This document shows positions 1 through 64,000 of a stretch of DNA of 64,000 nt, piece by piece; within the stretch, counting starts at the first letter, position 1; the number at the start of each line of letters is the position of its first letter. This stretch comes from an uncultured virus (IMG/VR IMGVR_UViG_3300005253_000330) (taxonomy: Duplodnaviria > Heunggongvirae > Uroviricota > Caudoviricetes): IMG/VR virus record IMGVR_UViG_3300005253_000330, one strand, 5' to 3'. Position numbers and translations under genes: made by a program. The notes beneath the pieces were generated by a model. The model did no database searches. It was not told where the DNA came from and saw only the letters and a program-made list of their open reading frames with translations.

Positions 1-3000
1 GGCCCACAATTTAGGGTTCATGGATACGTCGGTGGAGAAAACACGTTTGGATATTTAAGGCAACTTAGTGACGGAGGTTTTGAAGTCTCAACCTCAGACA
101 ACTCGTATAACTTATCTTTATCCTCTGGCGGTACTTCGGTTATTGATATTGGGTATATTAGTGGAACTTCATATTACGCTAGGGTAGAAGAAAACCAGAT
201 TTTAACTTTCGGGAGCGATAGGGACTATTCAATTGGTTATCATACCGATGATGGTAGATTATTGTTTATGATTGGAAGTACTATCAGATCAAATACTTTT
301 GCAAGTATGGATTCAAATGGCATGTGGGGATTCGAGGGTCACGTGTCCATATATCATGGCACAGAGGTTCGGTTTTTCGATGTGGGAGATTCTAATTATG
401 TCGGGTTTAAAGCCCCAGCCCTAACATCTACCCAGGTGTATACCTGGCCGACTACCGATGGATCAGCAAATGAAGCATTAGGGACAAATGGAAGTGGTGG
501 CCTAATTTGGCGTACACACGATGAACTTGCAGATTTCACTCAAACCGAGCACTTTACTATGCTCGATGAAGATAATATGGCAAGTAATTCCAATACCCAG
601 GCAGCAACCCAACAAAGTATCGTAGCATACGTAGGTACTGCGGCCGGGTCAGAGAATTTAGGTTTTGCCGGGGATAGTGGAACAGGGAATGTAAACTTAA
701 ATACTCAAACATTTACGGTTTCTGGTACTGCAAATAGAATAACTACATCTGCTTCTGGTCAGACGCTTATAATTACCGGCCCACAGGATATCCATACCGG
801 GGCTAGTCCTACATTTAATGCTCTCAGCCTTGCGACAAATGTAACTTTCACTGGAGCGACTACAGAGAATCTTATTAAAATGCCCGATAATCTTCTTGAC
901 GCATTGAGTATACAGGAGGGGTCAAATAAGTATGTTACATTTGATACCGTAAATGACGAAGAGGATATACTATTTTATAAGTCCGTAGATATTTTACATA
1001 CCTCTACACACGCAGACGACCACGCCCTTGAAATAGACACAGACGCAGCAGGTTATGGGGATGTAAAAGCACTGGACATTGATTACATAACAGGAAATAT
1101 TACAGCAGGGGAAGATGAGGGTATTTTACTTATAAATATTGATAGAACCCTTGCTATTGGTGGAGATATATTTGCTTTAGAAGTCCTGGCGACTGACCAA
1201 GTAACAGGGAGCACAGGTATATATGGGTTAAAGATTGGTGCTGAGATTGGCCCAGTTCATCAAGATTCAGGAACTTTTGCCAATCCTACGAAGGGAACGG
1301 ATAATACAATAGGTTCCAGCGTCACTAAAACGTCTATCGGATTCACACAAAGCCCTGATACTATTACTGATTCAAGTAATGGATTCGGCAACTTTGTCGT
1401 AGGGGAGATTGTCGTTGTGACAGGGGCAACTACACCAGCAAATAACACTACTTATACAATTACAGTAGCTACAGTTGGTGCCCTAACTGTAACACCACAG
1501 CCTGATACGGTAGAGGACGATAGTGCATCGATTACAGTCGAAGGCAATGTGGCCATTATGCTTGACGGTAGTTTAGGGACTACTACAGACATCTTTGAAG
1601 CGAATGGTGAATACATACTTATAGGTGCTGCGGCAGCCTTTGAGGAAATAGAATTCATTGTCGCTACAGGTGCAAGTGGGGCAGGGATAAAACCGACATT
1701 CTGGTATTCAACAGCAGGTTCGCATACATTTACGCAATTCACCCCCGTTGACGGCACGGATGGCTTTAAGCACACGGGAGTAGTTGCTTGGGATCAGAGT
1801 GATTTATCTTCCCACGCTATTAATACTGATACTGGCACTTACGACATTAAGGTCATAAGAACAAGAAATAGTTTAACAACTTCGCCTGTCTTGGGATATG
1901 CCAAAACTGCTGCTACTACAGAATATATCTGGGATGAAAATGGTGATGTTAATATTAGAAATTTAATCATATCTGATGCTGGCAACATAGGCTCTGCATC
2001 TGATACCGATGCTATAGCCATAGCCTCTGGTGGGGAAGTAACTCTTTCTCAAACATTGATACTATCTGACGTTGTAGACGCAGCAACAGATACAGATAAG
2101 TTTTTAGTTTTAGATGGTTCTAATAATGTAGATTTTAGGACTGGGGCAAGTGTATTATCTGATATAGGTGCTCAATCTTCCGAGGAAGCAAATGTAATCC
2201 GAGACAACATCACCCTAAACGCTTGGCGGATTGCTACCCAGCACGCCCTTTCTGTCCTGAAAATGGAAGACGGGATAATAGATGTCTTCACAGACGAGAC
2301 AGGAATAGATACTGCGAATTGTATCAATCAGAGTTACAATTCCACTGGTGATTATTACGAACCAGTTGGAACAGGCGGGGATATTTTTAGTTATGTCCTT
2401 GACGTCGATAGCACTCGTGATAACACCGCAATGAGAACCATAATCCCTGCCAAAGATATAAGTGCCAGTGCCTCTATAGTAAAAGTTACTTTCGAGGCTC
2501 GGTCAGACATAGCCTTGGAGGTAATAAAGGCATATATCGGGCATCCAGCAGGAGCAGGAGACCCCTACGATTTTGACGGGAATCAAGTTGAACTTAAATT
2601 TGGTGGGGGTAGTGGTTTCAGTATCGGGGTAGGCGAGACAATAGTTTCCGATCAAACCACATTTGCTTTAGATAATTCCAAAAATATCATTATTTCTTTT
2701 GATACTGATACAGAAGGTAATATGCGACTAAAGATAACTGGTGATGGCGATTACAAAGGTTATTATAAATCAGCTACAGCAGAAGCCGAAGTAACTAATG
2801 TTACTGGATATACACTTAATAGTGGATGGCTCTCTTCCGTAAATAACATAGAAAGTATTACAGCGTTAGAAAATATGACCCTCATTTCTGAATCTTGGGA
2901 AGCAGAAGCAGAACCTACTGAATCGAGACTACAATTTCTGATGGAGGATGTGGATGCGGCGACAATCAACACAGATATTTTGGGTTATGTAAGTCTGGAT

Positions 3001-3180
3001 GACGGGGCTAATTGGGAAACAGTAACTCTTGTGGACGAGGGTGATTTCGAAACAGGTAAGAAAATAATCGCAGGAACGAAAACTTTGACGGACAGAAACG
3101 ACCAGACAATGGTCTATAAGATAGTCACCGCCAATAACAAACATATCAAAATTCACAGAACAGGGCAGTTCGTAAAGTAG
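1..3180 (+). CDS. Tail fibre/spike-like structural protein, 5'-partial, mosaic
   Basis: Frame 1 is open from base 1, upstream of the 262 call. Thr/Gly/Asp/Ser-rich beta-type modules typical of phage fibres; followed by ejection genes. Confidence 0.7.
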   Translation, partial: GPQFRVHGYVGGENTFGYLRQLSDGGFEVSTSDNSYNLSLSSGGTSVIDIGYISGTSYYARVEENQILTFGSDRDYSIGYHTDDGRLLFMIGSTIRSNTFASMDSNGMWGFEGHVSIYHGTEVRFFDVGDSNYVGFKAPALTSTQVYTWPTTDGSANEALGTNGSGGLIWRTHDELADFTQTEHFTMLDEDNMASNSNTQAATQQSIVAYVGTAAGSENLGFAGDSGTGNVNLNTQTFTVSGTANRITTSASGQTLIITGPQDIHTGASPTFNALSLATNVTFTGATTENLIKMPDNLLDALSIQEGSNKYVTFDTVNDEEDILFYKSVDILHTSTHADDHALEIDTDAAGYGDVKALDIDYITGNITAGEDEGILLINIDRTLAIGGDIFALEVLATDQVTGSTGIYGLKIGAEIGPVHQDSGTFANPTKGTDNTIGSSVTKTSIGFTQSPDTITDSSNGFGNFVVGEIVVVTGATTPANNTTYTITVATVGALTVTPQPDTVEDDSASITVEGNVAIMLDGSLGTTTDIFEANGEYILIGAAAAFEEIEFIVATGASGAGIKPTFWYSTAGSHTFTQFTPVDGTDGFKHTGVVAWDQSDLSSHAINTDTGTYDIKVIRTRNSLTTSPVLGYAKTAATTEYIWDENGDVNIRNLIISDAGNIGSASDTDAIAIASGGEVTLSQTLILSDVVDAATDTDKFLVLDGSNNVDFRTGASVLSDIGAQSSEEANVIRDNITLNAWRIATQHALSVLKMEDGIIDVFTDETGIDTANCINQSYNSTGDYYEPVGTGGDIFSYVLDVDSTRDNTAMRTIIPAKDISASASIVKVTFEARSDIALEVIKAYIGHPAGAGDPYDFDGNQVELKFGGGSGFSIGVGETIVSDQTTFALDNSKNIIISFDTDTEGNMRLKITGDGDYKGYYKSATAEAEVTNVTGYTLNSGWLSSVNNIESITALENMTLISESWEAEAEPTESRLQFLMEDVDAATINTDILGYVSLDDGANWETVTLVDEGDFETGKKIIAGTKTLTDRNDQTMVYKIVTANNKHIKIHRTGQFVK

Positions 3181-3188
3181 GAGATAAG

Positions 3189-3305
3189 ATGAGGGAAAGG
3201 ATACTTAGTGAAAAAGAACGAGCAAAGTTAAAAGAAACCAAAGAACTCAAAGAAAAGGTCAAAGAACTGGAGAAAAGAATAGAGAAATTAAAAGGAGGTA
3301 AATGA
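3189..3305 (+). CDS. 38-aa coiled-coil peptide (MRERILSEKERAKLKETKELKEKVKELEKRIEKLKGGK)
   Basis: SD AGGAGA upstream; ATGA overlap with the next gene; heptad pattern. Confidence 0.5.
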   Translation: MRERILSEKERAKLKETKELKEKVKELEKRIEKLKGGK

Positions 3306-4180
3306 TGAATTTTATTAAACGAGTAAGAAAGGAAATGATAAGTTTTATTAAATTAGCATTAACTTATCTTGATGGTGAGAGTGGGATAATAAATCCCTAT
3401 ACCACTGGGGGTGGGGCCAGAATTGGCTATACTTGGACTGGAACAGGGTGGAAGAAAAAACCGACAGCACCAACAGCACCAACCCCAAAACCAGTAAGTG
3501 CCATCCCCGAAGCCACCGCAGCAATGCAAGTAACTCAGCAGAGAGCGGCAGAGGACAGGGCAAAGGCATTAGCAGAAATAAGAATGGGACAACAGCAAGC
3601 CCAACAGGCTATGCAATCTCAACAACAGCAAGCAACGGCGGCTTGGCAGACCCAACAGCAGCAAGCAATGGCCGCTATGCAGCCCTGGCAACAGCAAGTC
3701 CAAGCCCTGCAAGCCGCACCAGAAGCCATCGGAGCACCAGAAGCCGCACAGATATTTGAAGCAGGCAGAACACCTGTTGAGGCAGGAACGCAAGCAATGA
3801 TGAGGGGAATGCAGGAGCAATATGCTCCCGGGGGATTTCGACGTGGAGCGATGCAACAAGCTATGCAGTCCCAAATAGGGCAATTGGGCGGAATGAGACA
3901 GCAGATCGCATTAGAAAGAACTTTAAGACGAAGGCAGGACTTAATGTCACTTATGGGTCAACAGGCTGGATATGGACAAGCAATGGCAGGATTAGGCGTT
4001 CAAAGAGCAGCAGGTCTTAGTGGGATTTTTGGACGAACAGGAGCAGGAATGGCTGACATCTTCGGAACAGGAGCAAGGAGTCTCGCTCAGATTTACGGCC
4101 AAACAATCACCGCAGTTCCTCAAATGCAAGGGTATGCGACTACCCCCTTCCAATCACCATATCCCTACCGACAAGGATAA
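3302..4180 (+). CDS. Putative DNA-ejection/pilot internal virion protein
   Basis: Gln/Ala/Gly-rich helical protein directly after the tail genes; SD AGGAGG. Confidence 0.55.
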   Translation: MMNFIKRVRKEMISFIKLALTYLDGESGIINPYTTGGGARIGYTWTGTGWKKKPTAPTAPTPKPVSAIPEATAAMQVTQQRAAEDRAKALAEIRMGQQQAQQAMQSQQQQATAAWQTQQQQAMAAMQPWQQQVQALQAAPEAIGAPEAAQIFEAGRTPVEAGTQAMMRGMQEQYAPGGFRRGAMQQAMQSQIGQLGGMRQQIALERTLRRRQDLMSLMGQQAGYGQAMAGLGVQRAAGLSGIFGRTGAGMADIFGTGARSLAQIYGQTITAVPQMQGYATTPFQSPYPYRQG

Positions 4181-4185
4181 ATCAA

Positions 4186-4737
4186 ATGCCTAAAGGAATG
4201 CAAGGTTTTCAAAAAGGACATCCAGTTTTTAAGGGTGCAGAAAAAGGATGGTTTAAGAAAGGTCATATGCCTTGGTGTAATGGAACAAAAATAGATAAAG
4301 ACAAATATCCAAATACTGGATTTCAAGAAGGGCATCCTGATTATCTTTCCTCTGAAACTCGCAAAAGAGTGGGTGAAAAACAAAAGGGAAAGGGTAATCC
4401 TATGTATGGAAAGAAGCCGGGGCATAAAAAAAGAGTCTACTACAAGGGAATTTGTATGCGTTCTACTTGGGAAGTGAACATTGCCAAATGGTTAGATAAA
4501 CAAGGTTGGCCTTGGGAATACGAAAATAAGAGATTTATTCTCAAAAACAGAACTTATTGCCCTGACTTTTACCTTCCCAGTAAAAACATTTATTGGGAAC
4601 TCAAGGGATGGTTTTGTGAAGAAGACCAAGAGACAATTAAACAGTTCAGAGAGTTATATCCTAAAGAACATTTAATAGTTATTACAGAATTTATTTATAA
4701 AATGATTACGGAGGTGCAATTATGCCATTTGGAATAG
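4186..4737 (+). CDS. Free-standing homing endonuclease-like protein (NUMOD3-type repeats + PD-(D/E)XK domain)
   Basis: GFQKGHP/FKKGH repeats and GNPMYGK, then MRSTWE...WEYE...YCPDFYL...WELKG. Confidence 0.75.
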   Translation: MPKGMQGFQKGHPVFKGAEKGWFKKGHMPWCNGTKIDKDKYPNTGFQEGHPDYLSSETRKRVGEKQKGKGNPMYGKKPGHKKRVYYKGICMRSTWEVNIAKWLDKQGWPWEYENKRFILKNRTYCPDFYLPSKNIYWELKGWFCEEDQETIKQFRELYPKEHLIVITEFIYKMITEVQLCHLE

Positions 4738-5540
4738 ACCCCAATACTTTAGCCCTATCGCCCGGGCAAGTCTTAACAGACGAAGCCCGCCGCCGACAGG
4801 AAACCCTACAACGAGAACAGATGCAAAAGCAATTCGCCATCGCCCAAAGAAGGATAACAGCACAGCAAAGAGCCACCGAGATGCAGAGACAAGCAAGAAC
4901 CCAGCAGTATGGACTTCAGAGGAACATAGCAGAGGCGAGAATCAGAGAACAGCAAGCGGGCAGGACCTCAAAGGAAAAGATGTTTGGCGAAGCAATGGAA
5001 GCAGAAAGAACAGGTAAAATGACAAAGTTCAGCAGGGATGTTTATTTAAGAGCCTTGAGTGAGGGCTTTATGCCTGAAGCAGAATCACCTTCAATGATGC
5101 CAGGAGTAGAGGGGATGCCTTCCTTAGTTGCACCACCTACAATAACCGAAGAACAAAGAGCAGGGTTGGCTGGAAAGGCAGGGCTTGAACCATCTGGATT
5201 AACAGAAAAGGCAAGACTAAGATATGCGAGACCACTAAAAACACGAATTGAAATGACCCCCAGAGAAATAAAAATATGGGAGTCTAAAGGATGGATGCAG
5301 GGGCCGGGCAAAAGATGGATATCACCAGTAAAACTAAAAGAGACCTTTTTAGACACATTGCCCCCCAAAGAACGCCCAAAGACCTTTTTCGGAAAACTTG
5401 AAACCAATGATGTAACTTGGTTCATTATGCAGAAAATGAGCACTTATGAAGATTTACAAGATTTGATGCGTAATCGAAAAGCCTACGAAAAGCAAGGTGT
5501 AAATGTTCGCTACATTCTAAATTATTTTAGGAAAGAATAA
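4722..5540 (+). CDS. Putative internal virion (ejection) protein
   Basis: Gln/Arg-rich helical N-half; lies between the pilot-like and large ejection genes. Confidence 0.5.
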   Translation: MPFGIDPNTLALSPGQVLTDEARRRQETLQREQMQKQFAIAQRRITAQQRATEMQRQARTQQYGLQRNIAEARIREQQAGRTSKEKMFGEAMEAERTGKMTKFSRDVYLRALSEGFMPEAESPSMMPGVEGMPSLVAPPTITEEQRAGLAGKAGLEPSGLTEKARLRYARPLKTRIEMTPREIKIWESKGWMQGPGKRWISPVKLKETFLDTLPPKERPKTFFGKLETNDVTWFIMQKMSTYEDLQDLMRNRKAYEKQGVNVRYILNYFRKE

Positions 5541-8500
5541 TGGCTCTAAAACTGCTGGAAGGCTATATCCCGGAAGAAGAAAAGAAGAAGTTACGGCTTC
5601 TTAGCGACTATGAACCGACTATGCCTATTCGACCACCCATAGAAGAACCCACCCAACCCTTTACTCCTACCGAACCATCCCCCTTTGCCAGAGTCAAAGA
5701 ATTATTCCAGAGACCAGAAATAATGCAAGCAATCAAAGCACCATTGGAGTTAAGATTGGGTGTTGGCCCAAGCGTGGAACTTGTAGGTAGAAAGGCATTG
5801 GAATATTGGCATCGTGCCTCAACAGCAACATTGAGTGCCTTAGAAGCACAAGCAGTAAGCACTACAAAACCTTGGGCCAAGAAACCTATTTTACCTGCTC
5901 TTAGAAGTGGCTGGAGATTAGAAGTTCCAGAAGAAGAGTTAAGTGAATCATTGGTTACTGCTATGGGATTATCCCCCACAGAAGCAATAGGATTTAAGCC
6001 TACTGCCCAGCGAGTAGGCAGGGAATTTTTAAAGGCTTGGTATCAAACTTACGGAACTGACCCTGTAATATTCGCTTTGAATGTAAAAGCGTTGCCTGCT
6101 GCCAGAAAAATAGCACTATTTAATAAAGCGGTTAACATAGCAGGCAAAAAAGGAGCGGAAGTTTTGGCTACAGTTCGGCCTGATATATCTCCCAAAATAG
6201 CAGAACGATTCTTTAAAACTTTAGCCCGAAACACTATGGGAAGGCAGATGGCTATTGCCAAAGTCAACCTAAAAGGCGTTAAGACAAGTGAATTAAAAAG
6301 ACTAATAAGAACCCTTAAAACTATAAAACCCATACCGCCTGCTCCCAAAATAGCACCACCCATTCCACCCACCAAAGCAATAGTTCCTGTTAGACCTCCT
6401 GTAACCCCACCTGCTCCACCCGTCACTCCACCGATTACTCCAGTAGCAAGACCCCCAGTAACTCCCCCAGCAGTCCCACCAGTTGCACCTGAAGTTGCAA
6501 TCCCCAAAGAACTTGAACCATTGGCAGTAGAAGCGAGGAAGTATAAGAGTGCGGAGGAATTTTATTCCAAGATTAAAGATACTCTAACGAGAGAAAATTT
6601 CAAAAACTTATCAAGAGGTGGATTTGGAAGCATATGGGGGGTTCGGGAGCAAAGAATGCCATCAGAAGTTCTCAAATCCTTCTACCAACAAGCAATAAAG
6701 GGTATGCCTACCCCTAAAGAACCATTTAAACCCGCTGTGGCTAAACCTGGTGAGGCTGTGAGGGTGTTTGAGGCAGGATTACCAGAGGAACAAAAACTAT
6801 TAGAATTTAAAAAGATGCTAAAAGGAGAGGGTTTTGTCACATATCCCGCCTCTCCCGCATTGAAACGGTTTATTCGGGGTCTTCCTGAAAATGTAGTTAA
6901 AAGAGAAGCGATAGCAGAATACGAAAGAGTCTTTAAAGTTTTTGCCAAGAAGCCATCTCCTGCTGTATTTAAAAAACGTATTCGTTCTGTAACAGGCTTA
7001 GAACCAAGTCCCTTTGTTCCAGTTAGAAAAGATATTTTATTAAAAGAACGAGTGCGAGCAGAAGCAAGGGGCGCAAGGTTTGGAGAACTTGAAGGTAGAA
7101 GGCAAAAACAGGTTGTTATAAATGACATCCGTGCTAAACAAAGAGGTATTCAAGAAATTAAAACCGATGCGATTACTTATCTCAATCAAAACCTTGGACT
7201 AAAAGATAGGGGCAAATTCTTAGTCGCTGTCAGAGATGTTAAAAAATCAGAAGAATTGGTTACTATTATAAACAGGGCAGAAGCAGTAAGCGCACAAACA
7301 GGACGACGTTTTGCTATTGATGCCCTTAAAAGAGAATCCAAACGAACCAGAAAAATACTTGCTATTGGAAGAAGAAAAAAAGGAAAACCGAGGATATCCG
7401 TAGAAGCTCAAGATAGATTAAGGGGCATTATTGACAATTTAACCCAGTTCAAGCCCGGCGGAGAAAAGCAAAGAGCCATAGAAATGGCCTCCACTTTTTA
7501 CGCCACCCATCCCGATCAAGCAATGCCACCCGAGTTAAAGAAAAAGGTTTACGATTTAAGCAGGGCGAATATCTCTGAAATGTCCACCGAGGAAATTAAA
7601 CAACTTACTAAAGACATCCGATCAATAAGAGAATCGGGAAGAACGGCATTAGAAGTAAAAGAAGAGGCCCGATTACAGATATTGGAGCGCAATAAGTCGG
7701 GGCTTATTACCAGTATAAATAGGCATAGCATAAAAAAGCCCGAAGTAGTAGAACCGGGAAAGGTTCTTACTCCCGCAGAACGCAGAAAGAGTAAATTTGT
7801 CCGGTTGAAAGAGAGTCTCAATAGGGCTACCTTTGAACTAAAAATACCTTCCTTTATTACTGACGCTTTGGATGGATATAAAATGTTTCCAGTTTTGGGT
7901 AAAGCCCACCAGTTAATATCGGCCCCGATAAATAAAGCATCAGATTTAGAAGAAAGCGGAATATCCCAAATAAATAAAAAGGTGGCCCAAATTCTTTCTC
8001 CTCTGGGTAAGAAAGCAAGTTGGTATTTAGGCCAAGAAGAGACTATTTTGGGACGGGAGTTCACTAAAGAAAATATGTGGGCAATATATGCAAACAGTAA
8101 AAATGCTTCTAATAGAGCCACTTTAACTGAAGATTGGGGATACAATTTTTCTGAGGAATTAGTTAATGAGATTGTATCAAAAGTAAACCCCAGAGATAAA
8201 CGAATGGTAGATAGGATAATGAAAGAGGTCGTCGAGGACATCTACCCGGAAACGGTCAGAGTAACGCAGGAGTATAGTGGATTTACCCCTAAGACGGTGA
8301 AAGATTATTGGATGATTATGGGGGACAAAGAACTTTCTGATAGAGTTCTTATGCGGGAAAAAGAAAAAGATTTACTTGCTGATGTTTGGAAAAAGACCTC
8401 TATGGACTTGGGTTCAGTAAAAGAGCGAGTAGGGCGCTCGGGAGCACCAGACCTTAGTTTCTTCAGGGTATTAAAAAGGCATACAACCGAAACTATCCAT

Positions 8501-9847
8501 TTTAATACTCACGCTTTAGCAGTAAGGAATGTTCAAGAAGTTATTAATGATCCAACAGTAAAAGAAGCAATGATTAACTCTATAGGAAAAGGCGGATATA
8601 ATGCCCTTAAATCTTCTCTTTCAGATGTGGCCAATCCCAAGAAAACCCCGGCAAGTTGGCTTGAGTCAAGGGCGAAGGGGTTAAGGAGGAACTCCACTGC
8701 TGTAATGCTTGGAATAAAAGTTTCCGTTTCTCTTCTTCAAGGTGGCTCTATCTTCCAGACTATTTACCGGACAGGATTGCCAAATACTCTTTGGGGAATA
8801 AAAACCTATTGGAAAAATCCCAGAGTGGCGGATAGATTCATTTATGAACATTCCCCAGCACAGAAATATAGAAGACGTAGTTTTGACAGAGAACTTAAAG
8901 AGTTAATAGACGGGATGGATTGGCTGGGTAAATTGCCCGGAGCAAGAAATTTGGTTTTTTCTATGATACAGGGAGTTGACCATATTACTACGATGCCTTC
9001 TTGGCTATCGGCATATCATCAAGCAGAAAAAAGAAGGTTATCTCTTGAAAATATCATTGCTCACGCTGACGACATAGTGGAAAAAACCCAGCCTACGGGA
9101 AGAATAAAAGCCCTTGCAAAAATAATGAGGGGTAGTGAGTTCCAGCATTGGTTTACGATGTTTTACACTTTTTTCAGTAATGCTTATAACAATATGTCTC
9201 ACGCAGGGGGAAAATTCAGATACCGAGTTGCAAAAGGGGAGATAAAGGAAAGAGTGTTGTCCTTTGCGGAATTTTCAAGGGCTTATTTCTGGTTGCTTAT
9301 TATGACAGGTCTTTATGCAGCGATGGTTAGAAAGCCTCGCAAGTTTTTTACCAGAGATTGGGGTAGAGAAAAAATGACTTATCTGGCAAAGTCTATCGGT
9401 TCTTATGCTTTGGGAACAATTCCTTTTGTTAGAGATATTGGCAATGTGATTATCAATCCTCAATTTGATTTTACTGGTTCTCCAGTATTTGGGGTCGGGA
9501 AAGAAGCCAAAATTTTAGCCCAAAAAAGAGCCAAGACCATCGAGGGGATACAGAAACAAAAGGAACGAAAACTCAAGGCTGGAACTATGATTGGCGGATA
9601 TTTAACAGGGTTTCCATCAGGACAAGCCATTATTACTGTGGGGGGAGCAATAGATTTGTGGGAAGGCAATACCACTAATCCTCTGAGGCTGTTCTTGAGT
9701 GAGTGGGCTCTTGAAGGAGAAAAAGAAAAACCCTCAGCCGTCTTCAAACCCTATAAGCCAGCAGTCTACAAACCCACTACATTAAAAAGACCCACTCCGA
9801 GTGGGGGCAGAGGATTAAGATTGCTCGAAGGTTATACTGGAGAATGA
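5540..9847 (+). CDS. Large internal virion/DNA-ejection protein (1435 aa)
   Basis: Size, position before the lysis genes, Pro-rich linker, helical C-half with hydrophobic segments. Confidence 0.6.
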   Translation: MALKLLEGYIPEEEKKKLRLLSDYEPTMPIRPPIEEPTQPFTPTEPSPFARVKELFQRPEIMQAIKAPLELRLGVGPSVELVGRKALEYWHRASTATLSALEAQAVSTTKPWAKKPILPALRSGWRLEVPEEELSESLVTAMGLSPTEAIGFKPTAQRVGREFLKAWYQTYGTDPVIFALNVKALPAARKIALFNKAVNIAGKKGAEVLATVRPDISPKIAERFFKTLARNTMGRQMAIAKVNLKGVKTSELKRLIRTLKTIKPIPPAPKIAPPIPPTKAIVPVRPPVTPPAPPVTPPITPVARPPVTPPAVPPVAPEVAIPKELEPLAVEARKYKSAEEFYSKIKDTLTRENFKNLSRGGFGSIWGVREQRMPSEVLKSFYQQAIKGMPTPKEPFKPAVAKPGEAVRVFEAGLPEEQKLLEFKKMLKGEGFVTYPASPALKRFIRGLPENVVKREAIAEYERVFKVFAKKPSPAVFKKRIRSVTGLEPSPFVPVRKDILLKERVRAEARGARFGELEGRRQKQVVINDIRAKQRGIQEIKTDAITYLNQNLGLKDRGKFLVAVRDVKKSEELVTIINRAEAVSAQTGRRFAIDALKRESKRTRKILAIGRRKKGKPRISVEAQDRLRGIIDNLTQFKPGGEKQRAIEMASTFYATHPDQAMPPELKKKVYDLSRANISEMSTEEIKQLTKDIRSIRESGRTALEVKEEARLQILERNKSGLITSINRHSIKKPEVVEPGKVLTPAERRKSKFVRLKESLNRATFELKIPSFITDALDGYKMFPVLGKAHQLISAPINKASDLEESGISQINKKVAQILSPLGKKASWYLGQEETILGREFTKENMWAIYANSKNASNRATLTEDWGYNFSEELVNEIVSKVNPRDKRMVDRIMKEVVEDIYPETVRVTQEYSGFTPKTVKDYWMIMGDKELSDRVLMREKEKDLLADVWKKTSMDLGSVKERVGRSGAPDLSFFRVLKRHTTETIHFNTHALAVRNVQEVINDPTVKEAMINSIGKGGYNALKSSLSDVANPKKTPASWLESRAKGLRRNSTAVMLGIKVSVSLLQGGSIFQTIYRTGLPNTLWGIKTYWKNPRVADRFIYEHSPAQKYRRRSFDRELKELIDGMDWLGKLPGARNLVFSMIQGVDHITTMPSWLSAYHQAEKRRLSLENIIAHADDIVEKTQPTGRIKALAKIMRGSEFQHWFTMFYTFFSNAYNNMSHAGGKFRYRVAKGEIKERVLSFAEFSRAYFWLLIMTGLYAAMVRKPRKFFTRDWGREKMTYLAKSIGSYALGTIPFVRDIGNVIINPQFDFTGSPVFGVGKEAKILAQKRAKTIEGIQKQKERKLKAGTMIGGYLTGFPSGQAIITVGGAIDLWEGNTTNPLRLFLSEWALEGEKEKPSAVFKPYKPAVYKPTTLKRPTPSGGRGLRLLEGYTGE

Positions 9848-9935
9848 AGATAAACAAATTCCCCATAATAAAAGAAGCCTATGAAAAAGCGAAGGAGAGA
9901 AAAACCTATGAAAATCTGCAAAGAAGGAGGACATT

Positions 9936-10133
9936 GTGCCAAATAATTCAAACAACGCCTTCAGACCCAAGACAGCCTTCCAAGGTTGGATCTATTCAGA
10001 AATCAAGAATATAAAAGCGTTGTTCAACAACCATTTGACAGAACATAAAGTCTTGTCTGGGCGGATATTTGCTTTTTTAGTTGCTATTTTATTGGGTATT
10101 TTAGGAATTTTGGGAAGGATGTTGTTTAAATGA
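9936..10133 (+). CDS. Small membrane protein, possible holin
   Basis: One C-terminal hydrophobic helix; SD AGGAGG; immediately upstream of the endolysin. Confidence 0.45.
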   Translation: MPNNSNNAFRPKTAFQGWIYSEIKNIKALFNNHLTEHKVLSGRIFAFLVAILLGILGILGRMLFK

Positions 10134-10492
10134 TAAATGACATTAAGGTTAGCCGAAACTTCAAACTTTACGAACTCGAATCACCAGATACCCACGAAGT
10201 CAAAATAGACAAAAGAATGCTCAGTATAATCCAAACGATACGGGACTACTTTCAAAAACCAGTAATTATCACGAGTGGCTATCGCACAAAAGAACATAAT
10301 CGAGCAGTCGGCGGAGTTGATAATAGTTACCACACGCAAGGCAAAGCAGTGGATTTCTTCATCAAGGGAATTAAACCAAAAGAACTTTTGAGAGTATCGG
10401 AATACTGCGGGGCAACAGGTCTGGGATTTTATCGGGGTCGCCACTTCATCCACATAGATATCGGAAAAAGAAGGAGTTGGGTTAAAGGTTAA
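10130..10492 (+). CDS. Peptidase M15A-family endolysin
   Basis: SRNFKLYE, ITSGYR...HN..VGG...SYHTQGKAVD, FIHID zinc-binding motifs. Confidence 0.9.
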   Translation: MINDIKVSRNFKLYELESPDTHEVKIDKRMLSIIQTIRDYFQKPVIITSGYRTKEHNRAVGGVDNSYHTQGKAVDFFIKGIKPKELLRVSEYCGATGLGFYRGRHFIHIDIGKRRSWVKG

Positions 10493-10497
10493 ATAAA

Positions 10498-10731
10498 ATG
10501 GGTAGAATAATCATTATTATATTACTGGTATTCCTTATTAGTGGGTGCGCCTACCGAGGAACGATAGTCAATACTGAAGACGGAATGACAGCAGAAAGCA
10601 ATCGCCCGATGGAACTTTCAAAGACCATAGATAAAGACGGGAATATTACTATTGCATATTCCAGCAGGAAATCAAGAGGGTGGCTGGAAAACATTCTGAC
10701 CATAATCGGATTAAGGGCAGTGAGGGAGTGA
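10498..10731 (+). CDS. Lipoprotein, possible spanin component
   Basis: Hydrophobic leader with LISG-C lipobox, directly after the endolysin. Confidence 0.55.
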   Translation: MGRIIIIILLVFLISGCAYRGTIVNTEDGMTAESNRPMELSKTIDKDGNITIAYSSRKSRGWLENILTIIGLRAVRE

Positions 10732-10752
10732 ACAGATAAAAAAGGAATTTAA

Positions 10753-11133
10753 ATGTCAAATATAAATAAATATTTTCCCCTTCCGCTTGTAGTACAATTT
10801 TTAAATGGCCGGATGTGGAAACTTATAGCACCCTTTGAATATCATCCTGACAAAGGTGATGTGATTAAAATCTTTGTTAATTTCACCTTCGATTTCGCCA
10901 GTATCCCTAAACTGTTCTGGTCTTTCATAGGTCACCCTGCTGGGAAATACGGCCCCGCTGCTTTACTACACGATTTTCTTTACTACAAAAAAATCTACGC
11001 CCGCAGGAAAGCAGATAAAATATTTCTTGTGGCTATGAAAGCATTAAAAGTTAGTTTTTGGAAACGACAAATAATGTATTATGCAGTGCGGTTAGGTGGT
11101 AGAAAAGCGTGGAATAAGCACAGAAAGATTTAA
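10753..11133 (+). CDS. DUF1353-family protein
   Basis: FTFDFASIP...AALLHDFLY...RRKADKIF...MYYAVRLGG signature. Confidence 0.85.
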   Translation: MSNINKYFPLPLVVQFLNGRMWKLIAPFEYHPDKGDVIKIFVNFTFDFASIPKLFWSFIGHPAGKYGPAALLHDFLYYKKIYARRKADKIFLVAMKALKVSFWKRQIMYYAVRLGGRKAWNKHRKI

Positions 11134-11184
11134 AGGAAGATATATGCTATTTCTTATATAGACAAAAATAATTTAAAATAATGC

Positions 11185-11213
11185 TTGACAAATGGGTTTT
11201 TGTGTGTTATGCT
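11185..11213 (+). promoter_or_regulatory. Sigma70-type promoter
   Basis: TTGACA-17 nt-TATGCT with extended TG and AT-rich upstream DNA. Confidence 0.75.
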
Positions 11214-11223
11214 GTAAATAGGT

Positions 11224-11281
11224 GACCGAGCCATCGAATAACATATGGCCCAAGAGGCTCGGTCTCTTGGGCCTGTTTGTT
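11224..11281 (+). promoter_or_regulatory. Leader attenuator with alternative pairings and terminator
   Basis: Terminator GGCCCAAGAG/CTCTTGGGCC followed by TGTTTGTT; competing GACCGAGCC/GGCTCGGTC and GCCAT/ATGGC stems. Confidence 0.6.
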
Positions 11282-11296
11282 AAAGGGGTGAGAAAA

Positions 11297-12367
11297 ATGA
11301 AAAAGTTAATATTTTTAATCTCTTTATTACTGATTGCATATTCTTCTTATGGTGCTATAGTCCCAGTTGAGAACGATAGTTTTGAAACTGCCACCAATCC
11401 TCCTCTCGATAGCAGTTTTGACAGTTGGTATGAGGAGGGGACTCCGAGTGGTATTACAAGTTCTACTACTCAAAAACATAGCGGAGGCAGGTCTTGTAGA
11501 TTTACAAACCCGACAACTTCTTATAGTGCAAGAGGGGTCAAGTCATTTCAGATAAATGTTACTGGTGGTGAAATTTATAAAGTGGGGGTGTGGGGCTACC
11601 TCAAGGATGAGAATGCTTTGGCTTATGATCCTAACATATCTTGGTTGTGGGTTTCTATAGAATGGTTTAACAGTGAGGGAAATCCTTCTACCCCATCACA
11701 AAATCCCTCTTCTGGCACAGCATTTAGTTCCTTTGCCATTTGGACGGAATTTTCAACCAGCAATATTACTGCTCCATCAGATGCAGTTTACGCAACAGTA
11801 TATATTCGTTGTAAAGAAACTTCAAATGCAAATAACGATATTTTTGTGGACGCTGTTTTTCTGGAAGATAGCCAGCAACCTACACAACCGGGGGATGTAG
11901 TAATCAACGAAATCGCTTGGATGGGGACAACTACCTCTGCTACTGATGAGTGGATAGAGTTATATAATACTACTGATGAAGAAATAAATTTGACTGGTTG
12001 GACTTTAAATGCAACTGATGGCATGCCTGAAATAAATCTTATTGGAATAATAGTCGCTAATGGCTATTTTTTATTAGAAAGACCTGATGATGACACTTTG
12101 CCTACTATTCCTGCTGACCAAATTTATACTGGGGCTTTGGGTAATGAGGGAGAAAATTTAGAATTAAGAGACACCAGTAGCACTTTAATTGATTCTGTTG
12201 ACCACTTTCCTGAGGGTTGGGGGGCTGGTGATAACGAGACCAAACAAACTATGGAAAGAATAGATAGTAGTTGGAAAAACAGTATAGAAGTTGGTGGCAC
12301 ACCCAGACAGCAGAATGGTAGTGTTACTACAATTATTACTATCACAAATTGGCGAGAAATATACTAA
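11297..12367 (+). CDS. Secreted protein: carbohydrate-binding-like domain + lamin-tail domain (moron/cargo gene)
   Basis: Signal peptide MKKLIFLISLLLIAYSSYG; N.SFE jelly-roll module; VVINEIAW...DEWIELYN...INLTGWTL...LGNEGE lamin-tail motif. The ATG at 11297 has an SD. Confidence 0.8.
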   Translation: MKKLIFLISLLLIAYSSYGAIVPVENDSFETATNPPLDSSFDSWYEEGTPSGITSSTTQKHSGGRSCRFTNPTTSYSARGVKSFQINVTGGEIYKVGVWGYLKDENALAYDPNISWLWVSIEWFNSEGNPSTPSQNPSSGTAFSSFAIWTEFSTSNITAPSDAVYATVYIRCKETSNANNDIFVDAVFLEDSQQPTQPGDVVINEIAWMGTTTSATDEWIELYNTTDEEINLTGWTLNATDGMPEINLIGIIVANGYFLLERPDDDTLPTIPADQIYTGALGNEGENLELRDTSSTLIDSVDHFPEGWGAGDNETKQTMERIDSSWKNSIEVGGTPRQQNGSVTTIITITNWREIY

Positions 12368-12390
12368 TTTAAAAAAAATAAAAAAAACAT

Positions 12391-12419
12391 TTGACTTTCC
12401 CTTAGAAGTATGGTATAAT
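12391..12419 (+). promoter_or_regulatory. Strong sigma70 early promoter
   Basis: TTGACT-17 nt-TATAAT, extended TG, upstream A-tracts. Confidence 0.85.
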
Positions 12420-12435
12420 ATAATAGAGGTAGAAA

Positions 12436-12630
12436 ATGGGACGACCTAAAGGAAGAAATTTTAAGGTCTTATTATCAATAAAGATTCCCGCAAAGTTAGA
12501 CGGGGAATTGGCTAAAGAAGCGAAAAGGATTGGAATGGGCAGTAAGGCTGGTTGGGCAAGATTTATTCTTATGAACAGAAAAGATGACACTACGAAAAAA
12601 ATGTTAAGGCGTTTAGAGGAGCAAAAATGA
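12436..12630 (+). CDS. Ribbon-helix-helix-like DNA-binding protein
   Basis: MGRPK hook, LSIKIP beta strand, then two helices; first gene after the promoter. Confidence 0.55.
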   Translation: MGRPKGRNFKVLLSIKIPAKLDGELAKEAKRIGMGSKAGWARFILMNRKDDTTKKMLRRLEEQK

Positions 12631-12703
12631 CTCCTTTTATTGACCTCTCTCTAATGTCCGATAACATATATTACGTAATTAAAAAACATACAAAAACATA
12701 CTC

Positions 12704-12750
12704 AAGCCTCACAGTAACAAGGCGTCCCTCCGTTGCTGTGGGGTTTTTCT
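12704..12750 (+). terminator. Intrinsic terminator
   Basis: AAGCCTCACAGTAAC / GTTGCTGTGGGGTTT stem followed by a T-run. Confidence 0.65.
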
Positions 12751-12768
12751 ATTCTGGGGGGTGAAAGT

Positions 12769-12894
12769 ATGAAGTGCTGGAATTGCAATCGCTGGGTATC
12801 CAGAGTAGATAAAAAAGCTAAAGCAGTTTTATGTCATATCTGTGCTACCGATCCCGAAGCATACATAAAATTTCACTCGAGCCAGTTATCTTGA
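12769..12894 (+). CDS. 41-aa zinc-finger peptide
   Basis: MKCWNC...LCHIC; SD GGGGGTG. Confidence 0.5.
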   Translation: MKCWNCNRWVSRVDKKAKAVLCHICATDPEAYIKFHSSQLS

Positions 12895-12967
12895 TAGATT
12901 AGGGGTCTCAGAGGCACGAGGATTGCGTAGGATAAACGATAATTTTCAACCCAGAAAGGAGGGTAAG

Positions 12968-13507
12968 ATGAAGTTTAAAAAAGGGGATAGGGTAAGGCAT
13001 TTGATGTGTAACCAAGATGAAATAATAGAAGGATTCAATGCACGGGGTTGGATAAAGGGGCGCTACTGCGAGACAGGAGATTTATCATCAATCTTCGCTC
13101 CGCCCGAATCATATAGACTAATCAAGGAGGGAAAAGGAATGCCTATCAAAGAAAAGATTGAGAACATCAACGAAGACACTACTATAAAGGAATTGGATGA
13201 TTTGATTGTAGAGATATTGCCTGAGTTACCTTCTAACTGTATCCCGCACATTAAAATTAGAATGAACCAATCTGCTCCCGATGCAGGTTATATCGAAGCC
13301 AGCGTCAATGGTAGAAACGAACAATTTGGTTATTGTGACCAATGCGATAAACTCCAAGCCCTCAAAAATGCTTTAATGTGGCTCGCCGAAAAATCAGGAA
13401 AGTTAAAGGACAATAAAAAGGAGGTAGAAGAACTAAAGAAAGAATTTAATCTCTATGAAGCCCGAATGCAAAAAATATCTGTGAAAATAGAAAGATTGGA
13501 GGAGTAA
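12968..13507 (+). CDS. Hypothetical phage protein
   Basis: MKFKKGDRV start after SD GGAGG. Confidence 0.55.
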   Translation: MKFKKGDRVRHLMCNQDEIIEGFNARGWIKGRYCETGDLSSIFAPPESYRLIKEGKGMPIKEKIENINEDTTIKELDDLIVEILPELPSNCIPHIKIRMNQSAPDAGYIEASVNGRNEQFGYCDQCDKLQALKNALMWLAEKSGKLKDNKKEVEELKKEFNLYEARMQKISVKIERLEE

Positions 13508-13601
13508 TGAACCCTTATTTGATATTCTTGGTAGGTATCGTGATAGGGCTTGCGATGATGGTGGCGGTAATACTTTGGACTTGGTATTTAGGGAGGTAGG
13601 G

Positions 13602-14240
13602 ATGAAAACCAAAGCACACATTAGATACCGATTAAAAGACAATACCATCGTTCCAGGGGTAACAACGATTACTGGCATATTGGCAAAGCCCGCTCTTAAG
13701 TTTTGGGCGAATAAAATCGGGCTACAAGGCATAGAGATAAGAAAGTATGTAGATGATAAGGCAGACATTGGAACTTTAGCCCACGCTATGGTGACAGACT
13801 ATCTAAAAGGAGATAAGACCAATACAGATGACTATACTAAAAATCAAATAGGGCAGGCAGAAAATGCTGCCCTTTCTTTTTTTGAATGGGAGAAAAAATA
13901 CAAGATAGAGCCAATCCTGATTGAGAAACCTTTAATAAGTGAGAAGTATGGCTTTGGGGGAACGGCTGATATTTATGCAAAGGTCGATGGAGTGTTGGAA
14001 TTAGTAGATCTAAAAACAGGTAAAGGAATTTTTGACGAGATGCGATACCAAGTGAGTGCTTATAAGGAGTTATTAATAGAGAATGGTTATCCAGTAGATA
14101 GAGTAAGGATATTAAATATACCGCGAACCGAGAACGAGTCTTTTGTAGATGAGATAGTAAGAAATTGTAATATAGGATTTAAGATTATTCTTAGTTGTTT
14201 GAGTATTTACAATCTGAAAAAAGAAATGAAAAGGGGGTAA
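13602..14240 (+). CDS. PD-(D/E)XK exonuclease (lambda-exo/Cas4-like fold)
   Basis: VPGVTTI, GTLAH, IEKPL, GGTADI, LVDLKTG, QVSAY motifs. Confidence 0.85.
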   Translation: MKTKAHIRYRLKDNTIVPGVTTITGILAKPALKFWANKIGLQGIEIRKYVDDKADIGTLAHAMVTDYLKGDKTNTDDYTKNQIGQAENAALSFFEWEKKYKIEPILIEKPLISEKYGFGGTADIYAKVDGVLELVDLKTGKGIFDEMRYQVSAYKELLIENGYPVDRVRILNIPRTENESFVDEIVRNCNIGFKIILSCLSIYNLKKEMKRG

Positions 14241-14246
14241 GAAGAA

Positions 14247-14570
14247 ATGATTTGTGAACAATGTGGCGGAGAGATGGAAAAAGGAAAGTCCTGGGACTTT
14301 AAGGGCAAAACATTCAACAGAGAGGTTTGCTCGCAATGTGGGTGGAAAGCCAAAGCATTTTTGGTGAAAAGCGGAGATGAAACACCCAGTGGCGGAGGGA
14401 TGAAGATGGGGAAGCCCAAAGAGAAAGTAAATTGGGATAAGATTTCGGAAGGAAAGGTAAGACATCACTTCGCTTTAGAGGCCTTCAAAATGGGTAAACC
14501 ACTCAACGAAGGCCTTGTCATAGAGATTGACTGTTGGGTTAACTATGTAATGACCGGGAAGTTAGAATGA
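14247..14570 (+). CDS. Zinc-ribbon hypothetical protein
   Basis: CEQC...CSQC; follows the exonuclease. Confidence 0.5.
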   Translation: MICEQCGGEMEKGKSWDFKGKTFNREVCSQCGWKAKAFLVKSGDETPSGGGMKMGKPKEKVNWDKISEGKVRHHFALEAFKMGKPLNEGLVIEIDCWVNYVMTGKLE

Positions 14571-14666
14571 AGCATATTGAAATCACCAAAGAAGAACATC
14601 AACACTATCTTGATGAAATAGCATATTGCGATATGTTAAGACATTGGATGGAAGGTGAGGTAAATA

Positions 14667-15026
14667 ATGGAACTTATTAAAGTCGCTGACAAGATAGAAC
14701 ATAGAATTAACCTGTTAGCCAAAGGTCGTGAAGTAATCCAAGAACGAGCGGAAAACAAAGCACGAAAGATAGCCGATTACGAAAAAGAACTTGCTTTAAC
14801 CCTAATCAAAATGAAAGAAGGCGTGGAAATGGAACTGGAAGGACATAGTATAAAAGCCCTTCCCGTGAGCATAATGGAAAAAGTGGCCAAAGGGATGTGT
14901 TGGAAAGAAAAACTTGATATGGAACAAGCCGATGCTGAATATCGCAACGCCATCGCAGGAATGCACGCACTTGAAGCAGAATTGAACGGGTGGCAAAGCA
15001 TATTTAGGCACCTTGAAGAAAGATAA
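14667..15026 (+). CDS. Coiled-coil hypothetical phage protein
   Basis: ORF with SD GAGGT; helical composition. Confidence 0.55.
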   Translation: MELIKVADKIEHRINLLAKGREVIQERAENKARKIADYEKELALTLIKMKEGVEMELEGHSIKALPVSIMEKVAKGMCWKEKLDMEQADAEYRNAIAGMHALEAELNGWQSIFRHLEER

Positions 15027-15134
15027 TGGAAAATTGCTACGCAAGCGCACGATACTTCGGCGATTGCAAAGAGTGTAACAAGGTAGACAAATGCCCCCAG
15101 GCGAGACTTCCGAAGGGGAAGAAGGAGGAAGAAG

Positions 15135-15422
15135 ATGAAGCATACTAAAGGAGAGTGGTTAATAGAGGGAAATGAAATAGTGACTGACGATTGGAGAATG
15201 ATTGTAAAGTTGCCTGATGATTATAGAACTCTAACTGATGAGGATAGAACCAATGCCCAACTAATCGCCTCTGCTCCTGAATTGTTGAAGGCGTGTAAAA
15301 GGGTTGTTAATTGCAAAGAGATAGTGGGGGGGATGGGAAAGGCGATACTGATTAGTTATGAAACACTTAGTATTATAGAACAAGCAATCGCCAAAGCAGA
15401 AGGTAAGAAAGAAAGGAGGTAA
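15135..15422 (+). CDS. Conserved phage hypothetical protein
   Basis: MKHTKGEW...NAQLIASAPELL motif, common in phage early regions. Confidence 0.65.
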   Translation: MKHTKGEWLIEGNEIVTDDWRMIVKLPDDYRTLTDEDRTNAQLIASAPELLKACKRVVNCKEIVGGMGKAILISYETLSIIEQAIAKAEGKKERR

Positions 15423-15425
15423 CTA

Positions 15426-15827
15426 ATGGGAATATCATCAACACTATTTGAGGCGGCGAGGGGAAGGAAGCCCCGAGATCTAAAAAGGGAAGTCTGGGAC
15501 TGCTTGCAGAGATACGCTGCGGGCCACTTAAATCCTAAGACTGAGGATCAGATAGCCCGCACCTTGATCTTCAATGGTTCTGGGGAGATATCTACCCGGG
15601 CAGTAAGAAGGATAATAAGGAATTTACGGTTGGGGGGAAAGTTGATAGTCTCTGATACTCACGGCTACTGGATCCCGGTGGGACCAGAGGATAAGGAACT
15701 GGCAAGAGAATACATAGGGAAGTTGCACGACAGGGGCACTAAGATTTTTAGCCTCATAAAACCACAAGAGATGGCTTTTGATAGGCAGTTCACCGAGCAT
15801 CTGCCTTTAGAAGGGATAAATATATAA
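15426..15827 (+). CDS. Winged-helix DNA-binding protein
   Basis: IARTL...STRAVRRIIRNLR...IVSDTHGYW. Confidence 0.6.
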   Translation: MGISSTLFEAARGRKPRDLKREVWDCLQRYAAGHLNPKTEDQIARTLIFNGSGEISTRAVRRIIRNLRLGGKLIVSDTHGYWIPVGPEDKELAREYIGKLHDRGTKIFSLIKPQEMAFDRQFTEHLPLEGINI

Positions 15828-15828
15828 T

Positions 15829-16047
15829 GGGCCTACGGGGGCTGGTGGCGTGAAAAACACGCTGGTTAGTGGGGGCGACCTCAACAAAGAAGTAGAGGTG
15901 CTTGCGCAATGAGCGATCGTTGGTCACTGTTTGGCGAGTATGATATCTTAGTCAAACACACAGTCACAACCCGTCGGTGATGATTCCGACCTAAGCCTAC
16001 AAAGAAAGACGCAGGCAGTTAATCCTGCCCAGCCCCCAGGTCCACCA
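15829..16047 (+). ncRNA. tRNA-like structured RNA with a large insertion
   Basis: GGGCCT/AGGTCC plus ACCA tail; GGGGGCTGG/CCAGCCCCC; D-like arm GCGTG-AAAAA-CACGC; T-like arm GCAGG-CAGTTAAT-CCTGC; fills an intergenic gap. Confidence 0.6.
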
Positions 16048-16063
16048 ATGAGGAGGTGAAATA

Positions 16064-16258
16064 ATGCAGGAAGCAGAAATACAGGAATGGAAGAAGAGAA
16101 TTGATGTGATGTCTCACGAAGAGATGGCGAGACTATGGAGGTTCGCACCATCAGGGCATCCAGTATTCAAAAGAGATCTACCACTATTTGACTATTTTGA
16201 TGAAAGGTTTAAGAAGTTCGGTCGTTTCACTCCAGACATAAGTAAAAAAATAGGTTGA
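16064..16258 (+). CDS. Small conserved phage protein
   Basis: SD GGAGGTG; MARLWRFAPSGHP motif. Confidence 0.6.
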   Translation: MQEAEIQEWKKRIDVMSHEEMARLWRFAPSGHPVFKRDLPLFDYFDERFKKFGRFTPDISKKIG

Positions 16259-16358
16259 TAAATAATGGTTAATGAGGAGGATAGAGTTAATGGTTAAAAG
16301 AATTTCCCGTTCCTTTCACCGCGCTCTGTCCTCCTCTTCAGATAAGGAGATATAAGAG

Positions 16359-17120
16359 ATGCCAGAAGGAAGAATGTTAAAAAAGACGATAAGTAAAAAC
16401 AAATATCTTGGGATATTAAACGATATTGATTGTTGTGTAGTTTTTACTTGGATTATTCCCTTTTTAGATATAGAAGGACGATATTATGGTGAACCTCAAA
16501 TTATAAAAGGAGAGATCTTTGTAAGACTTAAAAAGATGACAGAATATCGTATTGAAAAAGCACTTCAAAAGTTATCCACAACCCCACTGGTGCTTTGGTA
16601 TAAGGTTGCTAATGGAGAAAGATATGTATATTTTCCTGATTTTAAACAAAACCAGAAACTACGAGAGGGAAGAGAGGCTAAGTCCCATATTCCTGCACCT
16701 ACTCCTGACCAACTCCAGAGTAAGTCCCGACCTACTCCAGAGTTGCCCCGCACAAGTAAAGTAAAGGAAAGTAAAGTAAAGATAAGTAAAGACAGCAAAG
16801 CAGGCAAGCCTGTCCTTTCCAAAACCACTAAAGACCTTTTAGACAATGTGTATAAACAGGGTTTTAATATCTATGCCTTATTAGGACGGTTCAAAAAGAA
16901 AAGTAAGATTAACCTACCAGAGGCCGTAATTGAGAAAGTCTGTTTGTCTTACCTTAAAAACCACGAAAAAATTCAAAATGACTGGCCGTGGTTCATTACC
17001 GCAGTTAAGAAAGCAAGCAGAGAGTATTTTGCCGAGCAGAGCATCAGGGAAGGACAGGGATACAAAAACCATCCTGTGGCTTTGAGTATCAAAGAAATTA
17101 TGAAGAAGATGGGGGGATAA
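16359..17120 (+). CDS. Phage replication initiator (replisome-organizer-like)
   Basis: MPEGRMLKKTIS...DIEGR N-terminal domain, then a low-complexity linker containing DNA repeats. Confidence 0.7.
   Translation: MPEGRMLKKTISKNKYLGILNDIDCCVVFTWIIPFLDIEGRYYGEPQIIKGEIFVRLKKMTEYRIEKALQKLSTTPLVLWYKVANGERYVYFPDFKQNQKLREGREAKSHIPAPTPDQLQSKSRPTPELPRTSKVKESKVKISKDSKAGKPVLSKTTKDLLDNVYKQGFNIYALLGRFKKKSKINLPEAVIEKVCLSYLKNHEKIQNDWPWFITAVKKASREYFAEQSIREGQGYKNHPVALSIKEIMKKMGG
16698..16795. repeat. Putative replication origin: iterons plus A-rich tract inside the initiator gene
   Basis: ACTCCAGAGT twice, CCTACTCC twice, then tandem AAGTA units. Confidence 0.55.
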
Positions 17121-17150
17121 AATGAAGAAGTTTTGTGAGGTATTTCCACT

Positions 17151-17360
17151 ATGATCACCCTAAAATCCTGCGTGAGTCATAACACTATGGTCATCTCAGA
17201 AAAAGACCATCTCCCACTCAAAAAACTCTACACCCAAGCCGTAGAGTTAGGTCGCCAGAGAGTCATCTATAAAAGATTCGGCGAAACCATTGTAGCCGAT
17301 ATGGAAAGTGTGTTTAATGTCTTAACTCAACTCGATAAAATCGTTTATGGAGGTAAATAA
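17151..17360 (+). CDS. Small hypothetical protein, paralogue of 19608..19868
   Basis: Shared I.E.D..PL.KL..QA.E...R.IY...ETIVA....V..VL pattern. Confidence 0.6.
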   Translation: MITLKSCVSHNTMVISEKDHLPLKKLYTQAVELGRQRVIYKRFGETIVADMESVFNVLTQLDKIVYGGK

Positions 17361-17531
17361 TGGGCGTTGGTGAATCAGGATCCACTATTAAGTTTGCTCT
17401 GGCGAATGAGAAGGGGCCTGGCCAAGTGTGGTGTGAGCCAGGGGAGCATTGGGTTCATGAGGACGACTACGACAAGGAATACGAGATGTGTGTGCATTGT
17501 TTGGAGAGAAAAACGAAGGAGGGGGAATGAT

Positions 17532-17927
17532 ATGAGTGAACAGAATTGTATCCATGGGGAAGTATGCAAGTATAAACAGGGGGGGGGTGGAATATGTACC
17601 CTTAAAGAGATATGTAAGTTCTCTGAAGGGGCAAAATTCAGCCCTGCCTATTTGAAGGAAGAGCCAGTCAAACCAAGACGCAAGGAGAAGAGAAAGTATA
17701 AGAAAAGGGCAGAAAAACCTAAGAATTTAACAGCCAGCAAAGAGGAGATCAAGAGAGTGAGAAATCTACTGAGGATGAGAAGAGTTAATGATCTCTTAAC
17801 AGAGGATGAGATGAAGGCCTTAGATATGCACGCCGGCAAGCATTATGAGGAGTTGTCAGAAACAGCAAGACAGCAGATCCTGGATATCGAGAAGGAATCT
17901 AAAAATCGTATGGAGGAGGTAGAGTGA
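17532..17927 (+). CDS. Hypothetical protein with Cys-rich N-terminus
   Basis: ATG at 17532 after a GGAGGGGG SD. Confidence 0.5.
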   Translation: MSEQNCIHGEVCKYKQGGGGICTLKEICKFSEGAKFSPAYLKEEPVKPRRKEKRKYKKRAEKPKNLTASKEEIKRVRNLLRMRRVNDLLTEDEMKALDMHAGKHYEELSETARQQILDIEKESKNRMEEVE

Positions 17928-19603
17928 TGAATCAGTACCAAGAAGTAGAGATCAAGGAGATTAAGGTAGGAGTGCAGCCAAGGAAGTTCTTCGATGAAAA
18001 GAAGATGGAAGAGCTCACTAAGTCCGTCAAGGAGAAAGGGATCCTGCAGCCTATTCTGGTCCGGAAGAGCGGGAAGAAGTTTGATCTGGCCTGCGGAGAA
18101 AGAAGATTGCGAGCTGCCAAAGCGGCTGGATTGAGCAAGATCCCCAGCATTATCCGGAAGCTCACCGATGCCCAGATAATGGAGATCCAATTCGTGGAGA
18201 ACCTGCAGCGTGAGGACCTTAACCCCATCGATGAGGCCCAGGGCCTTCAGGGGTTGATCAAGAAGTGTGGCTATACCCAGGCGGACTTAGCCGACCGAGT
18301 AGGCAAGAGCCAGGCCTATATCGCTAAGCGCATCCGGCTACTGACCTTGCCGGAGAAGATCCAGAGGGCTATTTCACGTGAAATAATCACCCCGGGACAT
18401 GGAGTGGTGATCCTGCGGTTGGGTGATGTTGAGGATCAGCTGCGGATATTTAAAGAAATGGTGGAAGAAAAATTATCTATCAGGAATGCCGAGAATTACC
18501 TTGGTATGCAATTTGGAAACCGCCTACAGGACGCTCCCTTCGATAAGAAGGATTGCGTGAAGTGTCTTTATAACGGTGACCGGCAGCTCGACCTCTTTGA
18601 CAAGGACACCCACCTGAAGAGCAAATGCCTCAACGGGGAATGCTACAAGAAAAAGGTTGGCCAGGTTGTCAAGGCCCGGATAGACAAGCTAAAGAAGAAA
18701 GGGTATAAGGTGATAACCAACGATGAGTTCCGCAAGAAGTATGGGACGGCTGAGAAAGACTGTACGGATCTGCGGACCTATTACAGCTCCGGATATACGA
18801 ACCTTGGAGAGAAGTATAAAACAGAATGCCTGGGGGGATGTAAAGATTATCTTGTAGTGGCCGATGACGATGGATCGGTTAATAAGGAAATTTGCACCAA
18901 GAAGGAGTGTTACCGGTCCTTGGTTGCAGGCGCGAAAAGGCAAAAAGCAAAGGAGGCTGGTCCGGAAGGAAACCTCACGGATAAGCACCAGGAGCAGATT
19001 TATGAGAACAGGACCATTGAAATTAAGCGTGCCGAATGGATGAAGCAGATCTCTACCCGGGCAACCAAGAAGGTGGCCAACACTATGATGCTTTACTTCT
19101 TGAGGTATGCCAGCGGTCCGGACTGGTGGTCTGGCCGGCCTATACTTGACTTATTCAAGAGGCTCGGTATTGCTACCAAGACGGACCAGGCCAAGGCGCT
19201 CAAGAATGCCTCGTCCGATACCATCCTTAAGCGACTCTATACTGCACCGGAGAAGAAAACCGAGAAAGAAATAACCCTGCTGATCCTTAAGAAGGAGCTT
19301 TACGATTATGAAGATAAAGCACTCGACTTCTTTGCCCAGGAGCTGGGTTATGACATCCGGAAAGACTACATCATCAGCGAAGCCTACCTTAATACCCGGA
19401 CCAAGGACCAGCTGGCGAAACTGGCCAAGGAGATCGGGTTGGTTGAATTTCTCAAGAAGGGAACGGTAATAAAGAACGCAAAGGTTTTCGACCCCGAGAG
19501 AATAGCTGATTTGAAGAAGGGGGAAATTATAAAACTCTTCCTGAAGAAGGGCTTCAATCTTAAAGGAAAGGTGCCGGCGGACATAAAAAAGAAAGGAGAT
19601 TAA
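17924..19603 (+). CDS. parB: ParB/RepB/Spo0J-family protein with Cys-rich C-terminal extension
   Basis: QPRKFFD, GILQPILVR, GERRLRA, ENLQREDLNPIDEA, HTH TQADLADRVGKSQAYI. Confidence 0.9.
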   Translation: MMNQYQEVEIKEIKVGVQPRKFFDEKKMEELTKSVKEKGILQPILVRKSGKKFDLACGERRLRAAKAAGLSKIPSIIRKLTDAQIMEIQFVENLQREDLNPIDEAQGLQGLIKKCGYTQADLADRVGKSQAYIAKRIRLLTLPEKIQRAISREIITPGHGVVILRLGDVEDQLRIFKEMVEEKLSIRNAENYLGMQFGNRLQDAPFDKKDCVKCLYNGDRQLDLFDKDTHLKSKCLNGECYKKKVGQVVKARIDKLKKKGYKVITNDEFRKKYGTAEKDCTDLRTYYSSGYTNLGEKYKTECLGGCKDYLVVADDDGSVNKEICTKKECYRSLVAGAKRQKAKEAGPEGNLTDKHQEQIYENRTIEIKRAEWMKQISTRATKKVANTMMLYFLRYASGPDWWSGRPILDLFKRLGIATKTDQAKALKNASSDTILKRLYTAPEKKTEKEITLLILKKELYDYEDKALDFFAQELGYDIRKDYIISEAYLNTRTKDQLAKLAKEIGLVEFLKKGTVIKNAKVFDPERIADLKKGEIIKLFLKKGFNLKGKVPADIKKKGD

Positions 19604-19607
19604 CTAA

Positions 19608-19868
19608 ATGCCTTGGCTTCAAAGCGACGTAAATGTAGGATATAGAATACACATCATAGAAGAGGACCGAAAACCATTAGAGAAACTCCTGGCCCAGGCG
19701 ACCGAGTATAACAGCCCCAGAATTATTTACCACCAGCAAAGAAAATTCAGCACGGAGACTATTGTGGCCACGACCAAAGAAGTGCATAGGGTTTTGAAAG
19801 AAATGGCTGAGGAGGAAGAATGGGCGCAGAAGCAAAAGATGGCAAGAGAAGCGGAGGAGATATTATGA
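19608..19868 (+). CDS. Small hypothetical protein, paralogue of 17151..17360
   Basis: Same motif pattern as 17151; SD AGGAG. Confidence 0.6.
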   Translation: MPWLQSDVNVGYRIHIIEEDRKPLEKLLAQATEYNSPRIIYHQQRKFSTETIVATTKEVHRVLKEMAEEEEWAQKQKMAREAEEIL

Positions 19869-20895
19869 AGAAAAAAAGGAGACCAATGATCAACCGTAGC
19901 GCTGGTTGGGTCAACTTCGCCTTCTGGTTCTTCCACCCAAAACTCAAAAGAGAGGACAGGGAGATTGAGGAGTTGACAAATAAGGCAGGGGCGAGGGAGT
20001 GAAGAAACGAAAAAAATGGTATCAATGCAAACGATGTAACCGAATAGTGCTCTTTGAGGATATTATGCTTCTTGGTTGTAAGCAATGTGGTGGCAGTAAT
20101 GGCTCATCAAATTATGGTTTATTGGAAGCTAAGTTTAGTCGAGGTCGCAGAAGAGACAGATTCAGAGGCACTTATTAAAAGGAGGTAAGAGATGAAGAAG
20201 AAAAGTTTAGAACTAAGTGAATTACAAGCATTCAGATTGTGGAGCCATTTAGAAGGAATTTTTTGGGGAAGAACGGTATTGATGGAAAAACTGTGGGATT
20301 TCTTTGGCGGTGAAAAGTCTAAGTATTATCAAAGTGATAGGAGGAAGAAATGAAGGAGAAAAAGAGTTTGGTAATGTGGACATCAGAGAATTGGAAACGA
20401 GATTTTGTTTATTCTAAATATGGTGGAATATGTTTGCCTGATTGGAACAAACGAAAATCAGAGGCTGTGTCCTTACTTGATGGAAAACTCGTCAAAGTCA
20501 GCGTAACCATAAAAGAAAGAAAATAACAAGGAGGCGAAGCAAATGGAAATCTATTTTATTCCGATAATGCCAAGAACTTGGCAAGAGTTTCCAACAGCAG
20601 AAAAAACTGTTAATGACCAAAGATTTGAAGATATGGTAGATAAACACATTAAAAAATACTTAAAAGCGTGGAAAGATTTAGCCAATTTATAGGAGTCGCT
20701 TTTGGAGAATACAATAAAATGGAAACTTGTAATCTTTCAAGAAATCAATACATAGCCAAAGCAATCTCAAAACGAATAAGAGAAGGGAGGTAAATAATGG
20801 AATGGAGATTCCCAGTTTTTGTGGTGGGATTTGCCTTAAACGGCTTGGGTTGGATTTTAATGGCAGTAACTTTTCTGTATGATAAGAGGTGAGAA

Positions 20896-21279
20896 ATGAA
20901 GAAGTGTTGCAAGAAGTGGAAAGAGGCTAAGGAGATAAGGATTATATATCCAGGGGGATTTACTTATAATATAGTGCGGGGATGTATCGTGAATAAAAAT
21001 GATATTCATCTCTGCCCCGAATGCGGCTCATCATTGAAAGAAGAAGTGAGTCTTGAGTCTATGATTATTAAGTATTTTAATACTACACCAAAACAAGAAA
21101 GCAAAAGGGAAATAGATAAAGAATTATTGGAGATATTGAGATGGTTTGCTGGAAAGATTAGATATTTATCAGCCGATGTAGATATAGGTGAGAGTATAAC
21201 AGAAAAGGAGTTTTGGGAAGCAGTTACGAAATATAGTGAGGAAGTAAATATAACAATGCAGAAACGCAAAAGCAAATGA
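20896..21279 (+). CDS. Hypothetical protein with zinc-binding motif
   Basis: CC...CPECG; SD GAGGTG. Confidence 0.55.
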   Translation: MKKCCKKWKEAKEIRIIYPGGFTYNIVRGCIVNKNDIHLCPECGSSLKEEVSLESMIIKYFNTTPKQESKREIDKELLEILRWFAGKIRYLSADVDIGESITEKEFWEAVTKYSEEVNITMQKRKSK

Positions 21280-21517
21280 GGAGATAGACCAACTTGAGAG
21301 GAGAGAGCCTTGAGCAAAATCGGCCCGATTCTCCATACCTTGTTAGGTAAACTTCAGGCCTTTTGGCGTGAGAACGTGCAAGTCTATGAAACAGATACTC
21401 CTAAATGGTTAATAAGGCAATGGAAAAGCAAGGCCGAGGCAAAGAGGGGGGAACTGGAGAAACAAATCAAGGAGTTAGAAGTGGTTTTGTTGACTAAACA
21501 AAAAAGGTTAACATAGA

Positions 21518-22018
21518 ATGAGTAAGAAAGAGATTACTAAAAAAGGATTAGAGCAACTTCGTAAAAAGATAGATTATAAAGATTTTGCTTTGTCAAAACC
21601 CCGAAGAAAGAAAAGGAAAAAGAAGTCTAATCTACAGAAACGGAAGGAGAACGACAATAGCAAATACTGGCGTAATAGGGCAGATAAGGAATGGTACCGG
21701 GTCCAGCATGAGATCTGGGAAAGCCGGTGTGCTATCTGTGGGAAGCTTGGGGAGATACACCACTTGATACCTAAGTCAACAAGGACTTATTCTGTCAGGC
21801 ATGCCAAAAAGAATGGAATGTGCCTCTGCGCGGATCACCACAAGTGGAATCCGGTCATCTCTGCCCATGGAAGCCCGATAAGTTTTAGTTTATGGTTGCA
21901 AGAGACTTATCCGGAACTGCATGATTGGGTATTGGAAAATAGGTGGAAACTGAAGCAACCCTATAATTTTAGGGAAGCATACTTGAGACTTATAAAAAAG
22001 AAAGAGTTGGAAAAATGA
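21518..22018 (+). CDS. HNH/NinG-like endonuclease
   Basis: CAICG...IHHLIP...NGMCLCADHH. Confidence 0.75.
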   Translation: MSKKEITKKGLEQLRKKIDYKDFALSKPRRKKRKKKSNLQKRKENDNSKYWRNRADKEWYRVQHEIWESRCAICGKLGEIHHLIPKSTRTYSVRHAKKNGMCLCADHHKWNPVISAHGSPISFSLWLQETYPELHDWVLENRWKLKQPYNFREAYLRLIKKKELEK

Positions 22019-22191
22019 CCGAGGATGCCCTTGATGTATTAAGGAAGCACTGCAAGAAGATAAAGCACGGCTCGATAAAGCCCTTCGTTATACTCAAGGA
22101 CGGGGTTGCGGTAGAGGTAAGGGTGCAGATGGGCGATGTGATGATAAAATTGAGACCAGAAAAAAAAGACTTGACAAATACGAAAAAATAG
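22015..22191 (+). CDS. 58-aa YezD/DUF2292-like protein (not in the ORF track)
   Basis: MTEDALDVLRKHCKKIKHGSIKPFVILKDGVAVEVRVQ...; ATGA coupling to the HNH gene. Family resemblance judged by eye. Confidence 0.5.
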   Translation: MTEDALDVLRKHCKKIKHGSIKPFVILKDGVAVEVRVQMGDVMIKLRPEKKDLTNTKK

Positions 22192-22199
22192 TATATTCT
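22171..22199 (+). promoter_or_regulatory. Sigma70 promoter for the packaging/late operon
   Basis: TTGACA-17 nt-TATTCT. Confidence 0.7.
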
Positions 22200-22275
22200 A
22201 CTATAAACAATAGAGACTGAGCCTAATAAAGGCAGGTTGTAGTTCGCTGACTAACTGACTCAAGAACTGAGAGGT

Positions 22276-22309
22276 GGCCAGCATTCCGAAAGGAGTGTTG
22301 GCCTTTTTT
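22276..22309 (+). terminator. Intrinsic terminator in the late leader
   Basis: GGCCAGCATTCC-GAAA-GGAGTGTTGGCC-TTTTTT. Confidence 0.85.
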
Positions 22310-22582
22310 ATTAGGAGGAATTATGAAACTAAAAGATTGGGAAGCATTTCAAAAGTATAGAGATAAGAGGTTAAAGAAAGTAATTGATTCAAAAGAATAT
22401 AAAGAGATATACAAGCGAAGAAATGAAGCATTAAAAGTAGATACTGCTCATTTGGACTATTATCGTTTTGTTTATCCATTAACAGAAACATTATTAGATG
22501 CCCAAGAAAACCTTTTGATGATGGAAGTCCCCGAAAATACAGTAGAGGGTTGTTTAAATTGGTTGGTTGGGAGAAAGAAACA

Positions 22583-22990
22583 ATGACTGAGAACTTGCCC
22601 GCTAAAAAAGAAAAAATAATAAAGAAAAGAAGATTAAATCCTAAACAAGAACTCTTCTGTCAACTCTATGCGAGTGACGAGGAGTTTTTTGGTAATGGGG
22701 TTAAAAGTTATAAGAAAGCATATAAAATGGATGATTATAAAAGTGCTATGGTTTTAGCCTCAAATCTGTTAAGAAATATTAAGATATTAGATAGAATAAA
22801 TGTTTTGATGGATATAGTGATAAATAATGTGGTGGTGGACAAAGAACTCGCTTTTGTAATCAAACAAAAAGAAAATCTTCCGGCAAAAGTCTCGGCGATC
22901 AAAGAATACAATGTACTGAAAGGCAGAATAATCCAGAAGATAGAAAAAGAAGAAAGAATACTGATAATCAATCTTCATAAGGATGCGTGA
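22583..22990 (+). CDS. terS: Terminase small subunit
   Basis: LNPKQELFCQLY...GNGVKSY..AY...ASNLLRN..I HTH, upstream of TerL. Confidence 0.8.
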   Translation: MTENLPAKKEKIIKKRRLNPKQELFCQLYASDEEFFGNGVKSYKKAYKMDDYKSAMVLASNLLRNIKILDRINVLMDIVINNVVVDKELAFVIKQKENLPAKVSAIKEYNVLKGRIIQKIEKEERILIINLHKDA

Positions 22991-23879
22991 TGAGAGATAG
23001 ACAAACTATTTTAAGGCATCGGTCTTTGCACTATGAAAACCCACAAGTATCTTTATTAAATATTTGTGTGGAAGTTTTGCTTGACATTAGAGACTTGCTC
23101 ATAATGAATCAAGTAGTCTTTACTATTCCCAGTAATCCAAAGCGTGACGAGGAAATAGCCAAAATCCTCTCGACAATCGCCTCTAATACCCCTAAAAAGA
23201 GAAAGGAAGGGTAAGGTATGGCTAAGATTTCGAGGGTAAGACGATTACGACAAATTGTTAGAGACGATGAATTATATCTAAAAAAGTATGGTTCAGGACT
23301 CTCCAAAATGGGCCGACTGCAATGTCGTTACTGGTATTATCTTGCACTAATCAAACTCCAAATCGGATATGACTATGATATAGAGAGTGGTAAGTGGAGC
23401 AGAAAAAATGGCCTTTGATTATTTATGAACAAACGAGCATCTTTTATTAAGTATTTACAAGGTTTTAAGACAAATGAGCAACAAATCAGACTATTCTTAA
23501 TCATTCAATAATAGACTTTCGAGGGTGAGGGTCAATGTCCGATAACGTGTCATCTGTCAACTTGGAGGAGAAAATGGGTAAGGTTTTGAGGGAAGAAGAC
23601 AATTATAGCAAATTCTATGACCAAGTTTATGGTCGTGATAATCCAAAAGGCAAAGCATCGGGTTGGATACAATGGAAAGGGACTGATGTCTGTATAGATT
23701 TAGTTTGTGAGTGTGGTGAAAGAAACCACTTTGATGGTGACTTTTTCTACTTTTATCAATGTCAGAAGTGCTTAAGAATATATGCAGTAGGGCAAAACAT
23801 TAAATTGATTAAGTTATCTGCAGAAGAAATCAAACTTGGTGATCTTGAAAATTGGCAATATAAAGTGGGACAGGATTAA

Positions 23880-25322
23880 ATGGACTGGAAAGACCTCTGG
23901 CACCCGACAGACAGACAGATAGAAGCCCACAAGGCGGTGAAGAAGTATAAGTTTTTACTATATGGCGGAGCAGTAGGTGGTGGCAAGTCATACTTCTTGA
24001 GATGGGAGACGCTTTATTTACTGCTATACTTCTTTAACAAATACAAAATCACGGATATCGTGGCCGGGTTGTTTTGCGAGGATTACCCAAGCCTTAAAGA
24101 CCGCCAGTTATCTAAAATAAGAAAGGAGTTTCCTTTGGAGATAGGAAGGCATCACGCAGATCACAAGGAATACGGGAACTGCTTCTTGCTTAACCCGGGA
24201 TATGGTAGTGGAGTAGTGGCCTTTAGAAACCTCGATGACCCTTCAAAGTATGTGTCAGCCGAGTTTGCTGTGGTTGCCATTGATGAACTCACCAAGAACA
24301 AGAAGCAGGTCTTTGATGAACTAAGACACAGATTAAGATGGCCGGGGATACCTGATGTCAAGTTTATATCAGGTTCTAACCCAGGAAGCATAGGCCACGG
24401 CTGGGTCAAGAAGATGTGGTTCGACGGGACATTTGAACCTGGCGAGGAAGAAGCTCATCTCTTCCACTTCGTCAGGGCGTTGGCAACTGACAATCCTCAT
24501 TTAGACCCAAGTTACTATGCCACATTAAGCGGTCTTCCCCCGGATTTGAAAGCGGCCTTAAAAGACGGTAATTGGGACAGGTTCGCAGGCCAGTTCTTCA
24601 ATGAATGGGACCGAACCATACACGGAGAATGTCCTTTGATTAAAGGCCAATGCAACGAGATAATAGGCATAGACTACGGATACGAGAAACCTTCAAGCGT
24701 GGGTTGGTATAAGATAGGAATAGATGGGAAACTTACCAGATACAACGAACTTTACCAAACAGGACTGACCTACACTATGCTGGCTAAGAAGATTATAGAG
24801 ATGACAGAGGTTGACGATGAACTTAAATACCCAATCAATCTTGAATACATAGTAGCCGACCCTTCAATATGGAATGACAGAGCACATCATAAAGATGCCT
24901 TGATAGGAGAGTCCGGCGCCGAGACGATGCAGAGGATATTCAATGAGGCCTGGGGGGTCAGCAGAATTGTTCTGGTGCAGGGGGATAATAACAGAGTGGT
25001 GGGATGGGGCAGGTGCAGGGAATACTTGAAACCCTACAAAGACCAGCACGACCAAAAGACAGCCAAGTTCGGAGTAACGAGGAATTGCACCGAGTTCAAT
25101 AGGTCTTTCCCAGATTTGGTATTCTCCAAGACAAGGCAAGGAGATGTGGACACAACAGGCGAGGATCACGCAGGTGACGAGTTCAGGTATGTGGTGATGT
25201 CCCGCCCTGAAACTCCCACTCCTCCGTCTAAACACCATATACCCACCACAGAAGAACTGATACGAAAGAGGGTCAGGGACAGTCTGACAAAGAAGAAAGA
25301 GCCGAAGATAATAGGGATGTAA
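23880..25322 (+). CDS. terL: Terminase large subunit
   Basis: Walker A GGAVGGGKS, Walker B VAIDE, SNPG motif, nuclease motifs IGIDYG and DHAGDEFRY. Confidence 0.95.
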   Translation: MDWKDLWHPTDRQIEAHKAVKKYKFLLYGGAVGGGKSYFLRWETLYLLLYFFNKYKITDIVAGLFCEDYPSLKDRQLSKIRKEFPLEIGRHHADHKEYGNCFLLNPGYGSGVVAFRNLDDPSKYVSAEFAVVAIDELTKNKKQVFDELRHRLRWPGIPDVKFISGSNPGSIGHGWVKKMWFDGTFEPGEEEAHLFHFVRALATDNPHLDPSYYATLSGLPPDLKAALKDGNWDRFAGQFFNEWDRTIHGECPLIKGQCNEIIGIDYGYEKPSSVGWYKIGIDGKLTRYNELYQTGLTYTMLAKKIIEMTEVDDELKYPINLEYIVADPSIWNDRAHHKDALIGESGAETMQRIFNEAWGVSRIVLVQGDNNRVVGWGRCREYLKPYKDQHDQKTAKFGVTRNCTEFNRSFPDLVFSKTRQGDVDTTGEDHAGDEFRYVVMSRPETPTPPSKHHIPTTEELIRKRVRDSLTKKKEPKIIGM

Positions 25323-25602
25323 AAGATGCTACGAAAACAGATAAAAGAAAGTGATTGTTTGGAATATGGTTACCCCAAATATTACGGGTTTGTATATCAA
25401 ATTTACGAAGATAAGCATAAACCTTCTTGGGCACAAAAGCCAACTGGCGTTCTCGTTTTTTATCTTATACCCTTTGACTATCTTGTAAGATTCTTTATTC
25501 ATTGTCAATTGAATATTCTAATAATGATTACTCGGATTCCAGTAAAAATAAAAAGAAAGTGCCGACCGTATCTTTGAAAGATAATAAGGAGGTGATTAAC
25601 AA

Positions 25603-25821
25603 ATGAAGAAGTTAGTAATCGTGTTACTGGCCTTGATGCTGGCTGGCTGTGTTTCAACCAAGAAATACAAGCAACTTGACAGAGTAACTTTAAGCCACAT
25701 CCAGTTAAGAAATCAGATTATATCTGAACTGGTGAACGCCAAGACCGAAGAAGAAAAGCAGAAAGTGATTAAGAAGTATGGTATCAAGATAACACAACCC
25801 GACCTTGATGACCGAGGTTAA
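25603..25821 (+). CDS. Small lipoprotein
   Basis: MKK, hydrophobic stretch, LAG-C lipobox. Confidence 0.65.
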   Translation: MKKLVIVLLALMLAGCVSTKKYKQLDRVTLSHIQLRNQIISELVNAKTEEEKQKVIKKYGIKITQPDLDDRG

Positions 25822-26330
25822 GGAGGAGACCAATGGATAAGTTAGTAGAACTAAAGGCTCAGATTTACGACATCATCGTGGAGAAAGAGAAACTGATGAA
25901 AGATTATCGGCAACTGAATGAAAAGCAAGCATTGTTGCAGAAACAGATACAAGTAGGAGAGAAACCAAATTAAAATGAAAGAACTGCGAAACACCTTTGA
26001 GAACATACTTGAGATGCAAACTGCGATATACAGAAAATTGCTTGATATGGAAGAAGGTCGCACAAGAAGAACACTCAAGCATTTCTGGTGGAAGTTCGAA
26101 GAGGCTTTCAAGGTTGAATATCCCAGAAAACCTCGTGGCCTTTGTTATTCTTGGGAATACGAAGGTCGGTGGTGGCAATTCGGGAAAAAGTTGACAATTT
26201 ACTTATTCAGACTTGCCATCCAGTTTACTAAGCCACCCAAGATATACATTAGGAGGGAGGAGAAATGAAAAACATAATAAAAAGGTGGCTTGGCATAAAC
26301 ACCAGGGAATCCCTATATTAAGGAGGCAAA

Positions 26331-26633
26331 ATGATTTACATTAGCGGGGTGCTTTTAACTGGAGGATTATTCGTGCTGATCGTGGTCCAAGGTCTTCAGT
26401 CATTTTTTGAACGCAGGAAGTTCTTGACCCTCATAGACCGACTTACCGACAAAGTAATGAGCCGAGACTATCGAGACTATGTCTGGGGTCAAGATATGAA
26501 GAAAGGAGTCCCGCCACCTACCTTTAGAGACAGAAGCGATGAGGCGGAGGCGAGGATTGAAGAAGAGAACAAGAGAGCAACGGAACTGGTCAAGAAAGCG
26601 GGGGGATTGAGCAAGCAGTTGGAGGTGAAGTAA
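26331..26633 (+). CDS. Membrane-anchored hypothetical protein
   Basis: N-terminal transmembrane helix; SD AGGAGG. Confidence 0.5.
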   Translation: MIYISGVLLTGGLFVLIVVQGLQSFFERRKFLTLIDRLTDKVMSRDYRDYVWGQDMKKGVPPPTFRDRSDEAEARIEEENKRATELVKKAGGLSKQLEVK

Positions 26634-27061
26634 TGGACACTTCAAAAGAATATGTAAAGATGTGTGACAAAGCGGAGGAGATACAGAATAATAAGTGGTT
26701 GAAATTGAAATGCTTTTATGGGGGAAAATATCCTTGGAATGAGGGGGATATGTTTTTCTCGAAAGACAAGGTATATGTGTATAATGATTGTTCGCTTAGT
26801 GAAGGTTTTATTGACCCACAGGCTTATGATAGAAAAGGTGTTTGGCTCCCCCGCCAAGACCAGTTGCAAGAGATGTTACCGAAAAGATATGCCACTATTC
26901 ATGCCAAGATTGGTCATTTTGGGAAATGGTTAAGAGACAATGACGAATACTTAGAAAATGCTTTTTGTGGAAACGAGTCAATGGAACAACTCTGGCTCGC
27001 TTTCGTGATGAAAGAGAAATACAACAAGATTTGGAACGGTGAGGGATGGATAAAGGAATGA
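26633..27061 (+). CDS. Conserved phage hypothetical protein
   Basis: MDTSKEYVKMC...WLPRQDQLQEM...SMEQLWLAFVM motif. Confidence 0.65.
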   Translation: MDTSKEYVKMCDKAEEIQNNKWLKLKCFYGGKYPWNEGDMFFSKDKVYVYNDCSLSEGFIDPQAYDRKGVWLPRQDQLQEMLPKRYATIHAKIGHFGKWLRDNDEYLENAFCGNESMEQLWLAFVMKEKYNKIWNGEGWIKE

Positions 27062-27207
27062 ACAAACCCCTACTCTGTAAAAAGTGTGGAAGAGAACTGC
27101 CCCACGAAGTCATCTACGGCACTGTGAAGATAAAATGTAAATGTGGATATATGAATGTGTTTCAAGCAGGGCACTGGTGGCCAGAGAAAGTAATGGGAAG
27201 GGAATAA
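27058..27207 (+). CDS. Com-like zinc-finger regulator, 49 aa (not in the ORF track)
   Basis: LLCKKCGREL...TVKIKCKCGYMN resembles the Mu Com pattern; translationally coupled on both sides. Confidence 0.55.
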   Translation: MNKPLLCKKCGRELPHEVIYGTVKIKCKCGYMNVFQAGHWWPEKVMGRE

Positions 27208-27413
27208 TGGCTGACTGCAAATATATGATGGCTCACCCCTTTGACTGGCTGAAACAAATGATGAAGTTCAAACACGACAAGAGGCTGACGAACCTAAAAG
27301 AAGAGGGTTTCAATGGCTATATCCAGTTGAACTTCTTCAAAGGTCATTTGGTCGATGCCAACCGCTATGACACTATAAAACCGGAAGATATAAAAATAGG
27401 GGGGACTGGCTGA
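27207..27413 (+). CDS. Small YezD/DUF2292-like protein
   Basis: FNGYIQLNFFKGHLVDANRYDTIK beta-hairpin pattern; TAATG coupling to the preceding gene. Confidence 0.45.
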   Translation: MADCKYMMAHPFDWLKQMMKFKHDKRLTNLKEEGFNGYIQLNFFKGHLVDANRYDTIKPEDIKIGGTG

Positions 27414-27710
27414 ATGGAGGTGATAAGAAGTGTATACAGTAAAGATTGACAAAGTGGAAAATGGGTTCATTGTGAGGGCAGGATGCAAAAACTTCGTCTT
27501 TCAAACTTATAAGCGATTGGAAAAGGAACTCAAGAAGTATTTGGAAGACCCCGAGGGTTACATCAAGAAGCATAGGTATGGCGAGTGTGCGGAATCACCA
27601 GCAGTTATCGGGCCTACTCAGACAGATGTTGTTGTTGGCACTCAAGATTATGTGACTGAGACTACTACTGATGGGAGTTCTGTAGTAACTGTTAGCCAAA
27701 GATAAATAAC

Positions 27711-27823
27711 GGGGGTTGGGGATTAGCCAGGTATCGGGATTGGTATATACCAACGCAGGATTGACCCAACCATAAAGGGCGTTGCAGTTCGCTACTGCTG
27801 AAATCCAATTCTGTCCAACCCCC
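27711..27823 (+). ncRNA. Intergenic multi-stem structured element
   Basis: GGGGGTTGG/CCAACCCCC closing stem; inner GGATT/AATCC, CAACGC/GCGTTG and GCAG/CTGC stems. Confidence 0.4.
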
Positions 27824-27863
27824 TCCAAACTTAATACCTTAACAGGACAATCCTGAATAAGTG

Positions 27864-27900
27864 AAGCCTGTTGGTTCTAATGAACCAATGGGCTTTTTTT
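27864..27900 (+). terminator. Intrinsic terminator overlapped by an upstream antiterminator-like hairpin
   Basis: AAGCCTGTTGGTTC-TAAT-GAACCAATGGGCTT followed by a T-run; AACAGG (27841) can pair with CCTGTT. Confidence 0.75.
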
Positions 27901-27901
27901 A

Positions 27902-28219
27902 TTGGAGGTGACAAGAATGCAGAGAACTTGGGTAGATAGCGAAGGAAACAGAGGAAGGATTATCTTATTTTCCGAATTGCCCGACGATGCGGTTGACAAC
28001 CTACAAATAGAACATAAATTATCCCGAATGCCCCAGACCTTTCTGAAAGAGGAACATCTCAAATGCCTGACCCTGAAGCAGTTGGAAGTGATAACTATGC
28101 GGTTCTGGGGGGATATGGAAGTGAAAGAGATTGCCAAGAGGATAGGGATAACAAGTGACGCAGTATATCGGAGACTAAGAGGGGCGTATAAAAGACTTAG
28201 TATCGAGATAAACCTCTAA
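27902..28219 (+). CDS. Sigma70 region-4-like HTH regulator
   Basis: LTLKQLEVITMRFW..MEVKEIAKRIGITSDAVYRRLRGAYKRL; the true start is probably the ATG near 27917. Confidence 0.75.
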   Translation: MEVTRMQRTWVDSEGNRGRIILFSELPDDAVDNLQIEHKLSRMPQTFLKEEHLKCLTLKQLEVITMRFWGDMEVKEIAKRIGITSDAVYRRLRGAYKRLSIEINL

Positions 28220-28261
28220 TAATTTGCATAAGGTAGGGAAGTGTGTAATTAAGGAGTTCCT

Positions 28262-30415
28262 ATGCCAAAAATATGGACAAAAATTTTATCAGGAAAGAAA
28301 GAAAGCCAGCAACTCACAGAAGAACAACAAGCCGACCTTAAATTCGTAGATGATTTTTACGATGAAGGAATGAAAGCCAGACGCCCCTATGAGAAGCAAT
28401 GGTATATCAATATGGCCTTCTTTCTTGACCAACACTGGCTTACTTGGAACGATACCAAGAGGAAATTGGAAAAGCCCGTCGTTCCTTCTTGGAGAAAACA
28501 CATAACGATTAACAAAATAAAACCCAATGTCTTACATATATTAGCCAAACTCACTAAAAATAAACCAATCTATCAAACCATTCCCGCTACTACGGAGGAC
28601 GATGACCGAAACCGAGCAGAAATCTCTTTGAAAGTTCATAAGTATTTACATCGTATCAACCAGATGGACATCCTTAATCAACGCCTTTATCTATGGAAAA
28701 TAATCTACGGGACGGCATTTAAAGAACCTTATTTTGACGAATCGAAGGGAACGAAAATCCCCAAGAAAATTAAGACTGAAACAATAGAAGGCCAAGAAGT
28801 TCCGATTAAGGTTAAAGGCAAAGAGCAATACTACGATACCGATTATACTGGTGAAGTTAATAACGAAATATACAGTCCTTTTTCTATTCTTCCCGAATCA
28901 GGAGCAACCGACTTTGAACATTCGCAACGGATGATGAAAATAGTCACAAAGTCAATCGAATACATCAGAGAAAAATATGAGGCGGGCAAGTTCGTAAATG
29001 CGGAGTCCAGGACTGCTGGTTCTTCGGTGCAAAGCCAACTGCTTAATTTGATGGGTGAGCAATATACCACGCCCCACATCACCCAGAAAGACAAGAAAGA
29101 GAAAACATCGGCAGAGGGATTCGCCATTATCAAAGAACTAAAGGAACTACCGAGCAAGAAACATCCCAAAGGAAGACTCATTAGGGTTTCTAATGGCGTG
29201 TTGCTTGACAGTGGCCCTTTGCCTTATAAATTTATGATAAGACGTAGGACTTTCGGAATAGTCAAATATGACTACACTCCAGTAGCCGAGAGGTTCTGGG
29301 GGGATACTTCGGTCGTTTCTATGATACCCATTAATGTTGAATTGAACAAGACAGTATCCCAGATTATTGAGATTAAAAATTTAACGGCCAAGCCGAAGTG
29401 GATTGCCTACACACAGAACAAATTAATTGAAACTGCCATTACTTCGGAATCAGGTGAAATAATAACGATAACTCACGTCCCAGGTGTTCCAGACCCCCAT
29501 CCTATTGACCCACCAAATATACCTGCTTATGTTCCGGGATTATTGGAACGAGGGGATAAGGATTTGGAAGATGTATCACTTATCCACGAAGTCTCAAAAG
29601 GAGTCACGCCTCCCGGGGTGACTTCTGGAGTAGCCATCCAGTTTTTACAGGAACAAGATCAGACAGTCTTCGGGCCAGTCGCCAGTCGGTTTGAAACCAA
29701 AGAAGGCGAAGCGGGAACTTACGAACTGGAAATCGTTAAAGAAAGATATAGAGAATCAAGGGTAATAAAAATAGTCGGAGAAAATAACGAAATAGAAGTT
29801 TTTGATTTTATGGCTACAAAGGATATGCCTACCGATGTCATAGTTCAGTCGGGTTCTTCGTTACCCCATAGTTTAGTAGCCAAGCAGCAGTTGGTCTTGC
29901 AGTTCTACGACAAGGGAATGCTGGGCGATCCCCAAGACCCGCAAGTAAGACAGAAAGCGATGAGACTGGCCGAGATGGGCGGGGTTGACGTTATCTACGA
30001 AGAGGCGGCCGCTGACGAAAGAGAGGCAGAAAGAGAACACAAACTCTGGGAGAAAGGTTTACCTGCCGAAGTCCAATTTTTTGACAACCACAAGACCCAT
30101 CTCATCAGACATTATCTATTCTGCAAGTCCGACAGATACCGCAACCTTATTAAGGAAAGGCCGCAGTTTGAGGTAGGAGTAAAGGCTCACATTGACGCAC
30201 ACACCCAGCAAGACCCAGAACGAATAGCGATGCAGAAGCAGGAACAGATGATGCAAGAACAACAGCAAGTCCAAAGGAAGCAGTTGGAAGTCGACAGTGC
30301 GATTAAACTCCAAAAAGCAGATGATGACCGAGCAACGGCAGCGAGTAAAGTATTAACAGAGGTTACTACACGGGAAAGGCCTCCAGAAAAATCTCCGCAA
30401 GGAAAGAAGAAATGA
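28262..30415 (+). CDS. Portal protein (P22-like)
   Basis: 717 aa; ITINKIKP..., FWGDTS, GVTSGVAIQFLQEQD, Gln-rich C-terminal barrel; lies between TerL and scaffold/capsid. Confidence 0.85.
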   Translation: MPKIWTKILSGKKESQQLTEEQQADLKFVDDFYDEGMKARRPYEKQWYINMAFFLDQHWLTWNDTKRKLEKPVVPSWRKHITINKIKPNVLHILAKLTKNKPIYQTIPATTEDDDRNRAEISLKVHKYLHRINQMDILNQRLYLWKIIYGTAFKEPYFDESKGTKIPKKIKTETIEGQEVPIKVKGKEQYYDTDYTGEVNNEIYSPFSILPESGATDFEHSQRMMKIVTKSIEYIREKYEAGKFVNAESRTAGSSVQSQLLNLMGEQYTTPHITQKDKKEKTSAEGFAIIKELKELPSKKHPKGRLIRVSNGVLLDSGPLPYKFMIRRRTFGIVKYDYTPVAERFWGDTSVVSMIPINVELNKTVSQIIEIKNLTAKPKWIAYTQNKLIETAITSESGEIITITHVPGVPDPHPIDPPNIPAYVPGLLERGDKDLEDVSLIHEVSKGVTPPGVTSGVAIQFLQEQDQTVFGPVASRFETKEGEAGTYELEIVKERYRESRVIKIVGENNEIEVFDFMATKDMPTDVIVQSGSSLPHSLVAKQQLVLQFYDKGMLGDPQDPQVRQKAMRLAEMGGVDVIYEEAAADEREAEREHKLWEKGLPAEVQFFDNHKTHLIRHYLFCKSDRYRNLIKERPQFEVGVKAHIDAHTQQDPERIAMQKQEQMMQEQQQVQRKQLEVDSAIKLQKADDDRATAASKVLTEVTTRERPPEKSPQGKKK

Positions 30416-30519
30416 CAGGACAAACTTTAGCCACATATGCAGGAGCATTAAAACGAGATTACAAAGACTTGCATATGAGAATTGCTAAAGCGAGATTAAA
30501 ACGGAAGAAAAGGAGATAG
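30412..30519 (+). CDS. 35-aa peptide resembling the major capsid N-terminus
   Basis: MTGQTLATYAGALKRDYKDLHMRIAKARLKRKKRR; ATGA overlap with the portal stop. Confidence 0.65.
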   Translation: MTGQTLATYAGALKRDYKDLHMRIAKARLKRKKRR

Positions 30520-30521
30520 TT

Positions 30522-30713
30522 ATGCCTTATCCTAACATTCCAAAACATTTACAATCCAAGATGGAAAGATGCGTTGCTAAAGTTAAAGCAAAAGGCGGAG
30601 TTAAAAATGCCTATGCTGTTTGCTATCGAAGTTTGATGGGAAGTAAGGGTGGTGAAAACCCTAACTCAATACACGAAAAAATAGCCCAAGCAAGATTAAG
30701 GAGGAAGAAGTGA
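30522..30713 (+). CDS. Small basic head-module protein
   Basis: MP...KMERCVAKVK...NAYAVC; SD AGGAGA. Confidence 0.6.
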   Translation: MPYPNIPKHLQSKMERCVAKVKAKGGVKNAYAVCYRSLMGSKGGENPNSIHEKIAQARLRRKK

Positions 30714-31042
30714 AAAAGGCAACTAAAAAGGTAGTTAAGAAAGTAATTGAGAAAGAAAAAACCCTTGAAGAATTAAACCGAGAAATTAAATGGTTACGCA
30801 CAGAGTGGCGCAACGATTACAGTTCGTGCAGGACATTAGTTCGGAGAGACAGAAGAAACACCCCTGGCAGACTTTATAAGGTATTGAAAATTTCTGACAA
30901 GGGATTTTGCATATTGATATATGGGAGAGAAAAGAAAGACTACGAAAATATCTCCTTGGGTAAGGAGTGGGCGATATAGAAGACCAAGCGGAACAAAGTC
31001 TATTAGGACTAATCTAAAATCCGCAGTCTAAGGAGGAGTAGG

Positions 31043-31879
31043 ATGCCTATCGTAGAAAAAGAAGAGAAGAAGGGTGACCAAGTAGTCTTAGAGGAAAAAG
31101 GAACTCCAGAGAAAGAAACGGAGCAACCCAAACCCGAAGGTGACACAGTCAAACCCGAAGAAGTAAAGATGGTGGAGATTGAGGGGAAGAAAATGCCACT
31201 CTCTCAAATTCAGGAGGCTTTGAAAGATTCTGAAAACAAGAGCAAGTGGCAGAGAGAACTAACCCAGAAAGGCCAGAGTATTGCCGATGACACCAAATTG
31301 ATTGAGCGACTCAAACCGATGGCCGCTTTTCTTGACGACCCTGCTAATGAGGAAAAACGTAAGAAAATTGAGGCTATCGCCGAGGGGATTGAAGAAGCAA
31401 GAGAAGAACTGCCTCCAGAGGATGAACTCGAAGACCCTGCTATTGCCAAGTTAAGAAAGAAGTATGACATAGCACTTGCCAAAATTGATAAGACGCTAAC
31501 AACCATACAGCGTGGTTCATCTGAAAAAGAACTGGCAGACACTGCACGAGAAGTTGCTCAAGAAAGGAAAGAAGTCAAGGTAAAATACAAAGACCTGGAC
31601 GAGAGTGAACTTGCTTTTATCGAAGAAATTGCTCTTGGAAGACAAGGCGAAAATCTTGTTAAGGTTGCTGATGAGTATGTCAAATACCTACAGGGAAGGG
31701 ACAAAGGCACTATCAAGACATACTTGGAGGACAAGGAAAAAGACGGCAAGAAATTCGCTGAAATTGGGGGTTTACCATCTGCTTCACCTGAAAGAAAATT
31801 ATCCCTCTGGGGAGAGGGAAAGGATTCACCAAGAAAAGCACTTGAAAACACATTAAATAGATTGAAAAAGGAGGAATAA
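31043..31879 (+). CDS. Scaffolding protein
   Basis: Highly charged and helical; VEIEGKKMPL...WQRELTQKGQ; directly upstream of the capsid gene. Confidence 0.75.
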   Translation: MPIVEKEEKKGDQVVLEEKGTPEKETEQPKPEGDTVKPEEVKMVEIEGKKMPLSQIQEALKDSENKSKWQRELTQKGQSIADDTKLIERLKPMAAFLDDPANEEKRKKIEAIAEGIEEAREELPPEDELEDPAIAKLRKKYDIALAKIDKTLTTIQRGSSEKELADTAREVAQERKEVKVKYKDLDESELAFIEEIALGRQGENLVKVADEYVKYLQGRDKGTIKTYLEDKEKDGKKFAEIGGLPSASPERKLSLWGEGKDSPRKALENTLNRLKKEE

Positions 31880-31880
31880 A

Positions 31881-33212
31881 ATGGGACAAGACCTTTCGAA
31901 TTTTGCTGGTGCCTTAAAGAGGGATTATCACGGCCCGATTGTAGACGCTCTTAACAACCTCAGCATCCTCTATTCGCAGTTGGACAAAAACGAGGAAGAT
32001 GTTCAGGTTTCAGGAGAGGGTTTTTCGGCCTACATTCCCATCAAGGTCAAGCGAAATGTAAGAGGCGTTGCCGTCCGTGCAGAGGGCGGAGTTTTACCCA
32101 CTGCTGGCCATACTACAGTTAAGCAGTTAGTTATACCTTTGATGTATAACTACGGCGGAATTAACTTTACTGGCCAAGTAATCAAAGCATCTGCAAAGTC
32201 TGCGACTTCGTTCGCCAAAGTGGCGGATTTAGAAGTCAAGGATATGGTTACCAATTTCAGGATTGGGACCAACAGGCAGATGTTTGCACCTGCCTCTGGC
32301 TATTTATGCCAGACCAATGGAGCCGACCAAAGTGGTTCCAATTCTACGGTAACCGTAAACAATCCAGGAACACAGTGGTTCGAAGTGGGAATGACAGTTC
32401 AGTCGTTCCCCGACACTACTTCTGGAGCGGCCTCTGGTGATAGTGACATCAGTCAAGGATTGACAGAACCAACCTCGCATATGGTTGGGAACATTCTGTC
32501 TTCCACGACCTTCCAATTGAACGATTACACTGATGCCGAGATTACCACTGAAAAGTGGGCTACTGACAGGTTCATCTTCAACTGGGGAGCCAGAACTTTG
32601 GAGATGAACGGATTGATGGACATAATCGATAATTATAGCCTTCAGTCAACTTCGTCTTGGTTCGGACTTCAGTTAGGACTCCAGACCATTCACGGTTTGA
32701 GCAGGTCAACTTATCCTATACTGGAATCTAACATCGAGCACGGTAGCAACAGTAACAGGGACATTTCCGAGGGTTTGCTACAGGACTTGCTGGACGCCAT
32801 TGAAAAGTCAGCGGGGAAACAGCAAGACAACAGGACGCTTCACTTCATTACTACTTATGGTGTGAGGAAAATGTATGCCGACTTGCTACAGGCAGACAGG
32901 AGATATATGAAACCTGTCGATTTGAAGGGTGGATGGAAAACCCTTGCTTATCAGTCAGGGAATGACTTAATTCCTTTCATTGTTGATAAGCATTGCACAC
33001 CTAACACTGTCTTCTGTTTTGACACCCGATACTTGAAAATCTACCGGGCGGGCAACTTTGACTGGATGGATTTTGACGGGCATATGTTCAGGCAGAAGGT
33101 TGATACCAGTGGAAGATACGATGTATGGGAAGCAATGATGTACTGTTACATGAATCTTGGCTGCTCCAGCTTTCGTAACCAGGGCGCTTTGAGGGATATC
33201 AGCGAGAGTTAA
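31881..33212 (+). CDS. Major capsid protein (HK97 fold), segment B
   Basis: ALKRDY.GPI, EGGVLP.AG, MNGL..I, GLSRSTYP, PFIVDKHC; follows the scaffold. Confidence 0.85.
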   Translation: MGQDLSNFAGALKRDYHGPIVDALNNLSILYSQLDKNEEDVQVSGEGFSAYIPIKVKRNVRGVAVRAEGGVLPTAGHTTVKQLVIPLMYNYGGINFTGQVIKASAKSATSFAKVADLEVKDMVTNFRIGTNRQMFAPASGYLCQTNGADQSGSNSTVTVNNPGTQWFEVGMTVQSFPDTTSGAASGDSDISQGLTEPTSHMVGNILSSTTFQLNDYTDAEITTEKWATDRFIFNWGARTLEMNGLMDIIDNYSLQSTSSWFGLQLGLQTIHGLSRSTYPILESNIEHGSNSNRDISEGLLQDLLDAIEKSAGKQQDNRTLHFITTYGVRKMYADLLQADRRYMKPVDLKGGWKTLAYQSGNDLIPFIVDKHCTPNTVFCFDTRYLKIYRAGNFDWMDFDGHMFRQKVDTSGRYDVWEAMMYCYMNLGCSSFRNQGALRDISES

Positions 33213-33240
33213 GAGTGATTGACGAAATGAGAGGATTTCT

Positions 33241-33723
33241 ATGGAAGACAACATTTTCATTTTGAACTATGTTGCAGGATTGTTTGACGGTGAGGGCTGT
33301 ATTGTTGTTGCCCTTCAGAAACCAACCCCCAAAAACCAACTTCAATCTACCATCCATTGGCTTCAGGTAGCCATAGCCATGTCTCACCAGCCAACGATGG
33401 AGTGGTTGAAAGGTTGTTTTGGAGGTTGTATTGTGACCGATAAAAAAGGAAAAAGTAGGGGAGACAGAAGGCCTCACTATTCTTGGAGAGTCCAAGGCAA
33501 TCAAGCCAAAGATTTCCTTCTCAAAATAATCCCATTCTTGAGATACAAAAAAGAACAAGCACTTCTGGCCATTGATTTTCAGACCAAGAAACAAGAACAG
33601 AAAGGGAAGCCATATGTTAAACTTCCCGATATCATTGTTCAAGAAAGAGAGGAATACAGAAACAGACTTCGACGAATGACAAACGGAAAAATGTCTGTTA
33701 CTGGATACCAAAACAGTTTTTAG
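33241..33723 (+). CDS. Single-motif LAGLIDADG homing endonuclease
   Basis: YVAGLFDGEGCI...FGG.I...YSWRV...FLLKIIPFLRYKKEQA. Confidence 0.9.
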   Translation: MEDNIFILNYVAGLFDGEGCIVVALQKPTPKNQLQSTIHWLQVAIAMSHQPTMEWLKGCFGGCIVTDKKGKSRGDRRPHYSWRVQGNQAKDFLLKIIPFLRYKKEQALLAIDFQTKKQEQKGKPYVKLPDIIVQEREEYRNRLRRMTNGKMSVTGYQNSF

Positions 33724-33735
33724 TTTTTAATCTAT

Positions 33736-33767
33736 CTTGCGGGGGAGTTCCATAACTTCTCCGCAGG
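33736..33767 (+). terminator. Stem-loop after the capsid/endonuclease genes
   Basis: CTTGCGGGGGAGTT-CCAT-AACTTCTCCGCAGG; no downstream U-run. Confidence 0.4.
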
Positions 33768-33786
33768 TAGAACAAGGAGGAATGAA

Positions 33787-36306
33787 ATGGGAAAGAAACG
33801 ATTTATAGGGATGGCTCTGGTGGCTGTCTTGCTGTTGGTGGCTTCGGTTTCAGATGCAACAATCAAGAACCGTGGTGTCCACAAGAAGGCCGACATCGAT
33901 TTGGGCAAGATCAATATTGAGGATAGCCCAAACGAACATAGGGCTTTGGCAGACGGCTACAACAGGTATCTACAACTACCCAAACCGACCAACGCCCAAC
34001 AGATTACACCTGCTTCTGGTTACAACGGGGCGATTTACTACGACTCCTCTGATGACATTCTTTATGCTGTTATCGGAGGGTCAGCGGTTGACTTGGGTGC
34101 GGCTGCTTCTACCGAGACTTTGGACGCTGCCTACACAGCAGGAGCAACTATCCTGCTTGATGCGACTGGTAATCTATCAATCACGACCAACCCTGATAGT
34201 AACCCTGCGTATCTTCTTTTAGATACCGTAACAGGTTCGGGGGCTGCGGCTGAAATGATAAAGATTACCACGACATCTGGCACGATTACTGATGCCATTG
34301 ATTTGTCTGATGCTGGGATTGTCAATGCTATCAACATTGGGGCGAATGTCATCTTGGGTGGTGAGGCGACAATCGACTTCACCGACTTTGATGTGTCGGC
34401 TGATGGTTTGATTATTGTTGCTAACGATGCTGACGGGGTTGCGCTAACGGTTAGTCCGTCGATTGCCACTACTACGGCTATTGATGTGACTGACGCCAAC
34501 ATCACCAATTCAATATCGGTTGCTGCTAACAAAATCTTGCTCACTACTGGAACTATTGAAGGTGGTGCGGCAGTGATTGACTTCACTAACTTTGATGTTA
34601 GTGGTGCTGGTGCGATTGTTGGAACGTCTTTAGACGTTGGCTCTGGAAATATTACTACCACAGGCAATTTAGATGTGGGGAATGTTCTGGAGAGTGCAAT
34701 TCAGCCCGCAAGTGGTAATTTGACCATAGATGGTGCTACTGGTGCTTCTACGATTACCATAGGTAATCTTTCAACTGCTGGTATTACGATAAGTGATAAT
34801 GTTACCTTTGGTGTAACTTCGTTGTTTTCTGGAGCAACTGGGTTAGGTTTTAGACAAGCATCAGAAGTTATCAGTTCATCTATTGCTGACCAATTAGACA
34901 TCGATGCGGTTGGAGAAGTGGAAATCGCTACGGCAATTCTTGATGTGAATGTAACCGATAGTTCGTCTATTCAAGTTACAGGCACGTCTAAGAATTTTGA
35001 CATTGCCACAAGTGATGGCGATATTACTTTGACTGCTGTTGGTGGAACTCCTGGTGACATTATTCTCAATGCTGGGGATGATGTTACTATTGACGCAGTG
35101 GGATTGCTTGAGTTAAATTCGTCTGCTGGCGTTATCAGTATCGGAAACGATGCCGTCACGCAGAACATTAACTTGGGAACTGGTGCTGCAGCAAGAATAG
35201 TTACCCTCGGTGAGATAACCACTCTTACTGAAGTCCAGATTGATGGACTTTTGGTTGACATCAATGCTGGCAGTTCTGGTCTTACAATGGACGCAGGAGC
35301 CGCTTCTAACTTAACGACTTCTGCTGGCGACTTGACGCTTGAGTCTGCGGCTGCTTCAGTCAACATTAACGCTAATGAGACTGTGGCTGATCAGATTAAA
35401 CTGAATGCTCAGGGAACTGTAGCAAGCACGAGTGCCATCAATATCACTACCACTAATGGTGGGATAATGATTGACGCTAATGGTGCTACCAATGGCGACA
35501 TTACGATTGATGCCGCAAACGACATCGATATGAATGCCGCCTATCTTGGTGTCATTACCCTGGATACGGCCGATGATGCGACTGCCGATGCTACCGCAAT
35601 AGCCGACATCACGATTACTGCGGGTGCTAAAGGCGCTGGAACTGGAGATGGTGGAGATGTAATCCTTGTTGCTGGTGATACTACTGGCGGAGTGCAGGGA
35701 TACATCAAACTTCAGGATGATGTTCTGGTTCAGACCACTGAGAAAATCTACTTCCAAGACACAGGAACATTCATCAATTCTCCTGCAAACGGGAAGATTG
35801 AGATTGAAGCCGATGGTGCTGGTAACGATGACATCACTCTTGATGGTGGAGTCACCATTCCAACAGGTCACATTTTGACGATAGCTGACGCTGGGTCTAT
35901 CACTTTGAATGCCGAGAAAGTTACGGCTCACAAGGAAGTATCGGTCGCTGTTTACGCTACGGCCAACACAGCCAACAGTTTCGGTATTCTACCGATAATT
36001 GCTAACTCCAAGATTACCCACATCTCTGTAGGCTTTGTGGCTATTCCTGCCTCTGGGGGTGGGACGGTTCTGTTAGAAGTCTACAACAGAGACGGCGGAG
36101 CGGCTTCGGATAACTTGTTAAATGCTGCTACTTATGACCTTGAGGGAATGACCGATATGGTTGCTGCTGATATGACTCTTACTGGGACTGGTGGAGACTT
36201 ACAGCCCGATGATGGCGATTTTGTGTATGTCGTCATTACCTCCAACAACGGTGATATGACTGGTGGAACTGGCGGAGTGATTAACATCAAATACACCATT
36301 GATTAA
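33787..36306 (+). CDS. Large beta-repeat structural protein (head fibre/decoration?) with signal-peptide-like N-terminus
   Basis: Repetitive G/D/I/T/A strands and IDFT.FDVS repeats; leader MGKKRFIGMALVAVLLLVASVSDA. Confidence 0.55.
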   Translation: MGKKRFIGMALVAVLLLVASVSDATIKNRGVHKKADIDLGKINIEDSPNEHRALADGYNRYLQLPKPTNAQQITPASGYNGAIYYDSSDDILYAVIGGSAVDLGAAASTETLDAAYTAGATILLDATGNLSITTNPDSNPAYLLLDTVTGSGAAAEMIKITTTSGTITDAIDLSDAGIVNAINIGANVILGGEATIDFTDFDVSADGLIIVANDADGVALTVSPSIATTTAIDVTDANITNSISVAANKILLTTGTIEGGAAVIDFTNFDVSGAGAIVGTSLDVGSGNITTTGNLDVGNVLESAIQPASGNLTIDGATGASTITIGNLSTAGITISDNVTFGVTSLFSGATGLGFRQASEVISSSIADQLDIDAVGEVEIATAILDVNVTDSSSIQVTGTSKNFDIATSDGDITLTAVGGTPGDIILNAGDDVTIDAVGLLELNSSAGVISIGNDAVTQNINLGTGAAARIVTLGEITTLTEVQIDGLLVDINAGSSGLTMDAGAASNLTTSAGDLTLESAAASVNINANETVADQIKLNAQGTVASTSAINITTTNGGIMIDANGATNGDITIDAANDIDMNAAYLGVITLDTADDATADATAIADITITAGAKGAGTGDGGDVILVAGDTTGGVQGYIKLQDDVLVQTTEKIYFQDTGTFINSPANGKIEIEADGAGNDDITLDGGVTIPTGHILTIADAGSITLNAEKVTAHKEVSVAVYATANTANSFGILPIIANSKITHISVGFVAIPASGGGTVLLEVYNRDGGAASDNLLNAATYDLEGMTDMVAADMTLTGTGGDLQPDDGDFVYVVITSNNGDMTGGTGGVINIKYTID

Positions 36307-36316
36307 CTGAATTTGT

Positions 36317-36404
36317 GGAGGGGCAGGATTTTATACTTGTGGTATTCAGTCGCACTGTGGTAACACAAAGGACTGACCACTTTTCATAGACCTCCTGCCC
36401 CTCC
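36317..36404 (+). other. Long intergenic hairpin
   Basis: Perfect 12-bp GGAGGGGCAGGA/TCCTGCCCCTCC stem; inner TCAGTC/GACTGA and TGTG-GTAA-CACA. Confidence 0.55.
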
Positions 36405-36417
36405 GTGAGAGAGAATT

Positions 36418-36849
36418 ATGCCTACTATGTTGAAAGAAGTTTTGAAATACAGCAAGGGACAAAAGGGTCTTTACAAGAATTGGCGAGCCCAAAAGATGCT
36501 TCAGAGTTACGACAAGGATTTAGTAGTCAGGTGGCTCTATGACAAGCACCGTTGGTCAATTTGGACTAAAGACCGAAAGGGAAAAGAATATCTCATCTGT
36601 GTGGTAGAGAATCTTGATGGCAGTTACCGAAACATTGACCGTAGAGACCTCATATCTCTTATTAGAGCCGACTTATACCGCAGAACAAGGGCAGATACCC
36701 TTCTAAAGGAAATCGAGACACACAACGCAACCTTAGAAGAGAGCAAAAGAAAGAAATTGAGTGACGATGTGCGGGCGATAAGTCGGGAACGTTGGAGATA
36801 CACTTTCGGGCATCCTGTGGTAAATGTTCCATTCAACTTGAAAGGATAG
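36418..36849 (+). CDS. Hypothetical protein
   Basis: ORF within the structural module. Confidence 0.55.
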   Translation: MPTMLKEVLKYSKGQKGLYKNWRAQKMLQSYDKDLVVRWLYDKHRWSIWTKDRKGKEYLICVVENLDGSYRNIDRRDLISLIRADLYRRTRADTLLKEIETHNATLEESKRKKLSDDVRAISRERWRYTFGHPVVNVPFNLKG

Positions 36850-36853
36850 AAGT

Positions 36854-37204
36854 GTGAAATCTATCTTGAATTTAGGGAAAAAATCGTGTCAACGTTGTGG
36901 ATTGTGCTGTTATTTACAAACTAATGTAGCGGTAGAAGGCAAGCAGTTCATCCCCGTTCCCTTGATGGTGGACGGTTTCAGCGAAAGCGAAAAGAAGTAT
37001 TTGTCTCTTCAAGTGTGTGCATCTTTTGACCGAGCAACAAGGAGATGCAAAGATTACGAGAACAGACCTCCTGCGTGTAAGAGATTTTTCTGTAATGGGA
37101 AACCCCGACCACAAGTTCTGAACATAACTGGATTGCCAACAAAAACCATACAACCAAAAAGAATTTTAATGCCAAATAGAGAGATGAGAAGGAGGATGAA
37201 ATGA
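36854..37204 (+). CDS. YkgJ-family (CxxCxxCC) metal-cluster protein
   Basis: CQRCGLCC...C..FD..TRRCKDYENRPPACKRF. Confidence 0.8.
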   Translation: MKSILNLGKKSCQRCGLCCYLQTNVAVEGKQFIPVPLMVDGFSESEKKYLSLQVCASFDRATRRCKDYENRPPACKRFFCNGKPRPQVLNITGLPTKTIQPKRILMPNREMRRRMK

Positions 37205-37878
37205 GTCTTGTAAAAATAACCAAAATTTTGAGTGCAGAAACATTGTCTGATACATCGCCCGGACTGACCCAGACTAAATACACCGAGTTTCAGGATATAT
37301 CAAAGCACAATTTCGCTTTAGATATAGGAATAGTGCTGGTTAATGCGGGAACTTCTACCGATATTGATGTTTATTATGAGTTCGGTATGCCGACTTTAGA
37401 TAAGAATGTTGCTATCGGTTCTGGAACTTTGGTAGGTTCGGGACTTGATGACATTACTGTTGCAGGGACTTTCAATGCCCCGCTGCCTACTTTGTGGCGC
37501 CCATTCCAAAGACGCTACCGGGTTCAGGTTGACGCTACCGGTTCTCCTGATACTTACAAGTATTCTTCAAATGACGGAGAAAGTTGGGACGAAGAGGGTA
37601 TCAGTATGACTACTTCGGCGGTGGAACTTGGAAACTCCGGGATTACCGTATTGTGGGCGGCCAATACAGGACACGTCCTAAACGAACACTGGGACTTTGA
37701 TGTTACTAATTTAGTTTGGTTCAACTCCACTAAGAACATTGATGCTGCGAGCATTGCTTCAAGTCGGACACTTGACTCTGAGACCTTGAAACCCGGCAAG
37801 TATATAAGGTTTTTGGTAGACAACCAATCTGGTAGTGCCACAGCCATAGTTTCGATGTATCTGATAACGCAAATGTAA
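37201..37878 (+). CDS. Structural protein
   Basis: Beta-rich protein between head and tail genes. Confidence 0.5.
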   Translation: MSLVKITKILSAETLSDTSPGLTQTKYTEFQDISKHNFALDIGIVLVNAGTSTDIDVYYEFGMPTLDKNVAIGSGTLVGSGLDDITVAGTFNAPLPTLWRPFQRRYRVQVDATGSPDTYKYSSNDGESWDEEGISMTTSAVELGNSGITVLWAANTGHVLNEHWDFDVTNLVWFNSTKNIDAASIASSRTLDSETLKPGKYIRFLVDNQSGSATAIVSMYLITQM

Positions 37879-37909
37879 GGAAAGCCTATGATATAAAAAG
37901 GAGTAAATT

Positions 37910-38809
37910 ATGCACTTGCTCGAAATGATACAGCAAGCAAAAACCGATCACGGACACTCAGCACTGTTAGATACAAGTGCTCTCACTACAGAGGTGGACG
38001 ACAAACTGACTATTGCAAGTTGGGTAAGGTGGATAAATAATTCTCAACAATACCATCAGGGCATCGTGCTTGAAGCAGCCCAAGATTACTTCGGAACACA
38101 ACAGACCATTTCTTATGTCTCTGGAACTAATGAATACTCTCTACAGGGAAATGAACTCCGTATAAGATTGATAGAAAGAACCGATACCGACCCCGACAGA
38201 ATTATTAGGCCGATTATTATAAATGACAGACTATTAGCCACTCCTAAATATGCCGCTTGGAATGTCTTCCGTTCACGGGAGTATTCCTACCTCTGGGGCA
38301 ATATGATTGGGTTTGTGGCAGGCGAGGCAGGCACTGCTGATGTTCTTTACATTAGACGCCTGCCCGATTTGTCTTACGGGACTGCCTCTGCCGCAGACGC
38401 CACATCCATAACCCTCTCCACAACTCCTACCTTTGGAACTACCGCAATCACAGACGATTACTATAATGGTGCTACAGTCAGGATAGTCTCTGGAACTAAC
38501 TCAGGTCAACAGGCAGTAGTTACTGATTATGTCGCAAGCACTAAAGTCATTACGGTTGCTTCGTGGCTTTCTGGAACTCCGTCAGGAACTATCGTATATG
38601 ACATAGTCTGCGACATTCCTGTTCAGCACCACGAGGCAATTTGTATCTATGCCGCCATTAAAGCAAAGATGTCCGATAAGGATGATACGAGACAACTTCA
38701 AGCCCATCACAAAGGACTTATAGAACGAATGGTGGCGGGTTTATCAATAAGAAGTTCCCAAGAGCCTCGCTACATCAGATATTTAGAGGACCCTGGATAT
38801 GATTGGTAA
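37910..38809 (+). CDS. Head-tail adaptor (P22 gp4/T7 gp11-like) with inserted domain
   Basis: WINNSQ...SGTNEYSL...YIRRLPDL...IPVQHHEAICIYAA. Confidence 0.7.
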   Translation: MHLLEMIQQAKTDHGHSALLDTSALTTEVDDKLTIASWVRWINNSQQYHQGIVLEAAQDYFGTQQTISYVSGTNEYSLQGNELRIRLIERTDTDPDRIIRPIIINDRLLATPKYAAWNVFRSREYSYLWGNMIGFVAGEAGTADVLYIRRLPDLSYGTASAADATSITLSTTPTFGTTAITDDYYNGATVRIVSGTNSGQQAVVTDYVASTKVITVASWLSGTPSGTIVYDIVCDIPVQHHEAICIYAAIKAKMSDKDDTRQLQAHHKGLIERMVAGLSIRSSQEPRYIRYLEDPGYDW

Positions 38810-38819
38810 GGAAAAATAA

Positions 38820-39080
38820 ATGCCTAAACTATTATCAATCAAACGATTTAGAGGAATGATAACCACGGGAGATGTTAAAGATATACCTCCTGACCACTGT
38901 TATATACAACAAGATATGACCAATATCTTATTAGATAGTATCAGCACCCGCCCCGGAACTACCAAGTCCAATACGAGTGCTTATGCGGGGGGGTTGTTAG
39001 GGCTTTTTCAGTATAGAAAAAAGAGCGGACAATACAAGACGCTTTCTGCTAATTCTAATGGGGAACTTCGGGGAGACTGA
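38820..39080 (+). CDS. Tail nozzle N-terminal module, copy 1
   Basis: F.GM.T......P.......DM.......TRPG..K.N motif typical of nozzle/stabilisation protein N-termini. Confidence 0.6.
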   Translation: MPKLLSIKRFRGMITTGDVKDIPPDHCYIQQDMTNILLDSISTRPGTTKSNTSAYAGGLLGLFQYRKKSGQYKTLSANSNGELRGD

Positions 39081-39901
39081 TGCCTAAATTACTTTCAATA
39101 AAAAACTTTTTAGGAATGAATACAACGAAGCGGAAATTACCCCCCCAGCAGGCAAGAGAAATATCTGATATGGTTTCTGAGAGGGGATTAACGAGGACTC
39201 GACCAGGCTTCGGAAAATACAATGTCTTGGCTCAAAGTGGGGCTATTTTAGGTATATTTGATTACAGAAGAAAGAATGGACAGAAAGGTTATTTGTTCGC
39301 TGATGCTAATGGGGACTGGTGGGAGTGGGAGCAGTTTCATTTTGGCCCAGAGGAAGATGGTGGAGACAATTTCTGGTGGACAGTAATGTATGAAGCGAAT
39401 GAGATGCCCGATGTAGCATATCCTGTATGGATTCTATATGATCAACTAAATAAATGTTCAGTATCTAATGGAATATTGACAATACCGTTTACTGCTGAAG
39501 TTAGTAATGAAATAGTGGTTTATCAAGAAGATGTTATGGCCAACAATGCAACTGGGAATATTTTAGAAATAAGAGCAAAAGGGGTTGGGCTTGAATCCAG
39601 TGGCCCAAATGCACAATTCAGTATCCGAGATGGCACTAAGCAGAGTTCGATGGCAATTAGGTCTGATAAGATTCTCGGCGGTGCTTCTGAGTATGTTATG
39701 GATACTATGGATGATTATCATATTTATCGACTTACGGCTAAAGGGACTAATTCTAAAGTCTATGTCGACGGTGTTTTAAGAATAACATTTACTCCCTCTT
39801 CAAACGCACTTAACAAAGTTTATTTTGGCCTTTATAGTCCAAGTGGTTTATCTTGTTCTCTTCTTATAGATTATGTCCGCTACTACACAGGAGGCTTTTA
39901 G
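39080..39901 (+). CDS. Tail nozzle N-terminal module, copy 2, fused to a lectin/LamG-like domain
   Basis: Paralogous first ~85 aa; C-terminal DDYHIYRL...KVYVDG...IDYVRY. Confidence 0.6.
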   Translation: MPKLLSIKNFLGMNTTKRKLPPQQAREISDMVSERGLTRTRPGFGKYNVLAQSGAILGIFDYRRKNGQKGYLFADANGDWWEWEQFHFGPEEDGGDNFWWTVMYEANEMPDVAYPVWILYDQLNKCSVSNGILTIPFTAEVSNEIVVYQEDVMANNATGNILEIRAKGVGLESSGPNAQFSIRDGTKQSSMAIRSDKILGGASEYVMDTMDDYHIYRLTAKGTNSKVYVDGVLRITFTPSSNALNKVYFGLYSPSGLSCSLLIDYVRYYTGGF

Positions 39902-41947
39902 ATGGCTATCATAAAGTCGGGGATGCAAACTGCTTATAATTGGAATGGAAATGAGTTAAACGATTTATTTTATATGAGCAACGGCATCGATAGGATGTTA
40001 GTTTACGACCTCGTCACCGTAACAAATATGGGAATAAGACCCCCTCCCTCCGCAGCCACAGACGAGGGAACTAATTTAGCAGGTTCTCTGACAGTAGGCG
40101 GAGTGTATAAGTGCAGATTTGAGTATTACAACATCAATAAGAAACGCTCTTCAGGTTTCAGTCCCGCATCAGCAAATATCACCTGCCAATCAAACGGGGG
40201 GATAAGGGTTGATATCCCTACCCATACAGGCATAGATGCACAGGTTACGCATATAAGGGCTTATTTAACTGCTGATGGGGCGAACATTTATCGCTATGAC
40301 GGGATAAAGGCTTATACTGGCACGGCCATTGAATACGACTTCACCATAGCAGAATCTGCCCGAATTACCGTAATGGGTGAACTCAACTCTGCGGGAACTG
40401 CCAATATAGATGTTCATGGAGTTCCTTTTACTTGTCCTTACTTGATGCCTCACGATAATAGAATGTGGCTTTTCGGAACGAGGATTTACTCAACAGGAAC
40501 AGTAACTATGGCCGCTGACCCCACAGTTGAGGGTTCAAGCACAGTTTGGACAGATGGAATGCAGGGAATGTATTTTCAGATAGATGGAGAGGCAAGAATT
40601 TACACCATAGAAAGTGTAACGGATTCCGATACTCTTGAATTGACCGAAACATTTGCAGGGACTACGGGAGCAGGGAAGTCTTACTATATTTACGGAGAAG
40701 ATTCTATACTTTATTATTCTTACATTACTACAACAGGCGTGGTTTGTCCCGAAAGTCTCCCGCAGGATGTGGTTCAGCACTGGATACCCGTTTCTAAAGA
40801 TGACGGGTTCAGGGGAACAGGCCTGAAAAAAGTGGGCAGGAACGCCTATGTGTCAAAAGAGAACGCACTCTATCTTTTGAGCGGAGACAGACCTGCGAAC
40901 TATCGTGTCACCCGCATACCTTTATCTGACGGGGCATACCACAGAACTATGTCTGAAGACGAAAGCGGAAACCTTATCTATGGTTCAAGGTCTGGAGTTT
41001 ATGTATCAAATGGGAATGAAACCTTTAGCCTTACAAAAGAGTCTATCCAAAACATCTTCACGGGAGAGGGAAACCCACCTTGGTATATCAACAAAGCAAG
41101 ATTAGAGTATATGCACGGGGTTTACGACATATTAAATAAAAGATACCTTTTGTGGGTGGCTTCTTCAAGTTCCAGCAAGGAAGATAAGTGCTTGGTTTAC
41201 GATTTCAATAAGATAGACGGACAGCCCATAGGTTGGTATTGGTGGAACATAGAAGCGACCTGCTCGGCGATCGTCAGAGACGCAGACAGCAAACCCTGGG
41301 TCTATTGGGGAGACGAAAATGGGTTTGTCTATTACTTGAACCCTGATGCCACCAACGATGCGGCGGGAATGAGTGGAGCGGAGACAAGAAGGGGAACGGC
41401 GACTGCTGGGGCAAGCACTACCTTGACCGATAGTGGAGCGACTTTTAACACCACAGGAGATGGACTAAAGGCCTGCAAGATAAAGATACTTTCGGGAACG
41501 GGAATAGGACAGGAAAGGATTATATCTTCCAATACTGGAACTATTATTACTGTTACTGCCAGTTGGGATACTAACCCTGATAATACCTCGGTTTATGCCA
41601 TCGGTTACATAGACGCTTACAGAAAGACTGGATGGATTGACTTCGGGGTATTGCTTGATAAATTTATAAGACGAATTAAAATGGTTTTTAAACCTCAATC
41701 AAGCACCTACTCCGCTTATTTGAAGCATTATGCAGACTTCATTAGCACTCAGATTGGCAACACCCAGTATTTCAATATGGCAGAGATCAAAGGATACCAT
41801 TCTGCTAATTTTGCCGCCAATCGTGCTAAACATCACCAGATAGAATTTGGGATTTGCGACACCGACCGAGTTATAGAAGTGCGAGAATTGGAATTGGAAG
41901 GCGGAGTATTCGGAACTCCCGAGGAGACAAAAGAGGCGGAGAGTTAA
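39902..41947 (+). CDS. Tail nozzle/stabilisation protein body (P22 gp10-like)
   Basis: Beta-propeller strands (LFYMSNG, HDNRMW, ILYYS), C-terminal KTGWIDFG...KFIRRI. Confidence 0.7.
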
Positions 41948-41948
41948 A

Positions 41949-42533
41949 ATGCCATTTCCAAAAGGGGGAATTCCTTGGAACAAAGGTATTCCTCGGACAA
42001 AAAAAACAAAGGAAAAAATGTCTGAAACGAGAAAGCAAAGAATAGCAAGTGGTATGATAGTAATTTGGAATATAGGTATTCCTTGTTCTAAAAAGATTAA
42101 AGAAAACTTAAGAATTGCAAATTTAGGCAAACAACATTCTGAGAAATCCAAACAACTTAGAAGAGAATGGAATCTAAAACATAATTGGAAACCACCTGTA
42201 AACTGGGGGGCTGATAATTATAATTGGAAAGATGGAAGAAAAAAACATAAGGCTGGCTATATTTTAATTCTTCAACCTGATCACCCGAAGGCGAGTTATA
42301 ACTATGTTATGGAACATCGGTTAGTTATGGAGAAAAAGATAGGCAGATATTTAGAAAGGTGGGAGATAGTTCACCACATCAATGGAATAAAAGACGATAA
42401 CAGACCAGAAAATTTGGATTTATGTCCAAACCAAACAGAACATTTAGCAGTTACTAAATTAGTAGAAGAAAATAAACAATTAAAGAAAAAGATTAAAGAA
42501 TTAGAAAAGAGGTTACAAGATGTTAGGAAATAG
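41949..42533 (+). CDS. NUMOD3 + HNH homing endonuclease
   Basis: [45 protein letters not shown]. Confidence 0.9.
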
Positions 42534-44748
42534 GTGGTCATTTCCAAAAATTACGGGGTTAGATGACTTTGTTAGGGCAGTAATATCTGAGATAAACGAT
42601 ACTCAAACAGGAGGCACTATAGGCTTAACTACTCTTGTAGAAAAACTTTACTTTAAAGATTTATCTACCCCTCCTATTGGAAATATCCTCTTAAAGGTTT
42701 TAGACCAAGTCCTCTATTTCAAAGACTCTGGAGATACCTCCGCCATTCAGATTATCACTTCTTTGATAGACGAGGTGGTGGGGACTTTTGACGGAAGGGA
42801 TTTAAGCGTTGACGGAACAAAACTTGACGGGATTGAAAGTGGGGCAACCGCCGACCAGACAGAAGCGGAAATACTTACTCTTTTGGGGTTAACATCGGTA
42901 GAAGTAGACCAGTTAGGGAATATAGGAGCAACAACTATAAGTGCCACTCAATGGGGTTACTTAGGGGCTTGTGGTGTGGGTGGTGGACAGATAATGGCCA
43001 ACCTCACTACAGGGGAATCTACTCAACTGGAGGCTATTGGAACTACTACCATAACCGCTGGACAATGGGGGATATTAGGAGGTCTCGCTGGAACATTAAC
43101 GGCAACTGAACTGAATTATGTTGACGGAGTAACGAGTGCTATTCAGACCCAATTAAATGCTAAGCTGGACGATGCTGCTGATGAAATAAAGAATACTCAC
43201 ATTGATTGGGGAAGTGGAGCAGGTCAAGTAGATGCTGATGATGTTCCAGAAAGTGCTACCAGATTTTGGGGTGCTGAAACTGGAGCAACCGCTGACCAAA
43301 CAGGGGTAGAGATAGTAACTCTGTTAGAAGCATTAGCAGGTGCAGCCAAACTCTCCCACGATAGCGGATTAAGTGATATTTCTTCTGATGACCATCACGC
43401 CCAAACTCACACTATAGTCTCACACGATACCACAGCCACAGTGGCGAACTTAAACACATTAACTGATGATTCTATGGCTGATACTTTGCACAGACACAGC
43501 GAGTTAAGTGCAAGTGATGGAACTCCTGATGCTGTTGTTAGCGTAGATTCTGATGGTATTCTCTATGCTGATGCTGCTCCTGTAGGTATTGATATACTAT
43601 ACAGTGGTGTTATTGGGGCTCATCTTACTGTTGGTAATAATTTAGTGGTTGATGGAAATGTTGGTGTAGGGATATCACCAACTTATAGACTCCAAGTAGA
43701 GAACGCCAATGTTGGAGGCAGTGAGACAATATGGGTTAAGAACACAGACAACTCCAACATAGCATCTCATGCTCGCATGTATGTACAGGCTGGGGGTACA
43801 TCTGGTGGAGATGCATTTGTAGTAACCTCCATCTCAGGTGGTGTCACTTGGAGCATGGGGGTAGATAACAGTGATAGCGATAACTGGAAGCTGTCAGCGA
43901 CGACAGGTCTAGGCACTCCTCGTGTGACTGTAACTTCAGGTGGTCTATTCGGCATTGGTGTCACACCACTCTACCCACTGCATGTAGACATAGACTCCCC
44001 AGCATCACAGCTGCTTGCCCTGTATGAAGGAACAAGTGCAGCTACTTATATCAGAATCGGCATTAGTGCTGACACAGGGGAAGATGCGCAGGTCTCATTT
44101 ATGGAGGCAGGGAGCACGAAATGGAGTATCGGCAACCGCGCATCAGACGATAGCTTTCACATTGCAACTGGCGTTGGTGGCTTTGGTGAAGATGAACTCA
44201 CCATATACTCAACAGGAAACGTAGACATCGCCATTGGTAAGGCTGGCAGTACAGTTGGTAAGCGGTTTAGGGTAAGTAACGGACAAGACAACGCAGCCAT
44301 CGGCGGTAATGGCGGGACTGTAGAGATATCGCAGGGTGGTGATGGAGGTATAGGTGGTGGGAATGAAGGTGGTGATGGTGGGTCTGTGAACATCGCTGTA
44401 GGAGGCGATGGTCGAGTAGGTGGAGATGGCGGTACAGTAACCATGGCAGCAGCAGACCCTGGTGGTGTGACGAGTGGAGTGGATGGTACTGTCACTATAG
44501 GCAGTGTTGGTGCAGCTGATGCTGTCCTGAATGTATACGGTACCATCAACGACCTCACACCATACTGGACAGGCCCTGCCCTACCTGCTGTGCAGGCTAT
44601 AAAGGCAGATGGGAAGGGAGACTTAGACCATGATAGCCTCCCCTTAGCCTGCCAGTCTCTACTGAGCAATGGCGTAAAAGGCCGTAACATAGGTATGACT
44701 CTTTCCCTTATAACAAAGGCAGTACAGGAATTAGCAGCAGCGGCGTAG
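42520..44748 (+). CDS. Tail fibre protein, probably chimeric between segments B and C
   Basis: GATADQT and IG.TTI.A.QWG repeats, GNVGVG fibre motifs, Gly-rich tip, chaperone-like C-terminal helix. Confidence 0.7.
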
Positions 44749-44758
44749 GAGCAAGTAT

Positions 44759-46723
44759 ATGGTACAGACTGGGTACTCAGGGATTATGAGGAAGAATTGG
44801 GGGGATATAGGACTCGATTATAAGTACAACTACCCAAATAACCTTGACCTTCGCCCAAAGTCGCAGCTGCATAGGGAGATAGTAGACAGATTGGGTGAGA
44901 TGACTAAGGAATCGCACTCTGTCATGTCCCGTCGGTACTCGGACTGGCAAGCTATTGACCACACTCTAACAGCGTATATACCAACTGATGAGGAAGAGGA
45001 TGAGCTGCTTGCTGTAGACTCCAGGACTCCAGTATCAGTTGTTGTGCCTGTCTCTCTATCTATCCTCGAGACGTTGATGTCCAGTTTCACAGCTGGATTC
45101 CTTGACAGACCATACTTTAAGTATGGCGGTGTTGGTCCTGAGGATAGGCTGAAGGCTATCATGCTTGAGCACATTGTAGACATCCATACTGTTAGGTTTA
45201 AGGTTGGACTTAACATGATGACACAGTGGCGTGACCAGTTCGCTTATGGGTTGGGTGTAGTGACACCTACATGGGATGTTATCAGGGGAAGGCGGACTAC
45301 TGTTGAGGACACGAGCTTTTTCGACGCACTGTCTGGAATATTCACTGGTAATGGAAGTCGTAGGAGGCGTTCGAGGGTGCGTACCCTGTTTGAAGGGAAT
45401 AGGTTAGACAATATAGATATATATAGGTATCTGCCTGACCCAAACTTCCCACCACATGAGGTACAGAGGGGTAGGTATGTTGGCTGGTCGTCGAGAGAGA
45501 CATACATGAGTCTACTCGAGGATGAGGAGTACTCGACTGAGGATTTGTTCAACGTTAAGTACATAAAGCATATAGACGGCCATAGTGCTATGTTTATGTC
45601 AGACCAGTCTGGTAGACAGACGAAGACTGGCACGAATGTGATGCTTGGGTCTACAGAGAACCAGCCGGTTGATGTTACTTATATGTATGTCAAGTTGATA
45701 CCAGCTGAGTGGAAACTTGGTAGGTCAGAGAGGATAGAGAAGTGGAGGTTTGTAGTCGCCGGCGATGAGGTGATAATTGGTGCTAAGCCACTTGGCCTTG
45801 ACCATGACATGTTTCCAGTCGCTGTGACTGCACCATACTTCGACGGGCATTCTGCAACTCCGGTTAGCCCACTGGAGATACTCTATGGATTGCAGAAGTA
45901 CGCTGACTGGTGTGTTAATTCGCATAAAGCTAATCAGCGTAAGGCACTGAATGACATGTTCGTAGTTGACCCTCAACTGGTCAACATACATGATGTGAGA
46001 GACCCTGGGCCTGGCAAGATTATCAGGATGAGGGAGAGTATGTGGGGTAGGGGTGTGCAAGGGATTGAGCAGCTGAAGGTGACAGATGTAACTGCTGGTA
46101 ATATGGTTGACCTTGGTATCATAACCCAGATTATGAATAAGGCAGTTGGAACACCTGACCAGATTCAGGGGGTTATGAGGACAGGCCCTGAGCGGATGGC
46201 TGGAAGTGAGGCCAAGAATGTTGCGCTGGCTGCACTATCAAGGGTTAAGCGGATGGCTACAGTGACAAGCATTATGTCTAACCATGATGTAGCTATGATG
46301 TTTGCCTACCATACTCAGCAGTTGATGAAGCAGAATGTATACTCTGAATTGGCTGGTGAGTGGGAGGACTTGTTTAGGAGACAGTATCCATCATTTGACA
46401 CAGAGAAGCCGTTTGAGATTAAACCAAAGGATATAGTGGTTGACTTCGATGTGATACCAGTTGACCCAAATATAGGCGGCGACGAGCATATGGACACCCT
46501 TGTACAGATGCTGCAGATCATTGTACAGAGTGAGGAGTTGAGTAAGGAGATTGATGTACCAACTCTTGTCAAGCATATATTTAGGGTTGGTGGATTTAAG
46601 GACGTTGAGGCCTTCGTGAGGAGGAGAGGTGGTCAAGCTAATGTTAGCGTGATGCCTGATGAGGAGGTTGGAGAAGAGGTGACCAAAGGGAATCTGAGAC
46701 CCATTGGAGCAGGAGTTAACTAA
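44759..46723 (+). CDS. Portal protein, segment C
   Basis: 654 aa; PVSVVVPVS, NDMFVVDPQLVN..D...PGKIIR; precedes scaffold and capsid. Confidence 0.8.
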   Translation: MVQTGYSGIMRKNWGDIGLDYKYNYPNNLDLRPKSQLHREIVDRLGEMTKESHSVMSRRYSDWQAIDHTLTAYIPTDEEEDELLAVDSRTPVSVVVPVSLSILETLMSSFTAGFLDRPYFKYGGVGPEDRLKAIMLEHIVDIHTVRFKVGLNMMTQWRDQFAYGLGVVTPTWDVIRGRRTTVEDTSFFDALSGIFTGNGSRRRRSRVRTLFEGNRLDNIDIYRYLPDPNFPPHEVQRGRYVGWSSRETYMSLLEDEEYSTEDLFNVKYIKHIDGHSAMFMSDQSGRQTKTGTNVMLGSTENQPVDVTYMYVKLIPAEWKLGRSERIEKWRFVVAGDEVIIGAKPLGLDHDMFPVAVTAPYFDGHSATPVSPLEILYGLQKYADWCVNSHKANQRKALNDMFVVDPQLVNIHDVRDPGPGKIIRMRESMWGRGVQGIEQLKVTDVTAGNMVDLGIITQIMNKAVGTPDQIQGVMRTGPERMAGSEAKNVALAALSRVKRMATVTSIMSNHDVAMMFAYHTQQLMKQNVYSELAGEWEDLFRRQYPSFDTEKPFEIKPKDIVVDFDVIPVDPNIGGDEHMDTLVQMLQIIVQSEELSKEIDVPTLVKHIFRVGGFKDVEAFVRRRGGQANVSVMPDEEVGEEVTKGNLRPIGAGVN

Positions 46724-47007
46724 TGGCCAGCACTGCTTTGGGCAAGTATTGGGAGTGGAAACACTTCTCTGAATCTGAATTGTGGATGGAGATGGTCGAT
46801 AAGCTATACGACACAATTAAGCACCTTACTATTGTCACTGAGAACCCTGAGTCTACTGTTGACCAGTTGAGGGTTGCTCAAGGTGAGATAAGGATGGCTA
46901 GGCAGGTCATTGGTGGGCCTGGTGACAAGATGAATAGCATGAAAGCAGACATGAGTGATGAGGAACTGAGGAACCTGAACGACGAGGAGCAAGATGATGC
47001 CCAATGA
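46723..47007 (+). CDS. Small conserved protein after the portal
   Basis: LRVAQGEI motif; helical. Confidence 0.55.
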   Translation: MASTALGKYWEWKHFSESELWMEMVDKLYDTIKHLTIVTENPESTVDQLRVAQGEIRMARQVIGGPGDKMNSMKADMSDEELRNLNDEEQDDAQ

Positions 47008-47962
47008 AGGTAATATTGAGGTTAGTGGCGATGTTGCCAGGATGCTTAGCTCTGTAGAAGGGCTACTAGGCGGCGGAGACACTGATAATGTAGATGATAA
47101 GGACACTGGCACTGAAGATGATGAGGGTGCCGACGACACTACTACTCCTAACGATAAGTCAGCTGAAGAAGCTGATAGTGAGGAGGAGAGTGTCAAGGAC
47201 GATGCATCTACAGATGACGATGATAAAGGTGACGATGACAAGGATGATGACAGTGATGAGGAAGGTGAAGAAGATCTCAGTGACCTAGAGGAAGAGAACA
47301 AAATCCTGCGAGAGTCATTGGAGAAAGTTGCGCAGATGGTTGGGACTCAGCAGGATGTGTCTGCACCACCGGCTGATGATGGTGGAGAGGTTAAGCCTAA
47401 GGAGTCGGCTAAACCTGATGTTAGCGTACCGGAATTGAAGGGCGACGTCATAGAGTTTGTTAGGACAGAGGATGAGTTCAACAATGCTCTCTCATCGAGG
47501 GACGGACTCAACAAGCTTCTAACAGGCGTGTTCCAAAGTGGAAGACAGTCAATGCTCTTAGAAGTTCCGGAGATAGCTAGCAGTCAGGTGCAAGAGTCGA
47601 TTGAACAGGCTATGACCTATTTCTCGTTCTATACAGAGCACAGAGACCTGAAGCCGTTTGGTGGGCTGGTTGTCCAGATGGTCCAACAGGTGCAGACTAA
47701 GAACCCTGGTTGGAAAAAGGACCAGATTCTCGAAGAGGCGGCTACTAAGACAAGGGAGCTGCTGAGAATGGCCAGGGGTGAGAAGGAGCTCTCAAAGGGT
47801 GATAAGCGTAGGCATAAGAGGAGAGAACCTGCGCTTTCATCTGGCCGTAGTTCCCGGAAACGGGTTAAGTCTGGCAAGAAGGAGCTCTCAAAGGTCGCTG
47901 AGGATGTGTTGAAGATGACTGGGATGAGTGAAGAGGAGTTCAACGAGAAGCTGCGTTCATAA
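46994..47962 (+). CDS. Scaffolding protein, segment C
   Basis: Very acidic disordered N-half and basic C-terminus. Confidence 0.7.
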   Translation: MMPNEGNIEVSGDVARMLSSVEGLLGGGDTDNVDDKDTGTEDDEGADDTTTPNDKSAEEADSEEESVKDDASTDDDDKGDDDKDDDSDEEGEEDLSDLEEENKILRESLEKVAQMVGTQQDVSAPPADDGGEVKPKESAKPDVSVPELKGDVIEFVRTEDEFNNALSSRDGLNKLLTGVFQSGRQSMLLEVPEIASSQVQESIEQAMTYFSFYTEHRDLKPFGGLVVQMVQQVQTKNPGWKKDQILEEAATKTRELLRMARGEKELSKGDKRRHKRREPALSSGRSSRKRVKSGKKELSKVAEDVLKMTGMSEEEFNEKLRS

Positions 47963-47970
47963 TATGAACG
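47953..47970. promoter_or_regulatory. GTTCA-N5-TGAAC palindrome, copy 1
   Basis: GCGTTCATAATATGAACG at the scaffold stop. Confidence 0.55.
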
Positions 47971-47997
47971 ACGCTGTTAAATCAACCTTTAGGAGAT

Positions 47998-48354
47998 GTG
48001 AAAAGAATGGGTGCTCGAACTAGGTTCTTTGAGGACTATCAGTCGAGTAGGGAGAGCAAGGACTTTGTCCTGAACTCGGATGCTAGCATCACCCTATCTG
48101 CCTTTCAGCAGACATGCATCGCTAACACCACTGGCGCGACACATGACACTATCACTCTACCATCCATGGCTGACGCCAAGGGGAAAATCTACTCTGTGTA
48201 TTTCAAGACACAGGTTAGTACTGGTGATGTGATTGTGGTTGGAGCTGGTGATGAGGCGACTGCATACACTAAGACCATCACAGTCGCAGATGGTTGGGTA
48301 GTTTGCTACTGCGACGGGTACAACTGGTACTCTCTGGACGAGAAACTATCGTAG
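47998..48354 (+). CDS. Small beta-rich capsid-associated protein
   Basis: TITLPSMADAKGKIY...YCDGYNWY. Confidence 0.5.
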   Translation: MKRMGARTRFFEDYQSSRESKDFVLNSDASITLSAFQQTCIANTTGATHDTITLPSMADAKGKIYSVYFKTQVSTGDVIVVGAGDEATAYTKTITVADGWVVCYCDGYNWYSLDEKLS

Positions 48355-48362
48355 GAGGATGA

Positions 48363-48725
48363 GTGATGGATGCGTGGAAAATCTGTCTAGTCAACTGCAA
48401 AGTTGATATAGAGCCTGCAATCGAGGGAAGGGAACCTGAGAGTAGCTTCGTGAATGTTCGAGCGCTGTGCTCACAGTTTCTCACGCACCCTGTGCTTAAC
48501 CTCAATGGACTTGAGCTTATCGAGAGTTGCAACCTTGCAATAAAGATTAAGAACGAGTCCAGTGACTATGTTCTGCTATCTGGTGCAGAATATAAGAAAC
48601 TGAAGCATTGCGTCCTTGTCGCTGTGAAGCCACTGACTCACATTCACCTCCCCTTTGTGCAGAGGATAAGGGATGCTGAGAAGGTGGGGGTAACAGAGGA
48701 TGAGGACATTGACAAGGAGGACTAG
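48363..48725 (+). CDS. Hypothetical protein
   Basis: SD AGGAGG. Confidence 0.5.
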   Translation: MMDAWKICLVNCKVDIEPAIEGREPESSFVNVRALCSQFLTHPVLNLNGLELIESCNLAIKIKNESSDYVLLSGAEYKKLKHCVLVAVKPLTHIHLPFVQRIRDAEKVGVTEDEDIDKED

Positions 48726-48731
48726 GGAAGG

Positions 48732-49994
48732 ATGGCAACTTCTACAAAGACGCCGTTCTATGGTCAGAGAGGCACTGATGACATTCCAACAGCGCAAACT
48801 CTCAACGACTATAGGTCGGCAATAAGCGTTCTGACGCCTAACGGTACAGCCCCTTTGCAAGCGGTACTCGGACGGATTCCAAGTGAGGCGACTACCTCAT
48901 ATCGGTTTGAGTGGTTCGATGAAGTGATGCCAACTCGTAGTGTAAATGTCACTCAATATGCTAGCCTCGATGTCTACACCGATGCAGCGTTGAGTGACGA
49001 CTACGATGCCGGCGACGATGTTGCCGCTGGCACTGTTGTCTATGTGACTGTTGGTAGTACGTTCATCGACGAGGTATGGCCGGGAAGTGAGGTCCTGCTG
49101 CGCGATGCAGACGACCACTCAAACGACATACCTGCTATCGTGGTATCGAAGGACACCGCAAACAACGCGCTGGCCGTGAGGACGTTGAAGGCAGATGGAA
49201 CAGGTGTTATTGACCTGTCCAGCTGCGATACTGTAATGGCAATGAGTAGCGCGCATCCCGAAGGCTCTGAGCAGCCTCCTGGAATCGCCTACGACCCAAC
49301 TGATCTGTATAGCTACACACAGATTACCCGCACATCCGTCGAGATGACTCGTTCACAGATGGCCACTAAGGGCAAGACTGACATGGAGTGGGCGGTAATG
49401 CATAGTGAGAGGTGGAAAGGCACTGGCTCTAATGGAAAGCGCTTGACTACCACTCGTGGTATTGTCGAGGCTATCAAGGCCCATGATTCCGCTAATTATA
49501 GGAATTGGGTACTTGATGGCTCCACTACATGGATAGCTGGAGGTGAGGCATGGCTAGACCAGTATGCTGAGCAGCTGTTCCGCTATGGGCCTCGTGAGCG
49601 CCTTGTGTTTATGGGTTCGCTCGCGGCGCTTGCATGGAAGCAGCTTGCACAGGCATCGTCTACTATTACCGTCACCCCTGGTACAGTGGTTAAGTGGGGA
49701 CTTAAGGTGCAGGAGTGGATGACTCCCTTTGGCACCATGTACTTCTATGTACACCCACTCATGACGGCTGAGCCCAGCGCTCGTCGCTCGATGTTGGTTA
49801 TGGTACCTGAGTACCTGCGCATCCGCCACTTGACTGGTGGTGACACCATGTATCTTGACGACCCCATGAAGGACAAGGGTGGGTCAGGTTCAGTGGATGG
49901 CATCCAGGAAGGTTGGTTGACTGAGTGGGGACTGGAGTACCATCACACTGAGTGCATGGGATACTGGACCAGGCTTGGTGAGAACGCAACATAG
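48732..49994 (+). CDS. Major capsid protein, segment C (SU10/DUF5309-like)
   Basis: PNGTAPL, FEWFDE, YTQITRT, TTRGI, WMTPFG...HPL, WLTEWGLE. Confidence 0.85.
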   Translation: MATSTKTPFYGQRGTDDIPTAQTLNDYRSAISVLTPNGTAPLQAVLGRIPSEATTSYRFEWFDEVMPTRSVNVTQYASLDVYTDAALSDDYDAGDDVAAGTVVYVTVGSTFIDEVWPGSEVLLRDADDHSNDIPAIVVSKDTANNALAVRTLKADGTGVIDLSSCDTVMAMSSAHPEGSEQPPGIAYDPTDLYSYTQITRTSVEMTRSQMATKGKTDMEWAVMHSERWKGTGSNGKRLTTTRGIVEAIKAHDSANYRNWVLDGSTTWIAGGEAWLDQYAEQLFRYGPRERLVFMGSLAALAWKQLAQASSTITVTPGTVVKWGLKVQEWMTPFGTMYFYVHPLMTAEPSARRSMLVMVPEYLRIRHLTGGDTMYLDDPMKDKGGSGSVDGIQEGWLTEWGLEYHHTECMGYWTRLGENAT

Positions 49995-50002
49995 TTGATA
50001 TG

Positions 50003-50032
50003 GGGGAGGGAGGTCAGAGGGCCTCCCTCCCC
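50003..50032 (+). terminator. GC hairpin after the capsid gene
   Basis: GGGGAGGGAGG...CCTCCCTCCCC. Confidence 0.55.
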
Positions 50033-50044
50033 TTGGAGGCTATC

Positions 50045-51151
50045 ATGCCGTATGGAGATATAAAGACGCTCTTCGTAATGACCACTGGTCGTAGTGACCT
50101 GGTTGCGACTGGTAATCTCTGGAAGCTTGCGTACTTCATCAATGCTGGACAGCGGTGGCTTGATAGGAAGGCTATTAAGAGGGACCAATTGCAGCGGTAT
50201 ATGAGGGATGTAGCTGCTGGTCAGAAGCTTGTTGAGTTGTCTGATGTTCGGTTGATTAAGACTGTATTCATAGTGGACGGTCAGGGTGATGAGAGTGAGC
50301 TTGAGAGGTTTGACCCACTTGACTTCAAGATGAAGTACGCTAATATTGACGATGAGGATACAGGGACTCCAATTGACTTCTGCATTAACATATCTAGAGA
50401 CCAGGGACTGGTGATTGGAGTAGCGGTTACAGAGTCTGTAAATGTAGGTGACTTTGCGACTGACACTAAGTGGACGAAGGGTACTGGGTGGGCGATAGCT
50501 GCTGGTGTGGCTGTGAAGACTGGCACTAATTGGAGTGAACTATCACAAGTTACCGGCGACCAGAATGAGGCTATACTTGACGGCTCTCCATATCGTGTTC
50601 AGTACACCGTCACTGGATTGACTGATGGTGACTTTATTCGAGTTCGACTTGGTGAGACTTATGGGCAGAGGCGTGAAACAAATGGGACTTTTATTGAGGA
50701 TATAGTGGCTAGGGGAACCACTCCGTCGATAGTATTCGATGGTGCAGCTGATGGATTTGCTGTGACACTGGATAATGTGAGTGTGAAGAAGTCGACATAC
50801 GCCAACGCTGGGCGTACAGTTGCAGAAGGTGGGTATCAGAGCTGGCCAGCTCACATGTTGAGGAGGCACTTCGACTCAATTGCACTTGGCCCAGTTCCAG
50901 ACTCTACATACACACTTGAGGTTATTGGAAGGTTTTATGAGCCTAGGGTGATAGGTGATTGGGACTCAACTTATTGGACAGAGGAAGAGCCAAACCTGTT
51001 AGTGTGGGCAGCTGCATATATTATGGAGATTACATATAGGAATAGCGAGGGGGCCGATGACTGGGAGGCGAAGATAGACAAATTCCTTGGGGACATTGAG
51101 CGTGACAAAGTTGCTGAGGAAGTTGTAGGCATTAACAAGATGAAGGGGTAG
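50045..51151 (+). CDS. Head-tail adaptor with inserted CBM-like domain
   Basis: FINAGQRWLD...GPVPDSTYTLEV...YW.E.EPNLLVWAA; ATG at 50045 follows GGAGG. Confidence 0.7.
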   Translation: MPYGDIKTLFVMTTGRSDLVATGNLWKLAYFINAGQRWLDRKAIKRDQLQRYMRDVAAGQKLVELSDVRLIKTVFIVDGQGDESELERFDPLDFKMKYANIDDEDTGTPIDFCINISRDQGLVIGVAVTESVNVGDFATDTKWTKGTGWAIAAGVAVKTGTNWSELSQVTGDQNEAILDGSPYRVQYTVTGLTDGDFIRVRLGETYGQRRETNGTFIEDIVARGTTPSIVFDGAADGFAVTLDNVSVKKSTYANAGRTVAEGGYQSWPAHMLRRHFDSIALGPVPDSTYTLEVIGRFYEPRVIGDWDSTYWTEEEPNLLVWAAAYIMEITYRNSEGADDWEAKIDKFLGDIERDKVAEEVVGINKMKG

Positions 51152-51155
51152 TACA

Positions 51156-51590
51156 GTGCTTCAGAGAGGTAAGAGGATATTTAGGTCACCTAAGCATAGG
51201 GCTAGGTACGTGGCCGTCGCTGTACCACCTGTACCAGTTAGTTCATATGTGGATGAGATTCCACCTGATGGGGTGGTCTGTCGGTTTCAGGTTCCTCGTG
51301 ATGGTCAGATTGGCCCTCTGCTGCTCCATGCCGAAGTCGCCCCATCAGGTGCTAATAGGGCTAGTATGAAAGTGGAGCTTATTCGCAGCAGTGGAACTGT
51401 GACTAGAGAGTTCCAATTCAACCCTGGTGACAATGAGATAGCTGGACCTGTGGCAGTGATTAAGGGGGATAGGGTTGCTGTATCGATTGTGAAGCAAAGT
51501 CCAACAGATGTAGTGACTGGGATTTGGGTAACGCTTACTGTGTACCCAACACTGACACACGCTGATGTTAAGAAGTTTGGTGAGACCTAA
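51156..51590 (+). CDS. Hypothetical structural protein
   Basis: Beta-rich; sits in the tail module. Confidence 0.5.
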   Translation: MLQRGKRIFRSPKHRARYVAVAVPPVPVSSYVDEIPPDGVVCRFQVPRDGQIGPLLLHAEVAPSGANRASMKVELIRSSGTVTREFQFNPGDNEIAGPVAVIKGDRVAVSIVKQSPTDVVTGIWVTLTVYPTLTHADVKKFGET

Positions 51591-53560
51591 TGCCTGACAA
51601 TGTGTTCACTATAAAAGATGGGTTGAGTAGGGGCTTGCGGGCCTATCAACACGCTCCTAGGAATACACAGGGGTTTCTCACACTATCTAACATGAAGCCG
51701 GTGGAGGGTGGATTTGTTCCATACACTCCACTCACATTGCCGGTATCTCAGGCGAAGCTAAACTCTGCAAACATAGCCACTGCATTCCCGTTTCCACAGA
51801 TATTCAAGGGTAGGAATATTACACTGTTGGTGGGTAAGACCACTGCTGGCCATTCAGAGGGTGCTGGAAAGAATAAGATTTTTGAAGTTGACGAGAGTGA
51901 CTGGACGCTAACTGAGTTGGGGAACTATGAAACTATTCCAACCCCTGAGACTGTGACTGATGGGGATATGTCTGCTGACACAAGCTGGGTTGTGGGTACA
52001 AACTGGGTGCTGGGTGTAGGTAAGTTGACACATAGTAGTGGTAGCACAGCTAGCACAATACAGAATTATGTAGACCAGGTAGGTGGTGCGGAGTTGGTTC
52101 TGACAAACTTGTACTACGTATCATTTGAGGTTACTGCATACATAGGTGGCTCTGTATCGGTGCTTGCTGGTAGTGGCTCATCCCCTACAGCTAGGAGTGC
52201 TGTTGGACACTATACAGAGATACTAACATGTAGTGGTGATACGAAGGTATACATAACACCAAGCAACGACTTTAATGGTACTGTGGACAATGTTAGTATA
52301 AGGAAGTTGGTGGCTAAGGATATACCTAATGGTGGAGTGTGGCACCTGCTTGAGACTGACGATGGATGGGTGCTACTCAATGGCGCTGCAACTGTATGGA
52401 ACTTTGGTACACTACTTACTTCGTCATCTCCAGTTATTACAGGTCCACTTGTCTGTGTGGTTGACACGTTGAATATAATGAGTAGTGGATGCTGGCATAG
52501 GGGTAGGATGGTAATGGGTGGGTTTGTGCCTAGCAGTGCTGGCAATAAGACTACTTGGGAGAACAATTGGCTGCAGAACTTTTTGACTATAATTGACGAG
52601 TGGCCGCCGGCGTTTAAGAAGACTGCGCCAATTGCAGGTAACATGGTGGCCTGGACAACCATTGGACAGTCTGACATATTTTGGCTTATGCTTGGAACGG
52701 CTCAGGTTACTGGGTTTGTGGAGGGCGCTCATGACTCGAATAACCCACTATTCCTCGACCAGTTGAATAGGAATGAAGGTGGGTGGATGGCTATGCCTTG
52801 GCAGGGTGATGTACTGTGTACAAAGCCATTAGGTGATAATGTGGTAGTATATGGAGAGGACGGCATATCAGCGCTATTTCTAATCAGTGGTCCTGTCCCT
52901 ACATATGGACTTAAGCACCTCGTTGACTTTGGTATTGCTGATAGGGGGTCAGTAGGTGGCGATGATAATAAGCACATCTTTGTATCGGAGCTTGGAGATG
53001 TGTGGCAGATAACTGCTGACCTATCTATGAAGAGGCTTGGGTATAAGGAGTTTGCAGTTGATTTAGTTGGGAATGATATAATCATATCTCATGACCAGAT
53101 GGAGGATGAGCACTTTATATCTGATTCAAGTCAGTGTTTTACATTGACTAGAACGGGAATGTCGAATGGACCTGAGATAGTAATGTCACTGTTCATTGCT
53201 GACTCTGTTACATATGGTATGAAGGTTGACCTTGGTGACGATGAGTTCAATGCAGAGACCGATACTATCGACATGGGGAATAGGAATGTAAAGACAATAA
53301 CTGGAGTTGAAGTTGGCTGCACTGACAGTAGACTGACTATGCAGATGTCAGTTGGACTGCGGTATGGGACTGAGTATCTGTACCAGGATTGGTTCACTGC
53401 TAGAGCAAACAACTTTATCCCAACAATGCAGTCTGGTATAGAGTTTAGGTTGAAGATTAAGGCCGACGACTACGCAGACCTTGATTCAATTGACTACATA
53501 AACGTGTATTGGAGAGATGGTGGCAAGGCTAATCTTGGAGTCACCATTATTGGAGATTGA
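51590..53560 (+). CDS. Tail nozzle/stabilisation protein, paralogue 1
   Basis: FPFPQIFKGR, MPWQG.V...K.LG..VVVYGEDGI, MGNR..K.I, GIEFRL. Confidence 0.7.
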   Translation: MPDNVFTIKDGLSRGLRAYQHAPRNTQGFLTLSNMKPVEGGFVPYTPLTLPVSQAKLNSANIATAFPFPQIFKGRNITLLVGKTTAGHSEGAGKNKIFEVDESDWTLTELGNYETIPTPETVTDGDMSADTSWVVGTNWVLGVGKLTHSSGSTASTIQNYVDQVGGAELVLTNLYYVSFEVTAYIGGSVSVLAGSGSSPTARSAVGHYTEILTCSGDTKVYITPSNDFNGTVDNVSIRKLVAKDIPNGGVWHLLETDDGWVLLNGAATVWNFGTLLTSSSPVITGPLVCVVDTLNIMSSGCWHRGRMVMGGFVPSSAGNKTTWENNWLQNFLTIIDEWPPAFKKTAPIAGNMVAWTTIGQSDIFWLMLGTAQVTGFVEGAHDSNNPLFLDQLNRNEGGWMAMPWQGDVLCTKPLGDNVVVYGEDGISALFLISGPVPTYGLKHLVDFGIADRGSVGGDDNKHIFVSELGDVWQITADLSMKRLGYKEFAVDLVGNDIIISHDQMEDEHFISDSSQCFTLTRTGMSNGPEIVMSLFIADSVTYGMKVDLGDDEFNAETDTIDMGNRNVKTITGVEVGCTDSRLTMQMSVGLRYGTEYLYQDWFTARANNFIPTMQSGIEFRLKIKADDYADLDSIDYINVYWRDGGKANLGVTIIGD

Positions 53561-55500
53561 ATGTGAGGCAGTTCTCGCTACTAATAGAGGATGCGTTTAG
53601 GCGCGGCATATCTCCTGACACTAGGTTAGGTGTCAATATGTCGTACCTGTCTGCGCTTGAGCACTGTAGGTCATCTGAGTTTGGCGTTATAGCTCATGAT
53701 AATATAAGCCCTTTCACCCATGTCGCTGTTCAGTTCCCGAACCCTATGCTATTCAAGGGTAGGTATAAAACACTACTGTTGGATGACGGCGACTTGATTG
53801 AGGTGGTTGACAGTGGGGCTGTCAGTGGCTGGACATATGTGTACCCAGATGTGCATAGGTGTAGGACTCGGTACGATTTGGAGGCGATTACAAACGGTAC
53901 CTTCGATGCTGACAGTGATTGGCAGAAAGGTGCTGGATGGACTATAGCAGGTGGTGAGGCAGCTCATGCTGCTGGCTCTGCTAGTGACCTCACTCAGCTT
54001 GAAGCTGACCAGGTGAGTGGGAAGGAGTTGACAGATGGTACAGTGTATCGAGTTCGATTCATTGTCTCAGGAGCAACGGCAGGAACTATTACACCTAAGT
54101 GTGGAAGTGGCGGCGCAGGAACCAGTGTATCAAATAATCAAGCCCATACTCAGTACCTCACTTGTTCCGGCTCCGTTGACTTTATACTATCTGCTAGTTC
54201 CACGTTCGATGGGTCTATCACTACCGTCTCTGTTACACGAGTAGTACCTAACCTATCTACAGCAAACTTTCCATGGACATTCGCCGACTTTGGGGATTCA
54301 TTCTTCTTTGCTAATGGTGTGGACATGATATTTAGAGTTCCATTCTTTAATAGTATAGGTTACACCACTGACGAGGCTGGCATAGCTCCACAGACTGTGT
54401 GCAACTACCATGATAGATTGATAATGGGGGGATTTGATACTACACACAGTTGGTTCGCGACTACTAGGTGGGACAAGGTGTGGGATGAGTGGGTTCGAGT
54501 TACACTTGATTATACACAGATAAACAAGGTGATTGGCTCGAATGTACTGTTCTGGGGCAATGAGAATGGTGGGGATTATAAGTATCCATTCATTGAGGAC
54601 TTGTGTGTCTTCGGGATACCTGACATTGATATCTTTGATATGCTTGTAGATATTATTCTAGCTAATGTTAGGTCAGGTAGGATGGGCTTTGCGGAGATGC
54701 CGTTTAAGGAGAGTATTAGGGCAGTCAAGCAGCTTGGCGAGGAGTTGATTGTCTATGGGGATGATGGTATAGCTAAGATTAGAGATACTGGAAACCCGGA
54801 TAGGCAGTTTGTGACAGAGAAGGTGATTGATATTGGGATTAGTGGGAATAGGTGTGTGACTGGAACTAAGGATGTACATTACTTCTTGGACCACGAGGTT
54901 AACCTATGGAGGTATCAAGCTGGTGGAGTTCCAGAGTACATTGGGTATGGAACTCAGATGGTTTCAGATGGCAATTATCTATATGCATTGATGAACTATG
55001 ATGAACGTGAGCGTGGTGTGTATATATCTATACCTACTGTCTCGTGGGGAATAACCACTTATGTGTTCTTCGAGAAGTATGGAATGAGTACACATCACCA
55101 TCTCATAAAGTCACTATTCCGTAGGGGTGGTGAGCTTGTGTCAATTGCAACTGGCAACACTCTACCAAATGCGTCACCTGTCATTGTATCCCCTCCATTT
55201 AATATGGGGAATCGAGCTATTAAAGTCATAGATACTGTGGAGACTACATTCTCTAATATATCAGACTTGAGTGTTGCCATCGACTACAGGTACGATAGTA
55301 ACGATGCATGGACTACAAGTGTTGCTATTACTGTAAATGATGAGGGTGTGTCTACTCATGTAGTTGGTGGCATTGAGTTTAGATTGAGGTTTGCCGGAAC
55401 ATTTACAGCATTGTCTAGGTTGAGCGTCGCACTATTGAGGTACAAGAAAGTTGACAACAGAGCGATTAGAGGAATATCCCCCGAACCTAGAAGCCTGTGA
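53557..55500 (+). CDS. Tail nozzle/stabilisation protein, paralogue 2
   Basis: FPNPMLFKGR, MPFKE....K.LG..LIVYGDDGI, MGNR.IK.I, GIEFRL. Confidence 0.7.
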   Translation: MNVRQFSLLIEDAFRRGISPDTRLGVNMSYLSALEHCRSSEFGVIAHDNISPFTHVAVQFPNPMLFKGRYKTLLLDDGDLIEVVDSGAVSGWTYVYPDVHRCRTRYDLEAITNGTFDADSDWQKGAGWTIAGGEAAHAAGSASDLTQLEADQVSGKELTDGTVYRVRFIVSGATAGTITPKCGSGGAGTSVSNNQAHTQYLTCSGSVDFILSASSTFDGSITTVSVTRVVPNLSTANFPWTFADFGDSFFFANGVDMIFRVPFFNSIGYTTDEAGIAPQTVCNYHDRLIMGGFDTTHSWFATTRWDKVWDEWVRVTLDYTQINKVIGSNVLFWGNENGGDYKYPFIEDLCVFGIPDIDIFDMLVDIILANVRSGRMGFAEMPFKESIRAVKQLGEELIVYGDDGIAKIRDTGNPDRQFVTEKVIDIGISGNRCVTGTKDVHYFLDHEVNLWRYQAGGVPEYIGYGTQMVSDGNYLYALMNYDERERGVYISIPTVSWGITTYVFFEKYGMSTHHHLIKSLFRRGGELVSIATGNTLPNASPVIVSPPFNMGNRAIKVIDTVETTFSNISDLSVAIDYRYDSNDAWTTSVAITVNDEGVSTHVVGGIEFRLRFAGTFTALSRLSVALLRYKKVDNRAIRGISPEPRSL

Positions 55501-55506
55501 GAAGTT

Positions 55507-55524
55507 GCGTTCACAAAATGAACA
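55507..55524. promoter_or_regulatory. GTTCA-N5-TGAAC palindrome, copy 2
   Basis: GCGTTCACAAAATGAACA just after the 55500 stop. Confidence 0.5.
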
Positions 55525-55537
55525 CGACTATCGTGGG

Positions 55538-55984
55538 TTGATTAGGCTAGAGTCAAGGCAGGTAACAGAGTTTTGGGAGACACTATCTCCATATATAGCT
55601 GAAGCGCTACCACAGTATGTCCGCTTGACTGGTGACAGTTTGAATAATATACTGGCGGCTGTGCTTGCAGGCAAGGCTCAGTGTTGGGTCTCGTATGGGA
55701 TTGAGGAGAAGTCCCTTGTACTGTATGGTACTGTGATAACGACTATAGTCGTCGATGAGTTGAGTATGACGCGGACACTCCTCATCTATGCGTTGACTGG
55801 CACTCAAGATTATCTGGATGACTCTATCTACGTGAGGGGTATACAGTCACTGATGAAGTTCGCAAAGTCGGAGGGCTGTCAGTTTCTTGTAGCCTACTCA
55901 AATGTGGATAGGTTAGTTAGGTTAGCCACTAGTAGGCTTGACGCTAGTACTCCTCAAGTCCTTATAACCTGGGAGATTGAATAA
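55538..55984 (+). CDS. GNAT-like virion-associated protein
   Basis: AQCWV...GTVIT...LLIYAL.G...FAKSEGC..LVAYS; podovirus position before the pilot gene. Start uncertain. Confidence 0.55.
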   Translation: MIRLESRQVTEFWETLSPYIAEALPQYVRLTGDSLNNILAAVLAGKAQCWVSYGIEEKSLVLYGTVITTIVVDELSMTRTLLIYALTGTQDYLDDSIYVRGIQSLMKFAKSEGCQFLVAYSNVDRLVRLATSRLDASTPQVLITWEIE

Positions 55985-56859
55985 TGAGTGGATCTGGTGG
56001 CGGCTCGTCTGGAAAGATTGACTTTCCACAGTACATGAAGGACCTCCATGAGCCTTATATGGACGAGCTCAAGGATATCGTTGATACTCAGGTCGGTGGC
56101 ACTAACCCATTTACACTTGCTCAGTCATACGATGTAACAGAAGAGGTGGAGTCTAGCCAAACTAGGTATGATGACCATGATGCTTTGGTTGAGGACCTAG
56201 ATGCTGAGACTGAGTTTAAGGATTATATTAGTACAGCGGAGAGTGAGGTCGACGACCACCTTGAAACGTCGGATGCAGATATTACAACTGCAGTGACAGC
56301 GTTTGAGACAGCGCAAGCGCCAGTACTTGCACGCTCCCTAAACAGATTCACTGGACCTATGGCAGGTGCTAACGCTGTTGGTGGCTCTGCTTTTGTAGTA
56401 GGTGTGGCGCTGATTGAGGCACAGCACAACTCTAGTGTTGATAGTTATAGAGCAGTTATACAATCGGCTGCTGATACTGAGCGTAGAGCAGCTATAATGG
56501 CTGCGCTTAAGTACATGATGGACTACAACATTGGGAAGGTAGACAGTGATAGACTATCTACTGTTACCCAAGCTGAAATCAATCGAATTAAGATGGTGGC
56601 CAAGAAAGAGCAGTACGAGGATGACATTGGGTATGATGTGGAAGACGCTATGTGGGATATACGCTTGTATGAGCCTCTATTCAATGGGCTAGGGTCTATT
56701 CACAGCGCTGCATATATGCCTAAGCAGACTAAGCGTGGTATTGGTAGTGCGATTGGCGGGGCTATGGGTGGTGCAGTCATGGGAGCGATAGTGATGCCTG
56801 GTATGCCTTTGCTTGGGGCAGCTATTGGTGGTGGGCTAGGACTAGCGGCAAGCCTTTGA
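55984..56859 (+). CDS. DNA-ejection pilot protein
   Basis: MSGSGGGSS start; C-terminal glycine-zipper hydrophobic hairpin. Confidence 0.65.
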   Translation: MSGSGGGSSGKIDFPQYMKDLHEPYMDELKDIVDTQVGGTNPFTLAQSYDVTEEVESSQTRYDDHDALVEDLDAETEFKDYISTAESEVDDHLETSDADITTAVTAFETAQAPVLARSLNRFTGPMAGANAVGGSAFVVGVALIEAQHNSSVDSYRAVIQSAADTERRAAIMAALKYMMDYNIGKVDSDRLSTVTQAEINRIKMVAKKEQYEDDIGYDVEDAMWDIRLYEPLFNGLGSIHSAAYMPKQTKRGIGSAIGGAMGGAVMGAIVMPGMPLLGAAIGGGLGLAASL

Positions 56860-56870
56860 GGAGGATAGTC

Positions 56871-56888
56871 GCGTTCATAATGTGAACA
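56871..56888. promoter_or_regulatory. GTTCA-N5-TGAAC palindrome, copy 3
   Basis: GCGTTCATAATGTGAACA, intergenic. Confidence 0.55.
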
Positions 56889-56913
56889 TGAGTGTGTAAG
56901 AAGGAGTAGAGAT

Positions 56914-57996
56914 ATGGGAGCGTTTAGTAAGTTTAATCTAAAAGACCCGGCGTTCCTCAACGCTATGGCTATGTTTGGAGCTGCTATCAGCCCACCTGGT
57001 TCTGCTGGACGTGAGCTTGGGATGTCGGCCCAGAGTATAACCCAAGGACTCATGTTCAATCGAGCTGTAGAGGCTACAAAGAGAGCTCGCGCTGGTAGAT
57101 TGGCTGCTACCCCTGAACTTGAGGCTAGGTTAGGTGAGCTTGCGGAGACGAATCCACTTGCTAAGAGCCTAATGGAAGGCCGTAGTGGTGCAGCCAGTGC
57201 AAGGACGTCTAGGTCGATGTTTGGTTTGTCTCCTGATATGCAAGGTCAAGCGTTTGCACTTGGATTAGCACAGGAGCAGGCTCCATTTGCCTTGCGAGCT
57301 TCGGCAGCTGGTGTTGAGGGTGCTGAGCTTGATGTGAGGAGAGATAGGTTAGGGCTGCTTGAGGGTGAACGAGCTGAACGTAGAGGTGCAGCTGGAGAGG
57401 CACTTGACCCATTGAGGGAAGAGGTTGAGGAGGCAGACCTCTTATTGAGAAGGAACATAGCTGATGAGCAGCTGATGGGTGGAGAGTCTGAGTTGAGAGG
57501 TAGAGGTAGAGAGGCAGGTATAGCAGGTGCGGAGGCCAAGGTTGCTCTCACTAAGCAACAGGAGCTAGAGTCAGCTAGTCGTACTGCATATAATGATATG
57601 CTGACTCGACTTGGCCCAGGTGGTAGGAAGACAGCTACGACTGCTTACATTAACACTTCACTGCAGTCGATTGTAGGGTCTCTGTTAGCGGCCCAGGGTA
57701 AGAGCATGGAAGAACTAACCATGTTCGATACATTCAAGCAGCTGACAGATAGACCAGCGGCAGCTATAGCCTTGCTTGCTGGTGACACACTCAGTGATTC
57801 TGCTCAGATGAACTTTGTTAGATTCATAGAAGCAGCTAACGCATCCCAGAATCCTTCAGCGGACCCAGCTGTGCAAACACCACTTCGTGCATTGATGAGA
57901 GAGGTTGAGGGGGTATCAGGTGGTGGTGCTGAATTTGGCACTATAGATGCTACTATTGATCTCCGTAAGTTTACCAGCCGTGGAGTTAAAAGGTAA
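56914..57996 (+). CDS. Internal virion protein
   Basis: Ala/Glu/Arg-rich helical protein in the ejection module. Confidence 0.55.
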   Translation: MGAFSKFNLKDPAFLNAMAMFGAAISPPGSAGRELGMSAQSITQGLMFNRAVEATKRARAGRLAATPELEARLGELAETNPLAKSLMEGRSGAASARTSRSMFGLSPDMQGQAFALGLAQEQAPFALRASAAGVEGAELDVRRDRLGLLEGERAERRGAAGEALDPLREEVEEADLLLRRNIADEQLMGGESELRGRGREAGIAGAEAKVALTKQQELESASRTAYNDMLTRLGPGGRKTATTAYINTSLQSIVGSLLAAQGKSMEELTMFDTFKQLTDRPAAAIALLAGDTLSDSAQMNFVRFIEAANASQNPSADPAVQTPLRALMREVEGVSGGGAEFGTIDATIDLRKFTSRGVKR

Positions 57997-60900
57997 TGCC
58001 GATTAGAGTTGAGATAGAGGACAAGCCTGGAACTGTCTTTGAGTTCGAGGATTGTACTACCGACGAGGTTATCTCAAGTACCATAAAGAGGGAGTTTCCA
58101 CAGTCATTGACTGTAAGGGCTGCTCGTGGGCTTGCAAGTGGTGTGTCCAAAGTAGCTGAGGTGATTGGCTCTCCTGACATAGTCAAGGACTTTGGTCGCA
58201 CGTTCACTGACCCAAACGCTGAAGTTGAGTTCATGAACAAGTATGTGTTTGGGCCAATAGGTAGGACGATAGACCCGCACACTCCAGAGTTCGCGGAGCT
58301 TGTCAAGTCAAGAGAGGCTGGAACGCCGGAGTTTGACGCTAGACAGGCTAACTTGGATAGTGCCTATGGTGGTGGGCCAGTTATGTCACAGGCTGAGCCA
58401 GGTGCTATGTCTAGACAACTGACAATGGAGGNNNNNNNNNNNNNNNNNNNNNNNNNNNNNNNNNNNNNNNNNNNNNNNNNNNNNNNNNNNNNNNATCTAT
58501 GAGGGAGGAGGCCATGAGGCGCGGTCCACTTGGTACTCGTCACCTTGGTAATTTACTTGCTAAGGTGAGGCATGGCATGGTGGAGCAGTCTGGCACTGGT
58601 AGGATGATTAACTTAGCCACTGGTAAGGAGGCTAAGCACGAGCCGTTTATTGGGAGGACGCCACTTGGTAGATTTTTCGAGGAGCAGGCGACAGTTGCAG
58701 GTAGCTTGCTTGGCGACTACATCCTATTCAAGGCTGGCTCATCTATTGTGAAGGGGCTAGCGTTTGCTAAGACGCCTGTCTCAAGGGGGATTAAGAACCT
58801 AGCACTTAGGCGCACGTTATCTGCTGGCGGTGCCTTTGCAGTGCCTGGGGCTGTGCATCAGCTTGCGACTGAGATGGAGAACCCTGCACCTATAGAGTCA
58901 TTCGACGACTTTGCGTCATCTATAGAGAGGACAATAGCGGCTGGTGCTAAGGGTGGATTGGTTGGCGCTGCAGTTGGTCTGTCTGGGCATATTGGGATGA
59001 AGCTGCCTGGTGGGCGTGCTACTAAGTTCGCTAGTGCTGTTGGAGGTGGTGCAGCTGTGCTTGGCACATCCACTTCCATTGAGCAGGGAGAATTTAGCCC
59101 TAAGGCATATATAGACGCAGCATTCATGCTAACAGGGCTGCATGGTATGGGTATGCTTGGGAATGAGTTCAAGGCAGGGCTCGGGAAGAAGGGGGCGAAG
59201 ATAGACTTCTCACCAGATGGTGGCACTGGTATTGAGCAACATCAAGGTAAGTGGCGTCACCGTATGTCTAATCAGCTGTTTGAGAGTAAGGAGGAGGCTG
59301 GTAAGCATTATGGGGAGTTGAGAGATAGACTTATCACTGTGCTGGACAAGAATCCCACTGTCACTCGTGAGACTATCACTGAAATGATGAAGACAGATCC
59401 AGATGCAGCTAAGCGATTGGTGAGTGATATTGGAGAGGCCATATCTGGCAAGTTGAGGACGGAGTATGAGGCAGGGGGAGAGCACCCAAGTGATGTAGTG
59501 TTGCGAGAGATAGTGAAAGAGAACACTGGGATGCAGGTTGAGCAGCTATTCAGCGCTCCACGACTTGCCGGCCCTGTTGTTACAGAGGGACAGGCTAGGG
59601 CTAGACAGTCTCATATTGCTAGAGGGGACAAGTCGTCGGTTATACTTGCCAGGAGTACGACTCCAGGTGGAGATAGGTGGAGGGTATCCACTATAGATTC
59701 TACTGATGGCAGGGTATCGAAGATATCCGACTATAGCACTCATGATGAGGCTAGAAGTGAGTTTGATAGTAGGGTGTCCGTCCTGGGTATACCTAGCACT
59801 AGAATTAGAGGTGCTGATACTGGGGTTGTAGAGACAACTGGTGGTGGTGTGCTACAGACAGAGCCAACTACTATTGAGGATGCAGCTGCTCCTGTAAAGA
59901 AGGAGTTTATAGGTATTAAAGTTGGTGGTAGGGGCATAGCTCTCCGTGACCTCCCACGTGAGGTTACAGACTTTCGCCCTGGAGACCCTATCGACACTAA
60001 CCTTGCTCGCGCTATACAAGCTGAACGTGGCCGTGACCCATTCACTCGTGCAGTACAACATAGTGTTGAGGCTGAGAAGGGGCGTGCAGAGATTGACTTG
60101 AATGAGATTGCCCGTGAAGCGGATGCTGCCAGGAAGATTGCAGCTGATGAGAACCTTGGCTCCCCTGGACCACTGGACCCTCGCACTGCTGATGCGCTGC
60201 TGGCGCGGTTGAGAGCTGAGCGTGGTGAGGAGCCTCCTCCACCAGAGAAGGGTGGGCCACCTGCTCGACCTCCCAAGCCTCCAAAGCCACCTGCTAGTGG
60301 TAAGCCAGAGCGAGACCCATATGAGCCAGACGCTGGCGACTTAATGAAGATGGGGATGACAGAGGTAGAGGCAAGGCGCGTAGAAGCTGCTACCAAAAAA
60401 CGAGCTGAGGTACATAGAGACTCTATTGAATTGAAGAGGAGGAATGACCGCGTATCTTGGAATAGTATGAAGGAGTGGTTTGGTAAGAACATCATTAATC
60501 CACAGTATACCATTGAGGAGATACTTGCTGAATTTGGAGAGCAGGGGCTGCAAACTAAGATGCACCTTCGTGCTGCTCGTGGTGCTACTCCATATGCCGA
60601 GTCACTCTCAGCCCCAATAATTGAGGAGGTTTGGAGGGGTACTTCCAGGTCGAAGGCTGACCTTATCAATGAGATTGTACTAACTAATAACTGGATAGCT
60701 ATTTCCAAGGACCCTCGACTCATTAAGAAGGGAATTAAGCATCCACGTGGACTGACTCTGCAGGAGCTAGAGGATTCACTGGCTGGTAGAAGGGCTGCTA
60801 ATCCAGTTGAATTTGATGATGCAGCTAGACGTGCTAATATACTGTCCAATGCAGTCCGCGCACTGACTATTGACCCGCTTCGAGACGCCGGTATTATCGA

Positions 60901-63088
60901 CAGCGCTCGTCACGCAAGGTTAGCTAAGCGCAAGGACCATATGACTCGTCAGTTCCTTGATGCAGAGCTCGACCCTGCCATATATCAAATAACTGATGGT
61001 GGTAAGACTATATCAGTTCGTGGGTCTGGGATACCAGTGTTGAAGGGTGGTAGTGAGAACCTACTTGACCCAGATGTCCAGTCACTGTTCAGGGATATGG
61101 TGAATAGGACTCAGTCACGTATATTCAGGAACTCCCCAAATAAGGCTGGACTACAACTCGCACTCGAGAAGCCAGACAATCCTCTTTTTAGGCTAAGTGT
61201 GTTCCGTAGTGGTAAGCACAAGGGCAAGCCATTCTTTCAAACAAAGAAAGGTCGTGTGTTCCCGAAAGTGCCTAAGGATAAAGAGCAGATAGGGGTGATG
61301 GTAGATGGCCAGCAGTGGATGATGGAGATGCCTAAAGAGTTTGCGAGGGACTGGATTACTGCTGACCCTGTGTTTAATAGTGCTACAATGGTTGGACTGC
61401 GTTGGATGTCCAGTGCACAGGTTACAAGAGCATTTGCAACTGGTACATTCAATCCATTGTTCTTCCTCACCAACTTCCCACGTGACATCATCTACACTTG
61501 GATTAGAAACCCTGACCTGTACTCACCTCACCTACCAATTGCAGCCACTCAACTATTCAATGACCTTAATGCTGTGGCTAGGGACACATGGGCGAAGGGC
61601 CCAAGCTACCAAGATGCAATGGCACAGGGGTTTGGGCAAGCTTTTCTATTCAAGCAGGGACAGCTTAGAATGTTTCAAGGTAGAACAGGTAGAGCACTGG
61701 ACAGTGCCCAGAAAACGTCAAGCCATGCTAACGAGTTCTTCGAGATGTGGACTCGCATGGCAGTGCGTAACCGTGTTATCTCTATGAGAACGGAGGACTT
61801 TGTTAAGCAGAAGGGTAGGCAGCCTAATCAAGCTGAATTGAAGCGGATAGAGTTTGAGGGGACGGCGAGGGCGCGTGACGTTATTGACTTCGCAGTTGGT
61901 GGCAGAGTTACTAAGGCGATGGATACTGTTATGCCATACCTAGCTGCCGGCATTCGTGGCACTGTTGGTATAGTGGAAGCTGCAAAGGCTAACCCAGCTA
62001 TGTTTGGTTGGAAGGTTGCACAGTTGATGGGGCTGTCCGCTAGCATTACACTATACAACATGCTCACAAATGAGGAGGCGTTTGACTCCACTTCTGATGA
62101 GCTGAAGAACGCTAACTTTATATTCACCACTCCATACTTCTACTTGGATGAGAATGGGCAGAAACGATATGTTGAGTTTAAGATTGCTAAAGACCATGGA
62201 CAGCGTGTATTCTCAGCAGTAGCTGAGATGGCTATGGAGGGGTTTGCGGGGAAGACCATTGATAAGACTAGGCTCCTAAACGCTGCTCAGGACTCACTCA
62301 ACATCACACCAGTCTCATGGGTACCACCAGTCGCAAAGGGCCTATTCGCTTACACATTCAATAAGGATATGTTCTTCAATGAGGATATATGGAAGGGACC
62401 AGATGTAAAGCCCAGTGCTGAGATTGACGATTCTGTCAACCCCATCTACAACTACATTGCAGCTAACCTTGGGCTGTCACCTAAGCGTACACAGGCCGCC
62501 CTCTCCCAAGTTGTATCAAGAGGTAATGTGTTCATGAGCGCCATTGGGCAAGGTACTCGTTATTTAATAGAGGAGCCTGACCCAGGTGAGATGAGTAAAA
62601 CTACAATGCAAGTGTTGGCTACACTACCTGGTGTACGGTCAGTGGTCAGTGTAACACATCCAGCTCAGTTCCAGAGGAACATGCTTGAGCGAGAGGCAAT
62701 GGATGATAACACTATTCGATACCAAGCTAATAGGGTTTTTGACCCACTTGCTCAGCGATACTTCAACGCCCCAAGTGGTGATAACTTTAGCGCTGTTATA
62801 GACTTCATCAACACCCAGCCACTCCTTGATAGGGATAGGTTAGTGTCAAGGTTTAGGTCTAGCGCTAAGTTGCAGGGATTGGATAATAGGTCGTTTTGGC
62901 TTAGCCTACTTGACATGCCAGGGCCAGCAGCTGCTCGCTCTTTCTACTCTATATGGGATGACATGGACACTAATGGAAAGCGCCATTATGAGAGTACAGC
63001 GAGGAAGGTAATGGGTGAGTCAACTGACTTTTGGGCCACCTTCTTCAAGCTCAGGGCTGGCAAGTCCGATATCACTGTTAGAGAGTAG
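57996..63088 (+). CDS. Large polyvalent/ejection protein (LPD38-like C-terminus), interrupted by an assembly gap
   Basis: ORFs 57996 and 58499 flank the N-run. NPLFFLTNFPRD, IDFAVGG and FIF...KI.KD motifs in the C-half. Confidence 0.6.
58432..58494. other. Scaffold gap (N-run)
   Basis: 63 N characters. Confidence 0.99.
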
Positions 63089-64000
63089 GTTCTGTCTCTC
63101 CTCCTTACTCAACACTCGTATAACCCAGTCATCTCCACCAACAGGTTGCATTGTGGTGAACTTGCTAGCGTTCATTGAGCGAACTATCTCGAACATATCT
63201 CTGGCCATACACATGTTCTGGTACTTCGCCACCAGTTGAGAGAACATAATCCTCCCTGCTCTGGCTACTGTATCCATTACTAATGCCATTAGCTCCTGAG
63301 GCTCCACCTTCCCAAACGCCTTGAAGCTGTACGGCATAACCTCCTCTGTCTCCTTCAACAGATTGTAAGCGCGAAAGAAGTCGTCGGCTGTAAGTATTTT
63401 GTCGTCTCCACGAGACGCGCTCATCATTATGGACAGCTTCTTTACATGAGTAGGCCGGCGACCAACATACCCTTCCAAGTCACGCTCACCCTTGAATGGA
63501 GTGTCTTCCCTCTCCTTATCTTTCCCATCGTGCATATTCTCATACCAGTCAACATATATACGCTTGTACTCATCAGTTGGCTTGAATTCGCCGGATAGCA
63601 TAGATATATACTCTAAGTCAGCAATCAGTGGCTCCTTCAACTCCGCCTGCCTCTTGTGGTATAGTGTAGGGTCACCTATCGTTCTACCTTTACCAGATGC
63701 ATAGACAAATATCATCCGCCCAGTCAGCCCACCACCTATGGCTTCCCTTGGAAAGCAGCGTTTAACCATCTCTGGCGTTATCGCTCCAAGTAAGTTAAAC
63801 CATACACACTGTATATCATCAGTACCCTCATGCTTGGTGTCGTACTTCCAAGGGTCTGGACAATCGTAGAGGTGTGTTAGGTCTAGAAGCATCTGCTTAT
63901 CCACTCTATCACTACCCATAAACACAGCAAGCTCAGAGTGAAACAGCGTTATTGATGAGTGGAATATTGGTAGGTTAGTGACTGGGTCTATCATCTGTTG
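63020..64000 (-). CDS. DUF3987-like (primase/helicase-associated) protein, 5'-partial
   Basis: SELAVF, LYDC...W.Y.T, NLLGAITP, GGGLTGRMIFV; frame open to the window end; overlaps the convergent gene by 69 nt. Confidence 0.65.
   Translation of the reverse strand, partial: QQMIDPVTNLPIFHSSITLFHSELAVFMGSDRVDKQMLLDLTHLYDCPDPWKYDTKHEGTDDIQCVWFNLLGAITPEMVKRCFPREAIGGGLTGRMIFVYASGKGRTIGDPTLYHKRQAELKEPLIADLEYISMLSGEFKPTDEYKRIYVDWYENMHDGKDKEREDTPFKGERDLEGYVGRRPTHVKKLSIMMSASRGDDKILTADDFFRAYNLLKETEEVMPYSFKAFGKVEPQELMALVMDTVARAGRIMFSQLVAKYQNMCMARDMFEIVRSMNASKFTTMQPVGGDDWVIRVLSKEERQNLLSNSDIGLASPELEEGGPKVS

Follow-up and report, generated by a model that had tools for sequence, protein, structure and literature searches.

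Our analysis supports the view that positions 15829-16047 of the plus strand, about 219 nt between two genes of an uncultured marine-sediment phage, hold a real, noncoding, conserved structured RNA candidate, here called el1. Judged by its sequence, el1 is a structured RNA of an undescribed family. As to its role, we favor a reading to which we give a probability of roughly 35%: el1 would be an intercistronic mimic of a tRNA end, cut by RNase P and trimmed at its 3′ side, thereby splitting off the message of the replication initiation (rep) cassette. All positions refer to the window, i.e., the whole 64,000-nt stretch of DNA that was analyzed.

El1 occupies a 236-nt ORF-free, GC-rich gap in a plus-strand phage operon that is otherwise tightly packed. 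Its neighbors are as follows:

15426-15827 (+): upstream gene, 133 aa, phrog_2113 (function not assigned)
16064-16258 (+): 64-aa ORF of no known family, downstream of el1
16274-16361 (+): rep leader with a 13-bp hairpin (16274-86/16324-36, z -3.72)
16359-17120 (+): rep, replication initiation protein, phrog_1408 (E 9e-10)

A ParB gene also lies near el1. The upstream gene ends with a TAA stop codon (15825-27) 1 nt before el1; its 133-aa product has three relatives (88, 74, and 60% identity), a search of viral, metagenome, and genome collections found just its own contig, and its AlphaFold model, of low confidence (pLDDT 48), would have a helix-helix-helix-strand-strand pattern. Among the 11 plus-strand ORF-free gaps of at least 100 nt in the window, the el1 gap ranks first in both stability per nucleotide (-0.39 kcal/mol/nt) and GC content (0.53, versus 0.37 to 0.47 in the flanking genes) and second in length, exceeded only by a 261-nt gap at the window start.

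In the predicted fold, a bulged helix of 15 bp encloses four hairpin arms and two long linkers. The minimum free energy (MFE) is -90.8 kcal/mol, versus -68.2 ± 4.5 for shuffled sequences (z -5.08), a stability that none of 200 shuffles reached; the minus strand yields -80.2 kcal/mol (z -3.09). Eight G-U pairs within the MFE helices would become C-A mismatches on the opposite strand, which makes the fold plus-strand specific. When the MFE of 2127 sliding 219-nt windows from the same 64 kb was regressed on GC content, el1 retained a residual z of -2.55, with at least nine windows lower among those listed; because windows with lower residuals exist, the fold is strong yet not unique in the genome.

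Inverted repeats also exist in DNA, and el1 might instead act at that level, as an origin, a single-strand initiation signal, or a recombination boundary. It sits by rep and ParB, and a 10-nt direct repeat, AATGAGGAGG (16047-56 and 16271-80), brackets the 64-aa ORF, which is missing from a 39,394-nt contig of a related phage, where el1 abuts the rep leader directly. The direct repeat and the presence or absence of this ORF together indicate recombination at the 3′ edge of el1. Nevertheless, the fold of the single-stranded DNA is weak (z -2.11, equaled by 6 of 200 shuffles), G-T pairs would be needed on one strand only, the element is GC-rich rather than AT-rich, and the region 15600-16500 has no iterons, its longest direct repeats (10 to 11 nt) being scattered. 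Moreover, a second element, el2, which is described below, lies far from the replication genes. We consider a DNA-level role highly improbable.

The resemblance to a tRNA end resides in the closing helices and the tail:

15827-15828 (+): A(-2) U(-1), immediately 5′ of the first paired G; same letters in the 39,394-nt contig
15829-15834 (+): outer closing helix, 5′ strand GGGCCU, pairing with 16038-16043 (mean pair probability [P] 0.98)
15835-15836 (+): 2-nt bulge AC between the outer and inner helices
15837-15845 (+): inner closing helix, 5′ strand GGGGGCUGG, pairing with 16029-16037 (mean P 0.94)
16029-16037 and 16038-16043 (+): 3′ strands of the inner helix, CCAGCCCCC, and of the outer helix, AGGUCC, from the RNA ensemble
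16044-16047 (+): single-stranded ACCA tail, discriminator A plus encoded CCA

An earlier note on this DNA had read a GGGCCT/AGGTCC helix with a G-U third pair and an ACCA tail and, beyond a 2-nt bulge, the continuing helix GGGGGCUGG/CCAGCCCCC; each of these features is found in the sequence and in the MFE structure. The outer pairs are G15829-C16043, G15830-C16042, G15831-U16041 (the equivalent of G3-U70), C15832-G16040, C15833-G16039, and U15834-A16038, and the inner helix is a 9-nt inverted repeat with 100% complementarity. Adding up to 230 to 350 nt of flanking sequence left the pair probabilities of the closing helices unaffected. Directly after the tail follows AUGAGGAGGUGA, the Shine-Dalgarno (SD) region of the next gene. 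According to PMC4919922, bacterial RNase P reads U(-1), A(-2), G(+1), and a 3′ RCCA, which pairs with L15. El1 has these sequence determinants in U15828, the A at -2, G15829 in a terminal helix, and ACCA at 16044-47. Two features speak against the favored reading: the continuous stack that runs from the CCA end up to the first loop measures about 20 bp (6 + 9 + 5) plus the bulge, unlike the 12 bp of a tRNA acceptor/T stack, and the RNase P specificity domain would find no T-loop. Furthermore, a helix followed by NCCA is not rare, as a scan for helices of at least 8 bp preceding NCCA gave 11 cases in the window.

The same terminus (G1-C72, G3-U70, A73, CCA) is that of a tRNA-Ala-type acceptor end. 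G3-U70, A73, and CCA on a helix are the determinants of alanyl-tRNA synthetase (AlaRS), and minihelices bearing them are charged; these putative determinants are all present in el1 and are unchanged in the 39,394-nt contig. This allows for a true tRNA or tmRNA mimic, be it charged with alanine, a decoy for synthetases or tRNA-targeting nucleases, or a mini-tmRNA, as the earlier note had envisaged. Like a tRNA-Ala minihelix, el1 has G1-C72, G2-C71, G3-U70, A73, and CCA, but these belong to a structure of 6 bp, a 2-nt bulge, and 9 bp rather than to a 7/5 stack. Like tmRNA, it combines a tRNA-Ala-like end, including the G3-U70 pair (G15831-U16041), with a long insert replacing the anticodon arm and tandem stop codons in a hairpin loop; however, it measures 219 nt, has no predicted pseudoknots, lacks a conserved tag frame ending in stops, and has a 9-bp helix separating the T-like arm from the acceptor. 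Of the tRNA layout (7-bp acceptor, 5-bp T stem, 7-nt T-loop, D and anticodon arms), el1 shares the discriminator and encoded CCA after a terminal helix (A16044-C-C-A16047), while its own arrangement is 6 bp, a bulge, 9 bp, and a 5-bp stem with an 8-nt loop.

Membership in the tRNA or tmRNA family fails on the tools as well. ARAGORN predicted 0 tRNA or tmRNA genes in the whole 64,000-nt window, and cmscan with the Rfam 15 covariance models found 0 of 4227 families at the gathering score, those for 6S and RNase P RNA included, so that both checks, which the earlier note had suggested, left el1 without a match to a known family; at E ≤ 10, the region 15600-16300 gave just two unrelated weak matches (13.4 and 12 bits). 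Identities as YrlA, SRP RNA, pRNA, a riboswitch, or a ribozyme were rejected for want of Rfam support. A decoy for anticodon nucleases is implausible because el1 has no anticodon arm, and the alanine identity elements, although present at el1, are not a family feature because the probable paralogue el2 lacks G3-U70. Charging would also require exact ends, which are predicted ones here. A true mimic of this kind is very unlikely in our estimate, and alanine charging, a decoy role, and a mini-tmRNA role for el1 are unsupported.

Between the closing helices and the T-like arm, the following features were distinguished:

15850-15927 (+): arm A, a long irregular hairpin of eight short helices with four G-U pairs (P 0.93-0.99)
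15878-82/15895-99 (+): apical stem of arm A, ACCUC/GAGGU, in the MFE structure
15928-15958 (+): arm B, UGUUUGGC(GAG)/(CUU)GUCAAACA with G-U pairs (P 0.96/0.84)
15973-15990 (+): arm C, GUCGG-UGAUGAUU-CCGAC, stem 15973-77/15986-90 (P 0.93)
16011-16028 (+): T-like arm, GCAGG-CAGUUAAU-CCUGC, stem 16011-15/16024-28 (P 0.56)
15909-15980 (+): tag-like ORF of 23 codons with an SD-like GAGGUG, ending UGA UGA in a loop

The three interior hairpins named previously, ACCUC/GAGGU (ACCTC/GAGGT in DNA letters), UGUUUGGC/GUCAAACA (the base helix of arm B, 15928-35/15951-58), and GUCGG/CCGAC (GTCGG/CCGAC), all appear in the MFE structure with P of 0.93 to 0.96. A D-like arm proposed for 15848-62 corresponds to a perfect inverted repeat of 5 bp that forms in the DNA fold, but the RNA ensemble assigns its bases to arm A. 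The T-like arm exists but is weaker; its 8-nt loop CAGUUAAU indeed has no T-loop consensus, and its 3′ strand continues unbroken into the 3′ strand of the inner helix.

Conservation was assessed on contigs from one study, compared as difference tables. The homologue search showed that contigs of related phages from other sediment runs carry el1 at about 91 to 94% identity, whereas the flanking genes fall below the 80% alignment threshold. The 39,394-nt contig (X6 record 4) aligns over just 15837-16053 of a 451-nt query, with dissimilar flanks, and differs from el1 by 13 substitutions and 7 gap positions. Seven of these 13 substitutions are individually listed, compared with 0 of 10 for a more distant, 100-nt relative (X6 record 5); among the substitutions listed, 6 of 8 fall in unpaired positions, one changes G15873-U15903 to G-C in two related contigs, and one sits in a remodeled apical loop. 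Five single-base deletions in X6 record 4 shorten one loop, the apical loop of arm A being 5 nt shorter in relatives, and a G inserted after 15972 in X6 record 4 and X7 record 6 adds a sixth arm C pair in one relative. Arm B shows no listed change in either of these two contigs. In X6 record 5, the same UGAUGAU loop tops a different, perfect 6-bp arm C stem in which three pairs are altered on both sides, i.e., compensatory changes.

The terminal helices present a more mixed picture. In X6 record 4, the sole related contig covering them, the acceptor-end letters together with U(-1) and A(-2) are unchanged. The U-A-C joint (15834-36) is replaced by AA there, so the sixth outer pair is lost, and one C of the 16029-16043 run, in the 3′ strand of the inner helix, is missing and uncompensated. 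No covariation was seen in the terminal helices between the relatives compared. In a further run (X4), the el1 3′ arm plus SD adjoins a different upstream sequence, so that this arm might be a sequence common to gene boundaries instead of one strand of a helix. Run X5 gave no alignment.

The frame of the tag-like ORF is shifted by the 1-nt insertion in X6 record 4 and X7 record 6, and its AUG is apparently changed in X6 record 5 (by a hand alignment with a 24-nt loose end). Since this sole tag-like frame is not conserved, both a mini-tmRNA tag and a small protein encoded in 15909-15980 were rejected. Two minus-strand ORFs (45 and 67 aa) overlap el1; the 67-aa ORF (15948-16151) is disrupted by both indels found in relatives. 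That el1 has no function at all, as a decaying gene remnant or a fortuitously stable spacer, would fit its few relatives, the z of -2.55 against GC-matched genome windows, and the 23-codon ORF with its SD-like GAGGUG, whose frame, in our reading of a difference table, may run to about 50 codons in one relative. However, el1 is more conserved than the flanking genes, its changes fall mostly in loops and linkers, one stem is compensated, and el2 carries the same core, and we regard absence of function as decidedly unlikely.

The range of el1 is otherwise narrow. With blastn, neither el1 nor the region 13000-19000 matched phage records, and none matched plasmids. In IMG/VR, a 22-mer pattern occurred at one locus, an identical copy; the inner-helix pattern at 14 loci, 13 of them GC-rich chance matches; the 3′ end plus SD in el1 itself only; and an ends-only pattern at 16 loci, none similar except el1 itself. 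Genome contigs searched with the el1 3′ arm gave at least 120 loci with similarity limited to the pattern.

A second element in the same genome extends the finding:

27711-27827 (+): el2, intergenic, probable paralogue of el1, sharing the inner closing helix and the base of the adjacent hairpin

El2 is closed by GGGGGUUGG (27711-19) and CCAACCCCC (27815-23), next to which ACGCAGGAUUG and CAAUUCUGU form the two sides of the adjacent hairpin, and it ends in U-CCA (27824-27) directly after the closing helix. It begins 5 nt past the stop codon of the ORF 27430-27705, and el1 likewise starts no more than 5 nt from an upstream stop. Its 17-mer 27807-23 is identical to el1 16021-37 at 14 of 17 positions and is the only site in the 64 kb, on both strands, with three or fewer mismatches, where by our own arithmetic about 0.15 would be expected per window; U-CCA after the helix is, on the same footing, a 1-in-64 event. 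All three differences preserve pairing: a C-G pair becomes U-A by a double change, and two G-C pairs become G-U. Across all of IMG/VR, a degenerate core pattern was found in 13 places; el1 and el2 lie in one record, and the other 11 have no 5′ arm. The generic local-alignment score of el1 and el2 is not significant, being equaled or exceeded by 46 of 300 shuffles and 84 of 389 other genome windows, and a global MAFFT alignment left the shared 3′ core unaligned. From these comparisons, el2 is probably a paralogue of el1. It lacks the outer helix and the G-U third pair, and it carries the RNase P determinants only in part: position -1 is a C, and the discriminator is a pyrimidine (UCCA, not RCCA). 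A blastn search of phages with el2 found nothing. Complementary 17- to 19-nt matches to el2 occur in the rep genes of two relatives, L005 and L006 (E 0.033); el2 as an antisense RNA to rep was rejected, as a genome-wide duplex scan ranked the site in the phage's own rep 1384 of 7948 windows.

The helices shared by el1 and el2 might matter by themselves, as intercistronic hairpins for RNase III-type processing or stability in which the interior is a passenger. Comparable RNase III sites lie between the early genes of phage T7; the coaxial stacks of about 20 bp in el1 and 18 to 19 bp in el2 come close to two helical turns, another long, GC-rich hairpin between genes, the third, is present at 36307-36417, and the el1 3′ arm recurs in another context in run X4. 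In contrast, a bulge interrupts the el1 helix at 6 bp, a 145-nt interior conserved at more than 90% amid diverged flanks and with one compensated arm is unexpected of a passenger, and the N-CCA ends of both elements are left unexplained. We hold this explanation to be unlikely.

The position of el1 also suggests a cis-acting structured leader. In that case, the fold would remain part of the mRNA and regulate the downstream rep cassette at the level of translation or stability, by binding a protein or ligand or by stabilizing the 5′ end; the ACCA and the G-U pair would be incidental. In the related contig, el1 abuts the rep leader, and in the window one small ORF intervenes. The rep leader hairpin buries an SD-like GAGGAGG, and a 21-codon leader ORF (16290-16355) ends 3 nt ahead of the rep ATG at 16359. 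This recalls the control of rep by a leader peptide and a structured leader in plasmids R1 (tap/CopA) and ColIb-P9 (repY/Inc), with the phage leader ORF likewise behind an SD-sequestering hairpin; here, however, there is no convincing antisense promoter, just a weak minus-strand terminator-like hairpin, and el1 lies upstream of the cassette. A closing helix around a multiarm junction is the layout of many aptamer domains, and el1 has that layout and neither a promoter nor a terminator of its own. Against such a leader, no Rfam riboswitch or leader matches, for a switch, the GC-rich closing helix of 15 bp has a very high stability, the next gene's SD is outside the fold and free in the MFE structure, el2 with the same core precedes a strong terminator (27866-27900) rather than a regulated start, and five distant rep relatives (42 to 46% identity) have no el1-like element, their largest upstream gap being 136 nt and showing no sequence similarity. 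A cis-acting leader is therefore a doubtful, albeit tangible, possibility.

We return to the reading of el1 as a processed tRNA-end mimic; among the options offered by the earlier note, a processing signal fits best. At el1, neither a plus-strand terminator nor a promoter-like site scoring 9/12 or better was found, and a strong promoter is located upstream at 12391-12419 (11/12 with TG); hence, a discrete el1 RNA could arise only via processing. On the minus strand, a terminator-like hairpin (16031-16012) and weak promoters are at chance level (26 versus 22.3 expected; 11 versus 9.6). In this scenario, el1 would be transcribed on the plus strand inside an early/replication operon, with its closing helix mimicking the acceptor end of a bacterial tRNA, from A(-2) U(-1) and G(+1) paired with C72 to A73 and CCA. 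The cut by host RNase P would fall at U15828/G15829, one base past the upstream stop codon, and tRNA 3′-maturation nucleases would trim to A16047, releasing a stable RNA of about 219 nt. The upstream message would thus be separated from that for the 64-aa ORF, the leader peptide, and rep, and the downstream message would gain a new 5′ end at its ribosome-binding site, with a possible effect on rep expression. A bolder version, in which this lineage punctuates its messages with tRNA-end mimics and the released RNA is CCA repaired, alanylated, and trans-acting as a tRNA-Ala mimic controlling the replication cassette, is a long shot.

Several known RNAs offer partial precedents. The C4 antisense RNA of phages P1 and P7, as reportedly described by Hartmann and colleagues in 1995, is cut from an operon transcript by RNase P, and the CI RNA of P4 is a phage regulatory RNA that is likewise RNase P processed. 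El1 resembles them in being embedded in a polycistronic transcript without its own terminator and in the predicted dependence of its discrete form on host RNase P, but it has about three times their length, and the analysis turned up neither an antisense target nor a match to the Rfam C4 model in the window. T4 species 1 and 2 (rnaC and rnaD) are stable RNAs with tRNA-like ends and non-tRNA bodies, a combination that el1 shares when they are set side by side by description only; the T4 RNAs lie in a tRNA gene cluster, whereas the window has no tRNA genes. According to PMC4919922, plant mitochondrial t-elements and mascRNA/MALAT1 are tRNA-like processing signals in mRNAs. By that account, they share with el1 an acceptor-like helix between or after coding regions that borrows tRNA-end processing, but they are eukaryotic or organellar and cloverleaf-like, while el1 belongs to a bacterial virus, encodes its CCA, and combines a stack of about 20 bp with a non-tRNA body of 145 nt. 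For YrlA, PMC4201824 gives a GNCGAAN0-1G motif close to the 5′ end and a same-strand Ro60 (TROVE) gene no more than 4 kb away, and the Mycobacterium smegmatis RNA is reported there to be able to undergo cleavage by RNase P and to receive CCA. The ends of el1 form a long bulged stem with tRNA-like features, as that description has it for YrlA, but the tRNA-like part is internal in YrlA and terminal in el1, the motif is not found in 15829-15870, and 0 of the 71 ORFs scanned has a Ro60/TROVE domain.

If the favored reading holds, a double-stranded DNA phage would use host RNase P and tRNA 3′ trimming to define its own messages. To our knowledge, such message punctuation is known from organelles and a few phage regulatory RNAs and has not been described as a recurring intergenic module; el1 would contribute an extended conserved body, a paralogue in the same genome, and placement immediately ahead of a replication cassette. 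Even if only the fold is real, el1 would still represent a new family of structured RNAs in an uncultured sediment phage. Our literature search found no RNA of this kind adjoining phage rep genes, which is no proof that none is in print, and the record number of this virus is absent from six supplementary files of the IMG/VR structured-RNA catalogue (PMC10690425), where it may still be listed. Elsewhere in the window, the other long GC-rich intergenic hairpin, at 36307-36417, has a z of -5.60.

Our data support the element at 15829-16047 (plus strand, about 219 nt), referred to here as el1, as a real candidate for a structured RNA that is conserved, falls in no described family, and has an end resembling a tRNA acceptor. 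Its ends form a 6-bp helix (15829-34/16038-43; third pair G15831-U16041), a 2-nt bulge, and a 9-bp helix (15837-45/16029-37), leaving a free ACCA. The pair probabilities of these helices (0.98 and 0.94, respectively) were unchanged when el1 was folded within 320 to 800 nt of context. Every pairing listed in an earlier note was found in the sequence, and all but one also occurs in the predicted fold; its "D-like arm" at 15848-62 is the exception, a short inverted repeat without mismatches whose bases the long arm takes up in the RNA ensemble. The interior arms, connected by two long single-stranded linkers, are predicted as follows:

15850-15927 (+), long irregular arm
15928-58 (+), hairpin
15973-90 (+), hairpin with loop UGAUGAUU
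16011-28 (+), T-like hairpin

The plus-strand fold was more stable than those of shuffled sequences (z -5.08; 0/200 as good), and the minus strand folded less well (z -3.09). Folded as single-stranded DNA, el1 scored poorly (z -2.11), and a DNA element is very improbable; an origin was rejected, el1 being GC rich and lacking iterons. As a harder control, 2127 sliding windows of the same genome were folded and energy was regressed on GC, giving el1 a residual z of -2.55, with nine of the printed windows lower. el1 belongs to the most structured places of the genome but does not stand out alone. The window has 11 plus-strand gaps that are free of ORFs and 100 nt or longer; of these, the el1 gap ranks first in stability per nucleotide and in GC (0.53; neighboring genes, 0.37 to 0.47) and second in length, after a 261-nt gap at the very start of the window. 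That el1 has no function is unlikely.

The genome's most over-structured window (34891-35041; GC-corrected z -3.22) lies inside an 839-aa ORF (33787-36306). The capsid gene 31881-33212 contains, at 32071-32461, several of the 219-nt windows with the strongest excess structure (GC-corrected z to -3.0), and a LAGLIDADG endonuclease ORF (33241-33723) follows this gene. The arrangement may reflect an intron or intein-type insertion; Rfam gave no intron match.

Nearly all window genes are on the plus strand. Scanning 71 ORFs of the window against Pfam and PHROG identified the following:

13575-14240, exonuclease
16359-17120, replication initiation protein (rep; phrog_1408)
17924-19603, ParB-like protein
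22550-25322, terminase subunits
28262-30415, portal
elsewhere in the window, capsid protein and M15 endolysin

el1 occupies a 236-nt ORF-free gap (15828-16063) between a 133-aa gene of unassigned function on the left and, on the right, a 64-aa ORF of no known family, the rep leader, and rep. Since el1 has neither a promoter-like site of at least 9/12 nor a plus-strand terminator, and a strong near-consensus sigma-70 promoter (TTGACT-17-TATAAT with TG, 12391-12419) lies upstream, it is most likely transcribed within an operon. A second near-consensus sigma-70 promoter (TTGACA-17-TATTCT) occupies 22171-22199, and a 12-bp terminator lies at 22276-22303; these three sites appear to mark operon boundaries, and judging by them the host would be a bacterium that uses canonical promoters.

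el1 had been proposed to be a tRNA- or tmRNA-like RNA, to be checked with a tRNA/tmRNA finder and Rfam. Both were run: ARAGORN found no tRNA or tmRNA gene in the whole window, and Rfam found no family at gathering score. Together with the wrong geometry and a tag frame broken in relatives, these searches exclude a tRNA or tmRNA. el1 is non-coding, with only two plus-strand frames that reach 20 codons (20 and 23). The longer (15909-15980) owes its likeness to a tmRNA tag to an SD-like GAGGUG and to a UGA UGA end within a hairpin loop; a 1-nt insertion after 15972 shifts it in related contigs, and in a third its AUG appears changed when a 24-nt loose end is aligned by hand. Other candidates also failed: a YrlA RNA (no GNCGAA-type motif and no Ro60 gene, features taken from excerpts of PMC4201824); an Rfam riboswitch, ribozyme, SRP, 6S, or pRNA (no match); and an antisense RNA to rep (rep site at rank 1384/7948 in a duplex scan with the second element described below).

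The homologue search yielded relatives of el1 only in assemblies of runs labeled marine sediment; the phage, plasmid, IMG/VR, JGI metagenome, and GTDB genome collections gave only the identical copy and chance short-pattern matches. Related contigs from two runs of one study were compared through tables of differences, which list 7/13 substitutions for a 39,394-nt contig and 0/10 for a 100-nt contig. The long contig aligns with the window only at 15837-16053 (13 substitutions, 7 gap positions), and both flanks are unlike the window at an 80% threshold; this spacer thus appears better conserved than the surrounding genes. Its left loose end carries a stop codon, U, and GGGCC, arranged as in the window. 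Its right loose end resembles window 16284-16310, so that the 64-aa ORF is absent there and el1 abuts the rep leader. A role for el1 as a cis-acting leader of the rep cassette is tentatively possible.

Unpaired positions take 6/8 substitutions listed across all runs; one listed change converts G15873-U15903 to G-C, and one falls in an apical loop, itself 5 nt shorter in relatives. An inserted G gives hairpin 15973-90 a sixth pair in a relative. The more distant 100-nt contig has, after 15972, a different, perfectly paired 6-bp stem with the UGAUGAU loop unchanged, and three pairs differ on both sides from the other relative's stem. Two changes in a relative speak against the structure: a C is deleted, without compensation, from the 3' strand of the inner helix, and the sixth outer pair is missing.

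In run X4, the el1 3' arm with its SD (~16029-16059) recurs beside different upstream sequence (records 1 and 2) and also downstream of a 64-aa ORF homologue, which suggests a shorter el1 version or shared gene-boundary sequence. An exact 10-nt direct repeat, AATGAGGAGG, brackets the 64-aa ORF (span including both repeat copies, 16047-16280); recombination at repeated ribosome-binding-site sequences has probably added or removed this small gene. In the rep leader (16259-16361), a 13-bp hairpin buries an SD-like GAGGAGG, and a U-G pair of the stem is C-G in a related contig. A 21-codon leader ORF (MVKRISRSFHRALSSSSDKEI) stops 3 nt before the rep ATG, which resembles the leader-peptide coupling that controls rep in plasmids.

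A second intergenic element, el2 (27711-27827, plus strand), is a probable paralogue. Its closing helix, GGGGGUUGG/CCAACCCCC, is the el1 inner helix with one C-G changed to U-A, and in both elements ACGCAGG starts the hairpin abutting the 3' strand. Positions 27807-23 match 16021-37 at 14/17 bases, all three differences keeping pairing, and form the only window site on either strand within three mismatches of the el1 17-mer (estimated chance expectation, 0.15). A degenerate pattern covering both sites occurs at 13 places in all IMG/VR; two are el1 and el2, in one record, and the remaining 11 lack the 5' arm. Paralogy is only probable because the generic local-alignment score was not significant (46/300 shuffles). 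el2 has neither the outer helix nor the G-U third pair, leaving alanine charging unsupported as a family trait; a charged or decoy tRNA mimic is improbable. The gap 27706-27901 folds with a z of -4.41, terminator included (el2 alone, -1.82). el2 begins 5 nt past the upstream stop codon, and U-CCA directly follows its helix. About 40 nt after el2 is a strong terminator (15-bp hairpin and U7 run, 27866-27900), and the gene for a small sigma-70 region-4 protein (27902-28219) begins right behind it.

A long GC-rich intergenic hairpin at 36307-36417 (closing arms GGAGGGGCAGGA/UCCUGCCCCUCC; z -5.60) directly precedes the start of gene 36418-36849. The T-like arms of both el1 and el2 also contain its GCAGGAUU/CCUGCC; whether this reflects homology is uncertain.

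The el1 terminus has G(+1) in the helix, U(-1), A(-2), and a 3' RCCA. According to passages of PMC4919922, bacterial RNase P reads these features in a substrate, the RCCA pairing with its L15 loop, and also processes 4.5S RNA, tmRNA, operon mRNAs, and phage regulatory RNAs. On these grounds, we propose the terminal helix as a processing handle, with a probability of roughly 0.35. In this scenario, RNase P would cut one base past the stop codon of the upstream gene and 3' trimming would proceed back to the CCA, releasing a stable RNA of ~219 nt and freeing the downstream message at its ribosome-binding site. We infer this function. Processing accords with two traits of el2, the N-CCA end and a start shortly past a stop codon. 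Less consistent with it are the C(-1) and pyrimidine discriminator of el2, the ~20-bp stack, and the lack of a T-loop. An RNase III-type hairpin is rather unlikely.

The window carries two portal-like and two SU10-type major-capsid-like genes (28262-33212; 44759-49994), GC climbs from ~0.40 to ~0.48-0.54 beyond ~44 kb, and the nearest record (42,425 nt) spans only part of the window. It may be a large phage in which modules are duplicated, or else two genomes joined together.

What the first reader, a model, noticed from the sequence alone, without database searches (positions are those of the whole stretch)
30412..30519. Unannotated 35-aa peptide that copies the major capsid N-arm and adds a basic tail
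Seen: MTGQTLATYAGALKRDY-KDLHMRIAKARLKRKKRR versus capsid MGQDLSNFAGALKRDY-HGP. AGALKRDY is identical at protein level but mostly uses different codons (GCA GGA GCA TTA AAA CGA GAT TAC vs GCT GGT GCC TTA AAG AGG GAT TAT), which implies selection on the peptide. Its tail resembles the end of the next ORF (IHEKIAQARLRRKK). It is translationally coupled to the portal gene. Inference: an N-arm mimic that fills vacant capsid sites at the portal vertex, anchors DNA inside the head, or modulates assembly.
Basis: partly seen in the sequence, partly recalled or inferred. Interest (0 to 1): 0.72.

Follow-up and report, generated by a model that had tools for sequence, protein, structure and literature searches.

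The report
Small capsid-arm copy with basic tail
An uncultured marine-sediment phage and some of its relatives keep a tiny gene just after the portal gene that joins a copy of the first helix of the capsid protein to a strongly basic helix; it is probably an overlooked helper in virus-head assembly, but nobody has tested what it does.

Summary
The ORF is real. Window 30412-30519 encodes 35 aa. Residues 1-17 copy the first N-arm helix of the phage's own HK97-fold capsid protein (8 of 8 identical in AGALKRDY, mostly different codons). Residues 18-35 copy the basic C-terminal helix of the next gene, ORF63. The match is far beyond chance.

Orthologues sit in 3 related contigs. A whole-library profile search added 3 more, giving 7 distinct sequences. 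All four genes seen in context start on an ATGA overlap with the upstream gene. Window versus the 84%-capsid relative gives pS 0.83 and pN 0.20, plus an in-frame 9-nt indel, so the peptide is under purifying selection.

Carriers are 4 of 20 lineages and lie in one capsid subclade (one gain, one loss).

Not supported: step-for-step co-evolution with the cognate capsid. The copy matches the family consensus better than its own capsid (ranks 13, 11, 15 and 6 of 51).

Function is untested. My best guess is a low-copy head-assembly peptide that uses the capsid-arm helix to bind the arm's normal partner, by analogy the scaffold C-terminus, and so carries a basic tail into the procapsid. Phage T4 gp61.1 has the same design, verified here. 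No description was found in print.

The parts
30412..30519 (+). ORF35: 35-aa small gene, net charge about +10, predicted as one long helix
   Evidence: Searches give the ORF. One search shows purifying selection against L011. One search gives the 7-member family alignment. One search is the AlphaFold2 model on that 7-row alignment: helix 6-34, mean pLDDT 81.5.
30412..30462 (+). Codons 1-17: copy of the capsid N-arm first helix
   Evidence: score 59, 0 of 200 shuffles. The family-invariant residues T5 L6 T8 K14 Y17 fall largely on positions conserved in the capsid helix: L12 and Y16 invariant, K13 nearly invariant.
30463..30516 (+). Codons 18-35: basic C-terminal helix, paralogous to the ORF63 tail. 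Its last codons carry the ORF63 ribosome-binding site AAGGAG (30510-30515).
   Evidence: score 49 against 17.4, 0 of 5000 shuffles. The tail has pN 0.086 with saturated synonymous change. Sequence.
28262..30415 (+). Portal gene; its stop codon overlaps the ORF35 start (ATGA)
   Evidence: P22_portal, E 3e-22; phrog_156.
30399..30406 (+). AAGGAAAG Shine-Dalgarno-like stretch upstream of ORF35, inside the portal's last codons
   Evidence: read from the sequence.
30522..30713 (+). ORF63: small conserved protein of unknown function. Its last 14 residues (30669-30710) are the paralogue of the ORF35 tail.
   Evidence: The family has a conserved N-domain and variable basic tails, and all members are annotated hypothetical.
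30710..30979 (+). ORF89: conserved small head-module gene (GTG start overlapping the ORF63 stop)
   Evidence: orthologues in L011 and L037.
31043..31879 (+). Scaffold-like protein, 278 aa, with an acidic N-part and a conserved C-terminal helix. It is named scaffold by position and composition only.
   Evidence: 12-row alignment. Searches found no family match.
31881..33212 (+). Major capsid protein (HK97 fold). Codons 1-17 (31881-31931) are the template of the copy.
   Evidence: One search is the model: pLDDT 84, helix 5-16, but the first 20 residues have pLDDT of only 56-69. One search gives HK97-fold capsid hits.

Best explanation
ORF35 is a real, selected accessory gene of the head-assembly module.

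Its product is a single helix of about 35 residues built from two borrowed parts. The front half copies the first N-arm helix of the phage's own major capsid protein. The back half is a basic amphipathic helix shared with the neighbouring small protein ORF63.

It arose once in a subclade of these podovirus-like phages, most simply by fusing a capsid 5' end to an ORF63-type 3' end. It has been kept since, apart from one loss.

Proposed mechanism (inferred, not shown): the N-arm helix is the handle by which capsid subunits are held by the C-terminal helix or hook of the scaffolding protein in P22 and 80alpha. A free copy of that helix should bind the same partner. The peptide is made in small amounts, because its translation is coupled to the portal gene or to other small post-portal genes. 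It would ride on scaffold into the nascent procapsid, probably near the portal. There it would leave a very basic tail that binds the incoming DNA or acidic portal or scaffold surfaces. In effect it would be a capsid-interior address label made by copying the capsid protein's own scaffold-binding helix.
For: Shown here:
- The ORF and both resemblances are far beyond chance.
- Orthologues lie in L011, L037 and L015 at the same place between portal and scaffold, each with an ATGA start overlap.
- A profile search of 1.84 billion representative proteins added three members: P0049, P0050 and P0052, with E from 1e-5 to 3e-4.
- Selection: pN 0.196 against pS 0.83, plus an in-frame 9-nt indel, between the window and L011.
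- In population contigs there is no change inside the ORF, no indel and no stop. One of the runs may be the window's own source.
- The residues invariant across the 7 members (T5, L6, T8, K14, Y17, with L/M13) form one helical face. They coincide with capsid-family invariants L12 and Y16 and near-invariant K13.
- The copy ends exactly where capsid helix 5-16 ends.
- Carriers form one 6-row capsid subclade, support 93/96, needing 2 changes.
- The parts are modular. In L037 the N-arm copy heads a 43-aa module that stands alone after the portal in L041-L043.

From the literature (passages read):
- In P22, scaffold hook residues R293 and K296 bind D14, E15 and E18 of the coat N-arm, and the hooks also contact the portal (PMC12005531).
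- In 80alpha, the scaffold C-terminal helix-and-hook packs on N-arm helix alpha1 (PMC5644958).

Analogy checked here: T4 gp61.1 joins an internal-protein-type leader (M1 K2 T3 E6 F7 shared with IPI and IPIII) to a copy of gp23 residues 57-93 (17 of 37 identical, E 6e-9) and a Lys-rich tail. The first 10 residues of IPIII are the capsid targeting sequence (PMC9026906).
Against: - No binding was shown for any partner.
- That this phage's scaffold-like protein binds the N-arm is only an analogy. The protein itself is named scaffold by position and composition, with no family match.
- The gene is absent from 16 of 20 related lineages, including the sister pair L004/L021 of the carrier L015. Head assembly therefore works without it.
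- The copy does not track its own capsid's N-terminus (ranks 13, 11, 15 and 6 of 51). A tight cognate interface is not indicated.
- Part of the basic tail is also ribosome-binding-site sequence for the next gene.
- The ORF35 tail shows no significant likeness to scaffold C-termini (0 of 11 pairs with p below 0.05).
- There are no expression or virion data.
- Low copy number is inferred only from coupling and from a Shine-Dalgarno match weaker than that of the capsid gene.
Confidence: 0.4

Rival explanations
1. One reading: the peptide docks on capsid subunits themselves. It would fill the sockets that would otherwise take the N-arms of the pentamer missing at the portal vertex, with the basic tail touching the portal or the DNA.
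For: - The copy covers exactly the first N-arm helix.
- Expression is coupled to the portal gene in the window and L037, which would fit roughly portal-level copy number.
- N-arm residues do take part in portal-capsid contacts in T4: Met98 of the gp23 N-arm lies in the portal-anchoring cluster (PMC7136217).
Against: - No structural evidence shows that helix alpha1 of this capsid family makes inter-capsomer contacts or leaves empty sockets at the portal.
- In L011 and L015 the gene is not coupled to the portal.
- 16 of 20 relatives, which have the same portal-capsid mismatch, lack the gene.
- Docking to capsid protein was not tested here.
Confidence: 0.15
2. An assembly regulator that acts by competition. 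The free N-arm helix would occupy scaffold hooks, or the tail would occupy capsid N-arms. This would delay or limit scaffold-capsid association, or help scaffold release, without the peptide being packaged.
For: The evidence for mimicry is the same as for the best explanation. There is a precedent for competition at this interface: SaPI1 CpmB competes with the 80alpha scaffold at the capsid N-arm (PMC5644958; abstract and passages).
Against: A competitor has to be made in amounts comparable to scaffold or capsid protein. ORF35 has a weaker Shine-Dalgarno match than the capsid gene and relies on coupling to low-level genes (inference). There are no data on amounts.
Confidence: 0.12
3. An anti-defence decoy. 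The peptide would display the most conserved capsid epitope so as to saturate or mislead a host immune sensor that recognises the capsid protein.
For: The copy keeps the family-wide conserved residues and not the cognate-specific ones, which is what a decoy for a sensor of a conserved epitope would do. The gene is accessory and patchily distributed.
Against: The gene sits inside the late head operon and is translationally coupled to structural genes, not placed among early genes. The host is unknown and no defence system is linked to it.
Confidence: 0.08
4. There is no peptide function. The ORF would persist as a spacer or coupling device carrying ribosome-binding sites between the portal gene and ORF63, or as a slowly decaying chimeric relic of recombination between the capsid and ORF63 genes.
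For: Its 3' end carries the ORF63 ribosome-binding site and its 5' end overlaps the portal stop. Both halves have paralogues in the same genome. It is dispensable in most relatives.
Against: - Synonymous sites are saturated while the peptide is kept: pS 0.83 against pN 0.196, and tail pN 0.086.
- The indel is in frame.
- The motif is retained out to relatives whose capsid is 43% identical (L015) and in three further database members.
- The other two frames of the region carry stops.
Confidence: 0.07
5. A C-terminal extension of the portal made by a -1 ribosomal frameshift. The ORF35 frame is open for 21 codons upstream of its ATG and is the portal's -1 frame.
For: The frame relation and the upstream open stretch (56-codon open span; coordinates).
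Against: I read the last 21 portal codons and found no canonical X XXY YYZ slippery heptamer. In L011 and L015 the gene follows other small genes, not the portal. The ATG with an upstream Shine-Dalgarno-like stretch is conserved.
Confidence: 0.03

Closest known systems
Phage T4 gp61.1 (54 aa, annotated hypothetical protein; AF158101 18966-19130)
   Same: It is a small free-standing protein containing a copy of the N-terminal region of its own major capsid protein (17 of 37 identical to gp23 residues 57-93, E 6e-9), followed by a Lys-rich tail. It is uncharacterised: only 2 papers in the library mention gp61.1, and both listings are phage genome descriptions (listing only).
   Different: - No sequence similarity to ORF35.
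- It carries an internal-protein-type N-terminal leader, which ORF35 lacks.
- T4 uses a prohead protease, and none was found here.
- It lies among early or middle genes, not in the head operon.
- Its tail is mixed Lys/Glu, not purely basic.
T4 internal proteins IPI-IPIII with their capsid targeting sequence (CTS)
   Same: A short N-terminal peptide acts as an address that loads basic proteins into the prohead by binding the scaffolding core. The first 10 residues of IPIII suffice (PMC9026906, passage). This is the working model I propose for the N-half of ORF35.
   Different: The T4 CTS is a dedicated leader removed by the prohead protease. Here the putative address is a copy of the capsid protein's own helix, there is no CTS-like sequence, and no protease gene was found.
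Scaffold C-terminal hook binding the capsid N-arm (P22 gp8-gp5; 80alpha SP-CP)
   Same: It defines what the copied helix normally does: N-arm helix alpha1 is the docking site of the scaffold C-terminus (PMC12005531; PMC5644958).
   Different: Those are two-protein systems. No free N-arm copy is described in the passages I read. Whether this phage's scaffold-like protein binds the N-arm is untested.
SaPI1 CpmB (scaffold mimic of a phage satellite)
   Same: A small protein that exploits the same scaffold/N-arm interface by imitating one of the partners (PMC5644958; abstract and passages).
   Different: CpmB imitates the scaffold side and comes from a parasite of the phage. ORF35 imitates the capsid side and is encoded by the phage itself.
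Encapsulin cargo-loading peptides
   Same: Short terminal peptides that load cargo into an HK97-fold shell. This is from my own knowledge and was not checked here. Encapsulin shells were among the fold matches of the capsid model.
   Different: They are C-terminal tags that bind the shell protein. They are not copies of the shell protein.

Membership tests
Free-standing capsid-arm copy with a basic tail (the T4 gp61.1-type design; not a published family) | Small protein (under about 100 aa) with a segment significantly similar to the N-terminal arm of the same phage's major capsid protein | tested here: met
   35 aa. Score 59 against next best 30; 0 of 200 shuffles reach 59. The same holds in L011, L037 and L015, with scores 50, 42 and 43 against a background of at most 36.
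Free-standing capsid-arm copy with a basic tail (the T4 gp61.1-type design; not a published family) | Lys/Arg-rich C-terminal tail | tested here: met
   12 Lys/Arg in 35 residues, and basic tails in all 7 members. Part of the tail is also ribosome-binding-site sequence.
Free-standing capsid-arm copy with a basic tail (the T4 gp61.1-type design; not a published family) | Conserved among relatives under purifying selection | tested here: met
   pN 0.196 against pS 0.83 with an in-frame indel. 7 distinct members.
Free-standing capsid-arm copy with a basic tail (the T4 gp61.1-type design; not a published family) | Sequence homology to T4 gp61.1 | tested here: not met
   BLASTP finds no alignment at E up to 100. 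The likeness is in design only.
CTS-bearing head-internal proteins (T4 IPI-III type) | N-terminal leader of the MKT..EF type | tested here: not met
   The ORF35 family begins M-T/N-(E)-G-x-T-L. The T4 leaders share M1 K2 T3 E6 F7.
CTS-bearing head-internal proteins (T4 IPI-III type) | A prohead protease that removes the leader | tested here: not met
   No protease family was found among 65 window ORFs scanned with Pfam (12, 53), nor among the PHROGs scans of 12 and 25 ORFs. The only peptidase hit is an M15 cell-wall enzyme at 10130-10489.
CTS-bearing head-internal proteins (T4 IPI-III type) | Presence inside the prohead or virion | not testable with these tools
   Uncultured phage; no proteomics available.
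Major capsid protein fragment or pseudogene | Homology continuing beyond the first helix, or signs of decay | tested here: not met
   Similarity stops at residue 17. The ORF is intact, selected, and has its own start and stop in all 4 loci.
Scaffolding protein (C-terminal capsid-binding helix) | Tail resembles the scaffold C-terminus of the same genome | tested here: not met
   0 of 11 small-protein/scaffold pairs beat shuffles at p below 0.05 (lowest 0.149).

The most novel reading that the evidence does not exclude
Free-standing copies of the capsid protein's N-terminal arm fused to a basic tail may be a general class of small phage head proteins that has evolved repeatedly and has not been described. 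This podovirus-like lineage has no protease and uses a scaffold. T4 (gp61.1), which has a protease and a leader, arrived at the same design independently. Such peptides would act as surrogate capsid arms at places where the icosahedral lattice is interrupted or where scaffold hooks are free, such as the portal vertex, and would couple the shell or scaffold to the DNA.
Probability: 0.25. Interest if true: 0.85.

Novelty: new variant of a known kind. Interest (0 to 1): 0.62.

Why it matters
Head assembly of tailed phages is one of the best-studied self-assembly problems, yet proteins of 35 residues are routinely missed by gene callers. This exact peptide is absent from a collection of about 15 billion called proteins.

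A selected peptide that copies the one capsid segment known to hold the scaffold would be a new kind of player at the scaffold-capsid-portal interface. It could be a natural address label for the capsid interior or a surrogate subunit arm.

The same design occurs in T4 (gp61.1, verified here). That makes the question testable in a model phage: knockout, virion mass spectrometry and cryo-EM of the portal vertex.

If the label idea holds, a 17-residue tag derived from a capsid's own N-arm would be a simple rule for loading cargo into phage-derived nanocontainers.

Tried and rejected
- **Complex prediction.** Scaffold C-terminal region (residues 180-278, 12-row alignment) with ORF35 (4-row alignment) gave 'no support' (score 0.02, mark 0.32). 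This is no evidence either way.
- **Cognate co-evolution.** Not supported.
- **Tail as a scaffold C-terminus mimic.** Rejected: 0 of 11 pairs significant.
- **Tail likeness in other pairs.**
  - The L015 tail does not resemble its own upstream ORF42 (p 0.75).
  - The window tail does not resemble the L042 small protein (p 0.38).
- **DNA search.** The 5-kb head region against 50,697 phage records found no match.
- **Family libraries.**
  - Pfam and PHROGs give nothing for ORF35 and nothing above noise for ORF63 or ORF89.
  - The ESM Atlas returns only unnamed small proteins: top score 0.85 for ORF35 and 0.88 for ORF63.
- **Word-indexed protein search with the small-ORF profile.** It returned only the two orthologues already known.
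- **Whole-library profile search.**
  - No capsid protein hit at E up to 0.001.
  - Two of the 6 hits (P0051, P0053) are repeat proteins that I judged spurious.
- **PDB sequence search with the capsid profile.** Nothing significant: best capsid hit 7f38, E 0.027.
- **RNA evidence.** No RNA holder listed.
- **Frameshift fusion.** No canonical slippery site seen by eye.
- **My recollection about T4.** I recalled that T4 capsid 'whiskers' contact the portal. On reading PMC7136217 this was wrong: the whiskers belong to the portal.
- **Rows dropped from the presence/absence count.**
  - 11 short loci with under about 1.5 kb upstream of the capsid gene: L009, L010, L012, L013, L014, L018, L023, L026, L028, L031, L033.
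  - L007/L048, whose capsid start is ambiguous.
  - Duplicates of the same contigs: L001/L008/L040, L016/L045, L034, L044, L046.
The comparison was then made from stored files by coordinates.
  - Two calls returned errors: an E-value out of range and a query under 40 aa.
Full report
**Setting**

The window carries a podovirus-like head and packaging module on the + strand:
- small terminase, 22550-22987;
- large terminase, 23880-25322;
- a P22-type portal, 28262-30415;
- three small ORFs: 30412-30519, 30522-30713 and 30710-30979;
- an acidic 278-aa scaffold-like protein, 31043-31879;
- the major capsid protein, 31881-33212;
- a LAGLIDADG endonuclease, 33241-33723;
- an SU10-type adaptor, 37910-38809.

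The capsid model (AlphaFold2 on 31 homologues, mean pLDDT 84) has an HK97 fold. Its best solved matches are the cyanophage A-1(L), Pa223, Mic1 and SU10 capsids. It begins with helices at residues 5-16, 18-25 and 29-33, although the first 20 residues have pLDDT of only 56-69.

The DNA has no relative among 50,697 deposited phage genomes. It is held by marine-sediment metagenome runs from 3 studies. One relative lies on a contig of a Candidatus Omnitrophota metagenome-assembled genome.

In AGALKRDY, 8 of 8 residues are identical and 6 of 8 codons differ.

The first 22 capsid residues were scored against every six-frame segment of the window (2765 segments). The ORF scores 59 and the next best 30. 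None of 200 shuffled queries reaches 59 (maximum 46).

The tail matches the last 14 residues of the next gene, ORF63: score 49 against a shuffle mean of 17.4, with 0 of 5000 shuffles as high. The corresponding pair in the relative L011 gives p = 0.0004.

So the peptide is a chimera of two parts that both have paralogues nearby.

**It is a real, selected gene**

Capsid homologues were collected (45 proteins) and their loci fetched. A portal profile gave further loci.

A second copy of the capsid N-terminus occurs in the window, L011 (capsid 84% identical), L037 (64%) and L015 (43%). Scores are 59, 50, 42 and 43 against a background of at most 36. It does not occur in the other 16 lineages that have enough upstream sequence.

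In each carrier the copy heads a small ORF (35, 38, 60 and 35 aa) between portal and scaffold. Each ATG overlaps the stop of the upstream gene. That gene is the portal in the window and L037, and other small genes in L011 and L015.

A profile of the four sequences, run against 1.84 billion representative proteins, recovered the L011 protein and three new members of 64, 41 and 38 aa (E 1e-5 to 3e-4). It also returned two repeat proteins that I regard as spurious.

Between the window and L011, synonymous sites are saturated (pS 0.83) while pN is 0.196 (tail alone 0.086). The length difference is an in-frame 9-nt indel, and the other two frames carry stops.

Contigs from a second study carry the ORF unchanged. 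There are 2 differences in 801 nt, both outside the ORF, and no indel.

The exact peptide is not among the called proteins of a 15-billion collection, although its orthologues are. 'Unannotated' is therefore fair for this contig.

**Anatomy**

Across the 7 members, T5, L6, T8, K14 and Y17 are invariant and position 13 is Leu or Met. In the capsid family, L12 and Y16 are invariant and K13 nearly so. These align with L13, Y17 and K14 of the peptide.

The copy stops where capsid helix 5-16 stops. After that the peptide turns into the basic segment.

The peptide is modelled as one continuous helix, residues 6-34, pLDDT 81.5, from a 7-row alignment.

The last codons, AAA AGG AGA TAG, contain the AAGGAG ribosome-binding site of ORF63. 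The portal's own Lys-rich end similarly precedes ORF35. Part of the 'basic tail' is therefore doubly constrained.

The parts are modular:
- In L037 the capsid-arm copy heads a 43-aa module that stands alone after the portal in L041-L043.
- ORF63 belongs to a family with a conserved N-domain and variable basic tails. All members are annotated hypothetical.

**Evolution**

On a capsid tree of 20 lineages the four carriers fall in one 6-row clade (support 93/96). The label needs two changes, most simply one gain and one loss in the L004/L021 pair.

The small ORF's N-part is more like many other capsid N-termini than its own, with cognate ranks of 13, 11, 15 and 6 among 51 distinct N-termini.

What is kept is the family-wide core of the helix, not lineage-specific detail. 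Within the window, 7 of the 11 residues identical between copy and capsid use different codons, so there is no sign of recent gene conversion.

**Mechanism**

Shown: a selected, modular, helical peptide that preserves one face of the capsid's first N-arm helix and has a basic helix behind it.

Established elsewhere (passages read):
- The P22 scaffold hook binds coat N-arm residues D14, E15 and E18 through R293 and K296, and also contacts the portal (PMC12005531).
- The 80alpha scaffold's C-terminal helix-and-hook packs on N-arm helix alpha1, and SaPI1 CpmB exploits the same site (PMC5644958).

Inferred: the free helix binds what the capsid helix binds, most likely the scaffold C-terminus. It would thereby enter the procapsid in small numbers, where the tail binds DNA or acidic surfaces.

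The rivals are, in order of my estimate:
2. competition that regulates scaffold binding;
3. a decoy for a capsid-sensing host defence;
4. no peptide function;
5. a frameshift extension of the portal.

None of the first three is excluded by my data. The last two are disfavoured.

**Comparison with what is known**

ORF35 has no sequence family.

The closest design is T4 gp61.1. I confirmed three things about it:
- it begins like the internal proteins IPI and IPIII;
- it then copies gp23 residues 57-93, 17 of 37 identical, E 6e-9;
- it ends in a Lys-rich run.

That this stretch spans the gp23 maturation cleavage site is my recollection only.

gp61.1 has no similarity to ORF35. The likeness is one of design and presumably convergent.

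Earlier notes of this scan (plus e1-301371) list this design in seven further uncultured phages as well as T4, mostly T4-like ones with a leader. These are unchecked AI notes. I verified only the T4 case.

The present case differs in three ways: it lacks a leader, it lacks a protease (none found), and it sits in a scaffold-type podovirus module.

**In print**

I found no description. The searches were:
- N-arm, scaffolding protein, major capsid protein, mimic;
- 61.1, T4, gp23;
- gp61.1, giving 2 papers whose listings are phage genome descriptions;
- capsid targeting sequence, N-terminal arm, major capsid protein, basic tail, giving 0 papers;
- N-arm, portal vertex, symmetry mismatch.

Subscription-only literature is not covered.

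**Verdict**

The finding is a small, clade-limited accessory gene of an uncultured phage. Its design recurs in T4 and is not in the literature I could search. That makes it moderately to highly interesting and directly testable.

Noticed in passing
window 44759-64000: There is a second head module, unrelated to the first: an SU10-type portal-like gene at 44759-46720 and an SU10-type capsid gene at 48732-49991 (Pfam E 2e-11 and 2e-26). It has no detectable similarity to the first capsid gene. G+C rises from about 0.42 to about 0.49 at roughly 44.7 kb, and only 13 nt separate the flanking genes. None of the 4 related records searched holds this second capsid. The window may join two phages, either in tandem or as a chimeric assembly. 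The second capsid has no N-arm copy.
   Followed up: partly
window 33241-33723; also 4186-4734, 21518-22015, 41949-42530: A LAGLIDADG endonuclease gene lies directly behind the capsid gene. Three further endonuclease-like genes are scattered through the phage: NUMOD3/endonuclease I, HNH_2 and HNH_3.
   Followed up: no
window 38820-39080 and 39080-39901: Two adjacent genes (86 and 273 aa) begin with nearly the same 20 or so residues, as if the start of one gene had been duplicated in tandem.
   Followed up: no
window 30522-30713; L011 4357-4797: ORF63 belongs to a family of phage proteins of about 45-65 aa with a strongly conserved Cys-containing N-domain and variable basic tails. All are annotated hypothetical. 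The 146-aa L011 protein that carries the same tail matches DUF3008 just above its cut-off (E 4e-5).
   Followed up: partly
L037 4546-4728; L041 3896-4063; L042 4388-4519; L043 4704-4865: The 60-aa L037 protein is the capsid-arm copy fused to a 43-aa basic module. That module occurs on its own, right after the portal gene, in three contigs whose portal is about 52% identical.
   Followed up: partly
L038 2967-3131 (T4 gene 61.1): T4 gp61.1 combines three parts: an internal-protein-type leader, a copy of gp23 residues 57-93, and a Lys-rich tail. It is annotated only as a hypothetical protein.
   Followed up: yes
window 27902-28216: A small protein with sigma-70 region 4 lies immediately upstream of the portal gene (Pfam E 5e-9). 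It may be a late-gene regulator.
   Followed up: no
L004 4929-5979: The scaffold-like gene of this relative is split into two overlapping ORFs (4929-5777 and 5734-5979). This may be a frameshift or a sequencing error.
   Followed up: no
window 30388-30491, run X3: A second, diverged contig in run X3 aligns in pieces across the portal end and ORF35. It continues with an Arg-rich coding end like that of L011, which suggests another carrier of the small gene in the same habitat.
   Followed up: no
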